From assembly GCA_963926475.1 (NCBI GenBank), contig CAWUXE010000001.1, forward strand, positions 24,820 to 88,819: a stretch of 64,000 nt of DNA, read 5' to 3'. A model generated the notes under the pieces. The model worked only from the letters and a program-made list of their open reading frames with translations, searched no databases and was not told the DNA's origin. This DNA is from an uncultured Flavobacteriales bacterium. Its GTDB lineage: Bacteria > Bacteroidota > Bacteroidia > Flavobacteriales_D > Crocinitomicaceae. This document shows positions 1 through 64,000 of this stretch, one piece after another. A program made the translations under genes and the position numbers. Positions within the stretch are counted from its first letter, which is position 1, and the number at the start of each line of letters is the position of its first letter.

Positions 1-733
1 GGCTGTCCTGAATTGGTCTGCCGGCAAATCTGAATTGTATTTCGATACGCCTTTTTATCAGGGTGAACAGAAAATTCCGATCAACGGTTTGGTTTGGATG
101 GGTTCGCCTGATTTCATGAAAAATCAGATGGCGGATAAGGTTGAACTAGGCTTCAATTGTATCAAAATGAAAGTGGGTGCTATAAATTTTGAAAGTGAAA
201 TAGAGCTGCTTTCATCAATTCGGAACGCGCATCCAAAAGATAAAATGATTTTACGCGTGGATGCCAATGGAGCTTTCACCAAGGAGAATGTTCACGAAAG
301 ACTTACGAAACTGGCGCAATTGGATTTACATTCTATCGAACAACCTATTGCTCCTAATCAGCATGAATCAATGGCTGACCTTTGCCTCGAAAACATTCTA
401 CCTATTGCTTTGGACGAAGAATTAATCGGTATTCATTCTAAGGAGGATAAAATAAAATTGCTAGACAATATCAAACCACAATACATTATTCTAAAACCAT
501 CTTTGCACGGAGGAATCCTCGGTTCTAAAGAATGGATTGAATTAGCCAAAGAACGCAACATTGACTGGTGGATGACCTCAGCATTGGAATCGAACCTGGG
601 CTTGGCATGCATTGCGCAATTTACATCGAAGTTCCCAATAGACAAACATCATGGTTTGGGGACAGGGAGTTTGTATTTAAACAATACGGAATCTCGACTA
701 AAAGTTGAGAGTGGGGAGATCTTGTTTAAGTAG
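1..733 (+). CDS. menC: o-succinylbenzoate synthase-like enolase-superfamily enzyme (5' end outside window)
   Basis: Frame is open from base 2, upstream of the listed ORF start. Motifs KMKVG, LRVDANGAF, SIEQP and LDEEL are typical of the MR/MLE enolase superfamily, OSBS-like. Confidence 0.6.
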   Translation, partial: AVLNWSAGKSELYFDTPFYQGEQKIPINGLVWMGSPDFMKNQMADKVELGFNCIKMKVGAINFESEIELLSSIRNAHPKDKMILRVDANGAFTKENVHERLTKLAQLDLHSIEQPIAPNQHESMADLCLENILPIALDEELIGIHSKEDKIKLLDNIKPQYIILKPSLHGGILGSKEWIELAKERNIDWWMTSALESNLGLACIAQFTSKFPIDKHHGLGTGSLYLNNTESRLKVESGEILFK

Positions 734-873
734 AATCGATTCTTTAAATGCTTGGGGAGAGACCTCCCTCTGTTCCTCCCTGTCTGCCGAAGAGGCAGAC
801 TTGCATGAGGGATGTTCAAATCTCGCTTCGTTATTTTGGATTAAACTCTTTTAATGTTCACCTACTAGCTATT

Positions 874-892
874 TCCCTCCAATATGGAGGGA
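874..892. repeat. Palindromic hairpin repeat TCCCTCC-aatat-GGAGGGA (copy 1 of 3)
   Basis: Perfect 7-bp stems read directly. Same stem sequence as 31123-31142 and 33439-33458. Lies between convergent genes. Confidence 0.6.
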
Positions 893-952
893 TTAAGGGA
901 GGTGTATCGCCGATAAATTGTTCTCCGAAATCTAACTTCAAATCAAAACAAC

Positions 953-3325
953 CTACTTCATCAACACCAACTTCTTAGGCGAAGCCATTTGTCCATTTGC
1001 CGTCTGAAGAACCAAAGTGTAAATCCCGTTCGCCAAATTATCCGTTTTCACGATGTATTCGCTTGCATTGTTTGAAATCAACTCAGAAGAAACTACTTTA
1101 CCATTGGCATCCAATAATTGGTAAGAACTTCCCATTAAATTTTCACTTGAACTTATCACAAAATCACCTTGTGATGGATTCGGATACAAGGTGAAATACA
1201 ATTGATGTTCATCTAAACCAACGCCTGAAGTACCCTTGTGAATAGTGAAATCATCGAAGTAGAAGCCATCTTGGCGAACTCCACCGTCTGCTTCTAAGAT
1301 AAAGCGAACTTTAATCGTTTCACCCAAATAATCTGATAACGAAATATCTTCGCGAACCCAGTTCTTCGTTCCTTCCCATACTGGTTTGCCATTCGGCTGA
1401 ACAGAACCGTTTGCGCTAGTTCCTGCCACGGTGTACAATCCACATTGACCAATCCATGTGCTGCCGTTATCGATAGAAACTTGAAATTGACAATAATCAT
1501 AATCTGATTCTATTTCCCATTTCGCGAAGAAGGAAACATCGGCATAATTGGCGTTTGTCAAATCAATTGGCGTCGCATATTCAAATGTTCGAGAAGAATT
1601 ATTCGTATAATTGACAGGATTACTCCCACTTTCAGAATCACTATACGCCTTGCTTGCCGAATAGGTTGTATGCGTTTCTGTCGTCCATGGTCCATTCCAT
1701 TGTCCTGCTGTGCTTGCATCGTCGAAAATAAAAACAGGATACGTTCCAAACAATTTTACTATCGTATCTCTATGTGTCCAAGTCGGATATACCGTTTCGA
1801 GGACATATTTAATGGTGTCATTTATCGCAATCCCAGCAGACAAAGTATAGGCAAAAGTTCCAGTTTGTGGTGTAATTTGAGCCAAATTATAATTCAGAGC
1901 ACCTCCAATTGTCGCTATATTTTGCAATGGTTGAATTTGGACAATTACATTACCAGTATCCATTCCGATTCTTTCCGCCAAATGATTGAAGTTTCCAGTC
2001 GAATTGGCCAATCTCTCTGGATCCTGATCTTCCACAATCAAATAAAGATGAGCAATATGCGCCAACATTAAATTTGGGAAAACCATGTTTTTCGAGTTTG
2101 GAATTATTTGACTCGATGCAGGCCAAAATCCACCTGTACCACCAATTTCTGGAGTCATAGCAAAAATTCTCGGCTTGTTTGATAAATCATCGTTGTACAT
2201 ATAATCATCAGAATCCCCTGAAGCTGGATATAAACCAGACGACTTCATGTTATTGTAACCGTTGTACTGAACCATGTATCCTGTAAATCGATCGAAATAA
2301 TTATGATGAACGGCAAATTCGTTCGAAGTCGTCCCAATCGGAAACAACAACAAATCGCCATAGGTATGTGCATTGAAAGCTAATTTGAAATCGTGATTTT
2401 CACAAAACCAACGCATGGCTTGCGTTTCCGCTTCTGAAAACGCACTAGTTCCTGGATAGGTATCGTTATTCGGGTCAAAACTAATTCCCGTTGTCCCCCA
2501 ACCGTAAGAATAATTTCTATTCAAATCCACACCCTTGTTTGAGGTACCCACATTTCGTCGGTTTTTTCTGTGCATTCCACCACCATTCGGATCTGTAAGC
2601 TCATTGTAGATATATCCATCTGGATTTAAACAAGGTACAAAATACATTTCCGTATTGTTCAATAAGTGCTGAATTTCTTCGGAACCGGCATAATTCTCCA
2701 ACAAATACCACATATAAAAAATGGTTGCCGACATTGAATTTGGTTCACGCGCATGGTGGACTGCAGAGTACATCACTTCTTTCTCACTGTTTTCATCAAT
2801 GTTTGGGTTGTCAGACATTCGAACCCAATAAATAACCGAATCGTTGATGGTGTGAAAAGTATCGATGGCAGATCTTTGGTTGATTAAATTCGGATAAAGA
2901 GCGTGCATAGCATCCAAATTATCTAGCATTTCTTGATAGGTTAAAAATCCAGCGTAAGTACCCAATTGAAAATTTGACGGGACAACTGGATCAAATCCAC
3001 CGCCACCTCCTGAATTAGGCAGACACGTTTCATTCTTCGTCGGCACAAAATCTAATTTGTTTTGCTCTACATAGTACTTTTTAACGTCGGCAATTAAAAT
3101 CTCAATAGTAAAACCTTCCGTTCTCATAGTAACAATTTCCTCTTTCGAAAAATCCGAAATGAAAAAATACCCTGGTTTATGCGTTCCATGATCTACTGCC
3201 AAACCCAGTGCAGACAAACGTTTCAATCCTTCTTCATCTGTATTAATTTTCACACGAGAATAGTCTTGTGCACTTAAAACGGATATAAAAAGAAGGGGAA
3301 CTAGAGTCAGAAATACGTTTTTCAT
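953..3325 (-). CDS. M14-family zinc carboxypeptidase with T9SS type-A C-terminal sorting domain
   Basis: Signal peptide MKNVFLTLVPLLFISVLSAQ. HHAREPNS and NRN..Y motifs of M14 peptidases. C-terminus YPNPSQGDFVISS...NGIYTLVLQT...KLVLMK matches the T9SS CTD pattern. Confidence 0.85.
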   Translation of the reverse strand: MKNVFLTLVPLLFISVLSAQDYSRVKINTDEEGLKRLSALGLAVDHGTHKPGYFFISDFSKEEIVTMRTEGFTIEILIADVKKYYVEQNKLDFVPTKNETCLPNSGGGGGFDPVVPSNFQLGTYAGFLTYQEMLDNLDAMHALYPNLINQRSAIDTFHTINDSVIYWVRMSDNPNIDENSEKEVMYSAVHHAREPNSMSATIFYMWYLLENYAGSEEIQHLLNNTEMYFVPCLNPDGYIYNELTDPNGGGMHRKNRRNVGTSNKGVDLNRNYSYGWGTTGISFDPNNDTYPGTSAFSEAETQAMRWFCENHDFKLAFNAHTYGDLLLFPIGTTSNEFAVHHNYFDRFTGYMVQYNGYNNMKSSGLYPASGDSDDYMYNDDLSNKPRIFAMTPEIGGTGGFWPASSQIIPNSKNMVFPNLMLAHIAHLYLIVEDQDPERLANSTGNFNHLAERIGMDTGNVIVQIQPLQNIATIGGALNYNLAQITPQTGTFAYTLSAGIAINDTIKYVLETVYPTWTHRDTIVKLFGTYPVFIFDDASTAGQWNGPWTTETHTTYSASKAYSDSESGSNPVNYTNNSSRTFEYATPIDLTNANYADVSFFAKWEIESDYDYCQFQVSIDNGSTWIGQCGLYTVAGTSANGSVQPNGKPVWEGTKNWVREDISLSDYLGETIKVRFILEADGGVRQDGFYFDDFTIHKGTSGVGLDEHQLYFTLYPNPSQGDFVISSSENLMGSSYQLLDANGKVVSSELISNNASEYIVKTDNLANGIYTLVLQTANGQMASPKKLVLMK

Positions 3326-3473
3326 TGGTTATAATATAGATATTTATCTAACAAAGTAACGAAATTATAAAGGAAAATAAAATTCAGTATTCACTCTTTT
3401 CTTGGAATCGAATTTTATCACTTTCTCTGCTATAAGAATTGTTAAGAAAAACAGCATGTGCTCTGCTTTTTAT

Positions 3474-3481
3474 TAAATTTG
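3474..3481 (+). promoter_or_regulatory. Bacteroidota-type -7 promoter box TAAATTTG upstream of sppA
   Basis: Matches the TAnnTTTG consensus 19 nt upstream of the ATG at 3500. Confidence 0.4.
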
Positions 3482-3499
3482 GTTATCAAAACAATAATC

Positions 3500-5299
3500 A
3501 TGAGAAGTAAAGTTGGATTCGGAAATATCTTTTGGCCTAGTTTATTAGCTGCCTTAATTGTATCAATAATTGGTGTAATCATATGGTTAATAGCCGTCTT
3601 TGGAATAATTGGAAGTTTCTCATCCGTGGTTGAATCTACTGGTGTTTCAGCACCTAAAAACGCTGTGCTTCATATGAAATTGGACAAACCAATCGCTGAA
3701 AGAACGAGTGCTCAATTCAATCCAGGTTCCTTGAGTTTCGATAATCAAATTGGGTTGGCAGACATTCTTGAGGCATTGAAAATGGCTGAAAAGGACGAAA
3801 ACATCAAAGGTCTTTATCTTGAATTGGAAGGTTTACAGTGCAACTTCGTGACGGCAAAAGAAATCCGAAAAGCGATTAATCGTTTTGAAAAATCTGGAAA
3901 ATGGACCTTGGCCTACAACTCGGGCGAAGTCACTACCTTGAAAGAATATTACATTTCTTCTGCAGCGAGTAAGGTTTATGGTTTCCCAGCTAGCAATTTC
4001 GAAATGCTCGGGTTGGCCAGTGAAGTAGCGTTTTTCAAAGGGACACTGGATAAATTAGATCTTGAGCTTCAAGTGATTCGGGGAAGAGATAACGATTTCA
4101 AAAGTGCGATGGAGCCATTTTTCCTAGATAAAATAAGTGATTCTAGCCGTTTACAATTGAACACGTATATCCAAACAATTTGGGATGACGTTATTGGTGA
4201 TATTTCGAAAGCTCGAAACATTTCGACGGATAAAATCAATACAATTGCTGATGACATGTTGGCGGTGAATACGGAAGATGCCGTGAAGCATAACTTGATG
4301 GATGGCGTAAAATACCGAGACGAAATGATGAAAATGATTACCTCTAAATTGGGAAAAAAAGCAGATGATAAAATTGCGATGGTCAATTTTGAAAAATATT
4401 CTGTGAAAAATGTAAAGCGTGATTTAATCGCAAAAGGTTCAAACGGAAACATTGCCCTGATTTTAGCAGAAGGTGGTATTTCTGTTGATGGTAATGAAAT
4501 GACGTCGAAAGATATTTGCAAACAAGTGAAAGCAGCCCGTGAAAATGACAATGTGAAAATCGTTGTCTTGCGCATCAATAGTGGCGGTGGAAGTGCAATT
4601 GCAAGCGAGCAAATGTGGCGTGAAATTGATTTGACCAACAAGAAAAAGAAAGTCATTGTATCAATGGGAGACGTGGCTGCTTCAGGTGGATATTACATGG
4701 CAGCGCCAGCATACAAGATTTTTGCAGAACCTACGACTATAACGGGTTCAATTGGAGTTTTTGGCGCAATTCCGTATACCGCAGACATGTTTAAAAACAA
4801 ACTGGGCATGAGCTTCGATTATGTTTCAACCAACAAACACGAAGCCTTGAGTTCGAATAGAAGACTGACTCCTGAGGAGGTGGCGATGGTGCAAGATCAA
4901 ATTGATGATATTTACGAGACCTTTTTAAGTCGCGTTGCAGCTGGACGTAATATGACTAAAGAACAAGTAAATGTCATTGCTCGCGGGCGTGTTTGGGCTG
5001 GAAAAGATGCTAAGAAAATTGGACTAGTGGACGAACTAGGAGGATTGGAAGAAGCGATTAATTACGCTGCGAAAACGGCAGGAATTTCCAAAGGTGATAT
5101 AAACGTAATTTATTATCCGTTGCGAAAAGAGGACAAATGGGAAGCCATCGCAGAAATGATTGAAGAAAGTCAAAATAAAGCTATGATTAAAACAGAAAAA
5201 ATGCCAGCTTTGTTTATCAATGCTTTAGATCAATGGAAAAAAGTGGAAGCTATGTCCGGAATTCAAATGCGTTTACCATACGAATTGACAATAAAATAA
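3500..5299 (+). CDS. sppA: Signal peptide peptidase SppA, 67K (two-domain) type
   Basis: N-terminal TM segment. Duplicated ClpP-like domains with SGGGSAIASE and GDVAASGGYY motifs. ATG at 3500 preferred over the upstream GTG because of promoter box position. Confidence 0.9.
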   Translation: MRSKVGFGNIFWPSLLAALIVSIIGVIIWLIAVFGIIGSFSSVVESTGVSAPKNAVLHMKLDKPIAERTSAQFNPGSLSFDNQIGLADILEALKMAEKDENIKGLYLELEGLQCNFVTAKEIRKAINRFEKSGKWTLAYNSGEVTTLKEYYISSAASKVYGFPASNFEMLGLASEVAFFKGTLDKLDLELQVIRGRDNDFKSAMEPFFLDKISDSSRLQLNTYIQTIWDDVIGDISKARNISTDKINTIADDMLAVNTEDAVKHNLMDGVKYRDEMMKMITSKLGKKADDKIAMVNFEKYSVKNVKRDLIAKGSNGNIALILAEGGISVDGNEMTSKDICKQVKAARENDNVKIVVLRINSGGGSAIASEQMWREIDLTNKKKKVIVSMGDVAASGGYYMAAPAYKIFAEPTTITGSIGVFGAIPYTADMFKNKLGMSFDYVSTNKHEALSSNRRLTPEEVAMVQDQIDDIYETFLSRVAAGRNMTKEQVNVIARGRVWAGKDAKKIGLVDELGGLEEAINYAAKTAGISKGDINVIYYPLRKEDKWEAIAEMIEESQNKAMIKTEKMPALFINALDQWKKVEAMSGIQMRLPYELTIK

Positions 5300-5655
5300 T
5301 CTGCTAATGAAGAATCTTTTTGTCTTTGGAAGTATAGTCTTGGCTTTACTTTCATGTAAGAAAGATGGTGTGTTGCCGCTCAGCGATATGGAAGAATAAG
5401 TTTACAGTAAAAGTGAAATGACCCACGATTTTCTAATTGCGTGCGCCTCTGGATCCATCACAACGTTTATGCGAAATTTAATCTTACCCATATCTATTTT
5501 TTACTTTGTTGAACTCGGTGCGGAAAATATTCATTTGTTATCAACTTCAAAAGATGTTTCAGACCTAAAAAATTGGCGAAATTATAGCATATGGAGTTGA
5601 TGCGGACAATTGGGTGCGGTGTTTTTTTTGGGAAAAAGCCTTTGTGACGAACTAA

Positions 5656-7407
5656 TTAAATCCTGCTCTGAACCGTATACAAAGCATAATATCTTCCTTG
5701 CTTGGCAATTAACTCATCGTGTTTCCCAGTCTCCACTATTTTCCCTTGTTCGATCACTAAAATCTGATCTGCTTTTTGAATGGTACTCAAACGGTGAGCG
5801 ATTACAAAAGTGGTTCTATCTTTGATTAAAGTCTGCAAACTGCGTTGGATGTACGATTCACTTTCTGTATCCAAATTAGAAGTCGCTTCGTCCAAAATAA
5901 TAATTCGTGGGTTCGCTAAAATTGCTCGGGCAATACTGATGCGTTGTTTCTGACCTCCAGATAATTTCACGCCTCTTTCGCCGATTACAGTTTCTAATCC
6001 GTCGTCGAAACGATCCGTGAATTCATTCACATACGCTCCATTCACAGCGCTCGTCAATTCTTCTTCCGTCGCATTTGGACGTGGAAATAAAATATTCTCG
6101 CGTATCGTTCCTTCAAACAAGAAATCGTCTTGCAATACGACTCCCAATTTATTTCTGAACGTGCTCAATTTTACTTTAGACAAATCGTGCCCATCCAACG
6201 TCACTATTCCGCTATCTGGCTCTAAGAAAGTGGCTGCTAATCCAGCTATCGTTGATTTTCCTGAACCTGACGAACCAACCAAAGCTGTTACACTTCCCGC
6301 TTTTGCTTCGAAGGAAATGCCATGTAGCACTTCTTTTTCATCTTCATAAGCGAAACGGACATCGTTGAAAATAACTTCTCCATCTATGTTGTCCAATTCT
6401 ATCGTTCTCACTTCCGGATCGTCTTCTTCTTTCATTTCCATCAATTCCTGCGTACGGTCCAAACCTGCCATCGCTTCCGTCAATTGACTTCCGATGTTGC
6501 TCATTTGAACAATCGGTGCTACCAAAAAACCGAGCAATAAGGTAAAGGCTAAGAAATCACCTGTGGTCATGGTACCGCCAATCATAAAATAACCTCCTAT
6601 GCCCATAATTCCTGCCGAAGCTATTCCCAATAAAAGTGTTGCTGAACTCGACATGGCAGCTGTTGCGGTTAAACTTTTCTTCACATTTTGGAACAACCGC
6701 TCTACTCCTCTTTCGAAACTTAAATTTTCTGATTCTTCTGCATTGAAAGCTTTAATTACACGCACTCCGCCCAAAGTTTCGGTCAAACGTCCTGTAACTT
6801 CAGCATTGATTTTACCCCTTTCACGAAATACAGGTCGGATATATCCAAAGGCTTTTAACGCGACTATTGCAAAAATAGCGACAGGTAAAAGAACAAAAAG
6901 CGTCATCCAGGCATTGATATTGATCAACATGATCAAGGCGACAACTGAAGTCAACGTTCCACCCACCAATTGGACCAAACCTGTTCCCACCAAATTTCGA
7001 ACACCTTCCACATCTACCATGACACGCGAAACCAAGGCTCCCGATTTGTTGTCATCAAAAAAGCGAATGGGTAAGGCCAATAATTTACGCTGAACTTGGG
7101 TACGAAGTATGGAAATCAACCTTTGTGCTTCGACACTCAATAATCGGGTTAATGAAAAAGACGTAACAGCTTGTATAACTATGGCAGCAACCGTGATAAT
7201 TACCAAGGTGCCTAATAAATCACCATTTTTATTTGGGATAACATCGTCCAAAAGTGCTTTGGAGGTGAACGGCAAGACAAGTCCCGAAAAACTTCGAATG
7301 ACGATTAAAAACAATCCGATTCCAACTAGTTTCTTTCTTGGCCAAATGTATTCTTTGAACGCCCATTTGAAACTTACATCCGTTATTCTTTCCTTCTTTT
7401 TACCCAT
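5656..7407 (-). CDS. ABC transporter, fused permease/ATP-binding protein (MsbA/multidrug exporter-like)
   Basis: Six-TM N-terminal half. Walker A GSSGSGKST, signature LSGGQKQR, Walker B IIILDEATS. Confidence 0.9.
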   Translation of the reverse strand: MGKKKERITDVSFKWAFKEYIWPRKKLVGIGLFLIVIRSFSGLVLPFTSKALLDDVIPNKNGDLLGTLVIITVAAIVIQAVTSFSLTRLLSVEAQRLISILRTQVQRKLLALPIRFFDDNKSGALVSRVMVDVEGVRNLVGTGLVQLVGGTLTSVVALIMLININAWMTLFVLLPVAIFAIVALKAFGYIRPVFRERGKINAEVTGRLTETLGGVRVIKAFNAEESENLSFERGVERLFQNVKKSLTATAAMSSSATLLLGIASAGIMGIGGYFMIGGTMTTGDFLAFTLLLGFLVAPIVQMSNIGSQLTEAMAGLDRTQELMEMKEEDDPEVRTIELDNIDGEVIFNDVRFAYEDEKEVLHGISFEAKAGSVTALVGSSGSGKSTIAGLAATFLEPDSGIVTLDGHDLSKVKLSTFRNKLGVVLQDDFLFEGTIRENILFPRPNATEEELTSAVNGAYVNEFTDRFDDGLETVIGERGVKLSGGQKQRISIARAILANPRIIILDEATSNLDTESESYIQRSLQTLIKDRTTFVIAHRLSTIQKADQILVIEQGKIVETGKHDELIAKQGRYYALYTVQSRI

Positions 7408-7480
7408 GCGGGAGTGTAGACGAAAATTGAGCCAAAAAAAACAATGTGACGTTTTGGCAGAGAAAGATGAGTATGGTGGG

Positions 7481-7582
7481 TTTCACGCAAAGAGCGCAAA
7501 GGTCTGTGCAAAGCTCGCTAAGAAATCATTTTACGCAACCTTCGCGGTCTTTGCGAAAAAAAAATGCGCCCTTTGCGTGAAA
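7481..7582. repeat. Structured intergenic element: 18-bp inverted repeat (17/18 match) enclosing GCAAAG/CTTTGC-rich spacer
   Basis: tttcacgcaaagagcgca (7481-7498) against tgcgccctttgcgtgaaa (7565-7582). The reverse complement matches with one mismatch. Confidence 0.55.
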
Positions 7583-7585
7583 AAA

Positions 7586-8002
7586 TTACTTCGCAAGCAC
7601 AACAGCCCCATCCTCTTCGGTAATAGTGAACTTCCAAAACGAAAAATCTTCCGTTTCAGTTGGTTTTGTTGCACAGACATACGATTACTTTATTTCGTTC
7701 ACAACAAACTCAACAGTCTCATATTCAATTCGATATATTCCTTTTATTTTGACTCTGCATTCGTTTCCCCACCAACCATGATTATACGAACGAAATGAAC
7801 CATCTGCATTTAATGCGATAAAAAGTCCTCAAGGATTATCCTTCTCCGGTATGGACAATTCAATTTTCAAATTGTCGTCATTTCCATATGTTTTCTGACC
7901 GATTAATACAATCGTTTTAAAAGTCTTACCTACCAACTCGCTTTGTGCATTGCTATTGAAACAAGAGAAAAATAAAAGAAGTAAAATGAGTAGATTATTC
8001 AT
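7586..8002 (-). pseudogene. Small secreted protein gene interrupted by two in-frame stops (TGA, TAA)
   Basis: Signal peptide MNNLLILLLLFFSCFNSNAQ. The same frame stays coding-like past TGA (7829-7831) and TAA (7685-7687) to the final TAA at 7586-7588. Confidence 0.45.
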
Positions 8003-8108
8003 GGTTTTTCTTTTCTGTACAATCGATCTAACCTTACGTTCATTTTTCAATCTTCATTTACTTTCATTCTAGATTACGAAATCATGTTTTTGGCAACCTT
8101 AAAAATCG

Positions 8109-8116
8109 TAAATTTG
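8109..8116 (+). promoter_or_regulatory. -7 promoter box TAAATTTG
   Basis: TAnnTTTG match 23 nt upstream of the ATG at 8139. Confidence 0.4.
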
Positions 8117-8138
8117 CCCCCAAAATTGGCTTTATCTC

Positions 8139-9206
8139 ATGACACCAAAATTTCATTCTTTAAAAATCAAAGAGGTAATTAAGGAAACCGAAGATTGTGT
8201 TTCAATTGCGTTTGATGTTCCAGACAACTTAAAATCTGACTATTCATACGTTTCAGGACAATATTTGACCTTGAAAGCAATGATCAATGATGAAGATATT
8301 CGTCGTTCTTATTCACTTTGCTCTTCTCCGTTCGAAAATGAATGGAAAGTGGCCGTAAAAGAAGTGGAAAAAGGAAAATTTTCTACCTATGCCAATCGTG
8401 AATTGAAGGCTGGAGACGAATTAGAGGTGATGACACCCATGGGGAATTTTCAAGTGAAGACGGAGGCTGAAAATGCAAAATCATATGCCTTGTTTGCTGC
8501 TGGATCTGGAATTACGCCTGTTCTCTCTATCATGAAAACTATTCTGAAAGAGGAACCCAATAGTGTAGTTAGCCTTTTTTATGGAAATAAAAATACAGGC
8601 AGCATCGTTTTTAGGGAAGAAATAGAATCACTTAAAAACATGCACTTGGGCGATTTACGCATCACGCACATTTTGTCTAGAGAAAGTTTGGGAAACAAGA
8701 TTCAAAAAGGAAGAATCGACGAAGAAAAATGCGCATTATTGTACGATGCTTTTTTGGCGCACGAAGGTGTTGATGAAGCTTTTCTTTGTGGACCAGAATC
8801 GATGATTTTCGCTGCGAAAAAAGCACTCGAATCGAAAAGTGTGCCATCTGAAAATATTCATTTTGAATTGTTTACCACGGAAGGTCACGAGCCATCTCCT
8901 GCATCGAAAGAAGCGGCATTGCATGATGTGGAATCAAACGTAATTGTGATTTTAGATGGTGATGAATTTCCTGTTAATCTGCAACCTGGACAAACCATTT
9001 TGGACGCCTCGCACGAAGCTGGGGCGGATTTGCCATTTGCTTGTAAAGGTGGGGTTTGTTGTACTTGTAAAGCAAAAATAATTGAAGGAAGTGCTCGTAT
9101 GGATATGAATTTTGCTCTCGACGAACAAGAAGTAGCTGACGGATTTATATTAACTTGTCAAGCTCACCCTACTAGCGATAAAATAATAGTATCATTTGAC
9201 GAATAA
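8139..9206 (+). CDS. Ferredoxin-NAD(P) reductase with C-terminal plant-type 2Fe-2S domain (PaaE/PaaK-like), paralog 1
   Basis: RRSYSLCS (FAD RxYS), GSGITP (NAD), CKGGVCCTCK...C cluster motif. 355 aa. Confidence 0.85.
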   Translation: MTPKFHSLKIKEVIKETEDCVSIAFDVPDNLKSDYSYVSGQYLTLKAMINDEDIRRSYSLCSSPFENEWKVAVKEVEKGKFSTYANRELKAGDELEVMTPMGNFQVKTEAENAKSYALFAAGSGITPVLSIMKTILKEEPNSVVSLFYGNKNTGSIVFREEIESLKNMHLGDLRITHILSRESLGNKIQKGRIDEEKCALLYDAFLAHEGVDEAFLCGPESMIFAAKKALESKSVPSENIHFELFTTEGHEPSPASKEAALHDVESNVIVILDGDEFPVNLQPGQTILDASHEAGADLPFACKGGVCCTCKAKIIEGSARMDMNFALDEQEVADGFILTCQAHPTSDKIIVSFDE

Positions 9207-9211
9207 GAATT

Positions 9212-10279
9212 ATGGGTTTATTTAGCCGAAAAAAGAAAGAAAACAAAATTCCACGCGGATTTTATACCTTAAGCATTAAAGAACTTCGCCATTTGACGGA
9301 AGATGCTGTGCAAGTTGTATTGGATATTCCTGGTGATTTAAAAGATAAATTCACCTTCATTCCAGGACAATATTTGAACTTTTCGATCACCTTAAATGGT
9401 GAAGAACATAGACGTTCTTATTCTATTTGCAGCGGAACGGGTGAAGATCTTTCGATTGGGGTAAAAGCAATTGAAAAAGGTCTTATTTCGAATTATTTCA
9501 AAAAAGACATCAAAGTAGGTGACGCTATTATGTGTAGTCGTCCAGAAGGGAATTTTAAGTTGGAGGACAAAGATCGTGATGTTGTTGCATTTGCCGGTGG
9601 AAGTGGGATTACACCTATTTTATCAATTGCAAAGAAACTGCAACAAACCGGGGGTGACATGCACTTGGTTTACGGAAATCAGACTGAAGATGCGACGATG
9701 TTCAAATCTGAAATTGATGCACTATCTAAAGTAGCAACGAATTTCTATTATCAAAATTCAGACTCAGATCACCCAAGAGTGGGACTTTTGGATAGAGAAA
9801 CTATAGATGCATACATCAAAGAGCACATCGAGATTTTAAAAGCAGATGCTTTTTTCCTTTGTGGTCCTTTGGCGATGATTGAAGGTGTTCAGGAAAAACT
9901 GGCTGAATTTGGAGTGCCAAAAGAAAAGATTAAACTTGAACTTTTTAGCGCACCGACGCCTGACGCAGTGAAACCTTCCGTTAGTGATTCCGAAGAAATT
10001 GATAGTGACGTAACAATAATTTTGGAAGGTGAATCCATTCCCATTCATTACACACCAAAAGGAAAAGGAATTTTAGATCAATTGAATTCTAAAGGTTACG
10101 ATCCACCCTACTCTTGTCGTGGCGGAGTTTGTAGCTCGTGTAAATCAAAAGTAAGAGAAGGTTCAGCGAAAATGAAATTGAATTATTCATTGACCGACGA
10201 AGAAGTGGCCGAAGGTTACATTCTATGTTGTCAAGCCATTCCAACCTCTGATAAAGTAACCATCTCATTCGATGAATAA
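9212..10279 (+). CDS. Ferredoxin-NAD(P) reductase with C-terminal 2Fe-2S domain (PaaE/PaaK-like), paralog 2
   Basis: RRSYSICS, GGSGITP, CRGGVCSSCK. Same 355-aa length and same SFDE C-terminus as the upstream gene. Confidence 0.85.
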   Translation: MGLFSRKKKENKIPRGFYTLSIKELRHLTEDAVQVVLDIPGDLKDKFTFIPGQYLNFSITLNGEEHRRSYSICSGTGEDLSIGVKAIEKGLISNYFKKDIKVGDAIMCSRPEGNFKLEDKDRDVVAFAGGSGITPILSIAKKLQQTGGDMHLVYGNQTEDATMFKSEIDALSKVATNFYYQNSDSDHPRVGLLDRETIDAYIKEHIEILKADAFFLCGPLAMIEGVQEKLAEFGVPKEKIKLELFSAPTPDAVKPSVSDSEEIDSDVTIILEGESIPIHYTPKGKGILDQLNSKGYDPPYSCRGGVCSSCKSKVREGSAKMKLNYSLTDEEVAEGYILCCQAIPTSDKVTISFDE

Positions 10280-10952
10280 AATCGTTGTCATAGGAACTAG
10301 TAGGGGAATCGGCAAGGAATTGGTCCTTGAGTTGGCGAGCAATCCCGACAATGAAGTTTATGCTCTTTCTAGAAGCAACAACGACGCATTTTCGGCACAT
10401 ACCAATATTCTTTTTCATTCTTTCGATCTAGAATCTCCCACTGTTCGTGCTGATGCGAAAGCGATTTTCGAAACTATTGGCACTATAAATTTTATGGTGA
10501 ATAACGCAGGTAAACTGGTCAACAAACCATTTACCGAAATCACGGCTGAAGAACTTCAATCGTGTTATCAAGTAAACATTCTCGGTATTTTTCAGACCAT
10601 GCAAGCTGCCTTACCTTTTTTGAATGAAAACGGTTGTCATGTTGTCAATATCAGTTCAATGGGCGGATATCAAGGCAGTTTGAAGTTTCCTGGTTTGAGC
10701 GCTTATTCTACCTCTAAAGCGGCCATTTGTAGTTTCACTGAACTCTTTTCGGAAGAATACAAAGACACAAAAATCGCCATGAATTGTCTCTGTCTTGGAG
10801 CTGTTCAAACAGAAATGTTGGAAGAGGCCTTTCCAGGCTATGAAGCGCCGCATCAACCGAGTGAAATGGCAAAGTTCATAGCCGATTTTCTTTATACAGG
10901 ATACAAATTCTTCCAAGGTAAAATTTTACCGGTTTCTATTTCCAATCCTTAG
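10272..10952 (+). CDS. Short-chain dehydrogenase/reductase (SDR) family oxidoreductase
   Basis: GTSRGIGKEL cofactor motif, NNAG, YSTSKAA catalytic YxxxK. Overlaps the upstream gene by 8 nt. Confidence 0.85.
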   Translation: MNKIVVIGTSRGIGKELVLELASNPDNEVYALSRSNNDAFSAHTNILFHSFDLESPTVRADAKAIFETIGTINFMVNNAGKLVNKPFTEITAEELQSCYQVNILGIFQTMQAALPFLNENGCHVVNISSMGGYQGSLKFPGLSAYSTSKAAICSFTELFSEEYKDTKIAMNCLCLGAVQTEMLEEAFPGYEAPHQPSEMAKFIADFLYTGYKFFQGKILPVSISNP

Positions 10953-11027
10953 TCCTGCGATTCACATTAGGTAGGACTCCTTTTTTCTTTTGTCGAGGGC
11001 TTTTTTTTACGTAATTTCATGGTGGTA

Positions 11028-12041
11028 ATGAAAAGTCAAATTCTATTCTTTATTCTGTTCACGTGTATTTCATTCAATAAAAATTGGGCGCAAGACATTC
11101 ATTGGTCACAGTTTCCAGACAATCCAATCTACCAAAGTCCAGGTCAAGCCGGGAATTTTAAGGGTGATTTTCGATTTATTGCCAATTATCGCGATCAATG
11201 GCGCAGCGTTACCGTTCCCTTTCAAACCTTGTCTGTTTCAGCTGATAGTAGACTTCTCACAAAAGAGCAAAAAGAAATTGGTTATGGCCTACTTGTATTT
11301 CACGATGTTGTTGGTGATGGTCAATTGCGAACACTCGAAATTCAAGGCAATGTAAATGTATTGATTCCTTTGAACAAGGATTCGAGTTTTTCTATCCGAC
11401 CTGGGATCAATTTAGGCATGAACCAACGTCGACTCAACGCGAATCAATTCTATTTTGATAATCAGTTCAATGGGATTGAGTTTGATCCTGGATTGTCCAC
11501 CAACGAGGTTTTTCAGATCGAAAGCAAAACGAATTTATCGACGGGAATAGGCACTGTTTTCGACTGGGAAATTAATTCGAAAGGGAAATTGAACTCTGGT
11601 ATTGGCTTCTACAATCTAAATCGTCCCAACCAAGGTTTTTTCGGACAGAAAATTACGCGTGATATTCGCACCAATGTTTTTGCCAACTATGAGCATCATT
11701 TGCGATCTAATTTATTTTTGAAACCATCGGCTAATATTTCGTTACAAGGAAAGTATCGTGAAGTCGTTTTGGGATCGTCGATAAAATATGTTTTAAACAA
11801 TCAGAAAGTGGTGTACAGAGCTGTGCAAGGTGGAGTTTGGTATCGATTGAAAGACGCAATGTATTTCTCGGCAGGAATGGATTATCAGAATTGGTTCTTT
11901 GGCATAAGTTATGATTTGAATTTTTCAAAACTCACACAAGCCAGTGGTGCTCGTGGAGGAATCGAATTTGCGGTTCGTTATATTTTAACTTCTGTGAAAC
12001 CTAAAAAAATAATACACCGGGTATGTCCAGATTATATCTAA
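11028..12041 (+). CDS. PorP/SprF-family type IX secretion system membrane protein
   Basis: Signal peptide, then AQDIHWSQF..NPIYQSPGQAG...YRDQWRSV..PFQT, the characteristic N-terminal pattern of the PorP/SprF family. About 335 aa beta-barrel size. Confidence 0.8.
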   Translation: MKSQILFFILFTCISFNKNWAQDIHWSQFPDNPIYQSPGQAGNFKGDFRFIANYRDQWRSVTVPFQTLSVSADSRLLTKEQKEIGYGLLVFHDVVGDGQLRTLEIQGNVNVLIPLNKDSSFSIRPGINLGMNQRRLNANQFYFDNQFNGIEFDPGLSTNEVFQIESKTNLSTGIGTVFDWEINSKGKLNSGIGFYNLNRPNQGFFGQKITRDIRTNVFANYEHHLRSNLFLKPSANISLQGKYREVVLGSSIKYVLNNQKVVYRAVQGGVWYRLKDAMYFSAGMDYQNWFFGISYDLNFSKLTQASGARGGIEFAVRYILTSVKPKKIIHRVCPDYI

Positions 12042-14260
12042 TCCTTTTCTTGGTTTTTGGGTGCGCGACGAATAGTTTCGGCCAATCGGAATTGAGCAAA
12101 TACCTCAAGTACGCGGAAGAACAATTTCAAAAAGGCGATTATTATTATTCCCTCGATTATTACCAAAAAGCGATGGCGATTGACTCCAATTCTGTCGATA
12201 TTCTTTGGAATTACGCTGAAACGCTTCGTGCGTATAAGGATTATAAAAAAGCCGAATATTATTACGAGAAAGTCTATAAACGGGAAGAAACGTTGATTCA
12301 TCCAGCAAGTTTGCTCCAATTGGGATTGATGCAAAAGCAGAACGGAAAATATGAGGAGGCGTTAGAAACTTTCAAAAAATCCAAAAAGAAATACGCAAAA
12401 GACAAAAAAGGATATTTCTATCAAAAGTCGAGACGCGAAATCGAGAGCTGCTTGTGGGCAAAAGAACAATTTGAAGGGAAATATCCTATCGCTCCTTTGG
12501 CAAGCACAGTGAACTCAGAAGATGCGGAATTTGGCCACATGGTGCTCAATGGGAAATTAATTTTCTCTTCTCTTAAGGCAGATTCTATTTCAAGTAATGA
12601 GGAAGTCTATTCAAAGATTTATCGAACCTTGCTTTATCAGCAAGACTTGACAAATACAGGAAATGAAAAGCCAGAGTTGATTGAAAGTTTGTATTTCGAT
12701 AATATGAGTGCTGGAAACGGCGTTTTCTCACTCGATAGCTCACGCTACTATTTCAGTTTGTGCTCGGATGATGGCCACAACTACCGTTGTAAAATAATGG
12801 TTACGCAATACCGAAACGGAAAATGGTTTGGTGCCGATTCTCTTGGATCTATCATTAATGAATCGGGCAGCAACACAACCATGCCTGCCATTTCCGATTG
12901 GGATGGAAAGGAAATTTTGATTTTTGCCAGCGATAGAGATGGAACCGAAGGAGGTTTGGATTTGTGGTATTCTGAAATAAAAAACGGCAATCAATACGGG
13001 AAAGTCAGAAACATAAAATCGCTCAATTCTCTCGACAATGAAACTTCACCTTGGTGGGATAAGCAAACCAAAACTTTGTATTTTTCCAGTTCTTGGTACG
13101 ACGGAATGGGTGGTTTGGACATTTTTTCATCGCAATACGACGAGAAACTAGGTGAACCTGTCAATTTGGGACTCCCGTACAACAGTCCAGCGAATGATTT
13201 GTATTTCTTTATCGATGCGAATAATCACTATTTAACAAGCAATCGTTTGGGTGTAAATTATAGCAAAAACCCAACGTGCTGCAGCGATATTTTCAAGATT
13301 GAGTTCCCGGAAATAAAACCGCCTATCACCAAAGAAGAAACATTGGCCGAACTCAGTAAGCGACTTCCGGTGACGCTTTATTTCCACAACGATGTGCCTA
13401 ATCCACGGAGTACATTGCCAACTTCAGAAGTGAACTATATCAATAGCTACAACGATTATAGAGAGATGTTGTACAAATACCAAAACGAATATTCAAGCGG
13501 ACTGACAGGCGAAAAATCGGATGATGCAAAAGAGGACATCGAAAGTTTCTTTGTAGAATACGTCGATCAAGGTGTCAAGGATTTGAATCAATTCCGAGAT
13601 GTATTATTCGATGTGCTTTCAAAAGGCGCGAAAATCAACTTAACGATTAAAGGATTTGCCTCTCCACTCGCTAAAAGTGATTACAATGTCAACCTTACAA
13701 AAAGAAGAATCGTCTCTCTCATCAATTATTTGAACGCATATGAGGGTGGTGTTTTTAAAGAATACATTTCTCAAAAAGCTACCAATGGTGGGAAATTAAC
13801 CTTCACTGAAGTTCCATTTGGAGAATACACGGCAAATACTTTGGTGAGTGACAATTTAAATGATCAAAAAAACTCGGTGTATTCTCGGGCGGCTGGACTT
13901 GAACGGAAAATAGAAATTCAAAGTGTTCAGTTTATAAAAGACAGTATTGTCGATTTACCGATGACCGCAAATGAAAACATAAGAGACATTGGCATCATTG
14001 CTAAAAACAAAAAAGTGGAAATTTCTTATACGGTCACCAATACAAATGATCATTCTATTGAATTACTCCCTCCTCGTTCGCCCTGCGATTGCAGTGTGGT
14101 AGAATTAGAGAAATCTAAATTATTGCCTGGTGAATCTACTGTTGTAAAAGTGGTTTTTGACCCTACCAATTATGATGGAAAGGTGGTGAAGTCCGTCTAT
14201 TTAAAATCCAAAAATAGCGAAGAAGAAATTCGTCTAGTTTTGACAGGAACAATACAATAA
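12023..14260 (+). CDS. Multidomain envelope protein: TPR repeats, TolB-like beta-propeller repeats, OmpA-like domain, C-terminal DUF1573-like domain
   Basis: Signal peptide. TPR-like YYYSLDYYQKAMAID. Propeller-like FASDRDGTEGGLDLWYSE. OmpA-like KGFASPLAKSDYNVNLTKRRIVSLINYL. C-terminal PCDCSVVE...LPGESTVVKVVFDP. Confidence 0.7.
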   Translation: MSRLYLILFLVFGCATNSFGQSELSKYLKYAEEQFQKGDYYYSLDYYQKAMAIDSNSVDILWNYAETLRAYKDYKKAEYYYEKVYKREETLIHPASLLQLGLMQKQNGKYEEALETFKKSKKKYAKDKKGYFYQKSRREIESCLWAKEQFEGKYPIAPLASTVNSEDAEFGHMVLNGKLIFSSLKADSISSNEEVYSKIYRTLLYQQDLTNTGNEKPELIESLYFDNMSAGNGVFSLDSSRYYFSLCSDDGHNYRCKIMVTQYRNGKWFGADSLGSIINESGSNTTMPAISDWDGKEILIFASDRDGTEGGLDLWYSEIKNGNQYGKVRNIKSLNSLDNETSPWWDKQTKTLYFSSSWYDGMGGLDIFSSQYDEKLGEPVNLGLPYNSPANDLYFFIDANNHYLTSNRLGVNYSKNPTCCSDIFKIEFPEIKPPITKEETLAELSKRLPVTLYFHNDVPNPRSTLPTSEVNYINSYNDYREMLYKYQNEYSSGLTGEKSDDAKEDIESFFVEYVDQGVKDLNQFRDVLFDVLSKGAKINLTIKGFASPLAKSDYNVNLTKRRIVSLINYLNAYEGGVFKEYISQKATNGGKLTFTEVPFGEYTANTLVSDNLNDQKNSVYSRAAGLERKIEIQSVQFIKDSIVDLPMTANENIRDIGIIAKNKKVEISYTVTNTNDHSIELLPPRSPCDCSVVELEKSKLLPGESTVVKVVFDPTNYDGKVVKSVYLKSKNSEEEIRLVLTGTIQ

Positions 14261-14284
14261 TAGCGGCTAAAAAATAGATTCTTT

Positions 14285-14292
14285 TAACTTTG
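14285..14292 (+). promoter_or_regulatory. -7 promoter box TAACTTTG
   Basis: TAnnTTTG match 16 nt upstream of the ATG at 14308. Confidence 0.4.
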
Positions 14293-14307
14293 TACAAAAC
14301 CCAATTA

Positions 14308-15489
14308 ATGAGTGAAGAAACATCGGTTGTAGTTATGGCGCCAAGAGAAAGGTTAAAGTTTATCGACATGGCCCGTTCTATCGCAATTTTGCTGATGTTG
14401 GAAGGTCATTTTATAGGACTTACACTAAACGATGCGTACCGAAATGATGAAAACGCAATTTATGCTGCTTGGAATTTCGTGCGAGGTTTCACTGCTCCCA
14501 TGTTCTTTACGGTTACGGGACTGGTATTCGTGTACTTGCTTACGAACAATATGCAAGCTGGGTATTTCACAAACAAAAGGGTCAAAAAAGGGTTTCGACG
14601 CTCGTTAGAATTATTGTTTTGGGGCTATTTCTTACAAACGAACCTTCAAAACCTTCCTGAATATTTGTTGGGAAATATTAGTAATTGGGTGACTGCTTTT
14701 CACGTATTACAGAGTATTGGTATTGCGATTGCATTTATTCTGTTGATTTTCGGACTATATAAATTAATCGGAAAAGGTCCGCTCTGGTTGTATTATTTTC
14801 TCGCGGCCACCACACTTTTCGCTTTCTATCCTTATTTGAAAAATCTTCCTGAAGGCGTCTATTTGTTGAATGGTTGGCCTGAAATCCTTCAAAACATGGT
14901 CAAAGGCCCGAATAGTGTTTTCCCCATCGTACCTTGGGTTGCATTTTCTCTTTATGGCGGAATGGTGGGTGCCTTATTGAATAAGTTCCATCATTATGTC
15001 CGAAAAGACTGGTTCCCAATTACCTTCATCGGTTTAGGTTTAACACTTAACCTATTCGGCTACAGCATTTTCGAAGCGGTTGATGCGGGGTTCAGATATA
15101 TCCATCCTGAAAGTCCAATTGATTTATCGTTCAACGCATGGCTTTATGGACGTTTAGGGCAAGTTCTAATTGTAATTGGGCTGTTGATGATTATTGAAAA
15201 ATACCTACACGTGAAAGACTCACTTTTCCTAAAAGTAGGTCAAAACACTCTGCAAATTTACATTGTGCATGTTATCGTTCTATATAGTGGAATCTTCGGA
15301 ATTGGCTTAAACCAATACTTCAAGAATGCCTTTAACCCATACCAAGCGATTGGAGCCGCCATTTGTTTCATCACCGTATTCGTAATCTTCACCAAATACT
15401 TGGAACCACTAACGGTTATTTACGATAAGTTTAAATGGTATTTGTTCTATCCATTCCGAAAGGTGAAAAAAGCGATTTTTAAAGCTTAG
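14308..15489 (+). CDS. Polytopic membrane acyltransferase-like protein (DUF1624 / heparan-alpha-glucosaminide N-acetyltransferase-like)
   Basis: RLKFIDMARSIAILLMLEGHF N-terminal motif and about 10 predicted TM segments. Start could be 14308 or 14335. Confidence 0.65.
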   Translation: MSEETSVVVMAPRERLKFIDMARSIAILLMLEGHFIGLTLNDAYRNDENAIYAAWNFVRGFTAPMFFTVTGLVFVYLLTNNMQAGYFTNKRVKKGFRRSLELLFWGYFLQTNLQNLPEYLLGNISNWVTAFHVLQSIGIAIAFILLIFGLYKLIGKGPLWLYYFLAATTLFAFYPYLKNLPEGVYLLNGWPEILQNMVKGPNSVFPIVPWVAFSLYGGMVGALLNKFHHYVRKDWFPITFIGLGLTLNLFGYSIFEAVDAGFRYIHPESPIDLSFNAWLYGRLGQVLIVIGLLMIIEKYLHVKDSLFLKVGQNTLQIYIVHVIVLYSGIFGIGLNQYFKNAFNPYQAIGAAICFITVFVIFTKYLEPLTVIYDKFKWYLFYPFRKVKKAIFKA

Positions 15490-16568
15490 CTTTTCTTCTT
15501 CGGCTTATTTCCTTTGGTCGGTTTAATTTTCGGCTTACGCGTCGGTTTCTTTGGAGCAGTGAATTTCACCTTGCGCATTATTTCTCTTGTCCCACATTCG
15601 TCCTCCACATTTAAAAGAACTTTGTATCTTCCCGATCTTTTGTATTTGTGACTTACCTTTTTATCTGTTGAAGTTGTTCCATCACCAAAATCCCAATTTA
15701 CACTTATCGCATTTTGAAAACTGGCAACCCCTTTTAGCACATATTCACCTTGAGGTGTGGCACTCCAAGTGATACTATGAAAATTTTGACTCAATCTATA
15801 GCGCTCAAAACTCTTAAGGACAAAACCTCCGGCGGCTTTTTGTATAATTGGGGCAATTGCATTGCTAATAGTTGAGGTCATCGCCCCTTCTGGACTTTCT
15901 TTAAAAATAGAAGCATAAAAAGTACACGCCGAAAGATAAGATCCATTTTTACTTGGATGTGCCTTATCCGCATCATACAATTCAATTTCCGGATTACTTT
16001 CACGGACCTTACGCCACACTTTACCAACAGGAACGATAGGAATTTGCAATGAATCACTCAAGTATTGATAACCGTCTGCAATAAGCTCAGACATGGCCTC
16101 ATAGGTATTTGTTTCTTCTCTTTCTTGAAAACCTTCTTTGTACCCCCATGTCATTTGCAACAGAATGTTGGTGCAAGGATTGTTGGCTTTTATTGAATCA
16201 ATAATTGTATTGATATAAGGCATCGTAGCCGTGTCTATATAATCCGGTGAGAACGATAGCTCTCTGCTGTATCCTTGCAGTACAATGCAGTCCCATTGGC
16301 GACTCTTTATGGCTACAAAAAGATCTGGTCGAGTAGTATGTACATTAAATGATGCTCCGCTTCTCGTGTTTTTCTCCACATGAACCGTCTTTCCTTTGGA
16401 TTTACAAATTTTATCAAAAATAGACGGCATCTCATTCATATGGGTATAACTATTACCAACGAATAAAACGCTAAGTTCGTCCTTCTGTCCTTTTTGAGCG
16501 TATGCTTGGGTTCCAAAAAGGAAAGCCAACATAACTCTGAACATTTTTTTCATGAATATTTTCTTCAT
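15486..16568 (-). CDS. Secreted SGNH/DUF4886-like hydrolase with PKD domain and Lys/Pro-rich basic tail
   Basis: Signal peptide. VLFVGNSYTH block. PKD signature WDFGDGTTSTDKKVSHKYKRSGRYKVLLNV. Tail PKKPTRKPKIKPTKGNKPKKKS. Confidence 0.65.
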   Translation of the reverse strand: MKKIFMKKMFRVMLAFLFGTQAYAQKGQKDELSVLFVGNSYTHMNEMPSIFDKICKSKGKTVHVEKNTRSGASFNVHTTRPDLFVAIKSRQWDCIVLQGYSRELSFSPDYIDTATMPYINTIIDSIKANNPCTNILLQMTWGYKEGFQEREETNTYEAMSELIADGYQYLSDSLQIPIVPVGKVWRKVRESNPEIELYDADKAHPSKNGSYLSACTFYASIFKESPEGAMTSTISNAIAPIIQKAAGGFVLKSFERYRLSQNFHSITWSATPQGEYVLKGVASFQNAISVNWDFGDGTTSTDKKVSHKYKRSGRYKVLLNVEDECGTREIMRKVKFTAPKKPTRKPKIKPTKGNKPKKKS

Positions 16569-16587
16569 TCTTGATGGAAATCAAATA

Positions 16588-16983
16588 TCATACCTGAATA
16601 GCTCGAATGCTTGAGGCAATATCTTCGAGTTCAACAGAGGTCAAAGATAATTTCTCCTGCTGGAAATTCATATCCGCTACTGAATTTATTGGAATTAGGT
16701 GAATATGCGCATGCAAAACCTCCAATCCAACGACGGCAACACCAACTTTAGTGCAAGGACAAGCCCCTTTAATTTTCTTCGCTACAGTTTTTGCGAATAC
16801 CATCATTTCACCTAGGCTGTTATCGTCCATATCGAAAACATAATCTACTTCGTTTTTTGGGATTACTAAAACATGCCCTTTACGCAGTGGAAATACATCT
16901 AGAAATGCAAGATGATTATCATCTTCATGCACTTTATGCGATGGAATCTCGCCAGAAACTATTTTTGAAAAGATGGTGCTCAT
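16588..16983 (-). CDS. HIT-family (histidine triad) nucleotide-binding protein
   Basis: HAHIHLIP histidine-triad motif. 131 aa. 4-nt overlap with greA. Confidence 0.9.
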   Translation of the reverse strand: MSTIFSKIVSGEIPSHKVHEDDNHLAFLDVFPLRKGHVLVIPKNEVDYVFDMDDNSLGEMMVFAKTVAKKIKGACPCTKVGVAVVGLEVLHAHIHLIPINSVADMNFQQEKLSLTSVELEDIASSIRAIQV

Positions 16984-17456
16984 CCTCTTGAAATTTCCAT
17001 TATTTCAAACTGAATGATTCCATTTGGCGTTTCCACATCTGCCAGGTCGCCTTTCGACTTCCCTAATAATCCTTTTCCAATTGGTGAATCAACTGAAATC
17101 TTCTTGGCTTTGAGATCTGCTTCATTTTCAGCCACAAGTGTGTATTCCATTTCCATATCGTTCTTGATGTTTTTAATCTTCACTTTAGATAGAATAAAAA
17201 CTCTCGAATTATCAATATTCGATTCATCGATTAGACGTGCATTGCCAAGAACGACTTCCAATTTTGAAATCTTCATCTCTAATAAACCTTGTGCTTCTTT
17301 TGCGGCATCATATTCTGCATTCTCGGACAAATCACCTTTGTCACGGGCCTCCCCTATTTGGGCGCTTATTGAAGGTCTTTGCACAGTTTTCATATCGTGC
17401 AATTCATTTTTTAATTTTTGAAGTCCTTCAGCTGTATAATAAGAAATTTGAGACAT
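16980..17456 (-). CDS. greA: Transcription elongation factor GreA
   Basis: N-terminal coiled coil with DLSENAEYDAAKEAQ, 158 aa, typical GreA length. Confidence 0.95.
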   Translation of the reverse strand: MSQISYYTAEGLQKLKNELHDMKTVQRPSISAQIGEARDKGDLSENAEYDAAKEAQGLLEMKISKLEVVLGNARLIDESNIDNSRVFILSKVKIKNIKNDMEMEYTLVAENEADLKAKKISVDSPIGKGLLGKSKGDLADVETPNGIIQFEIMEISRG

Positions 17457-17489
17457 ATCGCTTCTTTTTTCGTATTGTTATTAAATGCA

Positions 17490-17518
17490 AACAAGAGAGC
17501 CTTAAGAGCTCTCTTGTT
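17490..17518 (-). terminator. Stem-loop downstream of the PorV-like gene
   Basis: aacaagagagc / gctctcttgtt 11-bp perfect stem with a 7-nt loop. Only a partial T-tract follows on the minus strand. Confidence 0.55.
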
Positions 17519-17542
17519 CAACAAAGATACTAAACGTTTCTT

Positions 17543-18619
17543 TTATTTCAAGTCTATTGTAATACCAAAAGTGTGAACAATTCCAAAAACTCCAGCAAAT
17601 CGAGAGCTATACTCAACTCCTAAAGCTGTTTGATTTTTTCCTACTAATGCATCAACTGAAAATCCAGCTGTTGGTCCAACCATAGCATTTGATCTATTTT
17701 CTGCGGAGAATAAATTTTTCTCATAAACGAATCCAGCTCTTAAATTAAAAGCGAACTTGTCTAAATTCATTCCATAATTTGCTCCTAAGCGAAACTGGTC
17801 ATAGAAAAATGAGTTGGCTGTATAACCAAAGGCTATAATCAACTTACTCTTTTCATCTAAATTAAAGTCATAAGAACCACCAATCGCCAGTAACGATGGT
17901 AACTCATACGCCTGAATTCTTTGGTCTAATGATGTTAAAGCCGACGTTTCATTGTTGTTGGCTTGAAGTGTAAATCCATCGCCTTTATACTTGATTGTCG
18001 GTCCTACATTTTTCAAAGTGATTCCAAATTTCATTTGGTCTTGCTCACCTGTCACATATTGTATACCTGCGTCTAATGCTACTCCATTTCCTCTTACATT
18101 GAAAATACTCTCAGAAAGTACCTTCAAGTTTATTCCAGCATATATGGAACTAGAGAAAGCCTTGGCATAACCAACGTTAACAATATTCGTTCGGGGAGAA
18201 AATGTACCAATTCCACCTTCTGGAATATTTACTGTCGTAACATCAATATCTCCGTAGTTCATGGATTGAACACTTACTGTAAGAACTCCGTCATCTGAAA
18301 TTCGTTGAGCAATACCAGCAGAATAAAATTGTATACCTGCACTACCCATCCAATTTGCGGTGTTGAACTTCAATTGAGTTTTATCAGTAAAAGCCAATCC
18401 TGCGATGTTCAAGTAAGAAGCTTCCAAACCTTTAGCATTTGCAATATTTGCATCACCTAAAGCAGAACTTCTTGCCCATGGATTAACTAAAAGCATACTA
18501 GCTCCACTTGAGCCTACACGATCTTCGTTTCCCGCCGAGGCGAATAATCCGATCATCATGGCCGAGACAAACAAACTTCTTTTCATATTTATGATTGAAT
18601 TTTTCATTTTCTTCTGCAT
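17543..18619 (-). CDS. PorV-like outer-membrane beta-barrel (T9SS PorV/LptO family)
   Basis: Signal peptide, then GASMLLVNPWARSSALGDANIA...NIAGLAF, matching the PorV N-terminal pattern. C-terminal aromatic-rich barrel end. Start uncertain (18619, 18607 or 18586). Confidence 0.7.
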   Translation of the reverse strand: MQKKMKNSIINMKRSLFVSAMMIGLFASAGNEDRVGSSGASMLLVNPWARSSALGDANIANAKGLEASYLNIAGLAFTDKTQLKFNTANWMGSAGIQFYSAGIAQRISDDGVLTVSVQSMNYGDIDVTTVNIPEGGIGTFSPRTNIVNVGYAKAFSSSIYAGINLKVLSESIFNVRGNGVALDAGIQYVTGEQDQMKFGITLKNVGPTIKYKGDGFTLQANNNETSALTSLDQRIQAYELPSLLAIGGSYDFNLDEKSKLIIAFGYTANSFFYDQFRLGANYGMNLDKFAFNLRAGFVYEKNLFSAENRSNAMVGPTAGFSVDALVGKNQTALGVEYSSRFAGVFGIVHTFGITIDLK

Positions 18620-18626
18620 TTCTAAA

Positions 18627-21600
18627 TTATATTCCTTGTAAGTCGACTTGTCTAATTCCACCGAAGAACTTCAAGACCGTTTCACCGATTCCTGGTACAT
18701 CAACATGAATTAGATAAATCCCGCTTGCAATTGGTATACCTATGTTATTGTTCAAATCCCAATCGAGGCTCGTTACCGGGCTATCTTTCTTGAATGACTT
18801 AACTAATTTACCATTGGTTGAATAAATATTAACATTACAAACATCAGGTAAATTCGTGATCTTCACTCTCGTATCCAAACGACCTGTTTCATATTCAGAG
18901 AATGCATAGTAAGGATTCGGAACAACGTTGATCATTTTAAGAACATCTGTAAGTTCTTCATCACGACCTGTTTTCGTTGACAATTCACCCATATCCCAAG
19001 AATACATTGGTTTACCATCATTCTTGTTAGATGCTACAAATGATTTGTATTCTTTGTTTACTCGAATTCGAATTCGAACGGGTGTTTCAATTTTAAACGC
19101 AGCTCTATCTGCAGCCATTAATGGGTAACCAATCCAACTCAAACTTGAGTAGAACTGTGTTTTTGCAGTACCACTTCCTGATTCTACTGATTCCATTAGG
19201 GCAACAACGTCATTGATGTCATTTGTAGCTCCGCTATACGCACTCATATCAAAACCTCCACTCAACAAATTGTTGATTGTATTTTGTTTGTGACTGAATA
19301 CATAAATTGGTTGCATACCTCCAATTTTAGGATTTCCTACTTGGTCGAATCTTCTTGGGCTTGGATTCCAAATCATATCCGTTCCACCATCACTACCTAG
19401 GAAAGAATTTTCTCCAAAGGCCATGTGCAAACGAGCACCAGTTTCTAGATCGATAGCATATCCGGGGAACCAACTTTGTCCTGTACTTCCCGCTATAATA
19501 TTACCATTGATGTCTTTACTAGCACTTTTACGCATTGCACCTGGTTTAGCGTCATTAACATTCAATGATGCATCACGACCTAATTCAAGAACGATACATT
19601 TGGTCCATTTCTCTTTATCATTGGTAATAACAATATCAATACTTGGAGAAAATGCAAGACCCGCATTTATTCTACCACCACCATTATATGATTCCGGACC
19701 TCCAGGATAAACTGGAGTAGGTCTATAGTAAGCGAGCGGCATAAAGTCACACTGATACCCAACCAATCGGTGCGGAGCCATTAGACCCTCAGCAATCCTT
19801 GTCCATCTTCTGTCTGGATCTTTACCCACTTCATCTTTGTAACAAGCAAGGCTGTTATACGTAGGAACATTAGGAGTTGGAAATTCAGATTCATCCACAA
19901 TTCCAGATCGAATCCAATTGCGTGGAGAAAAATCATCCGCATCAGACACATAGGTCAACCACCTTTTAGACGAATCTTTAAATAGTATTTCACTCTCTAG
20001 TATGGTTGTTGTTTCTGCCGTATTATTTCCTGTTTCATCCTTCTCTTTAAAATAAGGAGTTTGCGAAATTTGCACTGACACACCCCATTGTGGTATTAAT
20101 TGTTCGTTATCAATACTAATTGCCTTTTCGGATGAAATTGTCTCTAAAAGGTTTCCCCCTTTTGTATCATATCTATTGATCACCCATGAAGCCGTATCTG
20201 CTGCATTTGAATTTGACGGACTAGGAACAAAATCTGTGAATTTGATTTCAAAATAACCATCAACCAAATTTAATGGATCAACTACCTTGATATTAATTGG
20301 ACCTTTATTTTGCTGGTACTCAGGCTCAGCCATAAATCCTTGGTCCAAAATTCTGGATTCAGTAGAAGAAGTAAATTCTAAAACTCTACCGCCATTTCCA
20401 TGACCATCCAATCTTGTGATTTTTGGCGTCATACCGTAATCAGCTAATTGAGATGTTCCACCTAATTCTGGTCTCGGGTTGTGAGGCACTGCAGCAACGG
20501 CCTTAATACCTGTTTTATCAAAACTCAAACGAGAAGCGATATATGGTAATTTTTGACCATCCAATTTCGCTGGATCATTCGGATCATATTCTTTGAACAG
20601 ATTGTGTGCATAAGCAATCGCAATATAATAATACGTTTTGTGATTCACCAAAGCTTTATCTCCAATAGCAAATTGGTCTTCTTTCACCACAAAACTATGT
20701 TTGATACCTGTATTTGAACCATTCACTTTTTCAACTGGTGTAGCAAAACCAAGAGCTTCATCATATTCGAAATTTACTAAACGATCAATTGGTAATCCAG
20801 TTAAATCATTTCCAGCTGCATCTTTTTCAAAGTTCTTGATATCACACTGCGCTACCAAACGAGCTTTCGTTTCATCAGCGATATCAGATACACCTGCAGA
20901 AGAATTCAACATTTGGAATATTTGATATCCCTCAAATCTGTAGAATCTATCAACACCATCTATAACGATGTTCACTTTGTCTTCTTGTATATATTCTTCT
21001 TCGTAATTGTTCGATCCCAAAGGATTATCTAGCGTAAGAATAATTTCATTTTCCAATTCTTGAATTTTTAATCTCGGCGCGTCTGGCGGGCTAAGAATTT
21101 GGAAACATGCATCAAACAATGCTTGCGCTTTTGTATCAGCAGCTTTCATAGCGGTAATTGAACTAGCAACCCCGGCATTTCCTCTACCGTATACAATTCC
21201 AACCGTAATATTGTTTACTGCCCCTGGCTTCAAGGTAAATGGTCCAGCTGCTTGAACAAAACGACGGTCACCTGGTCCGTTTACAGCTGAATTTTCAACC
21301 CAACTTGCTCCACCTGGATCAATTCCACCTGTTCCCCAATTTAATGGATCTGAATCTCCTGGGAAAACGTAATCTGTTTCTGTTGTTGTCGTTCCAGTAG
21401 CAAAACCGTCACCTCCATAGAAAATCTCATTTCCATTTGCCCATTTACCCTCCATATAATTGTAGTACTGAGGAGCACTTGATGGATCTGAAACTGCAGC
21501 AGCCGCTCCATTTGTAAAATAGGTAAATCGACGCATTCCGAAACGTTCGTTATCGATCAATCCATCTGAGTAACCTGTACCAATTCCTCGGTAAACAATA

Positions 21601-22880
21601 CCATTACTATCTATGGCATTTAAAATTGGAGGAGCAATATAAAATCCTGTATTCGAATCCAAAACTGGACCTGGATTATCAAATCCGTCCGCATCCAAGT
21701 ATGGTCCTTCAAAAAAGTCAACTCCAATAGCAGGAGGATTTGCTCCATATCCAGTTGCTCCACCGGATGTTGCATCCACTTCCAATCCATTATAACAGAA
21801 ACCTAGTCCTCTAGAGACATCACAACCAACATAATCATCAGAATAGTTTCCTAAATCTGGATCTAGCCATTTGGCAAAGTAAGTATCAAACAAAGTTTGT
21901 GTTCCCCTATTGATCAACTCGTAGTTATAGAATGTCATACGGTTAACTTCATCATTCGTAGCAAAACTAAACGCCTGTGCACGAATTTCCATACCGATTG
22001 GATCACCACCTGTTTCCGTGTGAATGTTTCCTTTATCATTGAATACCCACCAGTGTGTTTCATCACCAAAAAGAGTTACTCTTCTATCGATTCCGCATTT
22101 AACATCGTCATTTCCTAAAATATCATCATACCAAGGATAATCTCCTTGCGCCATTGGGTCATATGCTCCATCAGCTCCAGCGATTGGACTTTCATTATCA
22201 TAAAAAGGTGCTAAATAAAAATCTTGTCCTAAGCCTACGTCACCGTGAGCTGGCCAGTTCATAATTCTATTTAATACCTCGTTTGATGGTGAAGGAACTG
22301 GCTCCGTTGTAATTCCATTTGTGAAATCCCACCAGTTTTTAAAGTTGATCACCTCACCTTTACGTATGGTGAAAAATTTATCATATGCCACACATTGATC
22401 TGGTTGAATATCAGCAGGACCGAAATCTCTGACTGTATTATCACCTGAAGGTTGAGCTGGATCGTAATTTCCAGTTCCTGCATTCACTGTCAAAGGACCT
22501 GACCAAAAATCATTTCCTAATTGACGGAATCGAACAGCGGCCAGCTTCAATTGTCCATTGGCATCAACTCCACCCATCCATAATGAACCGGCAAAAATCG
22601 CTTTCAATCCACTTCCTTTTGGAATTTCATAACCAGCAACCCCACCACTTGCAGGATTTTGGAATAAACGTCCACCTTGCTGCAAGAATGCGCTTACATC
22701 ATTGAAACTCATCATTAAAGACTGAGAGGACGGCACACAATTCGCAGCTTTATTAGCGATTGAAGACGGCGACGTCTTTTTACCTGAGGTTTTGTCTCTT
22801 ACATCTTCTATTGCAAAACTCGCATTGCTGGCTAAAAAAGCCAATGCAATTAGCAAAGATTTAATTGAAACATTTTTCAT
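18627..22880 (-). CDS. Very large (1417 aa) secreted protein of unknown function with T9SS/FlgD-Ig-like C-terminal domain
   Basis: Signal peptide MKNVSIKSLLIALAFLASNASFA. C-terminus VVPNPYYAF...VNIYSTNGKLVKSF...ASGIYLIHVDV resembles a type-A CTD. No recognisable catalytic motif. Confidence 0.7.
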   Translation of the reverse strand: MKNVSIKSLLIALAFLASNASFAIEDVRDKTSGKKTSPSSIANKAANCVPSSQSLMMSFNDVSAFLQQGGRLFQNPASGGVAGYEIPKGSGLKAIFAGSLWMGGVDANGQLKLAAVRFRQLGNDFWSGPLTVNAGTGNYDPAQPSGDNTVRDFGPADIQPDQCVAYDKFFTIRKGEVINFKNWWDFTNGITTEPVPSPSNEVLNRIMNWPAHGDVGLGQDFYLAPFYDNESPIAGADGAYDPMAQGDYPWYDDILGNDDVKCGIDRRVTLFGDETHWWVFNDKGNIHTETGGDPIGMEIRAQAFSFATNDEVNRMTFYNYELINRGTQTLFDTYFAKWLDPDLGNYSDDYVGCDVSRGLGFCYNGLEVDATSGGATGYGANPPAIGVDFFEGPYLDADGFDNPGPVLDSNTGFYIAPPILNAIDSNGIVYRGIGTGYSDGLIDNERFGMRRFTYFTNGAAAAVSDPSSAPQYYNYMEGKWANGNEIFYGGDGFATGTTTTETDYVFPGDSDPLNWGTGGIDPGGASWVENSAVNGPGDRRFVQAAGPFTLKPGAVNNITVGIVYGRGNAGVASSITAMKAADTKAQALFDACFQILSPPDAPRLKIQELENEIILTLDNPLGSNNYEEEYIQEDKVNIVIDGVDRFYRFEGYQIFQMLNSSAGVSDIADETKARLVAQCDIKNFEKDAAGNDLTGLPIDRLVNFEYDEALGFATPVEKVNGSNTGIKHSFVVKEDQFAIGDKALVNHKTYYYIAIAYAHNLFKEYDPNDPAKLDGQKLPYIASRLSFDKTGIKAVAAVPHNPRPELGGTSQLADYGMTPKITRLDGHGNGGRVLEFTSSTESRILDQGFMAEPEYQQNKGPINIKVVDPLNLVDGYFEIKFTDFVPSPSNSNAADTASWVINRYDTKGGNLLETISSEKAISIDNEQLIPQWGVSVQISQTPYFKEKDETGNNTAETTTILESEILFKDSSKRWLTYVSDADDFSPRNWIRSGIVDESEFPTPNVPTYNSLACYKDEVGKDPDRRWTRIAEGLMAPHRLVGYQCDFMPLAYYRPTPVYPGGPESYNGGGRINAGLAFSPSIDIVITNDKEKWTKCIVLELGRDASLNVNDAKPGAMRKSASKDINGNIIAGSTGQSWFPGYAIDLETGARLHMAFGENSFLGSDGGTDMIWNPSPRRFDQVGNPKIGGMQPIYVFSHKQNTINNLLSGGFDMSAYSGATNDINDVVALMESVESGSGTAKTQFYSSLSWIGYPLMAADRAAFKIETPVRIRIRVNKEYKSFVASNKNDGKPMYSWDMGELSTKTGRDEELTDVLKMINVVPNPYYAFSEYETGRLDTRVKITNLPDVCNVNIYSTNGKLVKSFKKDSPVTSLDWDLNNNIGIPIASGIYLIHVDVPGIGETVLKFFGGIRQVDLQGI

Positions 22881-22900
22881 ATTCTTTATTCTTAAATTAA

Positions 22901-25900
22901 TTAAAAGTCAAATTTCACACCTAATCTTATTGTTCTCGGAACAGAAATGTTACCTGCATTCTGAACTTTTATCGTGTAGTAGTCTCTAAACGATTGTTCA
23001 TCTGTTTGATTCTGAATAGAAGCTTGACTAGCCGCAGCCGCAAGATATCCATCATCATCCCAGTTTCCAGTTGCACGGTAAACACTCAAACGGTTGAACT
23101 GATTCAACAAGTTTGTTGCTCTTACATATACATTCAAGAAAACAGCTTTTTTCTTTCCTTCTTCTTTACCCATCTTCAAATTGAAGGTTCTATCCAACTG
23201 CATATCCAATCTATACGACCATGGCAAACGAGATCCGTTTGTCGTTCCATCCAATCCTGAATATTGAGGTGAGAACTGAACAGCGTTCGTAATAAACGTT
23301 TGTGCCGAATAAGGAGCTCCAGAATAAATATTTGAGAAAATATTCAATCCTGTATTTTCGAATAAATTGAATCCTTTAACGATTGGACCGTTGTAATCTT
23401 TTCCTTCACCATATCGATAATCAACCGTTACCGCAAAAGCATGCCGTTGGTCAAAGCTGTATGGGAAAATCGCTCTTAAGTTAGGAACACCGGCATTAAT
23501 TAATCCTGTTGCAGAAGTTGCATTTGAACCTGTACCATCTGCAAATTGCAATGTGTAGTTGGCAGTGATACGAACATTACCTGTTCTTCTTAAGTCATAA
23601 GCTATCGTCATTCCTTTTACTGTTCCAAAATCACGGTTACCGAATGAACGATAAGTAACAGGGTAGGCACCATTATAGCTTAAGATTTGCACGTTATCTC
23701 TTTGTTCACGATAAAAGGCAGATATTTTCAAAGAAGACGTTTTCGACAATACTTGTTGGAATCCAATCTCGTAATCGATCGTTTTCTCAGGTCTCAAGTT
23801 CGGGTTATCTAAAATTGTATTACGTGTCTCTAAGAATTGGTAATCGTAAGGATTAAAACGTGCATTTGACGTAGGACGTTTCGTCAAGATATCATAGTGA
23901 GCAAAGAAAGATGATTCGTCAGACACAGGGAAAGAGAATGCGATTCTTGGCATTACGTTGAATTGCGGTTTGTAGTCACTAAATGCGCTCGCTTTTGGTG
24001 TTTGTTGATTTGCATCAATTAACCATGGAGCAATTCCATTTGCTGCTTCGATAGTGGCAGGGCCATTAACCTCGGTACCATTTGCATCGTAAAACTGTTG
24101 TCCATTTCTAAAACCATTAATTGCAGTTGGATTAGCAACGTCATTTACATATACAGTATAATCATCACCCATAGAACCAGGAATGTTTACCCACCCATAA
24201 GTGCTTGGATTCGATGATGCAAGTTGTTTTGCTTGTTGAACATTATTAGCTTCATACAATAAATAAGGATCTTTCAAAACAGGCTGATTGGCATCGAATC
24301 TATCTACACGTACACCAACATTAAATACTAAATCTTTGAAAGCAAATTTATCCATCACATATCCTGATATATAAATAGGCTGGAAAGCACCTACAAATCT
24401 TTCGTAATTTCCGTTATCATCAAATTTATTAAAGTAGTCGTTTATGTTTGTTCTTCCACTGACTTTGTTTCCAATATGGTCGTATCCATAATAAGATATA
24501 AATGAATTTCCTGAATTCAACAATTCATCAGGTGAGAACATGTCCAATTGGAAAATCTCCGGATTGTATTGATCAATATCGACAAAGTCATTTCCAGCTG
24601 GATTCAATCCTAATTTTTGACGTAAGCTATAATCAAAGAAAGCTTGATTATCTAGAATTGCGTTTCCATTAAAGTCCTGCAATCCACCTTGACCTCCGTA
24701 ACTTCCAGAACCAGATGTGCTAGCATAACCTGTATTCAATCTGTCATATGTAATTGACTTGAATGATCCTGAATCACGAACAACACCACTATTCAAATCT
24801 AACTCACGAATATGGAAGTTTGCCAATTGACGAGCAACTTGCCAGATACCAATCGGTCCTGCATCACCACTGCCCCATCCTCGGTCCCAACGTTGTTCGA
24901 ACTCAAACCCTAATGATAATGAGTGATCGCCAATGTTTGCAGAGCCAGAACCAGTAACACGGAATTGATCATTTTCTGATTTTCCAAATGCGTTATATGG
25001 CGTACCAATATTGTTCCAAATACTGTACACACTTCCTGGAGCGTCACCATTTCTCAAAGCATTACCAGCGGCGATTTGTGTCAAATTTGAATAATTTCCT
25101 TCTGGATTGTCCGCGTATATATCGTAGTACTGCGAAGTAATTGCCGCAAGAGAAGAGTTTAAAACTGACGGGGTAAAATCTACTACCACATCTCTAAATC
25201 CATCATGATCATATCTCTGCAATGAATCGTTGAATGAATAAGAAGGTCGTCTTGTAGTAGTAAATGTTCCTACGTGACCATAATTAAAGATATTGTATTC
25301 GTGATTTGAATCGAAAAAATTCTGTTTTGATTTGGAATAATCAACCATCAAGGAATAGAATGCACTTTTAATTTTTGAAGCATTACCTTCTTCACCACTG
25401 TTGGAGAAACGTTGTGTCAATCGACCAAAGACTCTCCAGTCTAAACTTCTAACGTCTCCGTAATTTTCAAAATTCATTAATGAACCTGCATAACTTGTTG
25501 CTTTAGAATTGTTCAAGTTTAATGAACCTCCAAAAGTTAAATTGACACTTGGTCCAGTATTTACATCAATTTTTCCTTGAGCAGACAAAACACCATTTGC
25601 AGCGTTCATTCTTGTTTTTGTTTGTTCGAAATCACTGTTTCTTAAAAACAATGCATTGTGAAATGTTCCTTGTCCAGAAGCCGTAGGACGAATTGGGTTC
25701 GCCAATAAATCTTCACGCGCTTCTTTCGTAATTCTCCACTGTCCTCCATTTGCATATGGACGCGGATCTTGTTGTCTTGTATAATTGGCAGAAATCAAAA
25801 ATCCTAAACGCGGTTTTGTTTTCTTTCCAGTTGAATCTTTTTGCATCCAAAGTGGACCGGACAACATTCCTTCCACCAGATTGTAAGCATATGAATCAAG

Positions 25901-26692
25901 ACCATACGCCTTACCATCATATCCAACTGAATCTTTTCCTTTCAAGTAAATTCCAGAAGATACGGCTTCAATACTTCCGAAGTACACTGAACTCGGTCCT
26001 CTTGTCGTTACCGAAATAATACCTCCAGTTGCATCACCATAATTTGCAGGTAAACCACCTGTAATTACTGTTACCTCCTCAATTGCTGACTTGGGAAGAT
26101 TTGACGAACCTCGCACTTTAATACCGTCTATATAATAGAATGTACCATCTTCACGAGAACCACGAACACTAATTCCTCCGCCTTCTTGTGAATTTACACC
26201 TCCTACTGTTGACGCAACTCCAGCTGCTGAACGAACCGGCAACCTAGCGATATCTTCACGAGTAACCGTTGCTCCCGAAGCTCCACCATCTTTATCAATC
26301 AATGGAACGCGATAAGCGATTACTTGAACTTCAGCTAAATCAACTACATCTTTTGCTTTTGATAAGGCGATATTATCTAAGAATGTGATTTTTTCAGATG
26401 AAATAATAACTCCCGTTTGAGAAATTGATTTAAATCCTTCTGTTTCATTCTTAATTAATACGTCGTATGAACCAGCCGCAACTGAATTAATTTGAAATTT
26501 TCCATCAAAATCTGTGTTTGCCCCTGCTTTTACACTACCATTTAAGGTAAGGAGGACTTTACAAAATGGAATCGGTTCCTTCGTATCGGCATCGATGACT
26601 GAACCCTTCAGCGACCCTAGCCCGACCTGCGCGTATGCAGAAGTCACTGTAACTAAGAAGCTTACAAGAAGTATGGTAATATTCCGTAACAT
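22901..26692 (-). CDS. Oversized (1263 aa) TonB-dependent-receptor-like outer-membrane barrel with CarboxypepD_reg-like and plug domains
   Basis: Signal peptide. N-terminal GSVIDADTKEPIPFCKV...DGKFQI. Plug-like ISVRGSREDGTFYYIDGIKV...LPANYGDATGGIISVTT. Terminal ...RLGVKFDF. Confidence 0.8.
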   Translation of the reverse strand: MLRNITILLVSFLVTVTSAYAQVGLGSLKGSVIDADTKEPIPFCKVLLTLNGSVKAGANTDFDGKFQINSVAAGSYDVLIKNETEGFKSISQTGVIISSEKITFLDNIALSKAKDVVDLAEVQVIAYRVPLIDKDGGASGATVTREDIARLPVRSAAGVASTVGGVNSQEGGGISVRGSREDGTFYYIDGIKVRGSSNLPKSAIEEVTVITGGLPANYGDATGGIISVTTRGPSSVYFGSIEAVSSGIYLKGKDSVGYDGKAYGLDSYAYNLVEGMLSGPLWMQKDSTGKKTKPRLGFLISANYTRQQDPRPYANGGQWRITKEAREDLLANPIRPTASGQGTFHNALFLRNSDFEQTKTRMNAANGVLSAQGKIDVNTGPSVNLTFGGSLNLNNSKATSYAGSLMNFENYGDVRSLDWRVFGRLTQRFSNSGEEGNASKIKSAFYSLMVDYSKSKQNFFDSNHEYNIFNYGHVGTFTTTRRPSYSFNDSLQRYDHDGFRDVVVDFTPSVLNSSLAAITSQYYDIYADNPEGNYSNLTQIAAGNALRNGDAPGSVYSIWNNIGTPYNAFGKSENDQFRVTGSGSANIGDHSLSLGFEFEQRWDRGWGSGDAGPIGIWQVARQLANFHIRELDLNSGVVRDSGSFKSITYDRLNTGYASTSGSGSYGGQGGLQDFNGNAILDNQAFFDYSLRQKLGLNPAGNDFVDIDQYNPEIFQLDMFSPDELLNSGNSFISYYGYDHIGNKVSGRTNINDYFNKFDDNGNYERFVGAFQPIYISGYVMDKFAFKDLVFNVGVRVDRFDANQPVLKDPYLLYEANNVQQAKQLASSNPSTYGWVNIPGSMGDDYTVYVNDVANPTAINGFRNGQQFYDANGTEVNGPATIEAANGIAPWLIDANQQTPKASAFSDYKPQFNVMPRIAFSFPVSDESSFFAHYDILTKRPTSNARFNPYDYQFLETRNTILDNPNLRPEKTIDYEIGFQQVLSKTSSLKISAFYREQRDNVQILSYNGAYPVTYRSFGNRDFGTVKGMTIAYDLRRTGNVRITANYTLQFADGTGSNATSATGLINAGVPNLRAIFPYSFDQRHAFAVTVDYRYGEGKDYNGPIVKGFNLFENTGLNIFSNIYSGAPYSAQTFITNAVQFSPQYSGLDGTTNGSRLPWSYRLDMQLDRTFNLKMGKEEGKKKAVFLNVYVRATNLLNQFNRLSVYRATGNWDDDGYLAAAASQASIQNQTDEQSFRDYYTIKVQNAGNISVPRTIRLGVKFDF

Positions 26693-26926
26693 ATATACTT
26701 ATTATTAGTTTTAACTTTTTTTGTACAAGAAGTCGTAAATATAGATAAATTATGGTTTTCTAATGGGTCCCAAATTAATATTTAATATGATTTCTTCACA
26801 TTATTTTAACAAAAATAGAAATCCAAAGGCAGAATCAACCTATGATTAATTTCAATTTTGATCACATTTATACAAGTCTACTTCGATTTCAATGCTCATT
26901 TAATTCCTTACTTTTGTTCCAGACAT

Positions 26927-27553
26927 ATGGTATTATCTAATATACACTCCATTAAGATCAATTCTGAGACAGAAGTCTTTCTACTTTCATATGATTCATT
27001 TATTATTGAGGACTACTTGGACTCCTTAACCGAAAAAGAAATTTTAAAATTAAATTCAATTGGCCATAAAACTAGGAAAGAAGAATTTGTAGCGACCCGA
27101 ATCTTAAGAACTGAAATTGTTGGCAAAAAGGAAATACAATACTCTGGAATTGGAGCACCCTATTTTAATGATCGCCAATTCATTTCTATATCGCATACCA
27201 CAGAGATAGTTGGATTAGCTATTTCTACTTATAAGGTTGGATTCGACTTAGAACCTATTCGAGATAAAGCCAAAAGATTGAAAGGGAAATTCTTGCACGA
27301 TGATGAAATCATTGCACTTCAAATCGAAAGTGACCTTGAAATGACTACTGCTTGGTCGATGAAAGAAAGTTTGTACAAATTGGCAGGCAGAAAAAAGATA
27401 ATTTTTAAAGATGAACTTCGACTGGTTAAAAATGAAAAGGATTGGTCTGGGATTATTTATAATGAAAAGGAATCTATCCACACCAAAATGAAAACCTTTC
27501 ATTCGGGAAACAATGTGTTGACCATAAATTCGGAACCCATTGAAATTAAATAG
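26927..27553 (+). CDS. 4'-phosphopantetheinyl transferase (Sfp-type)
   Basis: KEEFVATRILR, ISISHT, VGFDLEPI and W.MKESLYKL motifs. ATG at 26927 preferred over the listed upstream start. Confidence 0.7.
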   Translation: MVLSNIHSIKINSETEVFLLSYDSFIIEDYLDSLTEKEILKLNSIGHKTRKEEFVATRILRTEIVGKKEIQYSGIGAPYFNDRQFISISHTTEIVGLAISTYKVGFDLEPIRDKAKRLKGKFLHDDEIIALQIESDLEMTTAWSMKESLYKLAGRKKIIFKDELRLVKNEKDWSGIIYNEKESIHTKMKTFHSGNNVLTINSEPIEIK

Positions 27554-28275
27554 TGCTATAAAGAGGGGGGTACTTTCTGAAAAAGGTCAAATAGCGTTTT
27601 TAATCGATCCTGATAAATTTGATTTCGATTCGGCTCAAGATTTTATTCAAAAGATAATATTTTCAAAAATTGATTATTTATTTATTGGAGGCAGTACAGT
27701 AAAAAGGGAAGATTTGGAACGTGTCGTTGAAATTTTCAGCGGAAGAATATCTATTCCAATTGTTTTATTCCCTGGTGATGTCTATCAGATTTCAGAAAAA
27801 GCGGACGCCCTACTCTATCTTAGCGTGCTATCGGGAAGAAATCCTGATTATTTGATTGGGCAACATACCCGAACAGCAAAAGAAATTTCGGAAATGGACA
27901 TTGAGATTATCCCAACAGCATATTTACTCATCGATGGTGGTAATTCGAGTGCTGTGGCTTATGTTAGGCAGACTGCGCCTATGCCATCAAATCAATTTAA
28001 TTGAAAGCACCGTTCTAGCTGGAATTCTCCAGGGTAAAAGCTTGATATATTTGGATGCTGACAGTGGCGCGAAGGACATAGTTTCGGTTGAAATTTTTTC
28101 GAAATGCGCGCAGCACGAGATGCCTATTATTGTTGGGTGAGGAATTCGATCCACAGAAGAGATAAACGAAGCTAAAAATGCTGGTGCTAACGTGATTGTT
28201 ATTGGTAATTATACCGAAGATAATGTGGATTTTCTTTTGGATATCGCCCAGTTTTGGACCTCTCAGTTACATTAA
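27540..28275 (+). pseudogene. PcrB / geranylgeranylglyceryl-phosphate synthase family gene, disrupted (one +1 frameshift near 27985-28003 and in-frame TGA at 28138-28140)
   Basis: Three consecutive fragments give FLIDPDKF...IDYLFIGGS / KSLIYLDADSGAKD...PIIVG / GIRSTEEINEAKNAGANVIVIGN. The TGA sits where the conserved GGGIR motif needs a Gly (GGA). Confidence 0.7.
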
Positions 28276-29379
28276 AGCATTGTCCCAATCTTTAAAAACA
28301 GGTTCGTAGCCCTGACTTTTAATAACATCGATAAAGGTTTCTGTTGTCCGTTTATCATCAATTTCAAACTGTTCCAAATTCGCTTTTGGATTGGCATATC
28401 CACCGGGGTCCGTTTTAGAATCAGCTGAAATGGAGGTGATGCCTAATTGAATAATGTGATTTCTAAATTTCTCTGATTCGCGCGTCGACATGGATAATTC
28501 CAATTCTTCATTGAGCAAACGATACGCGCAAATGAGTTGAACTAGCTCTCTATCCGTCATTTCAGATTTCAAATCTATGCCTCCAGCGCAAGGACGAAGC
28601 CTTGGAAAAGAAATGGCGTAATGTGTTTTCCAATATGTTTTCTCTAAATAATCGAGATGTGCGGCGCAGAAAAAAGTATCTACTCGCCAATCTTCCAATC
28701 CATATAGAACGCCTAATCCAATTTTGTGAATTCCGGCTTTACCCAATCGATCTGGAGTTTGCAAACGATATTGAAAATTAGACTTCTTCCCTTTAGGGTG
28801 ATGAATTTTATAATCGTCTTCTTTATACGTTTCTTGATAGACCAAAACAGCATAAACACCCTCTTGATTCAGAATTTCATATTCATGCTGATCGAGGGGT
28901 TGCACCTCTATGGAAATTTGAGAAAAAAACGGTTTCAATAATCGAATAGCATTCACAAAATAATCGAGACCAACCGTTTTATTCGCTTCACCTGTCACCA
29001 AAAGTATGTGATCGTAGCCCATCGCCTTGATAATTTCAGCCTCCTTAATGATTTCATCATCAGACAAGGTTTTTCTTGCAATTTTCACATCCAAAGAAAA
29101 TCCGCAATACGTGCATATATTCTGACATTCATTCGACAAATACATAGGAATGTACATCCGCAATGCTTTCCCGAATCGCTTCTGTGTCAGAGCTTTGCTC
29201 CTTTGTGCCATTTCTTCGAGAAAAGGAGCTGCGGCTGGAGAAATCAGAACTTGAAAATCATCCAAGTTTCTTTTTTCTTTATCCAAAGCACGACGAACAT
29301 CTTTTTCCGTTTTGGAATAGATAGCCAACTTGGTTTCGTCCCAATTTAATGTCTCAAAATGTTTGCTGAATGTTTCCAT
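28267..29379 (-). CDS. thiH: 2-iminoacetate synthase ThiH (radical SAM tyrosine lyase)
   Basis: CQNICTYCGF radical-SAM CxxxCxxC motif, 370 aa, in the thi operon. Confidence 0.9.
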   Translation of the reverse strand: METFSKHFETLNWDETKLAIYSKTEKDVRRALDKEKRNLDDFQVLISPAAAPFLEEMAQRSKALTQKRFGKALRMYIPMYLSNECQNICTYCGFSLDVKIARKTLSDDEIIKEAEIIKAMGYDHILLVTGEANKTVGLDYFVNAIRLLKPFFSQISIEVQPLDQHEYEILNQEGVYAVLVYQETYKEDDYKIHHPKGKKSNFQYRLQTPDRLGKAGIHKIGLGVLYGLEDWRVDTFFCAAHLDYLEKTYWKTHYAISFPRLRPCAGGIDLKSEMTDRELVQLICAYRLLNEELELSMSTRESEKFRNHIIQLGITSISADSKTDPGGYANPKANLEQFEIDDKRTTETFIDVIKSQGYEPVFKDWDNALM

Positions 29380-29516
29380 GTTATAACTTTCTTATCATGA
29401 ATATTGTTTTTTCTCTTGCTACGACCGCGAAGCAGCAACGGAGTTAATTGTTCGAATTTTCAAGAATCTAATCCAATATTATTGGCGTCAATTCGCGTAA
29501 TTCATGGCTTAAATTA

Positions 29517-30284
29517 TCAATCCAAAAAAGCAGTCAGCGGCGACGAAGCTTCTGCTCTTTCTGAAATTTGATTCGTTCCTGCTAAAAAGGCCATTCGACC
29601 AGCTTGTACAGCCATTTTAAAGGCCAATGCCATTTGCACTGGATTTTGATTGATGGCAATCGCTGTGTTTACCAAAACTGCATCGGCACCAATTTCCATT
29701 GCTGCAGCTGCATGTGAAGGTGAACCTAAACCGGCATCTACAATAACAGGTACTTTTGCTTGTTCGATTATTATTCTCAGAAAATCTAATGTTTTCAATC
29801 CTTTGTTTGATCCAATTGGCGCGCCCAAAGGCATTACTGCCGTCGTTCCTGCATCTTCCAAATGTTTGCACAAAACTGGGTCGGCGTGTATGTAAGGAAG
29901 CACGATAAATCCTTTCTTGGCCAACTCTTCTGTGGCTTTCAAAGTCTCAATCGGATCGGGCATCAAATATTTGGGTTCCGGATGAATTTCCAATTTAATC
30001 CAATTCGTTTCAAAGGCTTCTCGCGCTAATTCTGCAGCGAAAACGGCTTCTTTAGCTGTTCGAACGCCAGATGTATTGGGCAAAAGATTCATTTTTGGAT
30101 GTCTCAATCGCATCAATAGATCGTCTTCATCAGTGGTTGAAATTCGCTTCAACGCCACCGTAATCAACTCGCTTTCACTCGCCAAAAGTGCCTGCTCCAT
30201 CTCATCGTTGGAACTAAACTTACCTGTTCCTGTGAACAATCGAGATTGAAAAATCTTATCTCCTATTTTAAACGGATCTTGCAT
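29517..30284 (-). CDS. thiG: Thiazole synthase ThiG
   Basis: [25 protein letters not shown]..., [15 protein letters not shown] motifs. Confidence 0.95.
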
Positions 30285-30933
30285 AATTATTCGTTTTTTG
30301 AACAACTCGTTTTATTAATTCTGAGTCAAAATTATTGTTGTGTAGCAATCCTGAAACAGCTATTCCGTGAACGCCTGTTTTCATGATGCCTTCTATATCT
30401 TTTTCCTCAATTCCACCAATGGCAAAAATGGGTTTAAGCTTGTTTTTTATCTTCAATTCAGAAATCAAATCTTGATATCCTTGAATTCCGAGCACCGATT
30501 TAATTTTTCTTTTGGTAGAAGTAGTTTTGTAGGGTCCTACTCCAAAATACGTCACCATATCAAAGGAATACGAATCTATTTCATTCAAATCATGCGCCGT
30601 ACCACCGACAATTTCAAAGTCAACTAAATCACTTGATTCTTTTGAATCTTCCATCCCAATATGGCAACCATCAGCATTGGATAATCGAGCAATTTCTGGA
30701 TGGTCGTTAATGGTCAAAATCATACTCAGTTCTTTGGTTTTTTCGCGGATCAAATCTGCGATTTCAATAAGCGTTGCTTTGAAATGCAAGTTTGGATGAA
30801 ACTCGGCCAAATCGGCTTCTTTGATTCGCAATTGAACCCATTTCACTCCACCTTCGGCCAAATTATCTAGCCAAGACAGATTTGAAAAATCTTCTTCGGG
30901 ATGCGTTATATATTGAACACGAGGCAAATTCAT
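30268..30933 (-). CDS. thiE: Thiamine-phosphate synthase ThiE
   Basis: [11 protein letters not shown]-barrel phosphate-binding FAIGGI and GIAVSG. First gene after a TPP riboswitch. Confidence 0.8.
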
Positions 30934-30983
30934 TTCCTATACAAATTGGTGAAAACTTTTAGGAACGCCGAGCGTCTCACTTT

Positions 30984-31062
30984 TTCCCTTCGGCAGCATT
31001 ATCCGCATCAGGTCATGAGGGTATTTCTCAGAATGACGTGAAATTGTCAGACACCCCTAAAA
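30984..31062 (-). promoter_or_regulatory. TPP (THI-box) riboswitch aptamer controlling thiE-thiG-thiH
   Basis: Minus strand reads aggggtgtc...ctgagaaataccct.atgacctgatgcggataatgctgccgaaggga, matching the TPP riboswitch core. Confidence 0.85.
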
Positions 31063-31122
31063 GTTTTGGTAAAGATAGCGAATAAAAAATTCTATTCTTT
31101 ATCATATTTAAAATGAATTTGC

Positions 31123-31142
31123 TTCCCTCCTTGAGGAGGGAA
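31123..31142. repeat. Palindromic hairpin repeat TTCCCTCC-ttga-GGAGGGAA (copy 2 of 3)
   Basis: Perfect 8-bp stem, located between the two divergent thi promoters. Confidence 0.6.
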
Positions 31143-31187
31143 AATAAAAAAGATACAAACTTGAAATAGTTTCTAGTGAATAATTCG

Positions 31188-31195
31188 TAATTTTG
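31188..31195 (+). promoter_or_regulatory. -7 promoter box TAATTTTG upstream of the plus-strand TPP riboswitch
   Basis: TAnnTTTG match about 10 nt before the riboswitch 5' end. Confidence 0.45.
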
Positions 31196-31204
31196 ACTCT
31201 GACT

Positions 31205-31270
31205 TTAGGGGTGTCCGCGGACTGAGAAATACCCTTCGAACTTGAATCGGCTGACACCGACGGAAGGAAA
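31205..31270 (+). promoter_or_regulatory. TPP (THI-box) riboswitch aptamer controlling thiS-thiC-thiE-like-thiD
   Basis: ttaggggtgtccgcggactgagaaatacccttcgaacttgaatcggctgacaccgacggaaggaaa contains the ggggtg..ctgaga..accc..ga.c.tga core. Confidence 0.8.
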
Positions 31271-31316
31271 AGCGTTAGACCAATTTGGTTTTCCCCTGAA
31301 GCATATTTTAAATGAA

Positions 31317-31517
31317 ATGGAAGTAAAATTCAACGGAGATAAAATATCCACTTCTTCGAGTAACTTGTCCGAAATTTTATCGGAAAACAAGTTGTTAGGG
31401 AAAATAGGAATTGCTGTAGCGATCAACAACACGGTTATTCCAAAATCTGATTGGAATGAAACTCCATTGAACCAAAATGACGAGATTTTAATAATTACAG
31501 CTGCTGCTGGCGGTTAA
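31317..31517 (+). CDS. thiS: Sulfur-carrier protein ThiS
   Basis: 66-aa product ending in the diagnostic C-terminal GG (ITAAAGG). Internal ATG chosen because the listed longer ORF would overlap the riboswitch. Confidence 0.85.
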   Translation: MEVKFNGDKISTSSSNLSEILSENKLLGKIGIAVAINNTVIPKSDWNETPLNQNDEILIITAAAGG

Positions 31518-33410
<1,893 letters not shown>

Positions 33411-33438
33411 TTTTAAGTAGAGTAATTAGTTTTAGAGC

Positions 33439-33458
33439 CTCCCTCCTCAAGGAGGGAG
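33439..33458. repeat. Palindromic hairpin repeat CTCCCTCC-tcaa-GGAGGGAG (copy 3 of 3)
   Basis: 18-nt core is the exact reverse complement of copy 2. Ends 7 nt before the ATG at 33466. Confidence 0.6.
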
Positions 33459-33465
33459 ATGAAAT

Positions 33466-34032
33466 ATGTCGAAAATCATAATCATATCGCCTGAATCTCA
33501 TTTTCCAAACGAAACTAAACTCGTTCAGGAAATGTTGGAATTGAATACTGATTTTAGATTTCATCTTCGGAAACCAAATTGGACTTTAGTGGAATGTGAA
33601 CGCTTTTTGAAAGAAATATCGACATCATTCCATTCCAGAATATCGATACATCAACACTTTGAATTGACGGATCCTTTTCCAGAAATTCAGACTCATTTAC
33701 CTGAAAAGAAACGTTCCGAAAGAAAAGGTATTTCCACTTCTTTTCATACTGAAAAGGATATGATGTATGATTGGGAAAAATTCGATTATTTCTTCTGCTC
33801 GCCACTGTTTCCTAGTATTTCTAAGAATGGCTATTCTACGGATGAAAAATGGGATATCAACGACTGCTCTGAAGAAATAAAGAGAAAAGCAGTAGCTTTA
33901 GGCGGAATGACAGCGAAAAGCATTTCAGAAGCGAGAAAAACGGGGTTTCAAAACTTTGCTTTTCTTGGTGAAATTTGGCTGTCGGAAAACCCAATTGAAA
34001 CCTTCAAAGAAATTGTAATTCATGCCCAATAA
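33466..34032 (+). CDS. Thiamine-phosphate synthase-like protein (second, divergent ThiE/TenI-family copy)
   Basis: FHLRKPNW, FFCSPLFPS, ALGGM blocks resemble the ThiE fold. Position is between thiC and thiD. Confidence 0.6.
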   Translation: MSKIIIISPESHFPNETKLVQEMLELNTDFRFHLRKPNWTLVECERFLKEISTSFHSRISIHQHFELTDPFPEIQTHLPEKKRSERKGISTSFHTEKDMMYDWEKFDYFFCSPLFPSISKNGYSTDEKWDINDCSEEIKRKAVALGGMTAKSISEARKTGFQNFAFLGEIWLSENPIETFKEIVIHAQ

Positions 34033-34738
34033 ACGACCATACTGTTTGACAATTGCTGGTTTCGATCCAAGTGGCGGAGCAGGAATACTTGCGGATATAA
34101 AAACCTACGAGCAGCATCGTTGCCAAGGACTCGCCGTAGTGACTGCAAATACTATTCAAACGGAAGACTCCTTCGAAAAAACGGAATGGGTAACTGAGGA
34201 TACTATCCTTCTTCAATTGAAGACTTTAATGAGTCGATACAAAGTGAGATTCTTTAAAATTGGTTTGATTGAATCTGGCGAAATGTTGGAGGAAGTTCTA
34301 CAGGTAATTCATGCGAATTGTGATGCTCCAACCATAATCTGGGACCCAATAATCGGTGCAACGGTAGGTGGAGAATTTGATAAAAATCGGTTTTCAATCT
34401 TCCTGAAAGAGAACAAATTTGCAGATCTTATCATTACCCCTAATTTACCTGAATATGAATCTCTTGGGTTGAAAAGTAGTGCCAATTTGGTATATCTAAA
34501 AGGTGGTCATTCGATTAAAAAAGGCCACGATGTTTTGTTTTGGAAAGGAAATCAATATCCATTCGCGCCAAAAATAAAAACTGATTTCCAAAAGCATGGA
34601 ACAGGTTGTATATTCTCTTCTGCCCTTTTATCTAATTTGGCACTTGATTATCCAATGATAAAATCTTGTTTGAGAGCTAAACGGTATGTGGAAAAAAGGA
34701 TTGTTTCGAACCCGAGTTTGTTGGCTTGGCATAAGTGA
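34022..34738 (+). CDS. thiD: Hydroxymethylpyrimidine/phosphomethylpyrimidine kinase ThiD
   Basis: LTIAGFDPSGGAGILADIKT N-terminal motif and GTGC near the C-terminus. Confidence 0.85.
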   Translation: MPNKRPYCLTIAGFDPSGGAGILADIKTYEQHRCQGLAVVTANTIQTEDSFEKTEWVTEDTILLQLKTLMSRYKVRFFKIGLIESGEMLEEVLQVIHANCDAPTIIWDPIIGATVGGEFDKNRFSIFLKENKFADLIITPNLPEYESLGLKSSANLVYLKGGHSIKKGHDVLFWKGNQYPFAPKIKTDFQKHGTGCIFSSALLSNLALDYPMIKSCLRAKRYVEKRIVSNPSLLAWHK

Positions 34739-34753
34739 AATGTCAATTACGCT

Positions 34754-35590
34754 TTAAGAATACACCGCTTTCAAGCTCATATCCAAGCTCTTTGCAGAAT
34801 GCGTCAATGCGCCAACCGAAATGCATTGAACGCCTGTTTCGGCATAGGATCGGATAGTTTCTAGGGTAATCCCGCCAGAAGCTTCGGTTTCGTATTGTTT
34901 AGGAATTGTTGGTAGAACAGCTGAAATCCTTGCTGGCGTGAAATTGTCGAGCATAATTCTGTCTACATTTCCCGTTTCCAAAACTTGTTTGAGTTCGTCT
35001 TCGTTTCTGACTTCGATTTCAATTTTCAAATCCAAATTATTGGATTTCACATATTCATTCGCTCGTTCGATTGCCTGACGTATTCCACCCGCATAATCGA
35101 CATGATTATCCTTCAACATAATCATATCGTACAAGGCAAAACGATGATTTTCGCCACCTCCAATTTTCACTGCCCATTTTTCCATGAAACGAATTCCAGG
35201 CGTTGTTTTACGGGTATCTAGAAGCTTCGTATTTGTTCCTTCTATGATTTTTACTATGCTATTAGTCTTTGTAGCAATTCCAGACATTCTTTGCATGAAA
35301 TTGAGCACCAAACGCTCTGTCGTTAAGATAGATCGAGAACTTCCTTCTACAGTAAATGCGATATCTCCATACTTGACAGGTGTGCCGTCAGGTATAAGAG
35401 TATTCATTTTTAAAGTTGGGTCAAACTGATGAAAAATCTTTTTTGCTAATTCTACTCCAGCCAGAATACCTTCATCTTTGATGAGCAATTTTGCGGTTCC
35501 TTTGGCATTTTCTGGAACACATGAAAGTGTTGAATGATCGCCAGGTCCAATGTCCTCGCGAAGGGCGTTTTCGATAATTTCTTCAATCAT
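34754..35590 (-). CDS. nadC: Nicotinate-nucleotide pyrophosphorylase (quinolinate phosphoribosyltransferase) NadC
   Basis: ALREDIGPGDHST, TRKTTPG, MLKDNH, IEVEV, MLDNF blocks. Confidence 0.95.
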   Translation of the reverse strand: MIEEIIENALREDIGPGDHSTLSCVPENAKGTAKLLIKDEGILAGVELAKKIFHQFDPTLKMNTLIPDGTPVKYGDIAFTVEGSSRSILTTERLVLNFMQRMSGIATKTNSIVKIIEGTNTKLLDTRKTTPGIRFMEKWAVKIGGGENHRFALYDMIMLKDNHVDYAGGIRQAIERANEYVKSNNLDLKIEIEVRNEDELKQVLETGNVDRIMLDNFTPARISAVLPTIPKQYETEASGGITLETIRSYAETGVQCISVGALTHSAKSLDMSLKAVYS

Positions 35591-35598
35591 AGAGCAAA
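35565..35598. repeat. 34-bp direct repeat, copy A (contains the functional nadC start codon and first 8 codons)
   Basis: gcgttttcgataatttcttcaatcatagagcaaa is identical base-for-base to 37845-37878. Confidence 0.95.
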
Positions 35599-35604
35599 AA
35601 ATTA

Positions 35605-36126
35605 CTACTCAATTACTAAAGGATAATCCTCCACTTCTCCATAAGAATCATTCTCAAAACAAGGGTCACTGCTTATCGTACTTCCTGCTCTTACAATGAA
35701 TCTGGCATAATATTCCCCTTTAACTGCATTAGAAGGAACCGTTATAGACTTCGTCACACTAGTAAAGTTGATGTTACTAGAAATCAATACACTTTCATCC
35801 GAATCTAAAAAGTCACCATCTCCATTCCAATCAAAATAAGCATAGATACCAACAGCTGGACTTGTAGTTTGAAAGTTAACTTGCAGATCATAGGCCTGTC
35901 CTTTTTTAACTTTGATAATCTTGTCTTTATAAAAATTATTTGGACCTGTTCCAAAGGTGTTATTGGTCATACCTGCCATTGAAACTTGACTGAAAAAATC
36001 CTCACTTGAATTATAAAATGTTATAACGCAAGGTAATTTTTTAACATTCCATGTAAAGTCATCTTTTGTACAGCTGAACAAAATTAAACTAGATAGAAAT
36101 GTGATATTACGAGTCATTGAATTCAT
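35605..36126 (-). CDS. Lipoprotein with C-terminal GEVED domain, function unknown
   Basis: Lipobox-like LILFSC signal and the literal C-terminal motif YGEVEDY. Confidence 0.6.
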   Translation of the reverse strand: MNSMTRNITFLSSLILFSCTKDDFTWNVKKLPCVITFYNSSEDFFSQVSMAGMTNNTFGTGPNNFYKDKIIKVKKGQAYDLQVNFQTTSPAVGIYAYFDWNGDGDFLDSDESVLISSNINFTSVTKSITVPSNAVKGEYYARFIVRAGSTISSDPCFENDSYGEVEDYPLVIE

Positions 36127-36128
36127 AA

Positions 36129-37664
36129 TTAAAATTTTGATAGTTTAACATCTATAGGAGATTCTTTTAGTTTTTTTCTGTAGTAGGCCGATTTTTTAAT
36201 GTTACCGAACCCTTTTACTAAAGACCAAGAGAAATCATAAACATAAGCAAGTCCAACAGCACCTATACAGACCATAAATAATTTTCGATCTGCATTAACA
36301 GCATCATAAGCTTCACTTGCTGCATTTTGATTTTGCGCTTCTTGATATGCTTTGTAATCGAGATTCTCCAAAACTTTGGTCACACCAGCCATAGATACAG
36401 ATAAGAGATAGGCGGATCCCGTTAGATATCCATTTTGACCACTTGAAACCTTACTTGCACCCCATCCTGGCAATACCAAAGAACAAAAAGCATATTGTGG
36501 ACCTGCATTCAACTTATAATCAATAAGTCGGATGTCTTTATCGGCTTGTTGATTACCATCAATTTTTATAAGTTTGGATTTGACATCAAAAGTGAAATTG
36601 CCATATTTATAGGATTGGGCATTGATGTAATCCTTAAAATCGCTTGGATTAATTTTAAAATACTTGTCAACCCCATTGATCCCTTTTCCATCTGAAACAA
36701 CATACTCATCAGATGAATTCCAATTAGCATCTATGGTAAAACTATCGTGAGAATTAACATAATAGCTAAATTTCTTGGATGGCGATAAGGTATTAGAAGT
36801 TAGAATATTGCTTATCTTTTTAAGAACAACTTCATTACTCACACCTTCAATTCGAGAATTATTTACACCATTTGTATCAAACTGAATAGAAACCTTAAAT
36901 TGGTAGGAGCCTTCAGGAGTATCATTAATTTCATTATTTAAAAGATTAGTGATTTCTCTTTTGAGATTGTTTAAGCTATTGCTGTTATCTTCTCGATAAA
37001 CATAACCTGCACCAGATCTAATAGAGAAAAATATAGTTATTTCATTCGACTTTTGATTTGCATCTACATGATTAGGATCTAACTTAAGCACTTCTTTGAA
37101 ATAATTTTGCGCCTCGTATAGTTTATTAGATTTATAAAATTCAAGAGCCTTAGAATGTGTAAGTTCAATTTTTCTTGCAAGTTCAATTTGAGCTTGTCTG
37201 ATCCTTTCTTGTTCGATTTCCTCTTGTTCTATCCGCAAGGCCTCCAAGCGCATACGCTCTTGTTCTTCACGTTCTTCTGCAATTTGCTGGGGAGTCTTAT
37301 AAAATTTTACATCCAAAATTTCAGAACCCCAAGACATACCTTCAAAACTTCTATAATATCTAAGTATTCTCCTATTAGAAAGGGCAATGGTAGGTGTTTT
37401 TCCTAATTCATAACCTTGAATATTAACCTTAAAAGTTTGGGTTTTATTATGTTCGTAAAATCCGCCTACATCGTCATAAACCCACACTCTCATTTTAATT
37501 TCCTTAATTACATAAGGCGAATTATTTTGAAGATCTATTCTGAAGGATTTAAGAGAATAGCCAGAACTACCATATTCCCATCTTGCATAATTTGCCGATG
37601 GATAATCTTGACCGTAACTAACAGAGAAGAAAAATAATAATATTATAAGTAAGTACCTTGCCAT
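36129..37664 (-). CDS. Hypothetical secreted/membrane protein with E/R-rich coiled coil, TPR-like motif and C-terminal TM helices
   Basis: Signal peptide MARYLLIILLFFFSVSYGQ. EEREEQERMRLEALRIEQEEIEQERIRQAQIE. ...LVLPGWGASK... and a hydrophobic segment near the C-terminus. No family recognised. Confidence 0.55.
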   Translation of the reverse strand: MARYLLIILLFFFSVSYGQDYPSANYARWEYGSSGYSLKSFRIDLQNNSPYVIKEIKMRVWVYDDVGGFYEHNKTQTFKVNIQGYELGKTPTIALSNRRILRYYRSFEGMSWGSEILDVKFYKTPQQIAEEREEQERMRLEALRIEQEEIEQERIRQAQIELARKIELTHSKALEFYKSNKLYEAQNYFKEVLKLDPNHVDANQKSNEITIFFSIRSGAGYVYREDNSNSLNNLKREITNLLNNEINDTPEGSYQFKVSIQFDTNGVNNSRIEGVSNEVVLKKISNILTSNTLSPSKKFSYYVNSHDSFTIDANWNSSDEYVVSDGKGINGVDKYFKINPSDFKDYINAQSYKYGNFTFDVKSKLIKIDGNQQADKDIRLIDYKLNAGPQYAFCSLVLPGWGASKVSSGQNGYLTGSAYLLSVSMAGVTKVLENLDYKAYQEAQNQNAASEAYDAVNADRKLFMVCIGAVGLAYVYDFSWSLVKGFGNIKKSAYYRKKLKESPIDVKLSKF

Positions 37665-37844
37665 AACTATTTTAATAAATGTTGTCACCAAAATAACAAA
37701 AAATTCAATGCTAAATAAATTCTATTCTAAACTTTCATGCATAAATAATGATTTCTTAAAATAGTTTGATATTTAAGAATGATTTGAATGTTGAATATCT
37801 ACAAACACTTTTCTCGATATAAGCCCAGCAAGCTTTGGCCACTT

Positions 37845-37878
37845 GCGTTTTCGATAATTTCTTCAATCATAGAGCAAA
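37845..37878. repeat. 34-bp direct repeat, copy B (orphan copy of the nadC 5' end)
   Basis: Identical to 35565-35598. Read on the minus strand it opens a 23-codon ORF, MIEEIIENASGQSLLGLYREKCL*, sharing only the first 8 residues (plus 2 nt of the ninth, Ala, codon) with NadC. Confidence 0.95.
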
Positions 37879-37893
37879 GATAAAAATCTGACT

Positions 37894-38277
37894 CTAATTT
37901 TCTATGTTCAAGGTCTCGATAAGATATTTGCCGTTGACCTTTTTGAAGTGGAAGGTTACTCTGAAAACATTACCATTAACGGTGTAATTACCAATTGAAA
38001 AAGCGCTTGCCCCTTCTTTCCCAGGATGGATAATCTCGAATTTACCTTTGGGATATTTGGTAAAAAAATCTTTTAGGATCAATTTCGCTTGCGACTTCGA
38101 ATAGGCACCATCTTTACCGAGAACCGTCATCAAAACCTTTTCATTCATCAGGCTTTCTATTGCTCCAGCATCACTAGCTTTAAAGGCTTTCTCAATTTCG
38201 GCATGCGGCAAACTGGAAATTCCAGAGATGCTCAAGATTGCGGTCGCAATGAAAATATATAGGTAACTCATGATCAA
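37894..38277 (-). CDS. Small secreted protein, DUF4783-like
   Basis: Signal peptide and about 125-aa size. The pattern AFKASDAGAIESLM...LILKDFF resembles DUF4783, as I recall it next to nadC in Bacteroidota. Confidence 0.5.
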   Translation of the reverse strand: MIMSYLYIFIATAILSISGISSLPHAEIEKAFKASDAGAIESLMNEKVLMTVLGKDGAYSKSQAKLILKDFFTKYPKGKFEIIHPGKEGASAFSIGNYTVNGNVFRVTFHFKKVNGKYLIETLNIEN

Positions 38278-38355
38278 TAATTTTAACCAAATTTAGCAAA
38301 AACAATGCCGTAATTCAAGCTTGTAAAGTTAAATGAACAAATGTACCTTCGCGAT

Positions 38356-38829
38356 GTGAAAATAAAAGTCATTTGCATAGGGAAAACAGGTAAAAGCTTT
38401 CTAGTCGAAGGTGAAAACGAATATTTGAAGCGCCTGAAGCATTATGTACCGTTCGAAAAAGTAGAAATTCCCGATATTAAAAACGCAAAAAAACTGTCGC
38501 AAGTAGAGGTGAAAACTCTCGAGAGCAAAGAAATTTTGGCTAAAATAGACAGCTCGGATTACGTCGTAGTTTTAGACGAAAAAGGAAAAGAATTTACCAG
38601 TGAACAATTTGCCGAATACTTTCAAAAAAGATTCAATCAGGGCGGTAAAACGATTGTTTTTATCATTGGTGGAGCCTTTGGGTTTTCCGCTGAATTGTAT
38701 GCGCGAGCGAACGGTAAAATTGCACTTTCGAAGATGACTTTTTCGCATCAAATGATTCGAATGCTGTTTTTTGAACAAGTTTATCGAGCGATGACCATTT
38801 TGAAGGGTGAACCTTATCATCATAGTTGA
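38356..38829 (+). CDS. rlmH: 23S rRNA (pseudouridine1915-N3)-methyltransferase RlmH
   Basis: VKIKVICIGKT start (GTG), IIGGAFG and EQVYRAMTILKGEPYHH C-terminus. 157 aa as typical. Confidence 0.9.
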   Translation: MKIKVICIGKTGKSFLVEGENEYLKRLKHYVPFEKVEIPDIKNAKKLSQVEVKTLESKEILAKIDSSDYVVVLDEKGKEFTSEQFAEYFQKRFNQGGKTIVFIIGGAFGFSAELYARANGKIALSKMTFSHQMIRMLFFEQVYRAMTILKGEPYHHS

Positions 38830-38874
38830 TTTGAATCTCAACAAATCTTTTATCTTTGGTTTTAATAACAATCC

Positions 38875-39114
38875 ATGAATAGTTTCACCCAATTCGATGT
38901 TTTTTCTGCCATATCATGTATACTCTGGCTTGGAATAGTCGTAATTCTTGCAGCTTGGCATTACAGCAGTATTCGAGAAAAAAGCTGCGCTAAATATTTC
39001 TCACCCACGTTTTACTTCAAATTAATTTCTGCCGTCGGATTCGCGGTAGTGCATTTGTACGTTTATCAGGATGGCGGCTCATATCACGTCTGTTTCGCCC
39101 TTTTATGTGGATAA
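38875..39114 (+). CDS. 79-codon membrane-protein ORF, possibly the N-terminal remnant of a larger polytopic protein
   Basis: Two hydrophobic helices, then an abrupt stop. No recognisable full-length family. Confidence 0.3.
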   Translation: MNSFTQFDVFSAISCILWLGIVVILAAWHYSSIREKSCAKYFSPTFYFKLISAVGFAVVHLYVYQDGGSYHVCFALLCG

Positions 39115-39193
39115 CCAAAGCCAATTCACTGGAAAGAATGGGACGACTTTACAAAATGGGTTCCAAAGAAAAATATACTCAACTTTTTATATC

Positions 39194-39772
39194 ATGAAAA
39201 TCATTTTCTCTACTCATAATCAACACAAAGCAGAAGAAATTGCAGCTCAATTGCCCCAAAAAATTGAGTTATTAACCTTATCTGATTTGAATTGGCACGA
39301 TGAGATTCCAGAAACGGGTTCTACCTTAGAAGAAAATGCGCGCATCAAATCTCAATTTGTCGTGGATCACTTTAAAATGAATTGTTTCTCAGATGACACT
39401 GGACTTGAAGTAGAAGCGCTAAACGGTGAACCTGGGATCTACTCTGCCCGATACGCTGGTATTGATAAAAATAGCGAAGCAAATATGGATTTGTTGTTGC
39501 AAAAATTAGATGAAAATCAAAACCGGAAAGCCCAATTCAAAACCATAATCTCCTTGTTTTGGAACGGAAAATTTCAGCAATTTGAAGGAATAGTAAAAGG
39601 AAAAATAACACTGGAACGTTCGGGAAACGGTGGTTTTGGATACGATCCTATCTTTCAACCAGACGAGGCGAATTGTACTTTTGCAGAAATGACAATGACC
39701 GAAAAAAGCAAAATCTCTCACCGCGGACGAGCGATTGCCAAAATGTTAGTTTTCCTATCAGAGAATATGTAA
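39194..39772 (+). CDS. rdgB: Non-canonical purine NTP pyrophosphatase (RdgB/HAM1 family)
   Basis: MKIIFSTHNQHKAEE, ETGSTLEENA, DDTGLEV, GGFGYDPIF, SHRGRA motifs. Confidence 0.9.
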   Translation: MKIIFSTHNQHKAEEIAAQLPQKIELLTLSDLNWHDEIPETGSTLEENARIKSQFVVDHFKMNCFSDDTGLEVEALNGEPGIYSARYAGIDKNSEANMDLLLQKLDENQNRKAQFKTIISLFWNGKFQQFEGIVKGKITLERSGNGGFGYDPIFQPDEANCTFAEMTMTEKSKISHRGRAIAKMLVFLSENM

Positions 39773-39786
39773 ATATAGCTTGATAA

Positions 39787-42096
<2,310 letters not shown>

Positions 42097-42106
42097 TGGG
42101 CGAGTG

Positions 42107-42706
42107 TTAATCACTCACAAAATTCTCAACTCTATCTTTCGCGACAACCCCAAATTGGTTGTTCGTCCAAAACTTGACGGCCTTTCCGTTCTCAATCATT
42201 ATGAAAGTGGGATAACTTGTTCCAGTTACGGCAGTGAATTCAATGTCATTTTTCAATTGTTTGACCTTGAATTTTCCGTCTATCGCTTTTTCGTATTTTC
42301 CAATTGCCTCACCAGCGAGAAAACCGATTACATCAAATTCTATTTTGAGTTTCGGCTTTCTTTTTTTTATGATTTTCAGCCCTTCGATAGATTCCATGCA
42401 ATAGCCACAGCCTGGCAGAGCTAACACCAAAAGTCCATTTCTCATGGTTTGTGTTTTCAAATTTTTAATGGAAATGGTTGTCCCCTGATCTGAAAAATCA
42501 CCTTGATAAATAGTATTCACGGTAAAATAACCAATGAAAGGGGTGATTAAGAAGAAAAGACCCAAAGTGATTGCTATTCTTTTGTCCGATTTGAACCGAC
42601 GATAAACGAGAATAGCCAGCAATAACCCAAAAAGAATCACCAATACATACGGAATAATTTTACTCATCGTATGTGACAAACCCCAATCCAATAAAAACGT
42701 TTCCAT
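42107..42706 (-). CDS. Membrane-anchored thioredoxin-fold protein (CxxC)
   Basis: Two N-terminal TM helices, then LALPGCGYCMES (CGYC redox motif). Confidence 0.55.
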   Translation of the reverse strand: METFLLDWGLSHTMSKIIPYVLVILFGLLLAILVYRRFKSDKRIAITLGLFFLITPFIGYFTVNTIYQGDFSDQGTTISIKNLKTQTMRNGLLVLALPGCGYCMESIEGLKIIKKRKPKLKIEFDVIGFLAGEAIGKYEKAIDGKFKVKQLKNDIEFTAVTGTSYPTFIMIENGKAVKFWTNNQFGVVAKDRVENFVSD

Positions 42707-42792
42707 TTAGCGATATTAAGCAATAATACGAAGTTATTACAGTTTCCCACTGCAAATATGTTCACTTTTAATAATTGTTTAACTTTAAACCA

Positions 42793-44199
42793 ATGAAATT
42801 AATATTATCCATTTTATTGGTCTTAGTTCTATTAATAACTATGGGTTCATGCGGATCAATCGTTCCACAACAACCCAGTTTTACGGAAACAGCACTTCTA
42901 GAAGTCCCAGAAAGAACGGGTGCTTTAAAATTGCCCATTGAAATTGATTTAACACCATATTTGGATTTGGTGGACAAAGAAATACCCTCGAAATTTTGGG
43001 GGAAAGATGATCCATGCGACGGCGTTGCGTACAGCTATTATTTCAAAAGAGAGCCTATTCAGTTTGAGGGCAATAAAAGCACAATGACGTATAACATTGA
43101 CGGGGAATATAACATTCGGGCAAACTATTGTGCAAAATGCGCCGAAGCTTTTGGTAGTGGGCCTTTTTGCTTGACACCCCGTATTTATGTGAGTTGTGGT
43201 GTGGGAGAGCCTTTGAGAAAAATTCAAATAGGATTTGAAAGCAAAATAGCATTAGAAGCAAATTATTTACTGAAGAGTAAAACCTCCTTGGTAAAAACTA
43301 ATATTATCAATCCTTGCGAATTGTCTTTTATCAATTACGACGCTTCAAAAATTATTGAAAAGGAGATCAGTACCGCCTTAATTGAAATGGAGGATGAAAT
43401 CGATGAGCAAATCGCTTCAGTAGACATGAAATCGACGATTACCGAAGTTTGGGACGCCCTTCAGGAATCGATGCTGGTGGAAGGTATGGGTTATTTAAAT
43501 CTTCGTCCTCAGGAAATTGATGTGGAGCCAATCACATTTAAAAAGCAAAAAGGATACGTAACCGTTAATCTTGTTTTAAGTCCCGTTTTTTCGACAGATT
43601 CTATCAATTTAACAAAGAAAAGTCTACCCTTTTTAACGAAGATAAAATCTAAAAAGGACTTCAGCCTTCCTATTCTTACGCTTGCTTCATATGACAGTAT
43701 CAATTCCATTTTGAGTCAGAACATGGATAATTTGGTGATTCCCTACAAAAAGAAAAAAATTATTATCACTTCGGCAAAAGCGCTAGGCCCAGTTGGCAGC
43801 AAGTTGCTGTTTGAAGTAATTTTTACTGGAAGTAAAAAAGGCAAACTGTACTTGATAGGAACACCAGCCTACGACTCCAAAACACATATTATTAGTTTTC
43901 CTGATCTAGAATTCGATATTCGATCACGGGATGCTATTTTGAAATCGGCAAAATGGCTTTTCGACAAAAAACTGACGACTCTTCTACGAGAAAAAGCATT
44001 GTACGATTTGACGGAACAATTGGAATTGGCACGAAACGAAATTGAGACGCAATTGAACATTCCAATGGAAATATCAAAAGGTCAATTTGCTTATTTCAGC
44101 GGTAAATTGACAGATTTCAATATTTCAACCTTAAATATTGGAACATTAGGGATTCAGCTAATTGTGGATTTATCTGGAAACTTATCCATCAGGCTATAA
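42793..44199 (+). CDS. Hypothetical lipoprotein (possibly DUF4403-like)
   Basis: Lipobox LLITMGSCG, about 468 aa. Family call is from memory only. Confidence 0.5.
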   Translation: MKLILSILLVLVLLITMGSCGSIVPQQPSFTETALLEVPERTGALKLPIEIDLTPYLDLVDKEIPSKFWGKDDPCDGVAYSYYFKREPIQFEGNKSTMTYNIDGEYNIRANYCAKCAEAFGSGPFCLTPRIYVSCGVGEPLRKIQIGFESKIALEANYLLKSKTSLVKTNIINPCELSFINYDASKIIEKEISTALIEMEDEIDEQIASVDMKSTITEVWDALQESMLVEGMGYLNLRPQEIDVEPITFKKQKGYVTVNLVLSPVFSTDSINLTKKSLPFLTKIKSKKDFSLPILTLASYDSINSILSQNMDNLVIPYKKKKIIITSAKALGPVGSKLLFEVIFTGSKKGKLYLIGTPAYDSKTHIISFPDLEFDIRSRDAILKSAKWLFDKKLTTLLREKALYDLTEQLELARNEIETQLNIPMEISKGQFAYFSGKLTDFNISTLNIGTLGIQLIVDLSGNLSIRL

Positions 44200-44401
44200 T
44201 CTAAATCGTATTTGGAATAATTCTTGATTAACTATTTAATGTGAATTCTCTGTTGATTCACCAATAAGACACATAGTGTTTTGTTGTATATTTGTGAAAA
44301 AGTTGACAGCCACAGGTTATGGGGGCACAAGACCAGTTTTCAAGAATCCAACTCGCGCTGAAGAGTAAAGAGCCAATCGTCGAGTTGAAATATTGATACT
44401 A

Positions 44402-44441
44402 TAAAAAATCCCTTTTTACAACAACTGTCACAAAAAGGGAT
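44402..44441 (-). terminator. Rho-independent terminator after frr
   Basis: tcccttttt / aaaaaggga 9-bp stem followed by a T-tract on the minus strand. Confidence 0.7.
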
Positions 44442-44466
44442 CTTCAATATTTAGTTTCGAGGGAGT

Positions 44467-45030
44467 TTATATTGTCATGATATCCGTCTCTTTCAATTCA
44501 AACATATCATCAATTCTCTTTGTATAAGCATCGGTAATTTCTTGAACTCGTCCTTCAGCATCTTTTGTCATGTCTTCTGAAAGTCCATCGTTCTTTAAAT
44601 CTTTTACCATATCCAGGCTATCTTTTCGGTGATTTCTAACAGCGACTTTAATATTTTCGCATTCAGCCTTAGCAATCTTAACCAAATCCTTTCTGCGCTC
44701 TTCCGTCAAGGCCGGAACGCTAATGATTAACATCTCTCCATTGTTCTGAGGCGCAAAACCCAAGTTAGCATTAATTATTCCCGTTGCTATATCGTTCAAC
44801 AAAGGTTTTTCCCAAGGTTGAACCGTCAAAGTTCGAGCATCCAAAGTATTCACATTTGCCACTTGAGACAATGGGGTTTGCGTACCATAATAATCAACTG
44901 TCACACTACTCAACATTGACGGAGTCGCTTTACCTGCGCGTATTTTTGACAAATCAAATTCCAATCTTTCCAACGACTTATCGTTAGCTGATTTGAATTC
45001 ATCATATATCATATTTAAATCTTCAATCAT
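44467..45030 (-). CDS. frr: Ribosome recycling factor
   Basis: Conserved Frr sequence (IRAGKATPSML, LTEERRKDLVK). 187 aa. Confidence 0.95.
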   Translation of the reverse strand: MIEDLNMIYDEFKSANDKSLERLEFDLSKIRAGKATPSMLSSVTVDYYGTQTPLSQVANVNTLDARTLTVQPWEKPLLNDIATGIINANLGFAPQNNGEMLIISVPALTEERRKDLVKIAKAECENIKVAVRNHRKDSLDMVKDLKNDGLSEDMTKDAEGRVQEITDAYTKRIDDMFELKETDIMTI

Positions 45031-45057
45031 AATAAAGTATTAATCTAAATTCATGAA

Positions 45058-45765
45058 CTAATTACGAACAATTGTGCCAATTTGTTCGCCGTTCAACAAT
45101 TGTTTTAATCTTCCTGGAGTATCCATGTCAAATACGATAATTGGTAAATTGTTTTCTTTGCACAAGGTGAACGCCGTCATATCCATAATTTTTAATCCTT
45201 TTCCATACGCATCATCATAGGTTATCATGTCGTACTTTGTGGCTGTAGGGTCTTTAAATGGGTCTGCTGTATAAATTCCGTCAACTCTCGTTCCTTTCAA
45301 AATGGCATCTGCATTTACTTCAATAGCTCTCAACGCCGCTGCTGAATCTGTTGTGAAATACGGATTGCCTGTTCCAGCTCCAAAAATCACGACACGCCCT
45401 TTTTCAAGGTGACGCATGGCTCTTCTTCTAACGAATGGTTCAGCGATTTCTTTCATTTCTATGGCAGATTGCAATCTGGTTTTCACACCAGCTGACTCCA
45501 ATGCTGCCTGCAAGGCCATACTATTAATCATAGTTGCCAACATGCCCATATAATCACCATGGGTTCGATCCATTCCACCTTCTTCGGCTTGTACACCTCT
45601 GAAAATATTACCTCCACCAATAACAATAGCGATTTCTACGCCAGATTCATGTACTTCTTTGATTTGTTCGGCATACGAACTCAAACGTTTATTGTCGATT
45701 CCAAACTGTTTATCGCCCATAAGGGACTCACCGCTCAGTTTTAGGAGAATTCTTTTGTATTTCAT
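45058..45765 (-). CDS. pyrH: UMP kinase
   Basis: [39 protein letters not shown]. Confidence 0.95.
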
Positions 45766-45858
45766 TATAGAGATTCTATTTTGCTTTGCAAATATAAATA
45801 AAGAGAATAGTATGAGGCGAAAAAGTTGTGAACGAGTTTAAAGAATAGGCGCTTTTGA

Positions 45859-46158
45859 TTATTGATAGTTACTTGTCCAATCTTTCAAGTCCTTCATTCC
45901 CTGATGATTGAGGCTACCTTTATAAAAAATTGGAAAGAAACCTACCTTTATTATTTCTGCTTGCTTCATCTTTTTAAGATGATTATTAACACTTGATGGA
46001 GAAAGTTCGATATATTTAGTGAGATCTACGTTTTTGCACCATTCCTTTTCGTAAAGAATTTCTAAAATTCTAACCCTCGCTGGGTTTGAAAGTGCTCGTC
46101 CAATGTTGGCGATCAGTTTTTCGTTTTCTGAGAATTGTTTTGTTTTTGAAGCTTCCAT
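45859..46158 (-). CDS. ArsR/SmtB-like winged-helix transcriptional regulator
   Basis: ALSNPARVRILEIL ... LSPSSVNNHLKKM HTH pattern. 99 aa. Confidence 0.65.
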   Translation of the reverse strand: MEASKTKQFSENEKLIANIGRALSNPARVRILEILYEKEWCKNVDLTKYIELSPSSVNNHLKKMKQAEIIKVGFFPIFYKGSLNHQGMKDLKDWTSNYQ

Positions 46159-46320
46159 TTTTAGTTTAGTTTGGTTTGTGAAATTTCGATTACCGAATTA
46201 AGTTAGTCAAAAAACTCAGTAATAAAAAACAAAATTCGAAACTTTTAAATACTTCGAAATACTTCTGACAGTCAGTAAGTTAAGTTGCAACCGTATCAAA
46301 AAACCCAAACCTACCAAAAA

Positions 46321-46353
46321 CAAAAAACCGTCTTGGAAAATCCAAGACGGTTT
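46321..46353 (-). terminator. Rho-independent terminator after tsf
   Basis: aaccgtcttgg / ccaagacggtt stem with a 4-nt loop, followed by tttttgttttt on the minus strand. Confidence 0.75.
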
Positions 46354-46376
46354 CGAAAAACTATTTAATTAATCGC

Positions 46377-47207
46377 TTAGCTCATTGCCAAACGCTTAAA
46401 GTCTATAACTGCTAATCCACTCTCAGCAGATGCAACGAATTCCTCAACTGATATTTTATTATCACGAATAAATTCTTGACTCAACAATGTGTTTTCTTTA
46501 AAGAATTTGTTCAAACGTCCGTGAGCAATTTTCTCTGCCATTTCAGCAGGTTTGCCTTCTTGAATTGCCAAGTCTTTTCCAACTTCCAATTCACGAGCGA
46601 TTGTATCTTTATCAATACCTTCTTTGCTCAATGACAAAGGATTCATTGCAGCAACTTGCATAGCAACTTGTTTCCCAGCATCTTCAGCTGAATCTGATGC
46701 TTTATTCAAAGCAACCAAAGTAGCCAATTGGTTTCCTGGGTGATTGTATGCAACAACTTGTTCTGCTGTTAATACTTCATACCCTGACAAATCTAACTTC
46801 TCTCCGACAACACCAACTTGTTCAGTTATTTTCTCTTCAACAGTTAATCTGTCATTGAACTTCATTCCTTTCAATGAATCAATACTAGTTGCCTTGTTGT
46901 CCATTGCCACTTTCAAAAGTGAATCAACAAACCCACGGAATGAGTCATTTTTAGCAACGAAATCAGTCTCACAGTTCAATCTCAAAACATATCCTGTTTT
47001 TCCACCGTCTGCTGTGTCAGCAATAACTAAACCTTCTTTGGCTTCGTTCTCACCGCGCTTCGCAGCTACTTTTTGTCCTTTTTTACGTAAGATGTCTACT
47101 GCCGCTTCGAAGTCACCGTTTGACTCAACCAATGCGTTTTTGCAGTCCATCATTCCTGCACCAGTTTGTTGGCGCAATTTATTTACATCTGATGCTGTGA
47201 TTGCCAT
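46377..47207 (-). CDS. tsf: Translation elongation factor Ts
   Basis: LRQQTGAGMMDCKNAL UBA-like N-terminus. 276 aa. Confidence 0.95.
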   Translation of the reverse strand: MAITASDVNKLRQQTGAGMMDCKNALVESNGDFEAAVDILRKKGQKVAAKRGENEAKEGLVIADTADGGKTGYVLRLNCETDFVAKNDSFRGFVDSLLKVAMDNKATSIDSLKGMKFNDRLTVEEKITEQVGVVGEKLDLSGYEVLTAEQVVAYNHPGNQLATLVALNKASDSAEDAGKQVAMQVAAMNPLSLSKEGIDKDTIARELEVGKDLAIQEGKPAEMAEKIAHGRLNKFFKENTLLSQEFIRDNKISVEEFVASAESGLAVIDFKRLAMS

Positions 47208-47247
47208 AGCAATTATATTTCTTTAATTAATTAATCTTCATTGTTTC

Positions 47248-48423
47248 TTATTTCGCTGTAGCTTTCTTAGAAGGAGCAGCTTTACCACCACCCATTCCAT
47301 CTTGCCACGCTTTGAGCTCATCCCACTTACCTTCAGCAGCCATTCCAGCTTGTTTTGGCCATGTGTCTGGTGTGTGATTTCCACGAACACCTTCAATGAT
47401 TTCAGCGATTTTCTCAGCAGTTGATCCTGCTACGTCAGCATAAGTTGCTAATCCTGCCGCTACTAATGTTTCAGCAATTTTCGGTCCAACACCTTCGATT
47501 TTCGTTAAATCATCAGCTTTAGCATTTGATTTTGTCGCTTTCGCTTTCTTTACAGGAGCTACTTCTTTCACTTCTTCTTTTGCTTCAGGAGATTTTGCCA
47601 CTATAGCTTTTTCTTCCTTCGCTTTTCCTTCAACTACAGGTTCTGCAACTTTAGTTTTACGTGGACGAGTTGTTTTTGCTGGTGCTTCAGAAGAAATTCC
47701 AGATTCTTCAGGAGTTTTTTCTTTGTCGCCACCTGCTTTTCTTTCTGCCAATCCATCTTTGATAGCATCACAAATCGTATCAATAATAATTGAAATCGAT
47801 TTTGTTGCATCATCATTTGCAGGAATAGGGAAATCAACCAAACGAGGGTCAGAATTCGTGTCAACCATTGCGAAAATTGGAATGTTTAATCTTTTTGCTT
47901 CGTTCAAAGCAATATGCTCTTTCAAAATATCTACCAAGAAAACTGCAGCTGGCTGACGTGTCATGTCTACGATAGAACCAAAATTCTTTTCTAGTTTTTC
48001 TCTTTGACGAGTTTTGAAAAGACGCTCTCTCTTGTTCAATGTTTCCCATGTACCATCTGTTTGCATTTTGTCGATAGTCGACATTTTACGAATAGACTTA
48101 CGAGTTGTTTGGAAGTTTGTCAACATTCCTCCTGACCATCTTTCAGTAACGAAAGGCATGTTCAATTCTTTAACCTTGTCTGCAACAAGATCTTTGGCTT
48201 GTTTTTTCGTTGCTACGAAAAGAATTTTCTTTCCGGATTTGGCGATTTGTTTCATTGCCGCTGCAGCTTGATCCAAGTGCGCGATTGTCTTATTTAAATC
48301 AATGATATGGATACCTTTTTTCTCTTCAAAGATATACGGCGCCATTGCCGGATTCCATTTTCTTCTCAAGTGACCGAAATGTACACCTGCTTCTAATAAA
48401 TTATCGAATGTAACTTTTGACAT
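47248..48423 (-). CDS. rpsB: 30S ribosomal protein S2 with about 130-aa C-terminal extension (Lys/Glu/Ala-rich linker plus helix-hairpin-helix-like domain)
   Basis: Canonical S2 core (GVHFGH, FVGTKKQ-like FVATKKQ, VDTNSDP) ends near residue 250. The tail contains DDLTKIEGVGPKIAETLVAAGL...TWPKQAGMAAEGKWDELKAWQ. Confidence 0.95.
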   Translation of the reverse strand: MSKVTFDNLLEAGVHFGHLRRKWNPAMAPYIFEEKKGIHIIDLNKTIAHLDQAAAAMKQIAKSGKKILFVATKKQAKDLVADKVKELNMPFVTERWSGGMLTNFQTTRKSIRKMSTIDKMQTDGTWETLNKRERLFKTRQREKLEKNFGSIVDMTRQPAAVFLVDILKEHIALNEAKRLNIPIFAMVDTNSDPRLVDFPIPANDDATKSISIIIDTICDAIKDGLAERKAGGDKEKTPEESGISSEAPAKTTRPRKTKVAEPVVEGKAKEEKAIVAKSPEAKEEVKEVAPVKKAKATKSNAKADDLTKIEGVGPKIAETLVAAGLATYADVAGSTAEKIAEIIEGVRGNHTPDTWPKQAGMAAEGKWDELKAWQDGMGGGKAAPSKKATAK

Positions 48424-48539
48424 TTTTGTTTTTTTAATTTGTTTACGTTCCTTTAGTTATCAGTTAACGGAGGGTTCCCGAGGGAAGGGTACTCCGTACT
48501 TGGATACTAAACAAGCGCCAAAATAGTTTACTATTAATC

Positions 48540-48926
48540 TTAACGTTTCGAGAATTGGAATTTCTTTCTCGCTTTTGGTTGACCTGGTTTTTTACGTTCC
48601 ACCATTCTTGGGTCACGTGTCATTAAACCGTCAGCTTTTAAAAGCGGCTTATAATCTTCCGAAACTTTAACCAAAGCACGAGAGATACCCAAACGGATAG
48701 CTTCTGCTTGACCATTGATTCCTCCTCCTACAACAGTTACGTTGATGTCATATTGACCAACTGTATCTGTTTTCTCGAAAGGCTGAACCACTTTTCCTTG
48801 CAATACTGCAACTGGAAAATGCTCCTTATAATCCTTTTTATTTACGATCACGTTCCCTTTACCTTTTTTCATGTAAACACGAGCAACGGATGTTTTTCTT
48901 CTTCCTAATGTGTTGATGATTTCCAT
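48540..48926 (-). CDS. rpsI: 30S ribosomal protein S9
   Basis: GRRKTSVARV, GGG..GQA.A...GI.RAL, C-terminal KFQFSKR. Confidence 0.95.
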   Translation of the reverse strand: MEIINTLGRRKTSVARVYMKKGKGNVIVNKKDYKEHFPVAVLQGKVVQPFEKTDTVGQYDINVTVVGGGINGQAEAIRLGISRALVKVSEDYKPLLKADGLMTRDPRMVERKKPGQPKARKKFQFSKR

Positions 48927-48931
48927 ACTGA

Positions 48932-49387
48932 TTATTTGAATGTGTTAAGGTCAAGTACAGTCGGTTTTTGAGCTTCTTGATTGTGCTCAGCACCAACATA
49001 CACCTTAAGGTTTCTAAATAGTTCTCTACCTAAAGTATTTTTAGGCAACATCCCTTTTACCGCTTTTTCAATCAAGCGTCCGGGTTGTTTTCTCAACATC
49101 TGTTCCGCAGTAGTCGTTTTCTGACCACCGGGGTAGCCTGTGTAACGAACGTATTCTTTATCAACCAATTTCGCTCCCGAAAAAGCTACTTTTTCTGCAT
49201 TGATGATAATTACGTTGTCACCACAGTCTGCATGTGGGGTAAAGTTAACCTTGTGTTTTCCACGGATAACTTTCGCCACCTTGCTTGCTAGACGACCAAG
49301 CGTTTGGCCTTCTGCGTCTACGATAAACCACTGCTTATCAGCAGTTTCTTTATTCGTAGATCGGGTTTTGTAACTTAATGTATCCAC
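48932..49387 (-). CDS. rplM: 50S ribosomal protein L13
   Basis: WFIVDAEGQTLGRLAS.VA..IRGKHK, YTGYPGG. Confidence 0.95.
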   Translation of the reverse strand: MDTLSYKTRSTNKETADKQWFIVDAEGQTLGRLASKVAKVIRGKHKVNFTPHADCGDNVIIINAEKVAFSGAKLVDKEYVRYTGYPGGQKTTTAEQMLRKQPGRLIEKAVKGMLPKNTLGRELFRNLKVYVGAEHNQEAQKPTVLDLNTFK

Positions 49388-49432
49388 AATCTTTTTTTAT
49401 TTAAATAAGACAATTCCCCTAAATTGGGGCTG

Positions 49433-49440
49433 CAAAGATA
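49433..49440 (-). promoter_or_regulatory. -7 promoter box TATCTTTG for rplM-rpsI
   Basis: Reverse complement of caaagata. TAnnTTTG match about 45 nt upstream of the rplM start. Confidence 0.4.
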
Positions 49441-49543
49441 TGGTTTCTTGTTTTTATTAACAAGAGATTTTTGGTTTTAATTGAATAAATAATAGCAAGA
49501 ATGAAAAAGAGGTGAAATCCCGTCTCAAAAGTGGTAATTTCGA

Positions 49544-49913
49544 CTAGTTTACTTTTCGCATTTTTGACTCGCCTTGCACACCTAAAGCTGAATACTTGAA
49601 AGTATATTGTTTGTCCGTGCAATCGGCGATCGTTGTAGTGATCATATCACCTTTATTTAGACCTCCTTCAACATTAATTACCTTGACTACTTTCAAAGTA
49701 TATGCTTCAGGACCGATCCACTTAATCTTCATAATAATTTTTGATCGTCCACCATCCTGTGTCTCATACTGCTTCTTTTTTGTGCGAATAACAATGGCAT
49801 CCGAATCTAACCCTACATACTTAAACTTCCCCGTTTTAAATTTGTCAGAACAAGTACCAGTTTGCCCGAAGGAAATGAATGAAAAACAACGTAAATACAA
49901 GAAGTAGCTTCAT
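49544..49913 (-). pseudogene. Small secreted/lipoprotein-like gene with a frameshift in a 5-nt homopolymer (or sequencing error)
   Basis: ATG at 49913 encodes signal-peptide-like MKLLLVFTLFF..., but the long ORF (49544-49900) is in the +1 frame. Removing one base of the A5/T5 run at 49882-49886 gives MKLLLVFTLFSFISFGQTGTCSDKF... Confidence 0.5.
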
Positions 49914-49920
49914 AAAGTTT

Positions 49921-50694
49921 CTATTTGGATTTGAATTTATTAATCGCATTACGCGTGAAATCACTTAAAACTAACTTACCGCTCAAAGCAGCTCTTTCCT
50001 TTAAAAGTTCATCCCAATTTTCTGTTCCTTGCCAAAACACTTCCTTCAATAAGCGCATCGCTTCGGGATTACTTTTCGCTAAGGTCTGAGACAATGCATC
50101 AATTTCTGCATCCATTTCTTCCACGGTTTCAAAAACATCAGCATACAGTCCTTTTTTCATAGCCCAATTTGCCGAACACCAATCTGTTGCATTTATTGCC
50201 AATTGACTCATTGCTGAAGTTCCAATTTTTCGCTCAACTGCAGGACCTACGACAAATGGCCCAATTCCCACTGCTAATTCGGAAAGTTTAATATCAGAAT
50301 ATTGGGTTGCAAAACAATAGTCTACAGCAGAGGCCACTCCAACTCCTCCACCAACTGCCTTTCCTTGAACACGTCCAATTATTAATTTAGGACATTTTCT
50401 ACAAGCGTTAATCACATTGGCAAAGCCAGAGAAAAACACTTTCCCTGTTTCAAAATCTTCAATAGATATTAACTCATCAAAACTTGCTCCAGCACAAAAG
50501 GCCTTTGCTCCAGCCGATTTAAGGACAATTACTTTCACGGAATCATCAGCACCCATTTTTGTAATGGTATCTGCTAACAAGTTCAAAATTTTCCCTGGAA
50601 GTGAATTACTTAATGGGTGACCGAATTCAATAGTAGCTATTGCTGTATCAGAAATTTGGGACGTAACATAACCTTGATGAATTGCATCTGACAT
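49921..50694 (-). CDS. Enoyl-CoA hydratase/isomerase (crotonase) family protein
   Basis: FCAGASFDEL oxyanion-hole region and GKAVGGGVG. Confidence 0.85.
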   Translation of the reverse strand: MSDAIHQGYVTSQISDTAIATIEFGHPLSNSLPGKILNLLADTITKMGADDSVKVIVLKSAGAKAFCAGASFDELISIEDFETGKVFFSGFANVINACRKCPKLIIGRVQGKAVGGGVGVASAVDYCFATQYSDIKLSELAVGIGPFVVGPAVERKIGTSAMSQLAINATDWCSANWAMKKGLYADVFETVEEMDAEIDALSQTLAKSNPEAMRLLKEVFWQGTENWDELLKERAALSGKLVLSDFTRNAINKFKSK

Positions 50695-50715
50695 ATAATT
50701 AATTTGATTTGTTTC

Positions 50716-51132
50716 TTAATCTACTCTTATCGTAAACGGCTTTCTTTCCACCTTTTGAGCGTCCCCGCTTCCTGTAATTCTTGTTCTCGGTCTTTTTGAA
50801 AAGCCAGGAGTTTCTCTTTTTTGATATCCACCTTCACGTTGGAAAGATTTTTTCTCAGGAGCAGCAGGCTTTGGAGCCGGACGATTTCCTTTGGGTGAAG
50901 CAATTTTCACATCCAAAGATCGACCATTCACTTCCAATCCTTTAAGGGCTTGAATTGCGGAGATTGCTTCATCAGCATCATCCATTTCAGCATAACCGTA
51001 GCCTTTTGATTTTTTAGTTTCCCGATCATAAACGACATGCGCATATGAAACTGTTCCAAAAGCAGAAAAAGTAGCTTTCAAATCTTCAGAGGTAATTTCC
51101 CAATCGAGATTTGCGATAAAAATATTTGTCAT
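50716..51132 (-). CDS. RRM-type RNA-binding protein with basic C-terminal tail
   Basis: RNP2 IFIANL and RNP1 KGYGYAEM motifs. Confidence 0.85.
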   Translation of the reverse strand: MTNIFIANLDWEITSEDLKATFSAFGTVSYAHVVYDRETKKSKGYGYAEMDDADEAISAIQALKGLEVNGRSLDVKIASPKGNRPAPKPAAPEKKSFQREGGYQKRETPGFSKRPRTRITGSGDAQKVERKPFTIRVD

Positions 51133-51253
51133 AACTATCTAAGTGCACAAGGCGTGACCTATCCTTGCTATTTAAAGGAAATACCAAATCGCGGCTCATC
51201 GATCACTAGAATCACCGAGAGAATAATTTGGCGGAGTATTAATTATTAGCAGA

Positions 51254-52228
51254 CTATTTTAATGTAAAGCTATCTTTTCCAGCCAATTGACCATCAACAT
51301 AAATATTCACCTTATAATTTCCTTTTGATGCATCAGCCCCTTTCAAATCATAGAAAATGGACAAATCAACGCTCTCGTTATTGTAGTCGATATCTTTTTT
51401 ATCAGAATAAGCGATAGTACCAATGTCCGTTTTCACAAAATCTGAACTGCGAGATTGAAGCGTTTTTCCTGATGGGTCGATAATTTGCATATACACTGAC
51501 TTTCTTCCAGCTGGCGTGATTGGGTTTTTTGAAATGGTGAATGTCGATACAATTTGCATTGTATTTCTTGCCTTATTCGTTTCTTCCGTTGTGTTATTCA
51601 ACTTCATTCTCAATCCTGTTGAAGTGAAACTAAATGCTTGCAACTTAGAACCTTTCTTCACTTGTTCAGCGCTCAAAGCAGCATCTTGTTTAAACTGATC
51701 TCTTTCTGAAGCTGTTTGGTTCAACCTCGTTGTTGTTGTATCAAGGCGTGTATTCAAATTTAAATTCAAGGTATTTAAAGAGTCAATTTGCATGACGTAA
51801 CCTTTCATGATACCACGCAAAGTTTCGTTCTCTCGTCTCATGGCAAACAATTGTGAAGCCGTCAATTTGTTTGATTTTTGCAGTGAACTCATTTGAGATA
51901 TCAACTCTTGAATTTTTTCTTTCTGAACATTCAAACTATCTGCTTTCGATGCGTCCTTGTCTATTAAGGCGTCATAAGTTTCAAGCATATTTTGGAAATC
52001 CTTTCTTAGGTCACTTGACATGTTATCTACATATCCAGCCATCATTTGGTTCATCCCATCTTGATCGGCCAACAATTCTTTGGTTTGATTTTGGCAATCA
52101 TTCAACTGAGAATTTTTCGAAGACCAAAGCCATGCAAAAAAGCCCACAGCAATGAGCAAGAGTAATATTGCGGCAATAAAACCACCATTATTTTTTTTGA
52201 TTTCGTGTGTAGAGTTTATTTCTGTCAT
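51254..52228 (-). CDS. Hypothetical membrane-anchored coiled-coil protein
   Basis: Single N-terminal TM (GGFIAAILLLLIAVGFFAWLW), a long heptad-rich region and a beta-rich C-terminus. No family recognised. Confidence 0.5.
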   Translation of the reverse strand: MTEINSTHEIKKNNGGFIAAILLLLIAVGFFAWLWSSKNSQLNDCQNQTKELLADQDGMNQMMAGYVDNMSSDLRKDFQNMLETYDALIDKDASKADSLNVQKEKIQELISQMSSLQKSNKLTASQLFAMRRENETLRGIMKGYVMQIDSLNTLNLNLNTRLDTTTTRLNQTASERDQFKQDAALSAEQVKKGSKLQAFSFTSTGLRMKLNNTTEETNKARNTMQIVSTFTISKNPITPAGRKSVYMQIIDPSGKTLQSRSSDFVKTDIGTIAYSDKKDIDYNNESVDLSIFYDLKGADASKGNYKVNIYVDGQLAGKDSFTLK

Positions 52229-52377
52229 GACCTAATAGTTTCATTGTTGTAATGGGTAAACGGTTGTTTCTATCAAAGTGGCATATCTAAATTACAAAAG
52301 ATTATTAATCTCTCGGCAAATTTATTGATGTTTTTAACATGGAAGTTAAAAAAACAGTGCGAAATGTTGAATGAAAC

Positions 52378-52629
52378 TTAAACAGCTTCAATTGAAAAAG
52401 TAAAACTTTCCATTATCGCATTTGCAAGCAATTTTTTACAAGCTTCGGTTACTTTTTCGCTAGCTGCACTTTCATTTTCCGCTTCTACATGTAAACGAAT
52501 ATGACGACCGATTCTGACTTCAGAAATTTCTGGCATCCCTACTGTTTTCATGCTGTTACTAACTGCTTTTCCTTGCGGATCGAGCAGTGCATCCAATGGC
52601 ATTACGTCTATTTCTGCTTTAAACTTCAT
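52378..52629 (-). CDS. purS: Phosphoribosylformylglycinamidine synthase subunit PurS
   Basis: MKFKAEIDVMPLDALLDPQGKAV. 83 aa. Internal ATG chosen over the listed longer ORF. Confidence 0.85.
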   Translation of the reverse strand: MKFKAEIDVMPLDALLDPQGKAVSNSMKTVGMPEISEVRIGRHIRLHVEAENESAASEKVTEACKKLLANAIMESFTFSIEAV

Positions 52630-53470
52630 TCCTTTTTTTGGTTTTATTTTTCGGTTTCCTACTAATAATTGAGAAAACTGGATACAAAAATACAATTAAT
52701 GCGATTGCCCAAACCTTTGTCGTTAGAATTAATATTAACGAAACTGTTAGAAATATATATCGCACCTCGTTTTCTTTCCATTTGAAATTTTTAAATTTTA
52801 ATGAAAATAAAGGGATTTCTGATACCAAACTTAAGGACATCAGAACAACTAGGGAGCAAACAAAAATGGGCTGAAATATTTTTTCAGGAAAATAAGGTGG
52901 AAATCCTTCTGTTGAAAAATACCACCACAAAGCCAGTGGAAACGACGTGAAAAATAAGGTAACAGCAGGAGTCGGCATCCCGATGAACGATTCACTTTGT
53001 CTGGTGTCAATATTAAATTTTGCCAATCTGAACAAGGAAAAAACAGGGATCATCAAGCCAAGAAAAGGCAAATATTTGTAGATTCCTTCGAATTGTATGG
53101 AAGAATCATGGAACAAGCCTAATTTCCATTTTTCCAATACATAATCAGCATATTCTGAAACATTCGCTCCTTCTGGGTATGAACCCATTTCAATGGAAAT
53201 AGCAATAATCACCATCATTATAATTCCAGGCGCAACACCAAAGGTGATCATATCTGCCAAAGAATCCATTTGCTTACCCAATTCTGAATATTGTTTGGTT
53301 AGCCGAGCGGCAAATCCATCTAAAAAATCGAAAATTGCCCCTAAAAAAATAAACCAGGGCGCCCATTCAAAACGGCCCATAAAAACGCACAGTATACTGA
53401 GAATACCGCTGAGCATATTACCTGCTGTTAATAAATTAGGAAGATTGAAGAGTTTTACATCGGGTTTCAT
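52619..53470 (-). CDS. pssA: CDP-diacylglycerol--serine O-phosphatidyltransferase
   Basis: CDP-alcohol phosphatidyltransferase motif DFLDGFAARL........G...DSLAD. Confidence 0.85.
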   Translation of the reverse strand: MKPDVKLFNLPNLLTAGNMLSGILSILCVFMGRFEWAPWFIFLGAIFDFLDGFAARLTKQYSELGKQMDSLADMITFGVAPGIIMMVIIAISIEMGSYPEGANVSEYADYVLEKWKLGLFHDSSIQFEGIYKYLPFLGLMIPVFSLFRLAKFNIDTRQSESFIGMPTPAVTLFFTSFPLALWWYFSTEGFPPYFPEKIFQPIFVCSLVVLMSLSLVSEIPLFSLKFKNFKWKENEVRYIFLTVSLILILTTKVWAIALIVFLYPVFSIISRKPKNKTKKRNEV

Positions 53471-53581
53471 ACTGCGAAATAAGTCAAAAAGAACTAAATT
53501 TACCTTATAAATACGTTGAGACTTTTTTCAACATACAATTTTACAACCGATAATGCGTTGATTAGACAAGTTTTTAAATCT

Positions 53582-54697
53582 ATGCAAAAGGCCAATACTT
53601 CAATACTTTTTTTTAGCCTAATCGTGGCTTCTTACGTAACTTTTGGACAAGGCGATCTAGCTCCTAAATACTCGAATGAATTTTTAAATATCGGGGTAGG
53701 CGCAGAAGCATTAGGCATGGGGAACGCCGTTGTGGCGAATACCGGGTCCGTGAATTCAAGTTTTTGGAATCCTGCCGGATTAACAAAGGTAGACACATGG
53801 CTTGAGGCATCGTTAATGCATAGCGAATATTTTGCTGGTATTGCTAAGTACGATTATCTCGGACTGGCGCATTCCATTGACGATAAAAGTACTATTGGAT
53901 TTTCTGCTATCCGATTTGCCGTAGACGACATTCCAAATACAACCCAACTCATTGACAACAACGGAAATATCGACTATGATCGAATTTCTGTTTTCACAGC
54001 GGCCGATTATGGTTTCCTTTTTTCTTATGCTCGAAAATTAAATATTCCGAATTTAAGCGTTGGTGGAAACTTTAAATTAGTTCACCGGAAAGTAGGGGAT
54101 TTTGCAAAATCTTGGGGATTTGGCTTAGACGCTGGTGCACAATATACTTTGAAAGATAAATGGAAATTTGGAGCCGTCCTGCGCGATGCGACCTCAACTT
54201 TCAATGCTTGGATATTCACCTTAGACGAAACAACAAAAGAAGTTTTCCTTCAAACGGGTAATGAAATTCCTGAAAATGGACTCGAGTTAACTTTACCTAG
54301 ACTCTTGTTGGGAGCGTTTCGTGAATTTGACTTAGGAGAAAAAGGACTGACTTTGGGAACCGAGTTGAACACGTCCATAACAACAGATGGTAAACGAAAC
54401 GCAATTATTAAATCAAACTTCGCCTCCATTGATCCTAGTTTTGGATTCAGTTTGAATTACAAGACTTATATTTCAGTTCGCGGAGGTGTAAATAATTTTC
54501 AATACGTTAAAAACTTCGACGACTCAGAGAAATTGAACTTCCAACCGACAATCGGACTTGGTGTAAATATCAAAGGATTTAGTTTGGATTATGCCTTCAC
54601 AGACATTGGAGATGCATCCGTTGCTCTCTATTCTCACGTAATATCATTGAGATTAAAACTTAACAAACCAGACAACGCAAAACCAAAGGAAGAATAG
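53582..54697 (+). CDS. PorV/PorQ-family outer-membrane beta-barrel (second PorV-like paralog in window)
   Basis: Signal peptide, then FLNIGVGAEALGMGNAVVANTGSVNSSFWNPAGL, the PorV/PorQ N-terminal pattern. About 370 aa. Confidence 0.6.
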   Translation: MQKANTSILFFSLIVASYVTFGQGDLAPKYSNEFLNIGVGAEALGMGNAVVANTGSVNSSFWNPAGLTKVDTWLEASLMHSEYFAGIAKYDYLGLAHSIDDKSTIGFSAIRFAVDDIPNTTQLIDNNGNIDYDRISVFTAADYGFLFSYARKLNIPNLSVGGNFKLVHRKVGDFAKSWGFGLDAGAQYTLKDKWKFGAVLRDATSTFNAWIFTLDETTKEVFLQTGNEIPENGLELTLPRLLLGAFREFDLGEKGLTLGTELNTSITTDGKRNAIIKSNFASIDPSFGFSLNYKTYISVRGGVNNFQYVKNFDDSEKLNFQPTIGLGVNIKGFSLDYAFTDIGDASVALYSHVISLRLKLNKPDNAKPKEE

Positions 54698-54700
54698 CTT

Positions 54701-55225
54701 ATGCTAAAACCGTTATTCCAACTCTTTGTTTTCCTGCTTTTTTTTTGCAATTCTACCGTTACCCAAACTTTTGGTAACGAATAGATAGATTATTCCCAAA
54801 CCTATTACAAATTTCAAGTACTTCAAACTGGAATATACAAACTGAATTATTCTGATTTACAGACCGCTTCTGTTCCCACGACGACCTTTTCGTCAGATAA
54901 CATTCAGCTCTTTGGTCGAGAAAAAGAATTACCCTTACATATTGTTGATAGTGGTGATAACTCCATAGATTCTGGCGACTACATCTTGTTTTATACCGAA
55001 AGAAATGATGGCTGGCTGGACTCAACCTTATATCCCGATCCGGACAAAATTGCCAATCAGAAGTATTCGCTATACAATGATACTATTTACTATTTCTTCA
55101 CGTGGAATAATTTGACGAACAACAAGCGTTTTGCCGCAGAGACCGACACCAATTTTAGTACCTATACGCCTACCCCTTTTGTTATTTGGAATCATGAAGG
55201 AGTTTGGGGAAATGTATTTACTTAG
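54701..55225 (+). pseudogene. N-terminal remnant (about 175 codons) of a C25/PorU-like T9SS sortase-family gene, with in-frame TAG at 54782-54784
   Basis: MLKPLFQLFVFLLFFC...FGNE[TAG]IDYSQTYYKFQVLQTGIYKLNYSDL...IQLFG. The stop replaces the Trp of the GNEWI.Y motif as I recall it. The frame ends at 55225, far short of the more than 1000 aa expected. Confidence 0.55.
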
Positions 55226-55261
55226 ATAATTCTATTTTAGTGTTTTGCACTATCTTGCACC

Positions 55262-56884
55262 ATGAAATTAACCATGACAAATACTATCAAGAAATCTTTC
55301 TGGTCCACCAATAAAGCAGACCTGATTTTTCTATTGCTATTCGCAATAATTGCCGTTCTTTTCTACGATTCGTTTTTAACCAAGGGTCCGTTCAACAATC
55401 ACGCTTGGCGTCAAACCGACTGTCTTTCCTTGGCTCATTTCTATAAAGAAGGTACTTCTTTTTTCAGTCCGGAAATGCACAATCAACTAGCAGATGGGCT
55501 GACAACGGGTAAATCAGCTGGTGAATTTCCAATCTTGTATTATATTGTTGGGAAAGCTTGGAGTTTAACTGGAGAGTCGTATTTGACCTATCGTTTGATT
55601 TGGTTGGTCATCATGTTCTCAGGAATATTTGCATTTTATAAAGCTTTGAGACTCCTCTGGGGCGATTGGTTTTGGTCGATGTCTTTGCCTCTACTTCTCT
55701 TCTGTTCACCCTTATTTGTTGCTTATGGCGTTAGTTTCTTGACCGATGCACCAGCGTTTTGTTTTGCACTAATCTCCGGATACTTTCTCGTTCGCTATTA
55801 TCGATTTAAAAAGTGGAAACATTTCATCTGGTTTGTGTTCTTTTTCACCTTGGTGGGTTGGTTGAAAATTTCAAGTCTAATCGGTATCATTTTCATTTGT
55901 GGAATTTATATTTTCGAAATGATTCCGCCTATTCGTTCTCAACTAAAAACCAAATTATTTGATGGGAAATGGAAAGAAGGACTTGGTCTTCTCATTGGCT
56001 TTCTTTTGATATTTGCTTGGTATTACTTCGCCGGTCAGTACAACCACAAACACGGTTATCATTACACCTTCAATAATATTTTTCCCTTCAGTTTAATGTC
56101 GAATCAAGACATAGCCGACATGAAATTGGTCATCTGGGAATTAACGTCTTACCAATTTTTTGGCCAATCAATTCTCGTACTCCTTGCTCTGGTTGGCATC
56201 ACTAATCTTTTCCTCTGGAAGAAAATGAGTTTAACGGCCTATTTGTCGACACCAATTATCTTAATCGGATGTTGCGTTTACTTTTATTTATGGGCGCCTT
56301 TGCTCGGTTTACACGATTATTATTGGATAGCCTTACTCATCATTATGTTGGCTATTTTGATTCCATTCATCAATGTTTTAAGTGTTCATTACACCAAGAT
56401 TTTTAGCCATTGGATACTAAAAAGTGTATTTACCCTTTTCTTGGTATACAATCTTATCGATTCCTATCACATCACGAAGTTCAGAACGCTAGCAAGAAAT
56501 GGCGATCAAGTCAAAGCGATTAACGAAATTTTATTTATAAAAATGGAAGTGCTGAATGGCGCTTATGCTCATATCATTGATTTCGAAGACCTACAACCGA
56601 TGATGCGGGCAAAAGGAATTTCACCGAATGATAAAGTGATTTCAATTCCTGATCCTTCGTTCAGTATTTCTTTGTATTTGATGAATCAAAAAGGATGGAC
56701 GGCTAGTCGTGGATTTGAAGACGAAGGGTATCTCGCTCACTTAATTAGAGATAAAGGCGCGAAATATTTCGTCATCAACAATTCAGAAGTAATTAAAAAT
56801 GAATTTATTGCATCCTTATTGGGAGAACGAATTTTAAAACATCACGAAGTTGAAGTCTTCAAGACTAAAGTTCCTTTGGATTAA
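55262..56884 (+). CDS. Polytopic membrane protein, ArnT/GT39-like glycosyltransferase fold suspected
   Basis: About 12 hydrophobic helices followed by a soluble C-terminal domain of about 130 aa. No catalytic motif verified. Confidence 0.5.
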   Translation: MKLTMTNTIKKSFWSTNKADLIFLLLFAIIAVLFYDSFLTKGPFNNHAWRQTDCLSLAHFYKEGTSFFSPEMHNQLADGLTTGKSAGEFPILYYIVGKAWSLTGESYLTYRLIWLVIMFSGIFAFYKALRLLWGDWFWSMSLPLLLFCSPLFVAYGVSFLTDAPAFCFALISGYFLVRYYRFKKWKHFIWFVFFFTLVGWLKISSLIGIIFICGIYIFEMIPPIRSQLKTKLFDGKWKEGLGLLIGFLLIFAWYYFAGQYNHKHGYHYTFNNIFPFSLMSNQDIADMKLVIWELTSYQFFGQSILVLLALVGITNLFLWKKMSLTAYLSTPIILIGCCVYFYLWAPLLGLHDYYWIALLIIMLAILIPFINVLSVHYTKIFSHWILKSVFTLFLVYNLIDSYHITKFRTLARNGDQVKAINEILFIKMEVLNGAYAHIIDFEDLQPMMRAKGISPNDKVISIPDPSFSISLYLMNQKGWTASRGFEDEGYLAHLIRDKGAKYFVINNSEVIKNEFIASLLGERILKHHEVEVFKTKVPLD

Positions 56885-56991
56885 TACTCCAATTTTTGTG
56901 AGTCGTTGAACCAATCTACTTCTGTTGGCATTTGCCCTTGGCTAGGGTCATATGCTGCTGACAACTGAATTTTAAATGCGTTTACTTTCAC

Positions 56992-57210
56992 CTAGTATAT
57001 AATCCATAGAATAAAAGCGACAATAACAACAAATACTCCAAGCAAAGGAATGATTCCACAAACTGAACAAATACAATACGCAATCCCAAAATCATAAGTT
57101 GGACGACTCTGGTTGACGTTTATATTTCTCATTTTGAATTCAGCTGCAAGCGAATCAGCGATTCTATTTACAACAATGAATTGCCAAACAATATTGAACA
57201 AAGGAATCAA
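56992..57210 (-). CDS. Small (72-aa) two-TM membrane protein; possibly N-terminally disrupted
   Basis: ORF starts at TTG. An ATG at 57237 lies in the same frame but is separated by TAG at 57217-57219. Confidence 0.35.
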   Translation of the reverse strand: MIPLFNIVWQFIVVNRIADSLAAEFKMRNINVNQSRPTYDFGIAYCICSVCGIIPLLGVFVVIVAFILWIIY

Positions 57211-57475
57211 TAAAATCTAAGTTTCTAAAGGCTTCATTTTTCGATTTTCAGCACTGACTTTAAGCAAAGTATTTTATAATGTCAAAATAAAGAAAATGTA
57301 AGGAATCATCGCAATGGGTTAGGCTATAGCAAAAATCATGATAAATGCTACCGCTTCTCGAGGGCCCATAAGTATTAATTTATTGTCAGATTAATAAACG
57401 AATAAAATATGAACCTTTTACATTCCGAACTTAGAATTCTGTTTTTAACTACCGCTTTTCCAGAGGAGAAGATGC

Positions 57476-58360
57476 CTAAACACCAATTGTTTCGCCCATT
57501 TTCACATACGTTTCCATGCCATCTTTGGTGTTGCGAAGGATATCCGACGACCACGACACTTTTCCTTTTTCCAACAATAAAACAACTGTAGAACCGCCAA
57601 AGGCAAAATATCCTTTTTCGGCTCCTTTATTGTGAAACTCGCCTTGTTGAAAGGTGTTTAGGATACTTCCTGTTAGCGTCGCTCCAACGTCACAGTATAA
57701 AACTTTGCCAAATTGTTCAGAATCTTGAATGCAATATGCACGTTGATTCTCAAGAAATATCTGTAAACTTTTCCGCAAAGCAAAAGGTGAAACAGAATAA
57801 TAATTTGCTGTAATCACTCTGTTGTTACTTACTGTTCCATCACACGGAAAATGGTAACGATGGTAATCGACAGGTGCCAGACGAACAATCAACATGGATC
57901 CACCTTCAAAATTGTGTGCCAAGGAATCGTTTTGTAAGAAACTGTGTAAGTTGAATTTCTTTCCTTTGACGAAAAAATCTTGTGCATTATCAATATTTTG
58001 AAAGGCCAAAACTCTCCCATCTGCCGGACAAACCAAGCCATCTCCAATTGGACGATATTCAGGTAAAATCTTTCTATAAAAGAAGTCATTGAAACTTTTG
58101 AATCCACCATAGGGAATAACATAGGGTGACATATTGATTTCGTACTTTTCAATAAAAGGTTGGACCTTGCTTTTTGAAAGAGTCGAAGACATGTATTTTC
58201 CAAAAATAACCGAGAAGAATTTTCGTTTAACGAGCAACCAGAGACTCAGCTTCCCCAATATGTTTCCGCCATATAGAAAACTCAAAAAACCACTACCAGG
58301 CGTTGCTTCAGTAAGAATATTCCCCTGGCGGTCTTTGAATTGAATAGGTTGATCTGACAT
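57476..58360 (-). CDS. psd: Phosphatidylserine decarboxylase proenzyme
   Basis: FAFGGSTVVLL self-cleavage G-S-T motif near the C-terminus and YHRYHFP. Confidence 0.85.
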   Translation of the reverse strand: MSDQPIQFKDRQGNILTEATPGSGFLSFLYGGNILGKLSLWLLVKRKFFSVIFGKYMSSTLSKSKVQPFIEKYEINMSPYVIPYGGFKSFNDFFYRKILPEYRPIGDGLVCPADGRVLAFQNIDNAQDFFVKGKKFNLHSFLQNDSLAHNFEGGSMLIVRLAPVDYHRYHFPCDGTVSNNRVITANYYSVSPFALRKSLQIFLENQRAYCIQDSEQFGKVLYCDVGATLTGSILNTFQQGEFHNKGAEKGYFAFGGSTVVLLLEKGKVSWSSDILRNTKDGMETYVKMGETIGV

Positions 58361-58363
58361 GAA

Positions 58364-59371
58364 TTAGACGAAAAGTTTTTTATCCAAATTGAGCCATTCC
58401 AAAGTTGAAGTAGAGAAAATATTGGCCTTCGTTTCAGCCGACAAATCACTGTCTTCGATAAACTTACCAATTTCCAAATCACCCAAAGGGAAAGGGTAAT
58501 CACTTCCTAAACAGACTCTTTTGCTGCCTTGTAAATTCAAAATATACTTTAATGCGTCGATGTCGTGCGTAATGCAATCCACCCAAAATTTTCCTAAATA
58601 TTCTCGAGGATTGATTGGGTTATCAATTGCCACTAAATCGGGACGACAGTTGAATCCATGTTCTATTCGCCCCAAAGTAGGCAAAAACGAACCGCCTGCA
58701 TGAGAAAAACAAACCCGAAGATTTGGAAGTCTTTCAAGCACACCTCCAAAAATCAATGAACATGCTGCTCTCGATGTTTCAGCCGGCATTCCAACCAACC
58801 ATGGCAACCAATATTTTTCCATGGAATCAAATCCCATCATTTGCCAAGGATGAATCATAACGGCCATTCCCAAACGTTCACACGCTTCAAAAATGGGGAA
58901 AAACTCATCTTCAGAAAGGTTTTTATCGTTGATGTTTGAACCAATTTGAATACCGACCATTCCAATTTCCTTTGCACGTTCCAATTCTCTAATTGCAGCA
59001 TACTGGTCTTGCATTGGTATAGTCGCCAATCCAATATAATTTTTCGGATAACGATGAACTAAGTCGGCGATATGATCATTCAAATATCTGGACAACTCAA
59101 CGCAATCTTCCGTTTTCGCCCAATAACTGAACATTACGGGAATCGTACAAACCACTTGAGTTTGCGTTTCGAAATTTTGATAATCGGTGATTCGCACATC
59201 TTCATCCCAACAATTTTCTTCGATACGACGAAAGAATTTACCTCCTTGCATCATATCTGCGGTGCCATTGTCGTTGTGCTCTAAAAAAATGAATTTCCCA
59301 TAGCCGAATTTTTCTGTCCAATTGGGCAAATGTTTCGGGATAATGTGGGTGTGCATGTCTATTTTGAGCAT
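58364..59371 (-). CDS. Amidohydrolase-2 family metal-dependent decarboxylase (ACMSD-like)
   Basis: IDMHTHIIP HxH metal motif, MIHPW, FSHAGG, GSDYPFPLG blocks. Confidence 0.75.
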   Translation of the reverse strand: MLKIDMHTHIIPKHLPNWTEKFGYGKFIFLEHNDNGTADMMQGGKFFRRIEENCWDEDVRITDYQNFETQTQVVCTIPVMFSYWAKTEDCVELSRYLNDHIADLVHRYPKNYIGLATIPMQDQYAAIRELERAKEIGMVGIQIGSNINDKNLSEDEFFPIFEACERLGMAVMIHPWQMMGFDSMEKYWLPWLVGMPAETSRAACSLIFGGVLERLPNLRVCFSHAGGSFLPTLGRIEHGFNCRPDLVAIDNPINPREYLGKFWVDCITHDIDALKYILNLQGSKRVCLGSDYPFPLGDLEIGKFIEDSDLSAETKANIFSTSTLEWLNLDKKLFV

Positions 59372-59465
59372 CTATATGGGTTTTGCACCAAAGATAATAT
59401 TTTATGATTCGAGTCATACTTTCGAACCATAACTTTACAGGAAATCAGAGTGAAAAACTAGAAAT

Positions 59466-59972
59466 CTAGTTCATCCATTTCAAATTCCGGGCATACAATG
59501 CAATAAACAGAGCCGAAAAGATTATTCCAAACCAAGTCAGAATACTCGGGATTTCGCTGGCTGAAAAGAACAGATAAATTTGACCGATGGTGAAAATGGA
59601 GTAAATGATATAAATGTGAAAACCTAATTTTCGTCCTAAGAACATCAAGCTCACGCCAGCAAATCCTATCAACAAACCTAGTAAGGTCAATGGAAGAGCT
59701 ACATAATGTTGTTCATTCAGGATTTCTTGCATGTTTTGAATTTTATCAAAAATATCGGCGAAGCTTTCTTGACCTCCATTTCTTAATTCAACGGCTGCAC
59801 CTTTCAAGTCGGCTTGATTTGCCCGAATTTGTTCCTTTGTAACAGGTCCAGTAATTAACCGAAACAAGGAAATAATAAAGCTAAATCCAATGTTCACCCA
59901 ACTCAAAATACAAATAACGAGTAGCATGACCGGGCGGTCTTCATTGCTCTTTAAATTCACTTTAAAATCCAT
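59466..59972 (-). CDS. Hypothetical four-TM membrane protein
   Basis: Hydrophobic helices flanking an amphipathic central region. No family recognised. Confidence 0.45.
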   Translation of the reverse strand: MDFKVNLKSNEDRPVMLLVICILSWVNIGFSFIISLFRLITGPVTKEQIRANQADLKGAAVELRNGGQESFADIFDKIQNMQEILNEQHYVALPLTLLGLLIGFAGVSLMFLGRKLGFHIYIIYSIFTIGQIYLFFSASEIPSILTWFGIIFSALFIALYARNLKWMN

Positions 59973-59973
59973 A

Positions 59974-61467
59974 CTATTTCCAATCTTTTACAAATCTAAT
60001 ACTTTCTGACATTAGCTCATGAAGATATACATCCGATTTAACAAAAGATACCTTTTTGCGATAAGCTTTGTGAACGGTCTCGATAAATGGACTACTTAAA
60101 AGTGGCCGTCGAAAATCCAATGCCTGAGCAGCATTTAATAATTCAATACCTTGTATTGAATAACAATTCTCAATCACACGATACAATTTCGTCGCAGCAT
60201 TTGCACCCATACTCACATGATCTTCTTGACCGTTTGAGGAATCTATGGTGTCTATTGATGCAGGCGAACACAACTGTTTGTTCTGTGAAACAACAGATGC
60301 GGCCGTATACTGGGGGATCATGAATCCTGAATTGATACCTGGATCAGCAACTAAGAATGCAGGCAAACCTCTTGTGCCAGAGATTAGTTTATACGTTCTT
60401 CGTTCAGAAATACTTCCCATTTCCGCCATAGCAATCGCCAAGAAATCCATTGCTAAAGCCAAAGGTTGACCGTGAAAATTTCCAGCTGAAACGACATCAT
60501 CATCATCTGGGAAAATAGTTGGATTGTCAGTAACGGCATTGATTTCTCGTTCAAAAATTGTAGCGCAATAATTTATCGTATCTCTACTAGCCCCATGAAC
60601 CTGAGGAATACAACGGAGAGAATACGGATCTTGCACATGCTCTTTCTTGCGCGAAATAATCTTGCTTCCGGTTAAAAGTTGACGAAAAATGGCCGCCGTT
60701 TCTTTCTGACCTTCTTGGTGACGAATGTCATGTACATTTGCCTGAAAAGCGTTCAATCGACCGTCGTATCCTTCTAAAGACATAGCACCCACAACATTGA
60801 ATTGATTCCATAATTTTCGACTGTGTGCCACGGAATAACTTCCAAATGCACTCATGAATTGAGTACCATTCAATAAAGCAATCCCTTCTTTCGATTGCAA
60901 AACGATAGGTTTCATTTTAAATTTCTTGCACATTTCTTTTCCAGACATGCGCTTATCACCCACCCAAACTTCGCCTTCGCCAATCAAAGCCAAACTCATG
61001 TGTGCCAGCGGAGCTAAATCGCCAGATGCACCTAGACTTCCTTGTGAATATATAATTGGTGTAATGTCGTTATTGTAAAAGAAAATCAGCCGTTCAACTG
61101 TATCGACTTGAACTCCAGAATGTCCTTTTGACAAACCTAGTATCTTAAGTAGAATAATGCGTTTGACGATTTCTCTTGAAATTTCTTCACCCGTCCCACA
61201 TGCATGAGAGCGAACCAAGTTGACTTGCAAAGTTTCCAATTCATCATTGGAAATAACGGTATTGCAAAGCGATCCGAAACCGGTGTTGATACCATAAATA
61301 ATGTCTTTTCCTTTGGCCATTTTTTTGTCCAAATAATCGCGACATTTTTGAATACTGGTCGTTGCTTTGGCTCCTAATTTCAGCTTTACGCCACTTGCAA
61401 TAATTACTTCTAATTGATCTAAAGTCAGCCAATCATGACCAATTTCAACCGTTTTTATTTCGCCCAT
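59974..61467 (-). CDS. hutH: Histidine ammonia-lyase
   Basis: MIO-forming [14 protein letters not shown] motif. 497 aa. Confidence 0.95.
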
Positions 61468-62825
61468 TTTGCCAATAATTCGTTTTGAGATAAACCAGTT
61501 TGTTCACCCGATTCCATATTTTTCAATTGAATGTTTCCACTCGTCATTTCATTGTCACCAACTATAGCTACAAAAGGAATGTTTTTATCATTCGCATACT
61601 TCATTTGCTTTTGCATTTTCGCTGAACTAGGATATATTTCGCAAGCGACTCCATTATCACGCAGTTTCTTTAGAATGGGAAGACAGAAATCTTGTTCTTT
61701 CTCGCCGAAATTCACGAACATCACATCCAAGGTTTGACCAATATTTTTAGGGAATAGATCGAGTTCGTTCAACACGTCATAGATACGATCAGCGCCAAAC
61801 GAAATTCCAACGCCTGACATTCCTTTCATTCCGAAAAGTCCTGTCAAATCATCATAACGTCCACCGCCACATATACTTCCCATTTTTATTCCATTGGCAA
61901 CAACTTCGAAAATTGCACCTGTGTAATAGTTTAATCCTCGGGCAAGTGTCACATCAAATTCTAATTTCGCTTCTGACAATCCAAGCATTTCGACTTTATC
62001 AAGTACATAGCGTAGTTCTTCGATTCCTTTCAAACCAATTTCACTTTTGGCGAGCATGATTTCCATTTTCTTCAAACAGTCTTCGTTAGTTCCGTTTAAA
62101 GTAAACAAAGGTTTAATGATTTCAATGGCCAGACCAGAAACTCCTTTTTCAGTCAATTCTTTGATCACTCCTTCTTCGCCGACTTTGTCGAGTTTATCAA
62201 TTGCGACAGTAATATCAATAATTTTTTCAGCTTCACCACTTATTTCAGCGATACCAGATAATATTTTTCGGTTATTGATTTTAACTGAGAAATTTGGAAT
62301 TTTCAATTTAGAAAGTACCTCATCAAAAATGAAAATTAAATCTACTTCGTGCAACAAAGAATCACTTCCAACGACATCTGCATCGCACTGAAAAAACTCT
62401 TGGTAACGACCATGTTGCGGACGATCGGCTCTCCATACCGGTTGAATTTGATACCGTTTAAATGGAAAAGTTAAATCGTTCTGATTCTGTACAACAAATC
62501 GTGCAAATGGGACTGTTAAGTCATAACGCAAGGCTTTTTCAGCCAATGAATTGGCAAATCTTGGAAGGTTTTTACTCGCCAATGCCTCAGTATCTGCTTT
62601 CAGCATTTTATCGCCTAAATTCAAAATCCGAAATATCAACCGATCTCCTTCTTCGCCATATTTCCCCATTAAGGTAGACGAAAGCTCAAAACTAGGTGTT
62701 TCGATTGGACCAAATCCATACTTTTTGAAAACCGTTTTTATTGTTTCAAATAGATAATTTCTACGTTCAACTTGTTCTGGTAAAAAATCCCGTGTTCCCT
62801 TTGGAATAGATGGTTTTTGCGCCAT
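61455..62825 (-). CDS. hisS: Histidine--tRNA ligase
   Basis: PKGTRDFLP, class II motifs (FRYERPQ-like [25 protein letters not shown]). Confidence 0.95.
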
Positions 62826-62858
62826 TTTTTAATTTTTGGATAAAGATAATAAAATTGA

Positions 62859-62889
62859 CAATGGTCAATGGTCAATGGTCAATGGTCAA
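62859..62889. repeat. Heptanucleotide tandem repeat (CAATGGT) x4 plus partial copy
   Basis: Read directly: caatggt caatggt caatggt caatggt caa. Lies 34 nt upstream of the hisS start and 7 nt downstream of the helicase stop. Confidence 0.95.
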
Positions 62890-62895
62890 AAAAAA

Positions 62896-64000
62896 TTACC
62901 ATTCCTCCTCTGTTCCTGAAAACTTATTGTCGTCGTCGAGTAAAGATTTCCAATCGTATGTTGGGTCTTCAGAATCGAAAACGATTGCTTTGTAATCGCT
63001 TTTGTCTATTTCGTGACGTGTGATTTGTTCGCCTGTATATTCTTCAATCAGCGTCAAGAATTCAATTTCTCCTTCGGAACAAAATGACATGGCTTGTCCA
63101 CGATTTGTTCCTCGTCCGCATCGCCCGCAACGGTGAACATATAACTCTGGATCTTCCGGTAAATCGTAATTGATAACATATTTTACCGATGGGATATCGA
63201 TTCCTCTTGCGGCAACATCTGTGGTCACCAGCACGCGAAAATCTTCTTTACGAAAACTATCCAAAAGCTTGAAACGATCAGCTTGCTCCATTCCACCGTG
63301 AAAAAATTGCGTTTTCACACCTACTCGTTCCATGGCAGCAACAACTCTTTCGGCTCTAACCTTAGTTCGAACAAAAACGATAAACATATCTTCTTCATAT
63401 TCTCGAAGAATATTTTCAAGAAAGAATCGCTTGTCGTCCATTTCGATGAAAGTCACAGCATGGTCTACATTTCGAGCCACGGGATTTTTAGGAGAAATTT
63501 GAATACGAATCGCATCTCGAACCACTGAATATGCCAAAGACTTGATTTTTTTGTCGATTGTCGCTGTGAAAAATAAAGTTTGTCTGTGCTTCGGAATTTT
63601 TTTTACGATGTCTTGAATGTCTTTCAAAAATCCCATGTCCAGCATCAAATCTGCTTCGTCCAGAATTAAGACTTCCACTCCGCTCACATCAATAAATCCT
63701 TGAGAAATAAGATCGAACATTCGTCCTGGCGTAGCCACGAGAACATCCACTCTTTTTTCAAGTCGTTTAATTTGTTGTTCTTGCTCAACACCGCCGTACA
63801 AGCCCATTGTTTTGACACTTGTGTCTTTCCCAATTTCTTTGAAAACAGTCGTGATTTGTTGCGCTAACTCTCTCGTTGGCACCATGACCAATGCTCGAAT
63901 TCCAGTATAGTTTTTTCGTCCAAACTTTTCAAGCTTGTCCAATACTGGAATCACAAAAGCGCCTGTTTTTCCCGTTCCGGTTTGAGCAATCGCCATCACA
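62896..64000 (-). CDS. DEAD-box ATP-dependent RNA helicase (N-terminus beyond window edge)
   Basis: AQTGTGKT (Walker A), DEAD (ILDEADLML), TAT-like FTAT, HRCGRCGRG motifs. Confidence 0.9.
   Translation of the reverse strand, partial: VMAIAQTGTGKTGAFVIPVLDKLEKFGRKNYTGIRALVMVPTRELAQQITTVFKEIGKDTSVKTMGLYGGVEQEQQIKRLEKRVDVLVATPGRMFDLISQGFIDVSGVEVLILDEADLMLDMGFLKDIQDIVKKIPKHRQTLFFTATIDKKIKSLAYSVVRDAIRIQISPKNPVARNVDHAVTFIEMDDKRFFLENILREYEEDMFIVFVRTKVRAERVVAAMERVGVKTQFFHGGMEQADRFKLLDSFRKEDFRVLVTTDVAARGIDIPSVKYVINYDLPEDPELYVHRCGRCGRGTNRGQAMSFCSEGEIEFLTLIEEYTGEQITRHEIDKSDYKAIVFDSEDPTYDWKSLLDDDNKFSGTEEEW

Follow-up and report, generated by a model that had tools for sequence, protein, structure and literature searches.

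The locus described here encodes three outer-membrane or surface proteins in one conserved block: a TonB-dependent-receptor-like protein (g1), a giant secreted protein ending in a T9SS type-A-like C-terminal domain (CTD; g2), and a non-canonical barrel of the PorV/PorQ family (g3). The genes lie in a 64,000-nt stretch of DNA, the whole of which was analysed and is referred to as the window, from an uncultured bacterium of the Crocinitomicaceae. Domain identities, gene order, and the type and conservation of the CTD were established. The favored reading, to which a probability of about 40% is assigned, is that g2 is exported by the T9SS, is tethered to g3 through an uncleaved CTD, and works together with the TonB-gated g1. 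The reading made earlier from the sequence alone (the sequence-only reading) had recognized no described function for this triad; likewise, no paper or curated family describing it, and no matching characterized system, was found in the literature or among curated families. The features of the locus are collected in Table 1.

Table 1. Features of the triad locus, in window coordinates.
Feature	Position	Strand	Description and basis
AT-rich intergenic region	26693..26926	-	5' of g1, common to the divergent PPTase gene; presumed promoter
g1, 1263-aa TonB-dependent-receptor-like outer-membrane protein	22901..26692	-	Signal peptide, CarboxypepD_reg, TonB-box-like motif, plug, large barrel
g1 CarboxypepD_reg (aa 27-109)	26366..26614	-	SusC-type N-terminal extension; PF13620, 39.8 bits, above cut-off
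g1 TonB-box-like motif EVQVIAY (aa 121-127)	26312..26332	-	Sequence and family consensus; putative function
g1 plug (aa 139-225)	26018..26278	-	PF07715, 38.5 bits vs cut-off 23.9
g2, 1417-aa secreted protein	18627..22880	-	Sec signal peptide, ~1280-aa beta-rich body, C-terminal T9SS type-A-like domain
g2 CTD (aa 1311-1417)	18630..18950	-	TIGR04183 and PorZ-tail matches, PDB profile matches, conservation
g3, 358-aa PorV/PorQ-family outer-membrane barrel	17543..18619	-	Non-canonical subfamily; NF033709 match
Hairpin between g3 and greA	17489..17519	-	Likely operon terminator or attenuator
greA	16980..17456	-	Pfam GreA_GreB_N and GreA_GreB; conserved 3' neighbor of the triad
HIT-family gene	16588-16983		After greA

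The layout given in the sequence-only reading was reproduced with small corrections. All three co-oriented open reading frames are present on the minus strand, and the gap between g1 and g2 is 20 nt, as claimed. The gap between g2 and g3, which had been put at about 8 nt, is 7 nt if g3 starts at ATG 18619; with the g2 stop at 18627, this ATG or ATG 18607 (19-nt gap) is the most likely start, while the mechanical open reading frame from GTG 18661 overlaps g2 by 35 nt. The region upstream of g1 that had been called AT-rich has a GC content of 24.4%, compared with ~38% in the window. It contains a Bacteroidota -7-like element, TATTTTTG, at 26817..26810 on the minus strand, a motif (TAnnTTTG) whose count across the window is at chance level, and a sigma-70 scan of the window performed no better than on shuffles. 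The promoter of the triad probably lies in this region. The proposed downstream hairpin is real (RNA fold of -22.6 kcal/mol, z = -4.05; 0 of 200 shuffles as good), with a stem of 13 bp rather than the 11 bp at 17490-17518 noted earlier. Since it lacks a T-run, it was missed by the terminator scan. Taken together, gaps of 7-20 nt, a single AT-rich region upstream and a single hairpin downstream indicate co-transcription.

Comparison with related loci bears out the view of the triad as a genuine unit. Of the 80 best such loci, ~58 keep the order and strand of g1-g2-g3 along with the small intergenic gaps, and these loci span orders (Crocinitomicaceae, Cryomorphaceae, Lentimicrobiaceae and uncultured Bacteroidales). 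Between taxonomic orders, where the proteins are ~40% identical and the other flanks differ, the gene order persists. Cultured carriers include Crocinitomix catalasitica ATCC 23190, which has the full triad; C. algicola is the source of a named g1 orthologue. The conserved block reaches beyond the triad to greA, which lies directly 3' on the same strand in 51 of the 58 complete triads, including those of Bacteroidales and Lentimicrobiaceae, and which also stands beside the triad at loci L001 and L084. The neighborhoods of the triad loci share no inner-membrane transporter, regulator or catabolic gene that would hint at a substrate, and no glycan-degrading gene or regulator lies near the triad in the window or in the related loci. 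That the context is conserved, linked to greA and free of regulators suggests that the substrate is a housekeeping and not a niche-specific one. The linkage is strong, not absolute, as lone g2 paralogues occur elsewhere with neither g1 nor g3 beside them, and at one locus (L010) g1 and g2 are followed by a superoxide dismutase gene in place of g3. The earlier description of the unit as self-contained does not hold, given the need for the general T9SS in export. Mirror-tree correlations of the distance matrices, which are not a significance test and in which longer proteins give cleaner distances, are 0.90-0.92 among g1, the g2 body and g3 and 0.65-0.72 between each of these and GreA; on the same footing, the CTD distances follow g3 (partial r 0.32) more than g1 (0.15).

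The CarboxypepD_reg and plug domains expected in g1 both exceed their Pfam cut-offs in profile searches, and the protein ends in Phe (...KFDF), as had been noted. The barrel assignment stood in part: PF00593 is not matched by the window protein but is matched by 3 of 7 distant orthologues, and the orthologue at L084 also passes. Besides the Pfam domains, the window protein has only weak C-terminal NCBIfam matches, and the SusC/RagA model TIGR04056 gave no g1 match at E <= 0.01. The TonB-box-like motif has the consensus VEVVxY, followed by VPLIDKDGG, in 43 g1 orthologues. The g1 family profile matches structures of isolated N-terminal extensions (9hfj, 'SusC homolog'; 6ytc, 'TonB-dependent receptor') as well as the plugs of Cir (E = 1e-12) and PirA/PfeA (1e-7). 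The AF2 model of g1, built from a shallow alignment (62-74% identity), has a pLDDT of 48, which leaves the size of the barrel and the arrangement of its loops, with putative insertions of roughly 165 and 110 aa, uncertain; the model was used for the superfamily call alone and not for strand counting, and the 22-24 long strands returned by DSSP are an unreliable count. The top-50 Foldseek matches of this low-confidence model are all TonB-dependent transporters (E 4e-12 to 7e-9), including Bacteroides thetaiotaomicron XusA in complex with the surface lipoprotein XusB. With its plug and TonB-box-like motif, g1 may act as a TonB-dependent transporter.

At the other end of the triad, g3 matches the PorV/PorQ family model NF033709 over its full length (135.7 bits, cut-off 90). 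The view that it is PorV-like yet not canonical PorV was upheld, as it scores 63.4 bits against NF033710, where the cut-off is 250, and it also falls below the PorQ (NF033711, 78 vs 220) and PorV2 (NF052325, 39.2 vs 325) equivalogs. Its sole PDB match is Flavobacterium johnsoniae PorV (6h3i_F, E = 4e-6). Neither porU nor porV was found in the window or its 10-kb extensions (155-kb ENA contig). The window also encodes a canonical type-A cargo (an M14 peptidase) and a PorP/SprF protein.

The Sec signal peptide of g2 is visible in its sequence, and the protein contains neither a SusD domain nor a lipobox, in agreement with the earlier statement that it is not a SusD-like lipoprotein. The type-A-like CTD that had been proposed is present, in a weak, divergent form: g2 of the window scores 20.9 bits against TIGR04183 (cut-off 23) and 13.6 bits against PF18962 (cut-off 27). 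The PorZ model NF052228 is matched at its C-terminus with 30.5 bits; with a cut-off of 260 and only the last ~100 residues matching, g2 is not a full-length PorZ, nor is it a full-length PorU (NF033707). Among 23 members of the g2 family, 15 match TIGR04183 (E <= 0.01), 17 match the PorZ tail and 5 match the PorU C-terminus. In PDB, the profile of the CTD family matches nothing but the CTDs of PorZ and PorU, and BLAST gave no alignment of the g2 CTD with the canonical one on the window's M14 peptidase. An identical protein is named 'T9SS type A sorting domain-containing protein' by NCBI. By its CTD, g2 is a candidate substrate for export via the T9SS.

Conservation within g2 peaks in the CTD, with a mean pairwise identity of 0.51 vs 0.22-0.50 elsewhere in the protein; in 46 triads, mean identity is 0.61 for the CTD, 0.49 for the g2 body and 0.64 for GreA. 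It also carries a conserved tail of ~10 residues past the last strand (family consensus LKWFGxxRPxDLxxF). Conservation above that of the body, together with this extra tail, is unexpected for a discarded signal. PorZ and PorU are the two T9SS proteins with a retained CTD, which is bound by PorQ and PorV, respectively (review PMC10202324). The g2 CTD appears to be of this retained kind, which would favor a permanent tether over a transient shuttle; that it is kept in g2 itself is suggested by this likeness.

The g2 body, in comparison, matches no Pfam or NCBIfam model, and profile searches detected no catalytic family in the protein. The AlphaFold model of g2 is confident and has no real match among solved structures. 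Foldseek returned no usable homologue (TM <= 0.21 in PDB, <= 0.11 in BFVD), the matches being generic beta-sandwich and FN3-like domains, some of them weak matches to sandwich domains of glycoside hydrolases, phosphorylases and lyases (E ~1e-3 to 1e-2, TM 0.1-0.2). Identity as a glycoside hydrolase or lyase was rejected, as the sandwich domains alone match, almost no helices are present and no catalytic family was found. Identity as an S-layer protein is unlikely, as conservation across orders (~49%) is about equal to that of g1 and g3. No sequence or fold similarity was found between the g2 body and PorZ (5m11) or PorU (6za2), both of which were in the searched PDB library. The g2 family comprises >7000 clusters at 50% identity with no model and no solved relative, so that a domain description alone would annotate thousands of proteins. 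Members of the family occur in freshwater, marine and gut Bacteroidota.

In the mechanism proposed for the triad, the three products would form one outer-membrane surface machine. After Sec, g2 would be exported by the general T9SS through its type-A-like CTD. The CTD would escape cleavage by PorU, be kept, and dock permanently on g3 as a dedicated PorV/PorQ-family barrel, in a manner modelled on PorZ on PorQ and PorU on PorV. The ~150-kDa beta-rich body of g2 would thereby come to lie on the cell surface, next to g1 or above it. In this scheme g1 would be a plug-gated barrel that is energised by TonB and has an N-terminal extension of the SusC type. On the surface, g2 may function as a surface-exposed ligand-capturing or lid partner of the g1 transporter, a role that SusD, BtuG and XusB play for transporters elsewhere. 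The anchor of g2 would be a protein-protein contact, CTD to PorV-like barrel, and not a lipid. We infer CTD retention, contact among the three proteins and TonB dependence.

Several known systems share parts of this layout. As in SusC/SusD, BtuB-BtuG and XusA-XusB, the gene for a transporter with a plug, an N-terminal extension and a TonB box or TonB-box-like motif directly precedes that for a surface partner, and the low-confidence g1 model matches transporters such as XusA. Unlike the SusD-type partners, g2 has no lipobox, is not SusD-like, and is a 1417-aa beta-rich predicted T9SS substrate; the triad further differs from SusC/SusD-type pairs in its third gene, encoding the proposed PorV-like anchor. 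In contrast to SusC, g1 lacks a SusC/RagA match and has no regulator or glycan-degrading genes nearby. The side-by-side encoding of a cargo and a dedicated outer-membrane barrel is also seen in SprB-SprF of F. johnsoniae and its relatives; the triad, however, combines a type-A-like CTD with a PorV/PorQ-family barrel rather than with PorP/SprF. To our knowledge, type-A CTDs are currently all assumed to rely on the general PorV. For type-B cargo with PorP/SprF, the barrel is thought to set the destination of the cargo (PMC12618676). Finally, BamG-BamH pairs a 14-strand FadL/PorV-like barrel with a large extracellular protein, with a bigger barrel adjacent (PMC12578637, PMC12611786), and so resembles the proposed arrangement of a barrel holding a large surface protein beside a bigger barrel. 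Unlike g2, BamH is a lipoprotein and not a T9SS substrate, and the big barrel is BamA rather than a plug-gated TonB-type barrel. The BAM accessory proteins BamG/H/M/P were rejected as the identity of the triad because proteins and context differ, and pep25/lbp26 of Flavobacterium collinsii are unrelated to it.

In the PorZ-PorQ and PorU-PorV pairs of Porphyromonas gingivalis, a T9SS-exported surface protein with a kept CTD sits on a 14-strand PorV/PorQ-family barrel. It is conceivable, albeit unlikely, that g2-g3 is a lineage-specific accessory or replacement T9SS attachment module comparable to these pairs, serving envelope or surface biogenesis with g1 as a conduit or platform. The g2 CTD is nearest to the CTDs of PorZ and PorU, which are retained, whereas the g2 body is unlike the PorZ beta-propellers and the PorU peptidase in both sequence and structure. 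Similarly, g3 belongs to the same family as PorQ and PorV and has PorQ as its best equivalog match (78 bits), but it misses both equivalog cut-offs and lies far under that of PorQ. The order g2 then g3 resembles the known order of porU then porV; unlike the attachment complexes, the pair sits in an operon with a TonB-dependent-type barrel, and we know of no role for a plug-gated TonB-type barrel in such complexes. A vertically conserved locus with no regulator, linked to housekeeping greA and HIT across orders and encoding proteins nearly as conserved as GreA, would suit an attachment module. On the other hand, a survey placed Fluviicola taffensis in the PorU, PorV, PorQ and PorZ trees (PMC7323717), which suggests that canonical parts exist in the family.

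A reading of g2 as an ordinary T9SS cargo is less likely still. Under it, g2 would be, for instance, an adhesin or a protein that binds or degrades glycans; its CTD would be cleaved, g3 would act only as a dedicated transient shuttle, in the way that PorP/SprF proteins serve type-B cargo, and g1 would work separately as a TonB-dependent transporter for whatever g2 binds or produces. For type-B CTDs, gene pairs of a cargo and its cognate shuttle are well established (PMC12618676), and lone g2 paralogues exist without a g3 of their own; the conservation of the CTD in excess of the body, with its conserved extra tail, and its likeness to retained CTDs rather than to the cleaved canonical CTD of the M14 peptidase argue against a discarded signal. 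The weak Foldseek likeness of parts of g2 to beta-sandwiches of glycoside hydrolases, phosphorylases and lyases would fit such a cargo, but no catalytic family was found in g2.

That the adjacency reflects only inherited synteny of three unrelated, functionally uncoupled outer-membrane genes is very improbable: greA and HIT, with no obvious functional link, are also conserved beside the triad, so deep synteny alone is no proof of function, but the short gaps with shared flanking signals indicate co-transcription, the order survives between orders at ~40% identity while other flanks change, the distances of the three genes correlate more tightly with one another than with GreA, and functional pairing is known for a CTD protein and a barrel of a CTD-binding family encoded side by side.

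In the triad, a single fixed operon brings together TonB-dependent surface uptake machines and the T9SS, each a hallmark of Bacteroidota. It is tentatively proposed that it represents an unrecognized class of Bacteroidota machine, in which a TonB-powered barrel is combined with a T9SS-delivered giant subunit held on a private PorV-family barrel via a retained CTD. If the tether between the CTD and g3 is real, it would be a third way to fix a partner to a TonB-dependent transporter, besides lipid and A-LPS anchors. The triad would then be an exception to the rule of one general PorV for every type-A CTD, and the idea that a cognate barrel protects the CTD would apply to an effector-type protein as well as to components of the T9SS itself. 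The g2 body would constitute a new fold family. Furthermore, vertical conservation with greA and the lack of a regulator would point to a core role in the envelope or in uptake in Crocinitomicaceae, Cryomorphaceae and many uncultured Bacteroidales.

The outer-membrane genes g1 (TonB-dependent-receptor-like), g2 (a giant protein with a C-terminal T9SS type-A-like sorting domain, CTD) and g3 (a PorV/PorQ-family barrel) form a fixed combination, or triad. Scanning a single genome for each species gave at least 580 relatives, and phmmer mapping of the best 80 loci among these revealed g1-g2-g3 in the same order and on the same strand in approximately 58, so that the adjacency noted in the sequence-only reading recurs across Bacteroidota; most non-triad cases are loci cut by contig ends. 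Carriers include Crocinitomicaceae, Cryomorphaceae, other Flavobacteriales, Lentimicrobiaceae and uncultured Bacteroidales. Among these best 80 loci, Crocinitomix catalasitica ATCC 23190 contributes the sole cultured genome; a g1 orthologue is likewise listed for C. algicola, and one contig with relatives carries a KSB1 label.

In the window, the three long ORFs are arranged head to tail. The 20-nt gap between g1 and g2 was measured as described, while the g2-g3 gap, previously put at roughly 8 nt, depends on the start codon: the first ATGs of g3 (18619 and 18607) leave 7 or 19 nt, versus a 35-nt overlap with the mechanically listed GTG. In the 234 nt preceding g1, GC content is 24.4%, compared with ~38% for the window; because simple promoter scans performed no better than chance, a promoter can only be presumed. 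The hairpin downstream of g3 has a longer stem than the 11 bp first reported. The earlier description is thus right in all material points.

Features of the window, domains of g1 and scan loci with additional g2 copies
Feature	Position	Strand	Details
M14 carboxypeptidase	953-3325	minus	InhA-like MAM domain; canonical Por_Secre_tail, 42.8 bits
Two tandem 355-aa paralogues, then short-chain dehydrogenase	8139-10279	plus	paralogues: FAD_binding_6 - NAD_binding_1 - 2Fe-2S ferredoxin
PorP/SprF-family gene, then overlapping TPR + DUF1573 gene	11019-14260	plus	340 aa; 745 aa
greA + HIT-family gene	16588-17456	minus	directly downstream of triad
Hairpin	17489-17519		downstream of g3; 13-bp stem, -22.6 kcal/mol, folding z = -4.05
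TATCTTTG -7-like motif	17529..17522		just ahead of hairpin
g3 ORF	17543-18661	minus	mechanical listing, GTG start
g2 ORF	18627-22880	minus	1417 aa
g1 ORF	22901-26692	minus	1263 aa
CarboxypepD_reg	g1 aa 27-109		Pfam, over cut-off
Plug	g1 aa 139-225		Pfam, over cut-off
TPP riboswitch	30968-31068	minus	59.6 bits, over gathering score; faces thiG + radical-SAM/BATS gene (minus)
TPP riboswitch, back to back with preceding	31197-31285	plus	65.2 bits, over gathering score; faces divergent thiamine operon with thiC (plus)
Lowest-GC stretch of window	36001-38000		31.9% GC; contains following ORF
520-aa ORF	36129-37691	minus	no Pfam match
Lone g2 loci			L020, L029, L030, L048, L049, L053, L055, L067, L072, L081
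Second g2 directly after g3			L016, L056, L071

The g1 protein possesses the CarboxypepD_reg-like N-terminus, plug and final Phe proposed for it, and a TonB-box-like EVQVIAY (family consensus VEVVxY) precedes the plug. The barrel of the window protein is too diverged for a Pfam match; PF00593 is passed by three of seven distant orthologues and by the orthologue at scan locus L084. Searches of the PDB with the g1 family profile match the plugs of Cir and PfeA and also isolated SusC-type N-terminal-extension structures, and the SusC/RagA model does not match g1. Although the AlphaFold model is poor (pLDDT 48) because the alignment is shallow, its top 50 Foldseek matches are all TonB-dependent transporters.

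The PorV-like character claimed for g3 is borne out by a full-length match to the PorV/PorQ family model (135.7 bits, cut-off 90). Scores against the PorV (63 bits, cut-off 250), PorQ (78, cut-off 220) and PorV2 (39, cut-off 325) models are low, and g3 therefore represents a separate subfamily and not the general shuttle. A separate porU-porV pair was sought, and full-scoring PorZ, PorQ, PorU and PorV are absent from the window and its 10-kb extensions. As an indirect indication, a survey places Fluviicola in the PorZ, PorQ, PorU and PorV protein trees (PMC7323717).

The g2 protein has a signal peptide and lacks a lipobox. Its end narrowly misses the type-A models in the window (TIGR04183, 20.9; threshold 23), while the family-wide matches are clear, in agreement with the type-A-like domain first suggested: in a sample of the window protein and 22 diverse relatives, 15 of 23 match TIGR04183, 17 the PorZ C-terminus and 5 the PorU C-terminus. 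In the PDB, the family profile matches nothing but the CTDs of PorZ (5m11) and PorU (6za2), and the NCBI label 'T9SS type A sorting domain-containing protein' is carried by the identical protein as well as by many relatives. The CTD is also the best-conserved segment of g2 (mean pairwise identity 0.51, versus 0.22-0.50 elsewhere), with a conserved tail of ~10 residues beyond the last strand; across 46 complete triads, identity is 0.61 in the CTD, 0.49 in the body and 0.64 in GreA. The M14 carboxypeptidase is an ordinary type-A cargo of the same genome, and BLAST found no similarity between its CTD and that of g2.

Two T9SS proteins are known to keep their CTDs, PorZ on PorQ and PorU on PorV, and it has been proposed that these cognate PorV-like barrels shield the CTDs from cleavage (PMC10202324). 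The most economical reading is that the triad forms a surface complex. First, g2 would be exported by the general T9SS. Next, its CTD, PorZ/PorU-like and unusually conserved, would remain on the protein and dock on g3 as a dedicated barrel. Finally, the g2 body may work with the gated barrel g1, much as SusD, BtuG and XusB each partner their transporters. The main rival, given the same resemblance to PorZ and PorU, would make g2-g3 an accessory of the T9SS itself that resembles an attachment complex. It is less likely that g2 is an ordinary cleaved cargo with g3 as its transient dedicated shuttle.

Distance matrices of g1, g2 body and g3 correlate at r = 0.90-0.92 mutually and 0.65-0.72 with GreA, and CTD distances, controlled for GreA and body, at 0.32 with g3 and 0.15 with g1; these correlations, which carry no significance test, are suggestive of co-evolution, and mere synteny is a less likely account of the triad. 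Duplication has affected g2 repeatedly, and g1 and g3 have never been duplicated along with it. Lone copies, arising at several places in the tree, occur in ~10 loci in unrelated contexts (beside superoxide dismutase, RecB-like helicase or dapA genes), and three loci have a second g2. At L010, g1-g2 is followed by a superoxide dismutase gene in place of g3, possibly a chimeric join of a triad and a SOD-linked paralogue locus.

When flanking ORFs are clustered, 51 of the 58 complete triads, Bacteroidales lineages included, have greA as their immediate downstream neighbour in the same orientation. For outer-membrane genes and the gene of a transcription elongation factor, this synteny across Bacteroidota orders is unusually deep; after greA, a HIT-family gene follows in the window, L001 and L084. 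The same clustering found no conserved regulator, inner-membrane transporter or catabolic gene nearby. A conserved context of this kind, tied to greA and free of a regulator, speaks, together with the high conservation, for a core function and against a nutrient locus specific to a niche. Crocinitomicaceae loci L001 and L083 also keep the PorP/SprF and TPR-DUF1573 pair close to the triad.

The ~1300-aa g2 body has no Pfam/NCBIfam match in the 23-member sample, no curated family covers it, and sequence searches found no PDB relative. The AlphaFold model of residues 30-1229 is confident (pLDDT 86.8, pTM 0.76) and mostly beta; its best Foldseek TM is 0.21 in the PDB and 0.11 in BFVD. The family comprises 7180 clusters (50% identity) at E <= 1e-3 and 1774 at E <= 1e-30, most members being full-length (1300-1500 aa); word-index searches returned >5600 and >6400 proteins. 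Relatives of g1 number ~3000. Nearly all come from metagenome-assembled genomes. Database names of relatives are only the above type A name, 'TonB-dependent receptor', 'carboxypeptidase regulatory-like domain-containing protein' or 'hypothetical'.

Full-text literature searches found no description of the triad. Each part belongs to a known superfamily. In the current view, type-A effectors all use the general PorV and dedicated barrels serve type-B CTDs only (PMC12618676). What is new is the fixed g1-g2-g3 combination, the apparent dedication of a PorV-family barrel to a type-A-like CTD, and a protein family, beta-rich and very large, for which neither model nor structure exists. Cultured Crocinitomix or Fluviicola strains make the triad testable.

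Follow-up and report, generated by a model that had tools for sequence, protein, structure and literature searches.

A two-gene insertion flanked by a 34-bp duplication of the nadC start is polymorphic in an aquatic Crocinitomicaceae population

Within an aquatic Crocinitomicaceae population, a compositionally foreign two-gene cassette lies at the start of nadC in about half of the members, flanked by a perfect 34-bp direct repeat that duplicates the beginning of the gene. We read this locus as one historical duplicative insertion of acquired DNA at nadC that now persists as a presence/absence polymorphism, with no dedicated mobile element behind it, and give this reading a probability of about 0.5. 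The insertion itself is genuine, but none of the observations establishes a mobile element of a new kind. A sequence-only reading of the locus had placed the insertion in an ancestral DUF4783–nadC junction with rlmH nearby, which six empty contigs and about 25 related genomes bore out; it had also suggested an integrative cassette, decayed or mobilised in trans, or else an insertion mechanism not yet described, and that part fared less well, as set out below.

The 34-mer GCGTTTTCGATAATTTCTTCAATCATAGAGCAAA occurs twice in the window (the whole 64-kb stretch of DNA that was analysed), with 0 mismatches and a spacing of 2280 bp (Table 1). No third copy was found in the window at ≤3 mismatches, 100 shuffles yielded 0 chance matches, and no other direct repeat of ≥24 nt exists in the window. 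Identity stops at 34 bp on both sides, with no extension. On the minus strand, copy A reads TTTGCTCT followed by ATG ATT GAA GAA ATT ATC GAA AAC and GC, which corresponds to 8 nt of leader, eight nadC codons and 2 nt of the ninth; it is here that nadC really starts, whereas the ORF opened by copy B is a dead end of 23 codons. The presence/absence unit, cassette plus one 34-mer, is exactly 2280 bp, and the 2246 bp between the repeats hold two co-oriented genes encoding a GEVED-domain lipoprotein and a 511-aa membrane protein, preceded by an AT-rich stretch. On all these points the sequence-only reading held. Its proposed check of GC content and codon usage marked the cassette as foreign (GC 0.324 versus 0.383; GC3 0.24-0.26 versus 0.33-0.45).

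Table 1. Features of the nadC locus, with positions in the window.
Feature	Coordinates	Strand	Remarks
nadC, quinolinate phosphoribosyltransferase, intact	34754..35590	-	278-aa ORF; QRPTase_N E = 3.3e-19, QRPTase_C E = 1.9e-57 (Pfam)
34-bp direct repeat, copy A	35565..35598	-	functional nadC start: 8-nt leader, ATG, next 23 nt coding
Inserted cassette, 2246 bp	35599..37844	-	GC 0.324, lowest among all 2246-bp windows of the 64 kb
GEVED-domain lipoprotein, 170-173 aa	35605..36126	-	PF20009 E = 3.9e-19; stop 6 nt from copy A
511-aa envelope/membrane protein	36129..37664	-	ATG at 37664 used by gene callers; 520 aa from TTG at 37691
AT-rich cassette 5' region, 180 nt	37665..37844	-	25% GC; upstream of the 511-aa gene
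Dead-end ORF, MIEEIIENASGQSLLGLYREKCL and stop, 23 codons	37799..37870	-	opened by copy B
34-bp direct repeat, copy B	37845..37878	-	DUF4783 side; last 4 nt of nadC -7 box, 4-nt spacer, pseudo-start ATG, 23 further nadC coding nt
TATCTTTG, match to Bacteroidota sigma-A -7 box TAnnTTTG	37875..37882	-	ends 4 nt before copy-B ATG
DUF4783 gene, ancestral upstream neighbour of nadC	37894..38277	-	125 aa from ATG at 38271

Two states only are seen in independent assemblies of the same species, whose flanks are >99.5% identical. Where the site is filled, the cassette lies between the repeats as in the window; empty sites read DUF4783, one 34-mer and nadC, base-exact and with identical flanks, in the six contigs shown (L003, L006 and L008-L011), which is what the alignment proposed in the sequence-only reading was to look for. 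Contigs with the exact NadC protein comprise four filled and six empty places shown, or eight filled and seven empty when those listed as similar are added, and NadC is 100% identical between the two states. A separate look-up via DUF4783 returned the same two states only; across the 23 contigs read in each of the NadC-based and DUF4783-based look-ups, the site had neither a larger element nor other cargo, and showed no tandem accretion. That the second 34-mer or the placement of the cassette is a mis-join has close to no probability. One short contig, L001, holds only the cassette and ends inside the repeat, where assemblers break, and assembly-graph structure explains it; both junctions, however, are crossed in independent assemblies from different pipelines and samples (L002, L004, L005 and L007), L036 spans both repeats, and the empty alleles are equally well supported. 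The filled structure recurs in independent assemblies from ENA, JGI, NCBI and Logan, and k141-prefixed record names suggest a k-mer far longer than the repeat.

The empty state is also the ancestral one. DUF4783 lies directly upstream of nadC in ~25 related genomes, in ~17 of which rlmH is upstream as well; none of the ~25 genomes with both genes has an insert between them, and none of 35 related loci examined has a second nadC 5' copy. The DUF4783→nadC adjacency is ancestral in related Bacteroidota.

The flanks of filled and empty alleles differ at ≤0.5% of positions, with no SNP linked to either state; between L004 (filled) and L008 (empty), 0/3300 and 2/4000 flank positions differ. The cassette was found on three flank haplotype groups, empty sites occur on backgrounds identical to filled ones, and both alleles sit on identical flank haplotypes within samples of one study. 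Cassette copies are 99.8-100% identical except in mosaic patches, and their variation is mosaic and mostly non-synonymous. The mosaic patches in L036 and L007 did not come from an L030-type allele, and the idea that the cassette is younger than its flanks was withdrawn, the excess flank divergence of L005 being one recombination patch in nadC. Comparison of each stretch of the window's remaining ~42 kb with 2-5 conspecific contigs revealed no other indel >5 bp, and about 58 kb compared between strains showed no other indel, repeat-flanked or not. Under the single-insertion reading, the polymorphism would be kept by strains exchanging the flanks through ordinary homologous recombination, and precise loss through recombination or slippage between the 34-bp repeats would restore the ancestral sequence.

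The insertion point coincides with a predicted promoter. In flavobacteria the motif TAnnTTTG spans positions -12 to -5 relative to the transcription start site (PMC9723704), and TATCTTTG matches it. The insertion boundary splits this box between TATC and TTTG, leaving it intact only upstream of copy B; on the copy A side it is disrupted and reads ATTTTTTG. In 13/75 related loci such a box ends 4-5 nt ahead of the nadC ATG, and TATCTTTG is the predicted native nadC promoter element, with nadC itself predicted to be leaderless. As the 34-mer begins inside this -7 box, copy B would therefore keep an intact promoter and transcription start. On consensus motifs, the copy B promoter probably drives the dead-end ORF and the cassette, and nadC, its own box destroyed, may be expressed by read-through as the last gene, its start context apparently preserved by copy A.

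Both cassette products carry features of envelope proteins. The PF20009 match of the lipoprotein scores 69.7 bits against a gathering cut-off of 24.4 and covers residues 94-170, and its conserved lipobox, …LILFSC, is followed by TKDDF. Surface lipoproteins of Bacteroidota carry an export signal, K-(D/E)2, after the lipobox cysteine (PMC5080379), which C-T-K-D-D-F matches. TKDDF follows the cysteine in the window and in 8/9 homologues from different contexts, L024 having TKYDF, and the protein is predicted to be a surface-type, putatively surface-exposed lipoprotein. The 511-aa protein comprises, in order, a signal peptide, a beta-sandwich, a coiled coil of ~55 residues, one TPR, two mixed domains and a C-terminal hydrophobic helical hairpin. 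Pfam returned only the one TPR, as did a profile search of the PDB; NCBIfam and PADLOC gave nothing meaningful; and the AlphaFold2 model (pLDDT 87) had no informative fold match, with no Foldseek match in the PDB at E below 0.01. The two genes always occur together. The proposal that they form a two-component envelope module stands as far as a conserved pair of envelope proteins; the HMM and structure searches suggested with it added the GEVED and TPR assignments and no informative fold.

The pair recurs in ~ten other genomic contexts in other lineages, beside tRNA-Phe, hypothetical genes or a paralogue array, and the closest relatives of the cassette adjoin tRNA-Phe or hypothetical genes. Where both flanks were long enough to compare, no flanking repeats were found, apart from the ambiguous L034. 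There, a repeat pair of ~47 near-identical nt flanks the two genes; it belongs to tandem paralogues, covering their 3' end and untranslated region, is most simply explained by paralogy, and was rejected as a second target duplication. The search for further copies flanked by duplicated 5' gene ends, proposed in the sequence-only reading, returned none among comparable flanks, with the same proviso for L034. A 15-nt flanking repeat in L012, spaced by 2264 bp, was put down to chance, as it lies in AT-rich sequence and shows two mismatches in L013; the 31-nt repeats of L107 and L108, like the repeats seen in L039, are short, dispersed ones that do not flank the cassette. Likeness of the pair's 3' flanks elsewhere to the 34-mer, seen with MAFFT, was not significant in local alignment against shuffled flanks (p = 0.07-0.96), and a circular permutation, in which the segment at the left end of the window's cassette would form the downstream flank elsewhere, gave no matches. 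The AT-rich 5' region aligns to the closest homologous locus, L030, over its last ~57 nt only, and the cassette's leftmost ~123 nt are without a homologue beside the pair at other sites. Many cassette homologues lie on contigs of 2.3-2.7 kb, which could be repeat-bounded, polymorphic insertions in other populations too.

A different account of the repeats invokes site-specific recombination. In it, the two 34-mers would be attL and attR, copies of an att core, and the cassette a decayed or minimal integrative element resembling a cis-mobilisable element (CIME), moved in trans by an integrase whose gene lies at another place in the genome or on a related ICE or phage targeting the nadC 5' end. 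The junction of an excised circle would then read …GAGTAGTAATTT-34-mer-AAGTGGCC…. By definition, CIMEs have lost their integration and transfer genes and keep attL and attR (PMC5704250). Perfect 34-bp repeats that include the nadC start and restore the interrupted gene end, together with base-exact single-core empty sites in related strains, form the classical attL/attR signature; active excision and integration would likewise give filled and empty alleles on identical haplotypes in one study and a cassette on three flank haplotype groups, and the leftmost ~123 nt could be an arm remnant. Yet neither the cassette nor the rest of the 64-kb window encodes a recombinase, integrase, transposase or Cas1 domain, and no cognate ICE, IME or phage was found. 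CIMEs usually occupy the 3' end of a tRNA or housekeeping gene, whereas this insertion lies in a 5' promoter/start region. Other elements at the same site, whether as accretions, alternative cargo or larger elements, were absent from the 23 contigs of each look-up, the ~25 related genomes, the 35 loci and the phage search; the 22-nt core was absent from the phage contigs searched; no phage, plasmid or viral contig was found with the 34-mer core or the gene pair; and the pair has no att-like repeats at its other sites where testable. Neither dyad symmetry nor a hairpin is present in the 34-mer (minimum free energy -0.5 kcal/mol, z = 0.73), which is ordinary coding and promoter sequence; the ~28-bp sites of Xer/dif elements (IMEX, dif modules), by contrast, consist of two inverted arms with a 6-8-nt spacer between them. 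No attC-type hairpin as in integron gene cassettes is present at the junctions, whose folding is no more stable than that of shuffled sequences (z = 0.21 and -0.06), the window holds no integron integrase, and Rfam has no match in 35400-38400. We regard an att-type origin, including an integrase acting in trans, as unlikely but worth keeping in view. The mobile-cassette proposal of the sequence-only reading finds no support in the same observations: no other cassette at the site, no phage or plasmid copy, no dyad, no recombinase in the 64-kb window, and a pair that sits at ~ten other contexts without flanking repeats where testable, L034 being ambiguous.

The minimal segment for RecA-dependent exchange is 25-30 bp, and the 34-bp repeat lies just above it. 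The observed order of flank, homology, cassette 5' to 3' end, homology and gene is the exact product of a single crossover between the chromosomal nadC start and a circle carrying the cassette and the first 34 bp of nadC, that is, of Campbell-type insertion-duplication, in which a homologous target segment is likewise duplicated around the insert and recombination between the duplicates reverses the event, explaining precise loss. Such a crossover nevertheless requires a prior molecule in which the cassette already abuts nadC, pushing the origin back only one step. No source molecule with cassette and nadC start is known, the closest relatives lying beside tRNA-Phe or hypothetical genes; the homology here is only 34 bp, and the pair's 3' flanks elsewhere have no significant similarity to it (all p>0.07). 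As the whole explanation, we consider this improbable.

Transposase target duplications are typically 2-14 bp. The insert resembles transposons, IS elements and their transposase-less derivatives (MIC, MITE) in being flanked by a direct target duplication; unlike DDE transposon or IS-derived elements, it has a 34-bp duplication, a single copy, no transposase and no terminal inverted repeats, its ends AAGTGGCC… and …GTAGTAATTT not being inverted repeats and the best inverted pair being internal and 75% complementary. Cas1-mediated integration (CRISPR repeats, casposons) produces target duplications of ~14-50 bp through widely staggered joining; that long duplication is the likeness, but the locus has no Cas1, CRISPR array or terminal inverted repeats, and the insert is 2.2 kb of ordinary genes. 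An undescribed mechanism could make ~34-nt staggered cuts, Cas1-/casposase-like or other, and place promoter-less cassettes at promoter/start sites with long target duplications. A duplication far above the transposase range, an element without terminal inverted repeats or recombinase, and an insertion point exactly inside the -7 box and start-site region all fit. Against it, there is a single instance, no other repeat-flanked indel in ~58 kb among conspecific contigs, no comparable repeat at the pair elsewhere (the L034 exception being explained by paralogy), and no cas1-like or other candidate gene in the window; we hold it very improbable. The broader idea, that the duplication is the footprint of an undescribed Bacteroidota pathway, acting in trans or by widely staggered cuts, which places promoter-less surface-protein cassettes behind host promoters and leaderless starts and duplicates the start region so that the host gene survives, is a long shot; on it, the 2.3-2.7-kb cassette-only homologue contigs would be further repeat-bounded insertions.

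The single-insertion reading accommodates these observations as follows. A horizontally acquired two-gene operon would have inserted once at the nadC promoter/start, duplicating 34 bp of target, and the duplication would be the footprint of that single illegitimate event; candidate routes are staggered-break fill-in, template switching during replication, or a circular fragment entering in Campbell fashion via short homology. Because no donor junction for the duplication was found, this mechanism is reached by exclusion, and a dedicated, repeatedly acting element is probably not behind it. Small additive islets of the flexible genome of aquatic bacteria carry surface proteins and usually sit at tRNA genes or in large hypervariable islands. 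The cassette shares with them presence/absence within a species-level population, low GC, products predicted to be surface-exposed, variation that is mosaic and mostly non-synonymous, and spread through homology of the flanks; it differs as a single two-gene unit that splits a promoter, with a perfect 34-bp duplication.

In this uncultured aquatic bacterium the locus records a natural gain and loss of genes cleanly and to the base, and the two alleles can be compared with the ancestral arrangement and with a close relative of the inserted DNA. It exemplifies an acquired surface-protein operon wired, as predicted, into a host promoter with the NAD-biosynthesis gene unharmed. If the 34-bp duplication were the true signature of a dedicated mechanism it would be new; the present evidence does not require one. 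The gene pair itself, uncharacterised and horizontally mobile, is a reasonable candidate determinant of phage, grazer or adhesion interactions.

The 34-mer GCGTTTTCGATAATTTCTTCAATCATAGAGCAAA occurs in two perfect copies and is the sole long direct repeat of the window; identity extends on neither side, and no third copy was present in the window at up to 3 mismatches (0 in 100 shuffles). Copy A lies at the real nadC start, and copy B, the duplicate on the DUF4783 side, opens only a 23-codon dead-end ORF. Between them lies a 2246-bp, two-gene cassette, with all relevant genes on the minus strand. The junctions of this filled site read AAAACGC/AAGTGGCC and GTAATTT/TTTGCTC, and the circular junction expected of an excised cassette would be …GAGTAGTAATTT-[34-mer]-AAGTGGCCAAAG…. 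When the repeat, the content of both copies and the gene positions were re-derived, every descriptive statement of the sequence-only reading proved correct. Separately, a back-to-back pair of TPP riboswitches lies between the divergent thiamine operons adjoining the nadC locus.

Features of the nadC locus, in window coordinates
Feature	Position	Strand	Remark
DUF4783 gene	37894-38277	-	upstream neighbour
TAnnTTTG box	37875-37882	-	
34-mer, copy B	37845-37878	-	followed by 180 nt of 25% GC
Left-end segment of cassette	37722-37844	-	unique, 123 nt
511-aa ORF	36129-37664	-	520-aa TTG start not the gene callers' choice
GEVED-domain lipoprotein gene	35605-36126	-	PF20009, E=3.9e-19; 6 nt from copy A
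34-mer, copy A	35565-35598	-	8-nt leader, ATG, seven further codons and 2 nt
nadC	34754-35590	-	start codon within copy A
Mosaic regions of L036 and L007	36281-36432, 37204-37478, 35645-35688		
TPP riboswitches	30968-31068, 31197-31285	-, +	Rfam RF00059; 59.6 and 65.2 bits

An exact-sequence NadC look-up across ENA, JGI, NCBI and Logan assemblies returned 23 contigs. The filled arrangement of the window was seen at 4 shown places (L002, L004, L005, L007), and an empty arrangement, in which DUF4783 is followed by 23 nt and nadC, at 6 (L003, L006, L008-L011); adding places listed as similar gives 8 filled versus 7 empty. A second look-up based on DUF4783 returned the same two states only. At base level, an empty site has the flanks of a filled one on either side of a single 34-mer, so exactly 2280 bp, made up of the cassette and one repeat, set the two states apart. 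Because a 2344-bp scaffold (L036) crosses both repeats, a 2306-bp Logan contig (L001) forms the cassette branch of an assembly graph, and several independent assemblies are involved, an assembly artefact is excluded. The species recurs in many assemblies, and its DUF4783 protein appears in 132 indexed blocks of the collection. Metagenomes with both alleles include the MARK18-1 and HER22 samples and ERR12120028, and GCA_037625805.1 and GCA_037620245.1 are among the filled and empty MAGs.

A NadC scan of species-representative genomes yielded 80 loci, the nearest of them from Crocinitomicaceae MAGs (top NadC identity, 88%). DUF4783 lay directly upstream of nadC in ~25 of the 80, from Crocinitomicaceae and other Bacteroidota, with rlmH also upstream in ~17 of these; rlmH directly preceded nadC in many Flavobacteriaceae. 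None of the ~25 related loci held cassette genes between DUF4783 and nadC, and a second copy of the locus's own nadC 5' end was found in 0 of 35 loci examined. Because these relatives have neither cassette nor nadC 5' duplicate, the empty state is ancestral and the cassette derived. The proposed insertion into an ancestral DUF4783-nadC order was thus borne out by the ~25 related loci together with the empty conspecific sites: the cassette is a derived insertion of 2280 bp, precise and polymorphic, with 34 bp of its target duplicated. Other repeats were seen near nadC in the compared loci. A Taishania MAG (L052, 7387-8760) has a CRISPR-like array with 47-48-nt repeats (GTTGTGATTTGCTTTCAAAAGTTCTATTTTTACGGATAAGTTACAAC) ~1.4 kb downstream of nadC, and L039 (191-320, 2008-2140) and L108 (~145-199, 3207-3261) have dispersed short repeats of ~55-130 nt near rlmH-nadC, one with a C-rich/G-rich hairpin-like core; all of these repeats are unrelated to the cassette.

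Flank divergence among 11 sequences was 0.5% at most, and no flank SNP was tied to the filled or empty state. Filled L004 and empty L008 differed at 0/3300 and 2/4000 flank positions, and the left flanks of L007 (filled) and L003 (empty) were identical. The cassette sits on three flank haplotype groups (the window with L002, L005, and a main group), and empty sites on the main group only. Cassette copies differed at 0-4 of 2246 positions, except for L007 and L036, which carry alleles at the same nadC site with short mosaic patches, one of them ~80% identical and containing a 12-nt deletion. Most of the mosaic changes are non-synonymous; in L036, 52 nucleotide differences alter 36 amino acids. 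The changes affect the membrane region at the C-terminal end of the 511-aa protein as well as the C-terminus of the GEVED protein. The data are consistent with a single gain and later loss or exchange of alleles, whether loss came about by RecA-type deletion across the two repeats or through excision by an integrase.

The ~42 kb of remaining window, compared with 2-5 conspecific contigs per stretch (7 in all), was 99.5-99.99% identical and free of indels >5 bp, making the cassette the sole gene-content difference in ~58 kb. One contig, L127 (ENA HER22_SIP_1000-contig-27581, ERZ21835296), matches window positions 41254-62228 at 99.99%, with 2 mismatches over 21 kb. In L005 (GCA_037625805.1), 17 substitutions cluster within ~150 nt of nadC (~35168-35318), all synonymous because the NadC protein is identical; this cluster resembles a patch acquired by recombination from a more distant lineage. 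The notion that the cassette is less diverged than its flanks was dropped, since L005 flank divergence is mostly this patch.

In composition the insert is foreign: at 0.324 versus 0.383, its GC, which the sequence-only reading had proposed to check, is below that of every other 2246-bp stretch of the window, and its GC3 was 0.24-0.26 versus 0.33-0.45. Pfam searches across essentially every gene of the 64-kb window found no integrase, transposase or Cas1, leaving no recombinase nearby. The cassette ends lack inverted repeats, the 34-mer and junctions lack a hairpin or dyad, and Rfam had no match in the cassette region. Neither the 22-nt core of the 34-mer nor the gene pair turned up in IMG/VR contigs, GenBank phages or PLSDB plasmids. 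An att-type origin, with an integrase acting in trans (CIME-like), is a less likely alternative: no cognate element was found in the 64 kb searched, and no other users of the site among the contigs and related loci read; Campbell entry through the 34 bp of homology seems improbable. No second example of the event was found, and a novel long-stagger integration mechanism appears the least probable origin of all.

Close homologues of the 511-aa protein formed 19 clusters at 90% identity, and the GEVED lipoprotein gene directly followed the 511-aa gene wherever both were visible. The pair occupies ~10 different genomic contexts, with nadC nearby in none of the others: between tRNA-Phe and a T9SS CHU_C/SprB gene in L030 (90% nucleotide identity to the window cassette), between hypothetical genes in L012-L017, L018-L022 and L023, and in a tandem array of paralogues in L034. 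Comparison of the 3 kb upstream with the 3 kb downstream of the pair, in the 8 contexts with long enough flanks, found no flanking repeats except in L034, where the repeat is the 3' end plus untranslated region of neighbouring paralogues. Window-L030 homology runs from ~57 nt before the 511-aa ATG to the GEVED stop codon and, because it stops there, the mobile unit is barely more than two ORFs. Pair GC equals host GC in some lineages and is again lower in L030 and L034. Given these contexts, flanks and compositions, the pair moves horizontally between genomes as cargo, without constant ends or repeats. Two candidate relationships were rejected: the likeness of 3' flanks elsewhere to the 34-mer was not significant, and the L036/L007 mosaic patches do not derive from an L030-type allele.

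In L030 (3138-5700), the pair lies ~400 nt downstream of tRNA-Phe(GAA) at GC 0.324 versus 0.361 in the flanks, with no integrase or tRNA-fragment repeat in the 10 kb of L030 covered. In L034 (4150-8300), a 44%-identical pair (GC 0.27 versus 0.35 in the flanks) sits in a tandem array whose paralogues are secreted proteins of the KIGxQxWM… type, adjoins, by eye, a MazF/PemK-like toxin-antitoxin pair, and is bracketed by ~47 near-identical nt (4810-4866 and 7418-7463) including a paralogue 3' end. Paralogy is the simplest reading of these repeats; a second duplicative insertion is still conceivable.

The promoter geometry around the nadC start is new in this analysis. Directly upstream of the nadC ATG stands TATCTTTG, then 4 nt. 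In flavobacteria TAnnTTTG serves as the sigma-A -7 box, at -12 to -5 from the transcription start (PMC9723704), making the A of the ATG the predicted start and the nadC mRNA, by prediction, leaderless. In 13 of 75 related loci (L039, L042, L049-L051, L053, L057, L060-L062, L064, L065, L069), a box stops 4-5 nt short of the nadC ATG; the closest relative, L038, has none. Background occurrence is ~81 per 128 kb on both strands. This pattern predicts that some Crocinitomicaceae share a conserved leaderless nadC mRNA. At its left edge, the 34-mer splits the box (TATC/TTTG), which is whole at copy B; copy A is preceded by ATTTTTTG, without the TA. On the same strand, the 511-aa gene has no further consensus box upstream. 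In filled strains, the nadC promoter would fire at copy B, giving a transcript that spans the dead-end ORF and the cassette. nadC, whose start context copy A would preserve, would then probably be expressed by read-through from the GEVED gene, which ends 14 nt before it.

In the lipoprotein, a conserved lipobox leads into C-T-K-D-D-F; TKDDF is found in the window and in 8 of the 9 homologues taken from separate contexts, with TKYDF in L024. The motif fits K-(D/E)2, the signal for surface export of lipoproteins in Bacteroidetes (PMC5080379), predicting a surface lipoprotein. GEVED was described as a stalk-type domain found in fibrillar adhesins (PMC10952558). A confident AlphaFold2 model of the 511-aa protein (pLDDT 87) comprises a signal peptide, a beta-sandwich, a ~55-residue helix, one TPR, two mixed domains and a hydrophobic C-terminal helical hairpin; it had no informative PDB match by sequence or fold, nor one in NCBIfam or PADLOC. 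Its C-terminal ~350 residues (~150-510; TPR, two domains and hydrophobic hairpin) belong to a far larger uncharacterised family of 136 clusters at 50% identity (E≤1e-30; P0020-P0167), whose members are mostly 600-700 aa with other N-termini and only TPR in Pfam. The cargo is fairly described as a two-component envelope or surface module.

The most likely origin, with a probability of about 0.5, is one historical duplicative illegitimate insertion. An undamaged nadC and the promoter acquired by the cassette would have favoured the survival of such an insertion, and the cassette may now segregate via flank homology and repeat-mediated precise deletion. The locus offers no evidence for a new element class; it is a well-resolved case of a known kind of event, the strain-variable surface-gene islet, with a duplication here that is unusually long and functionally placed.
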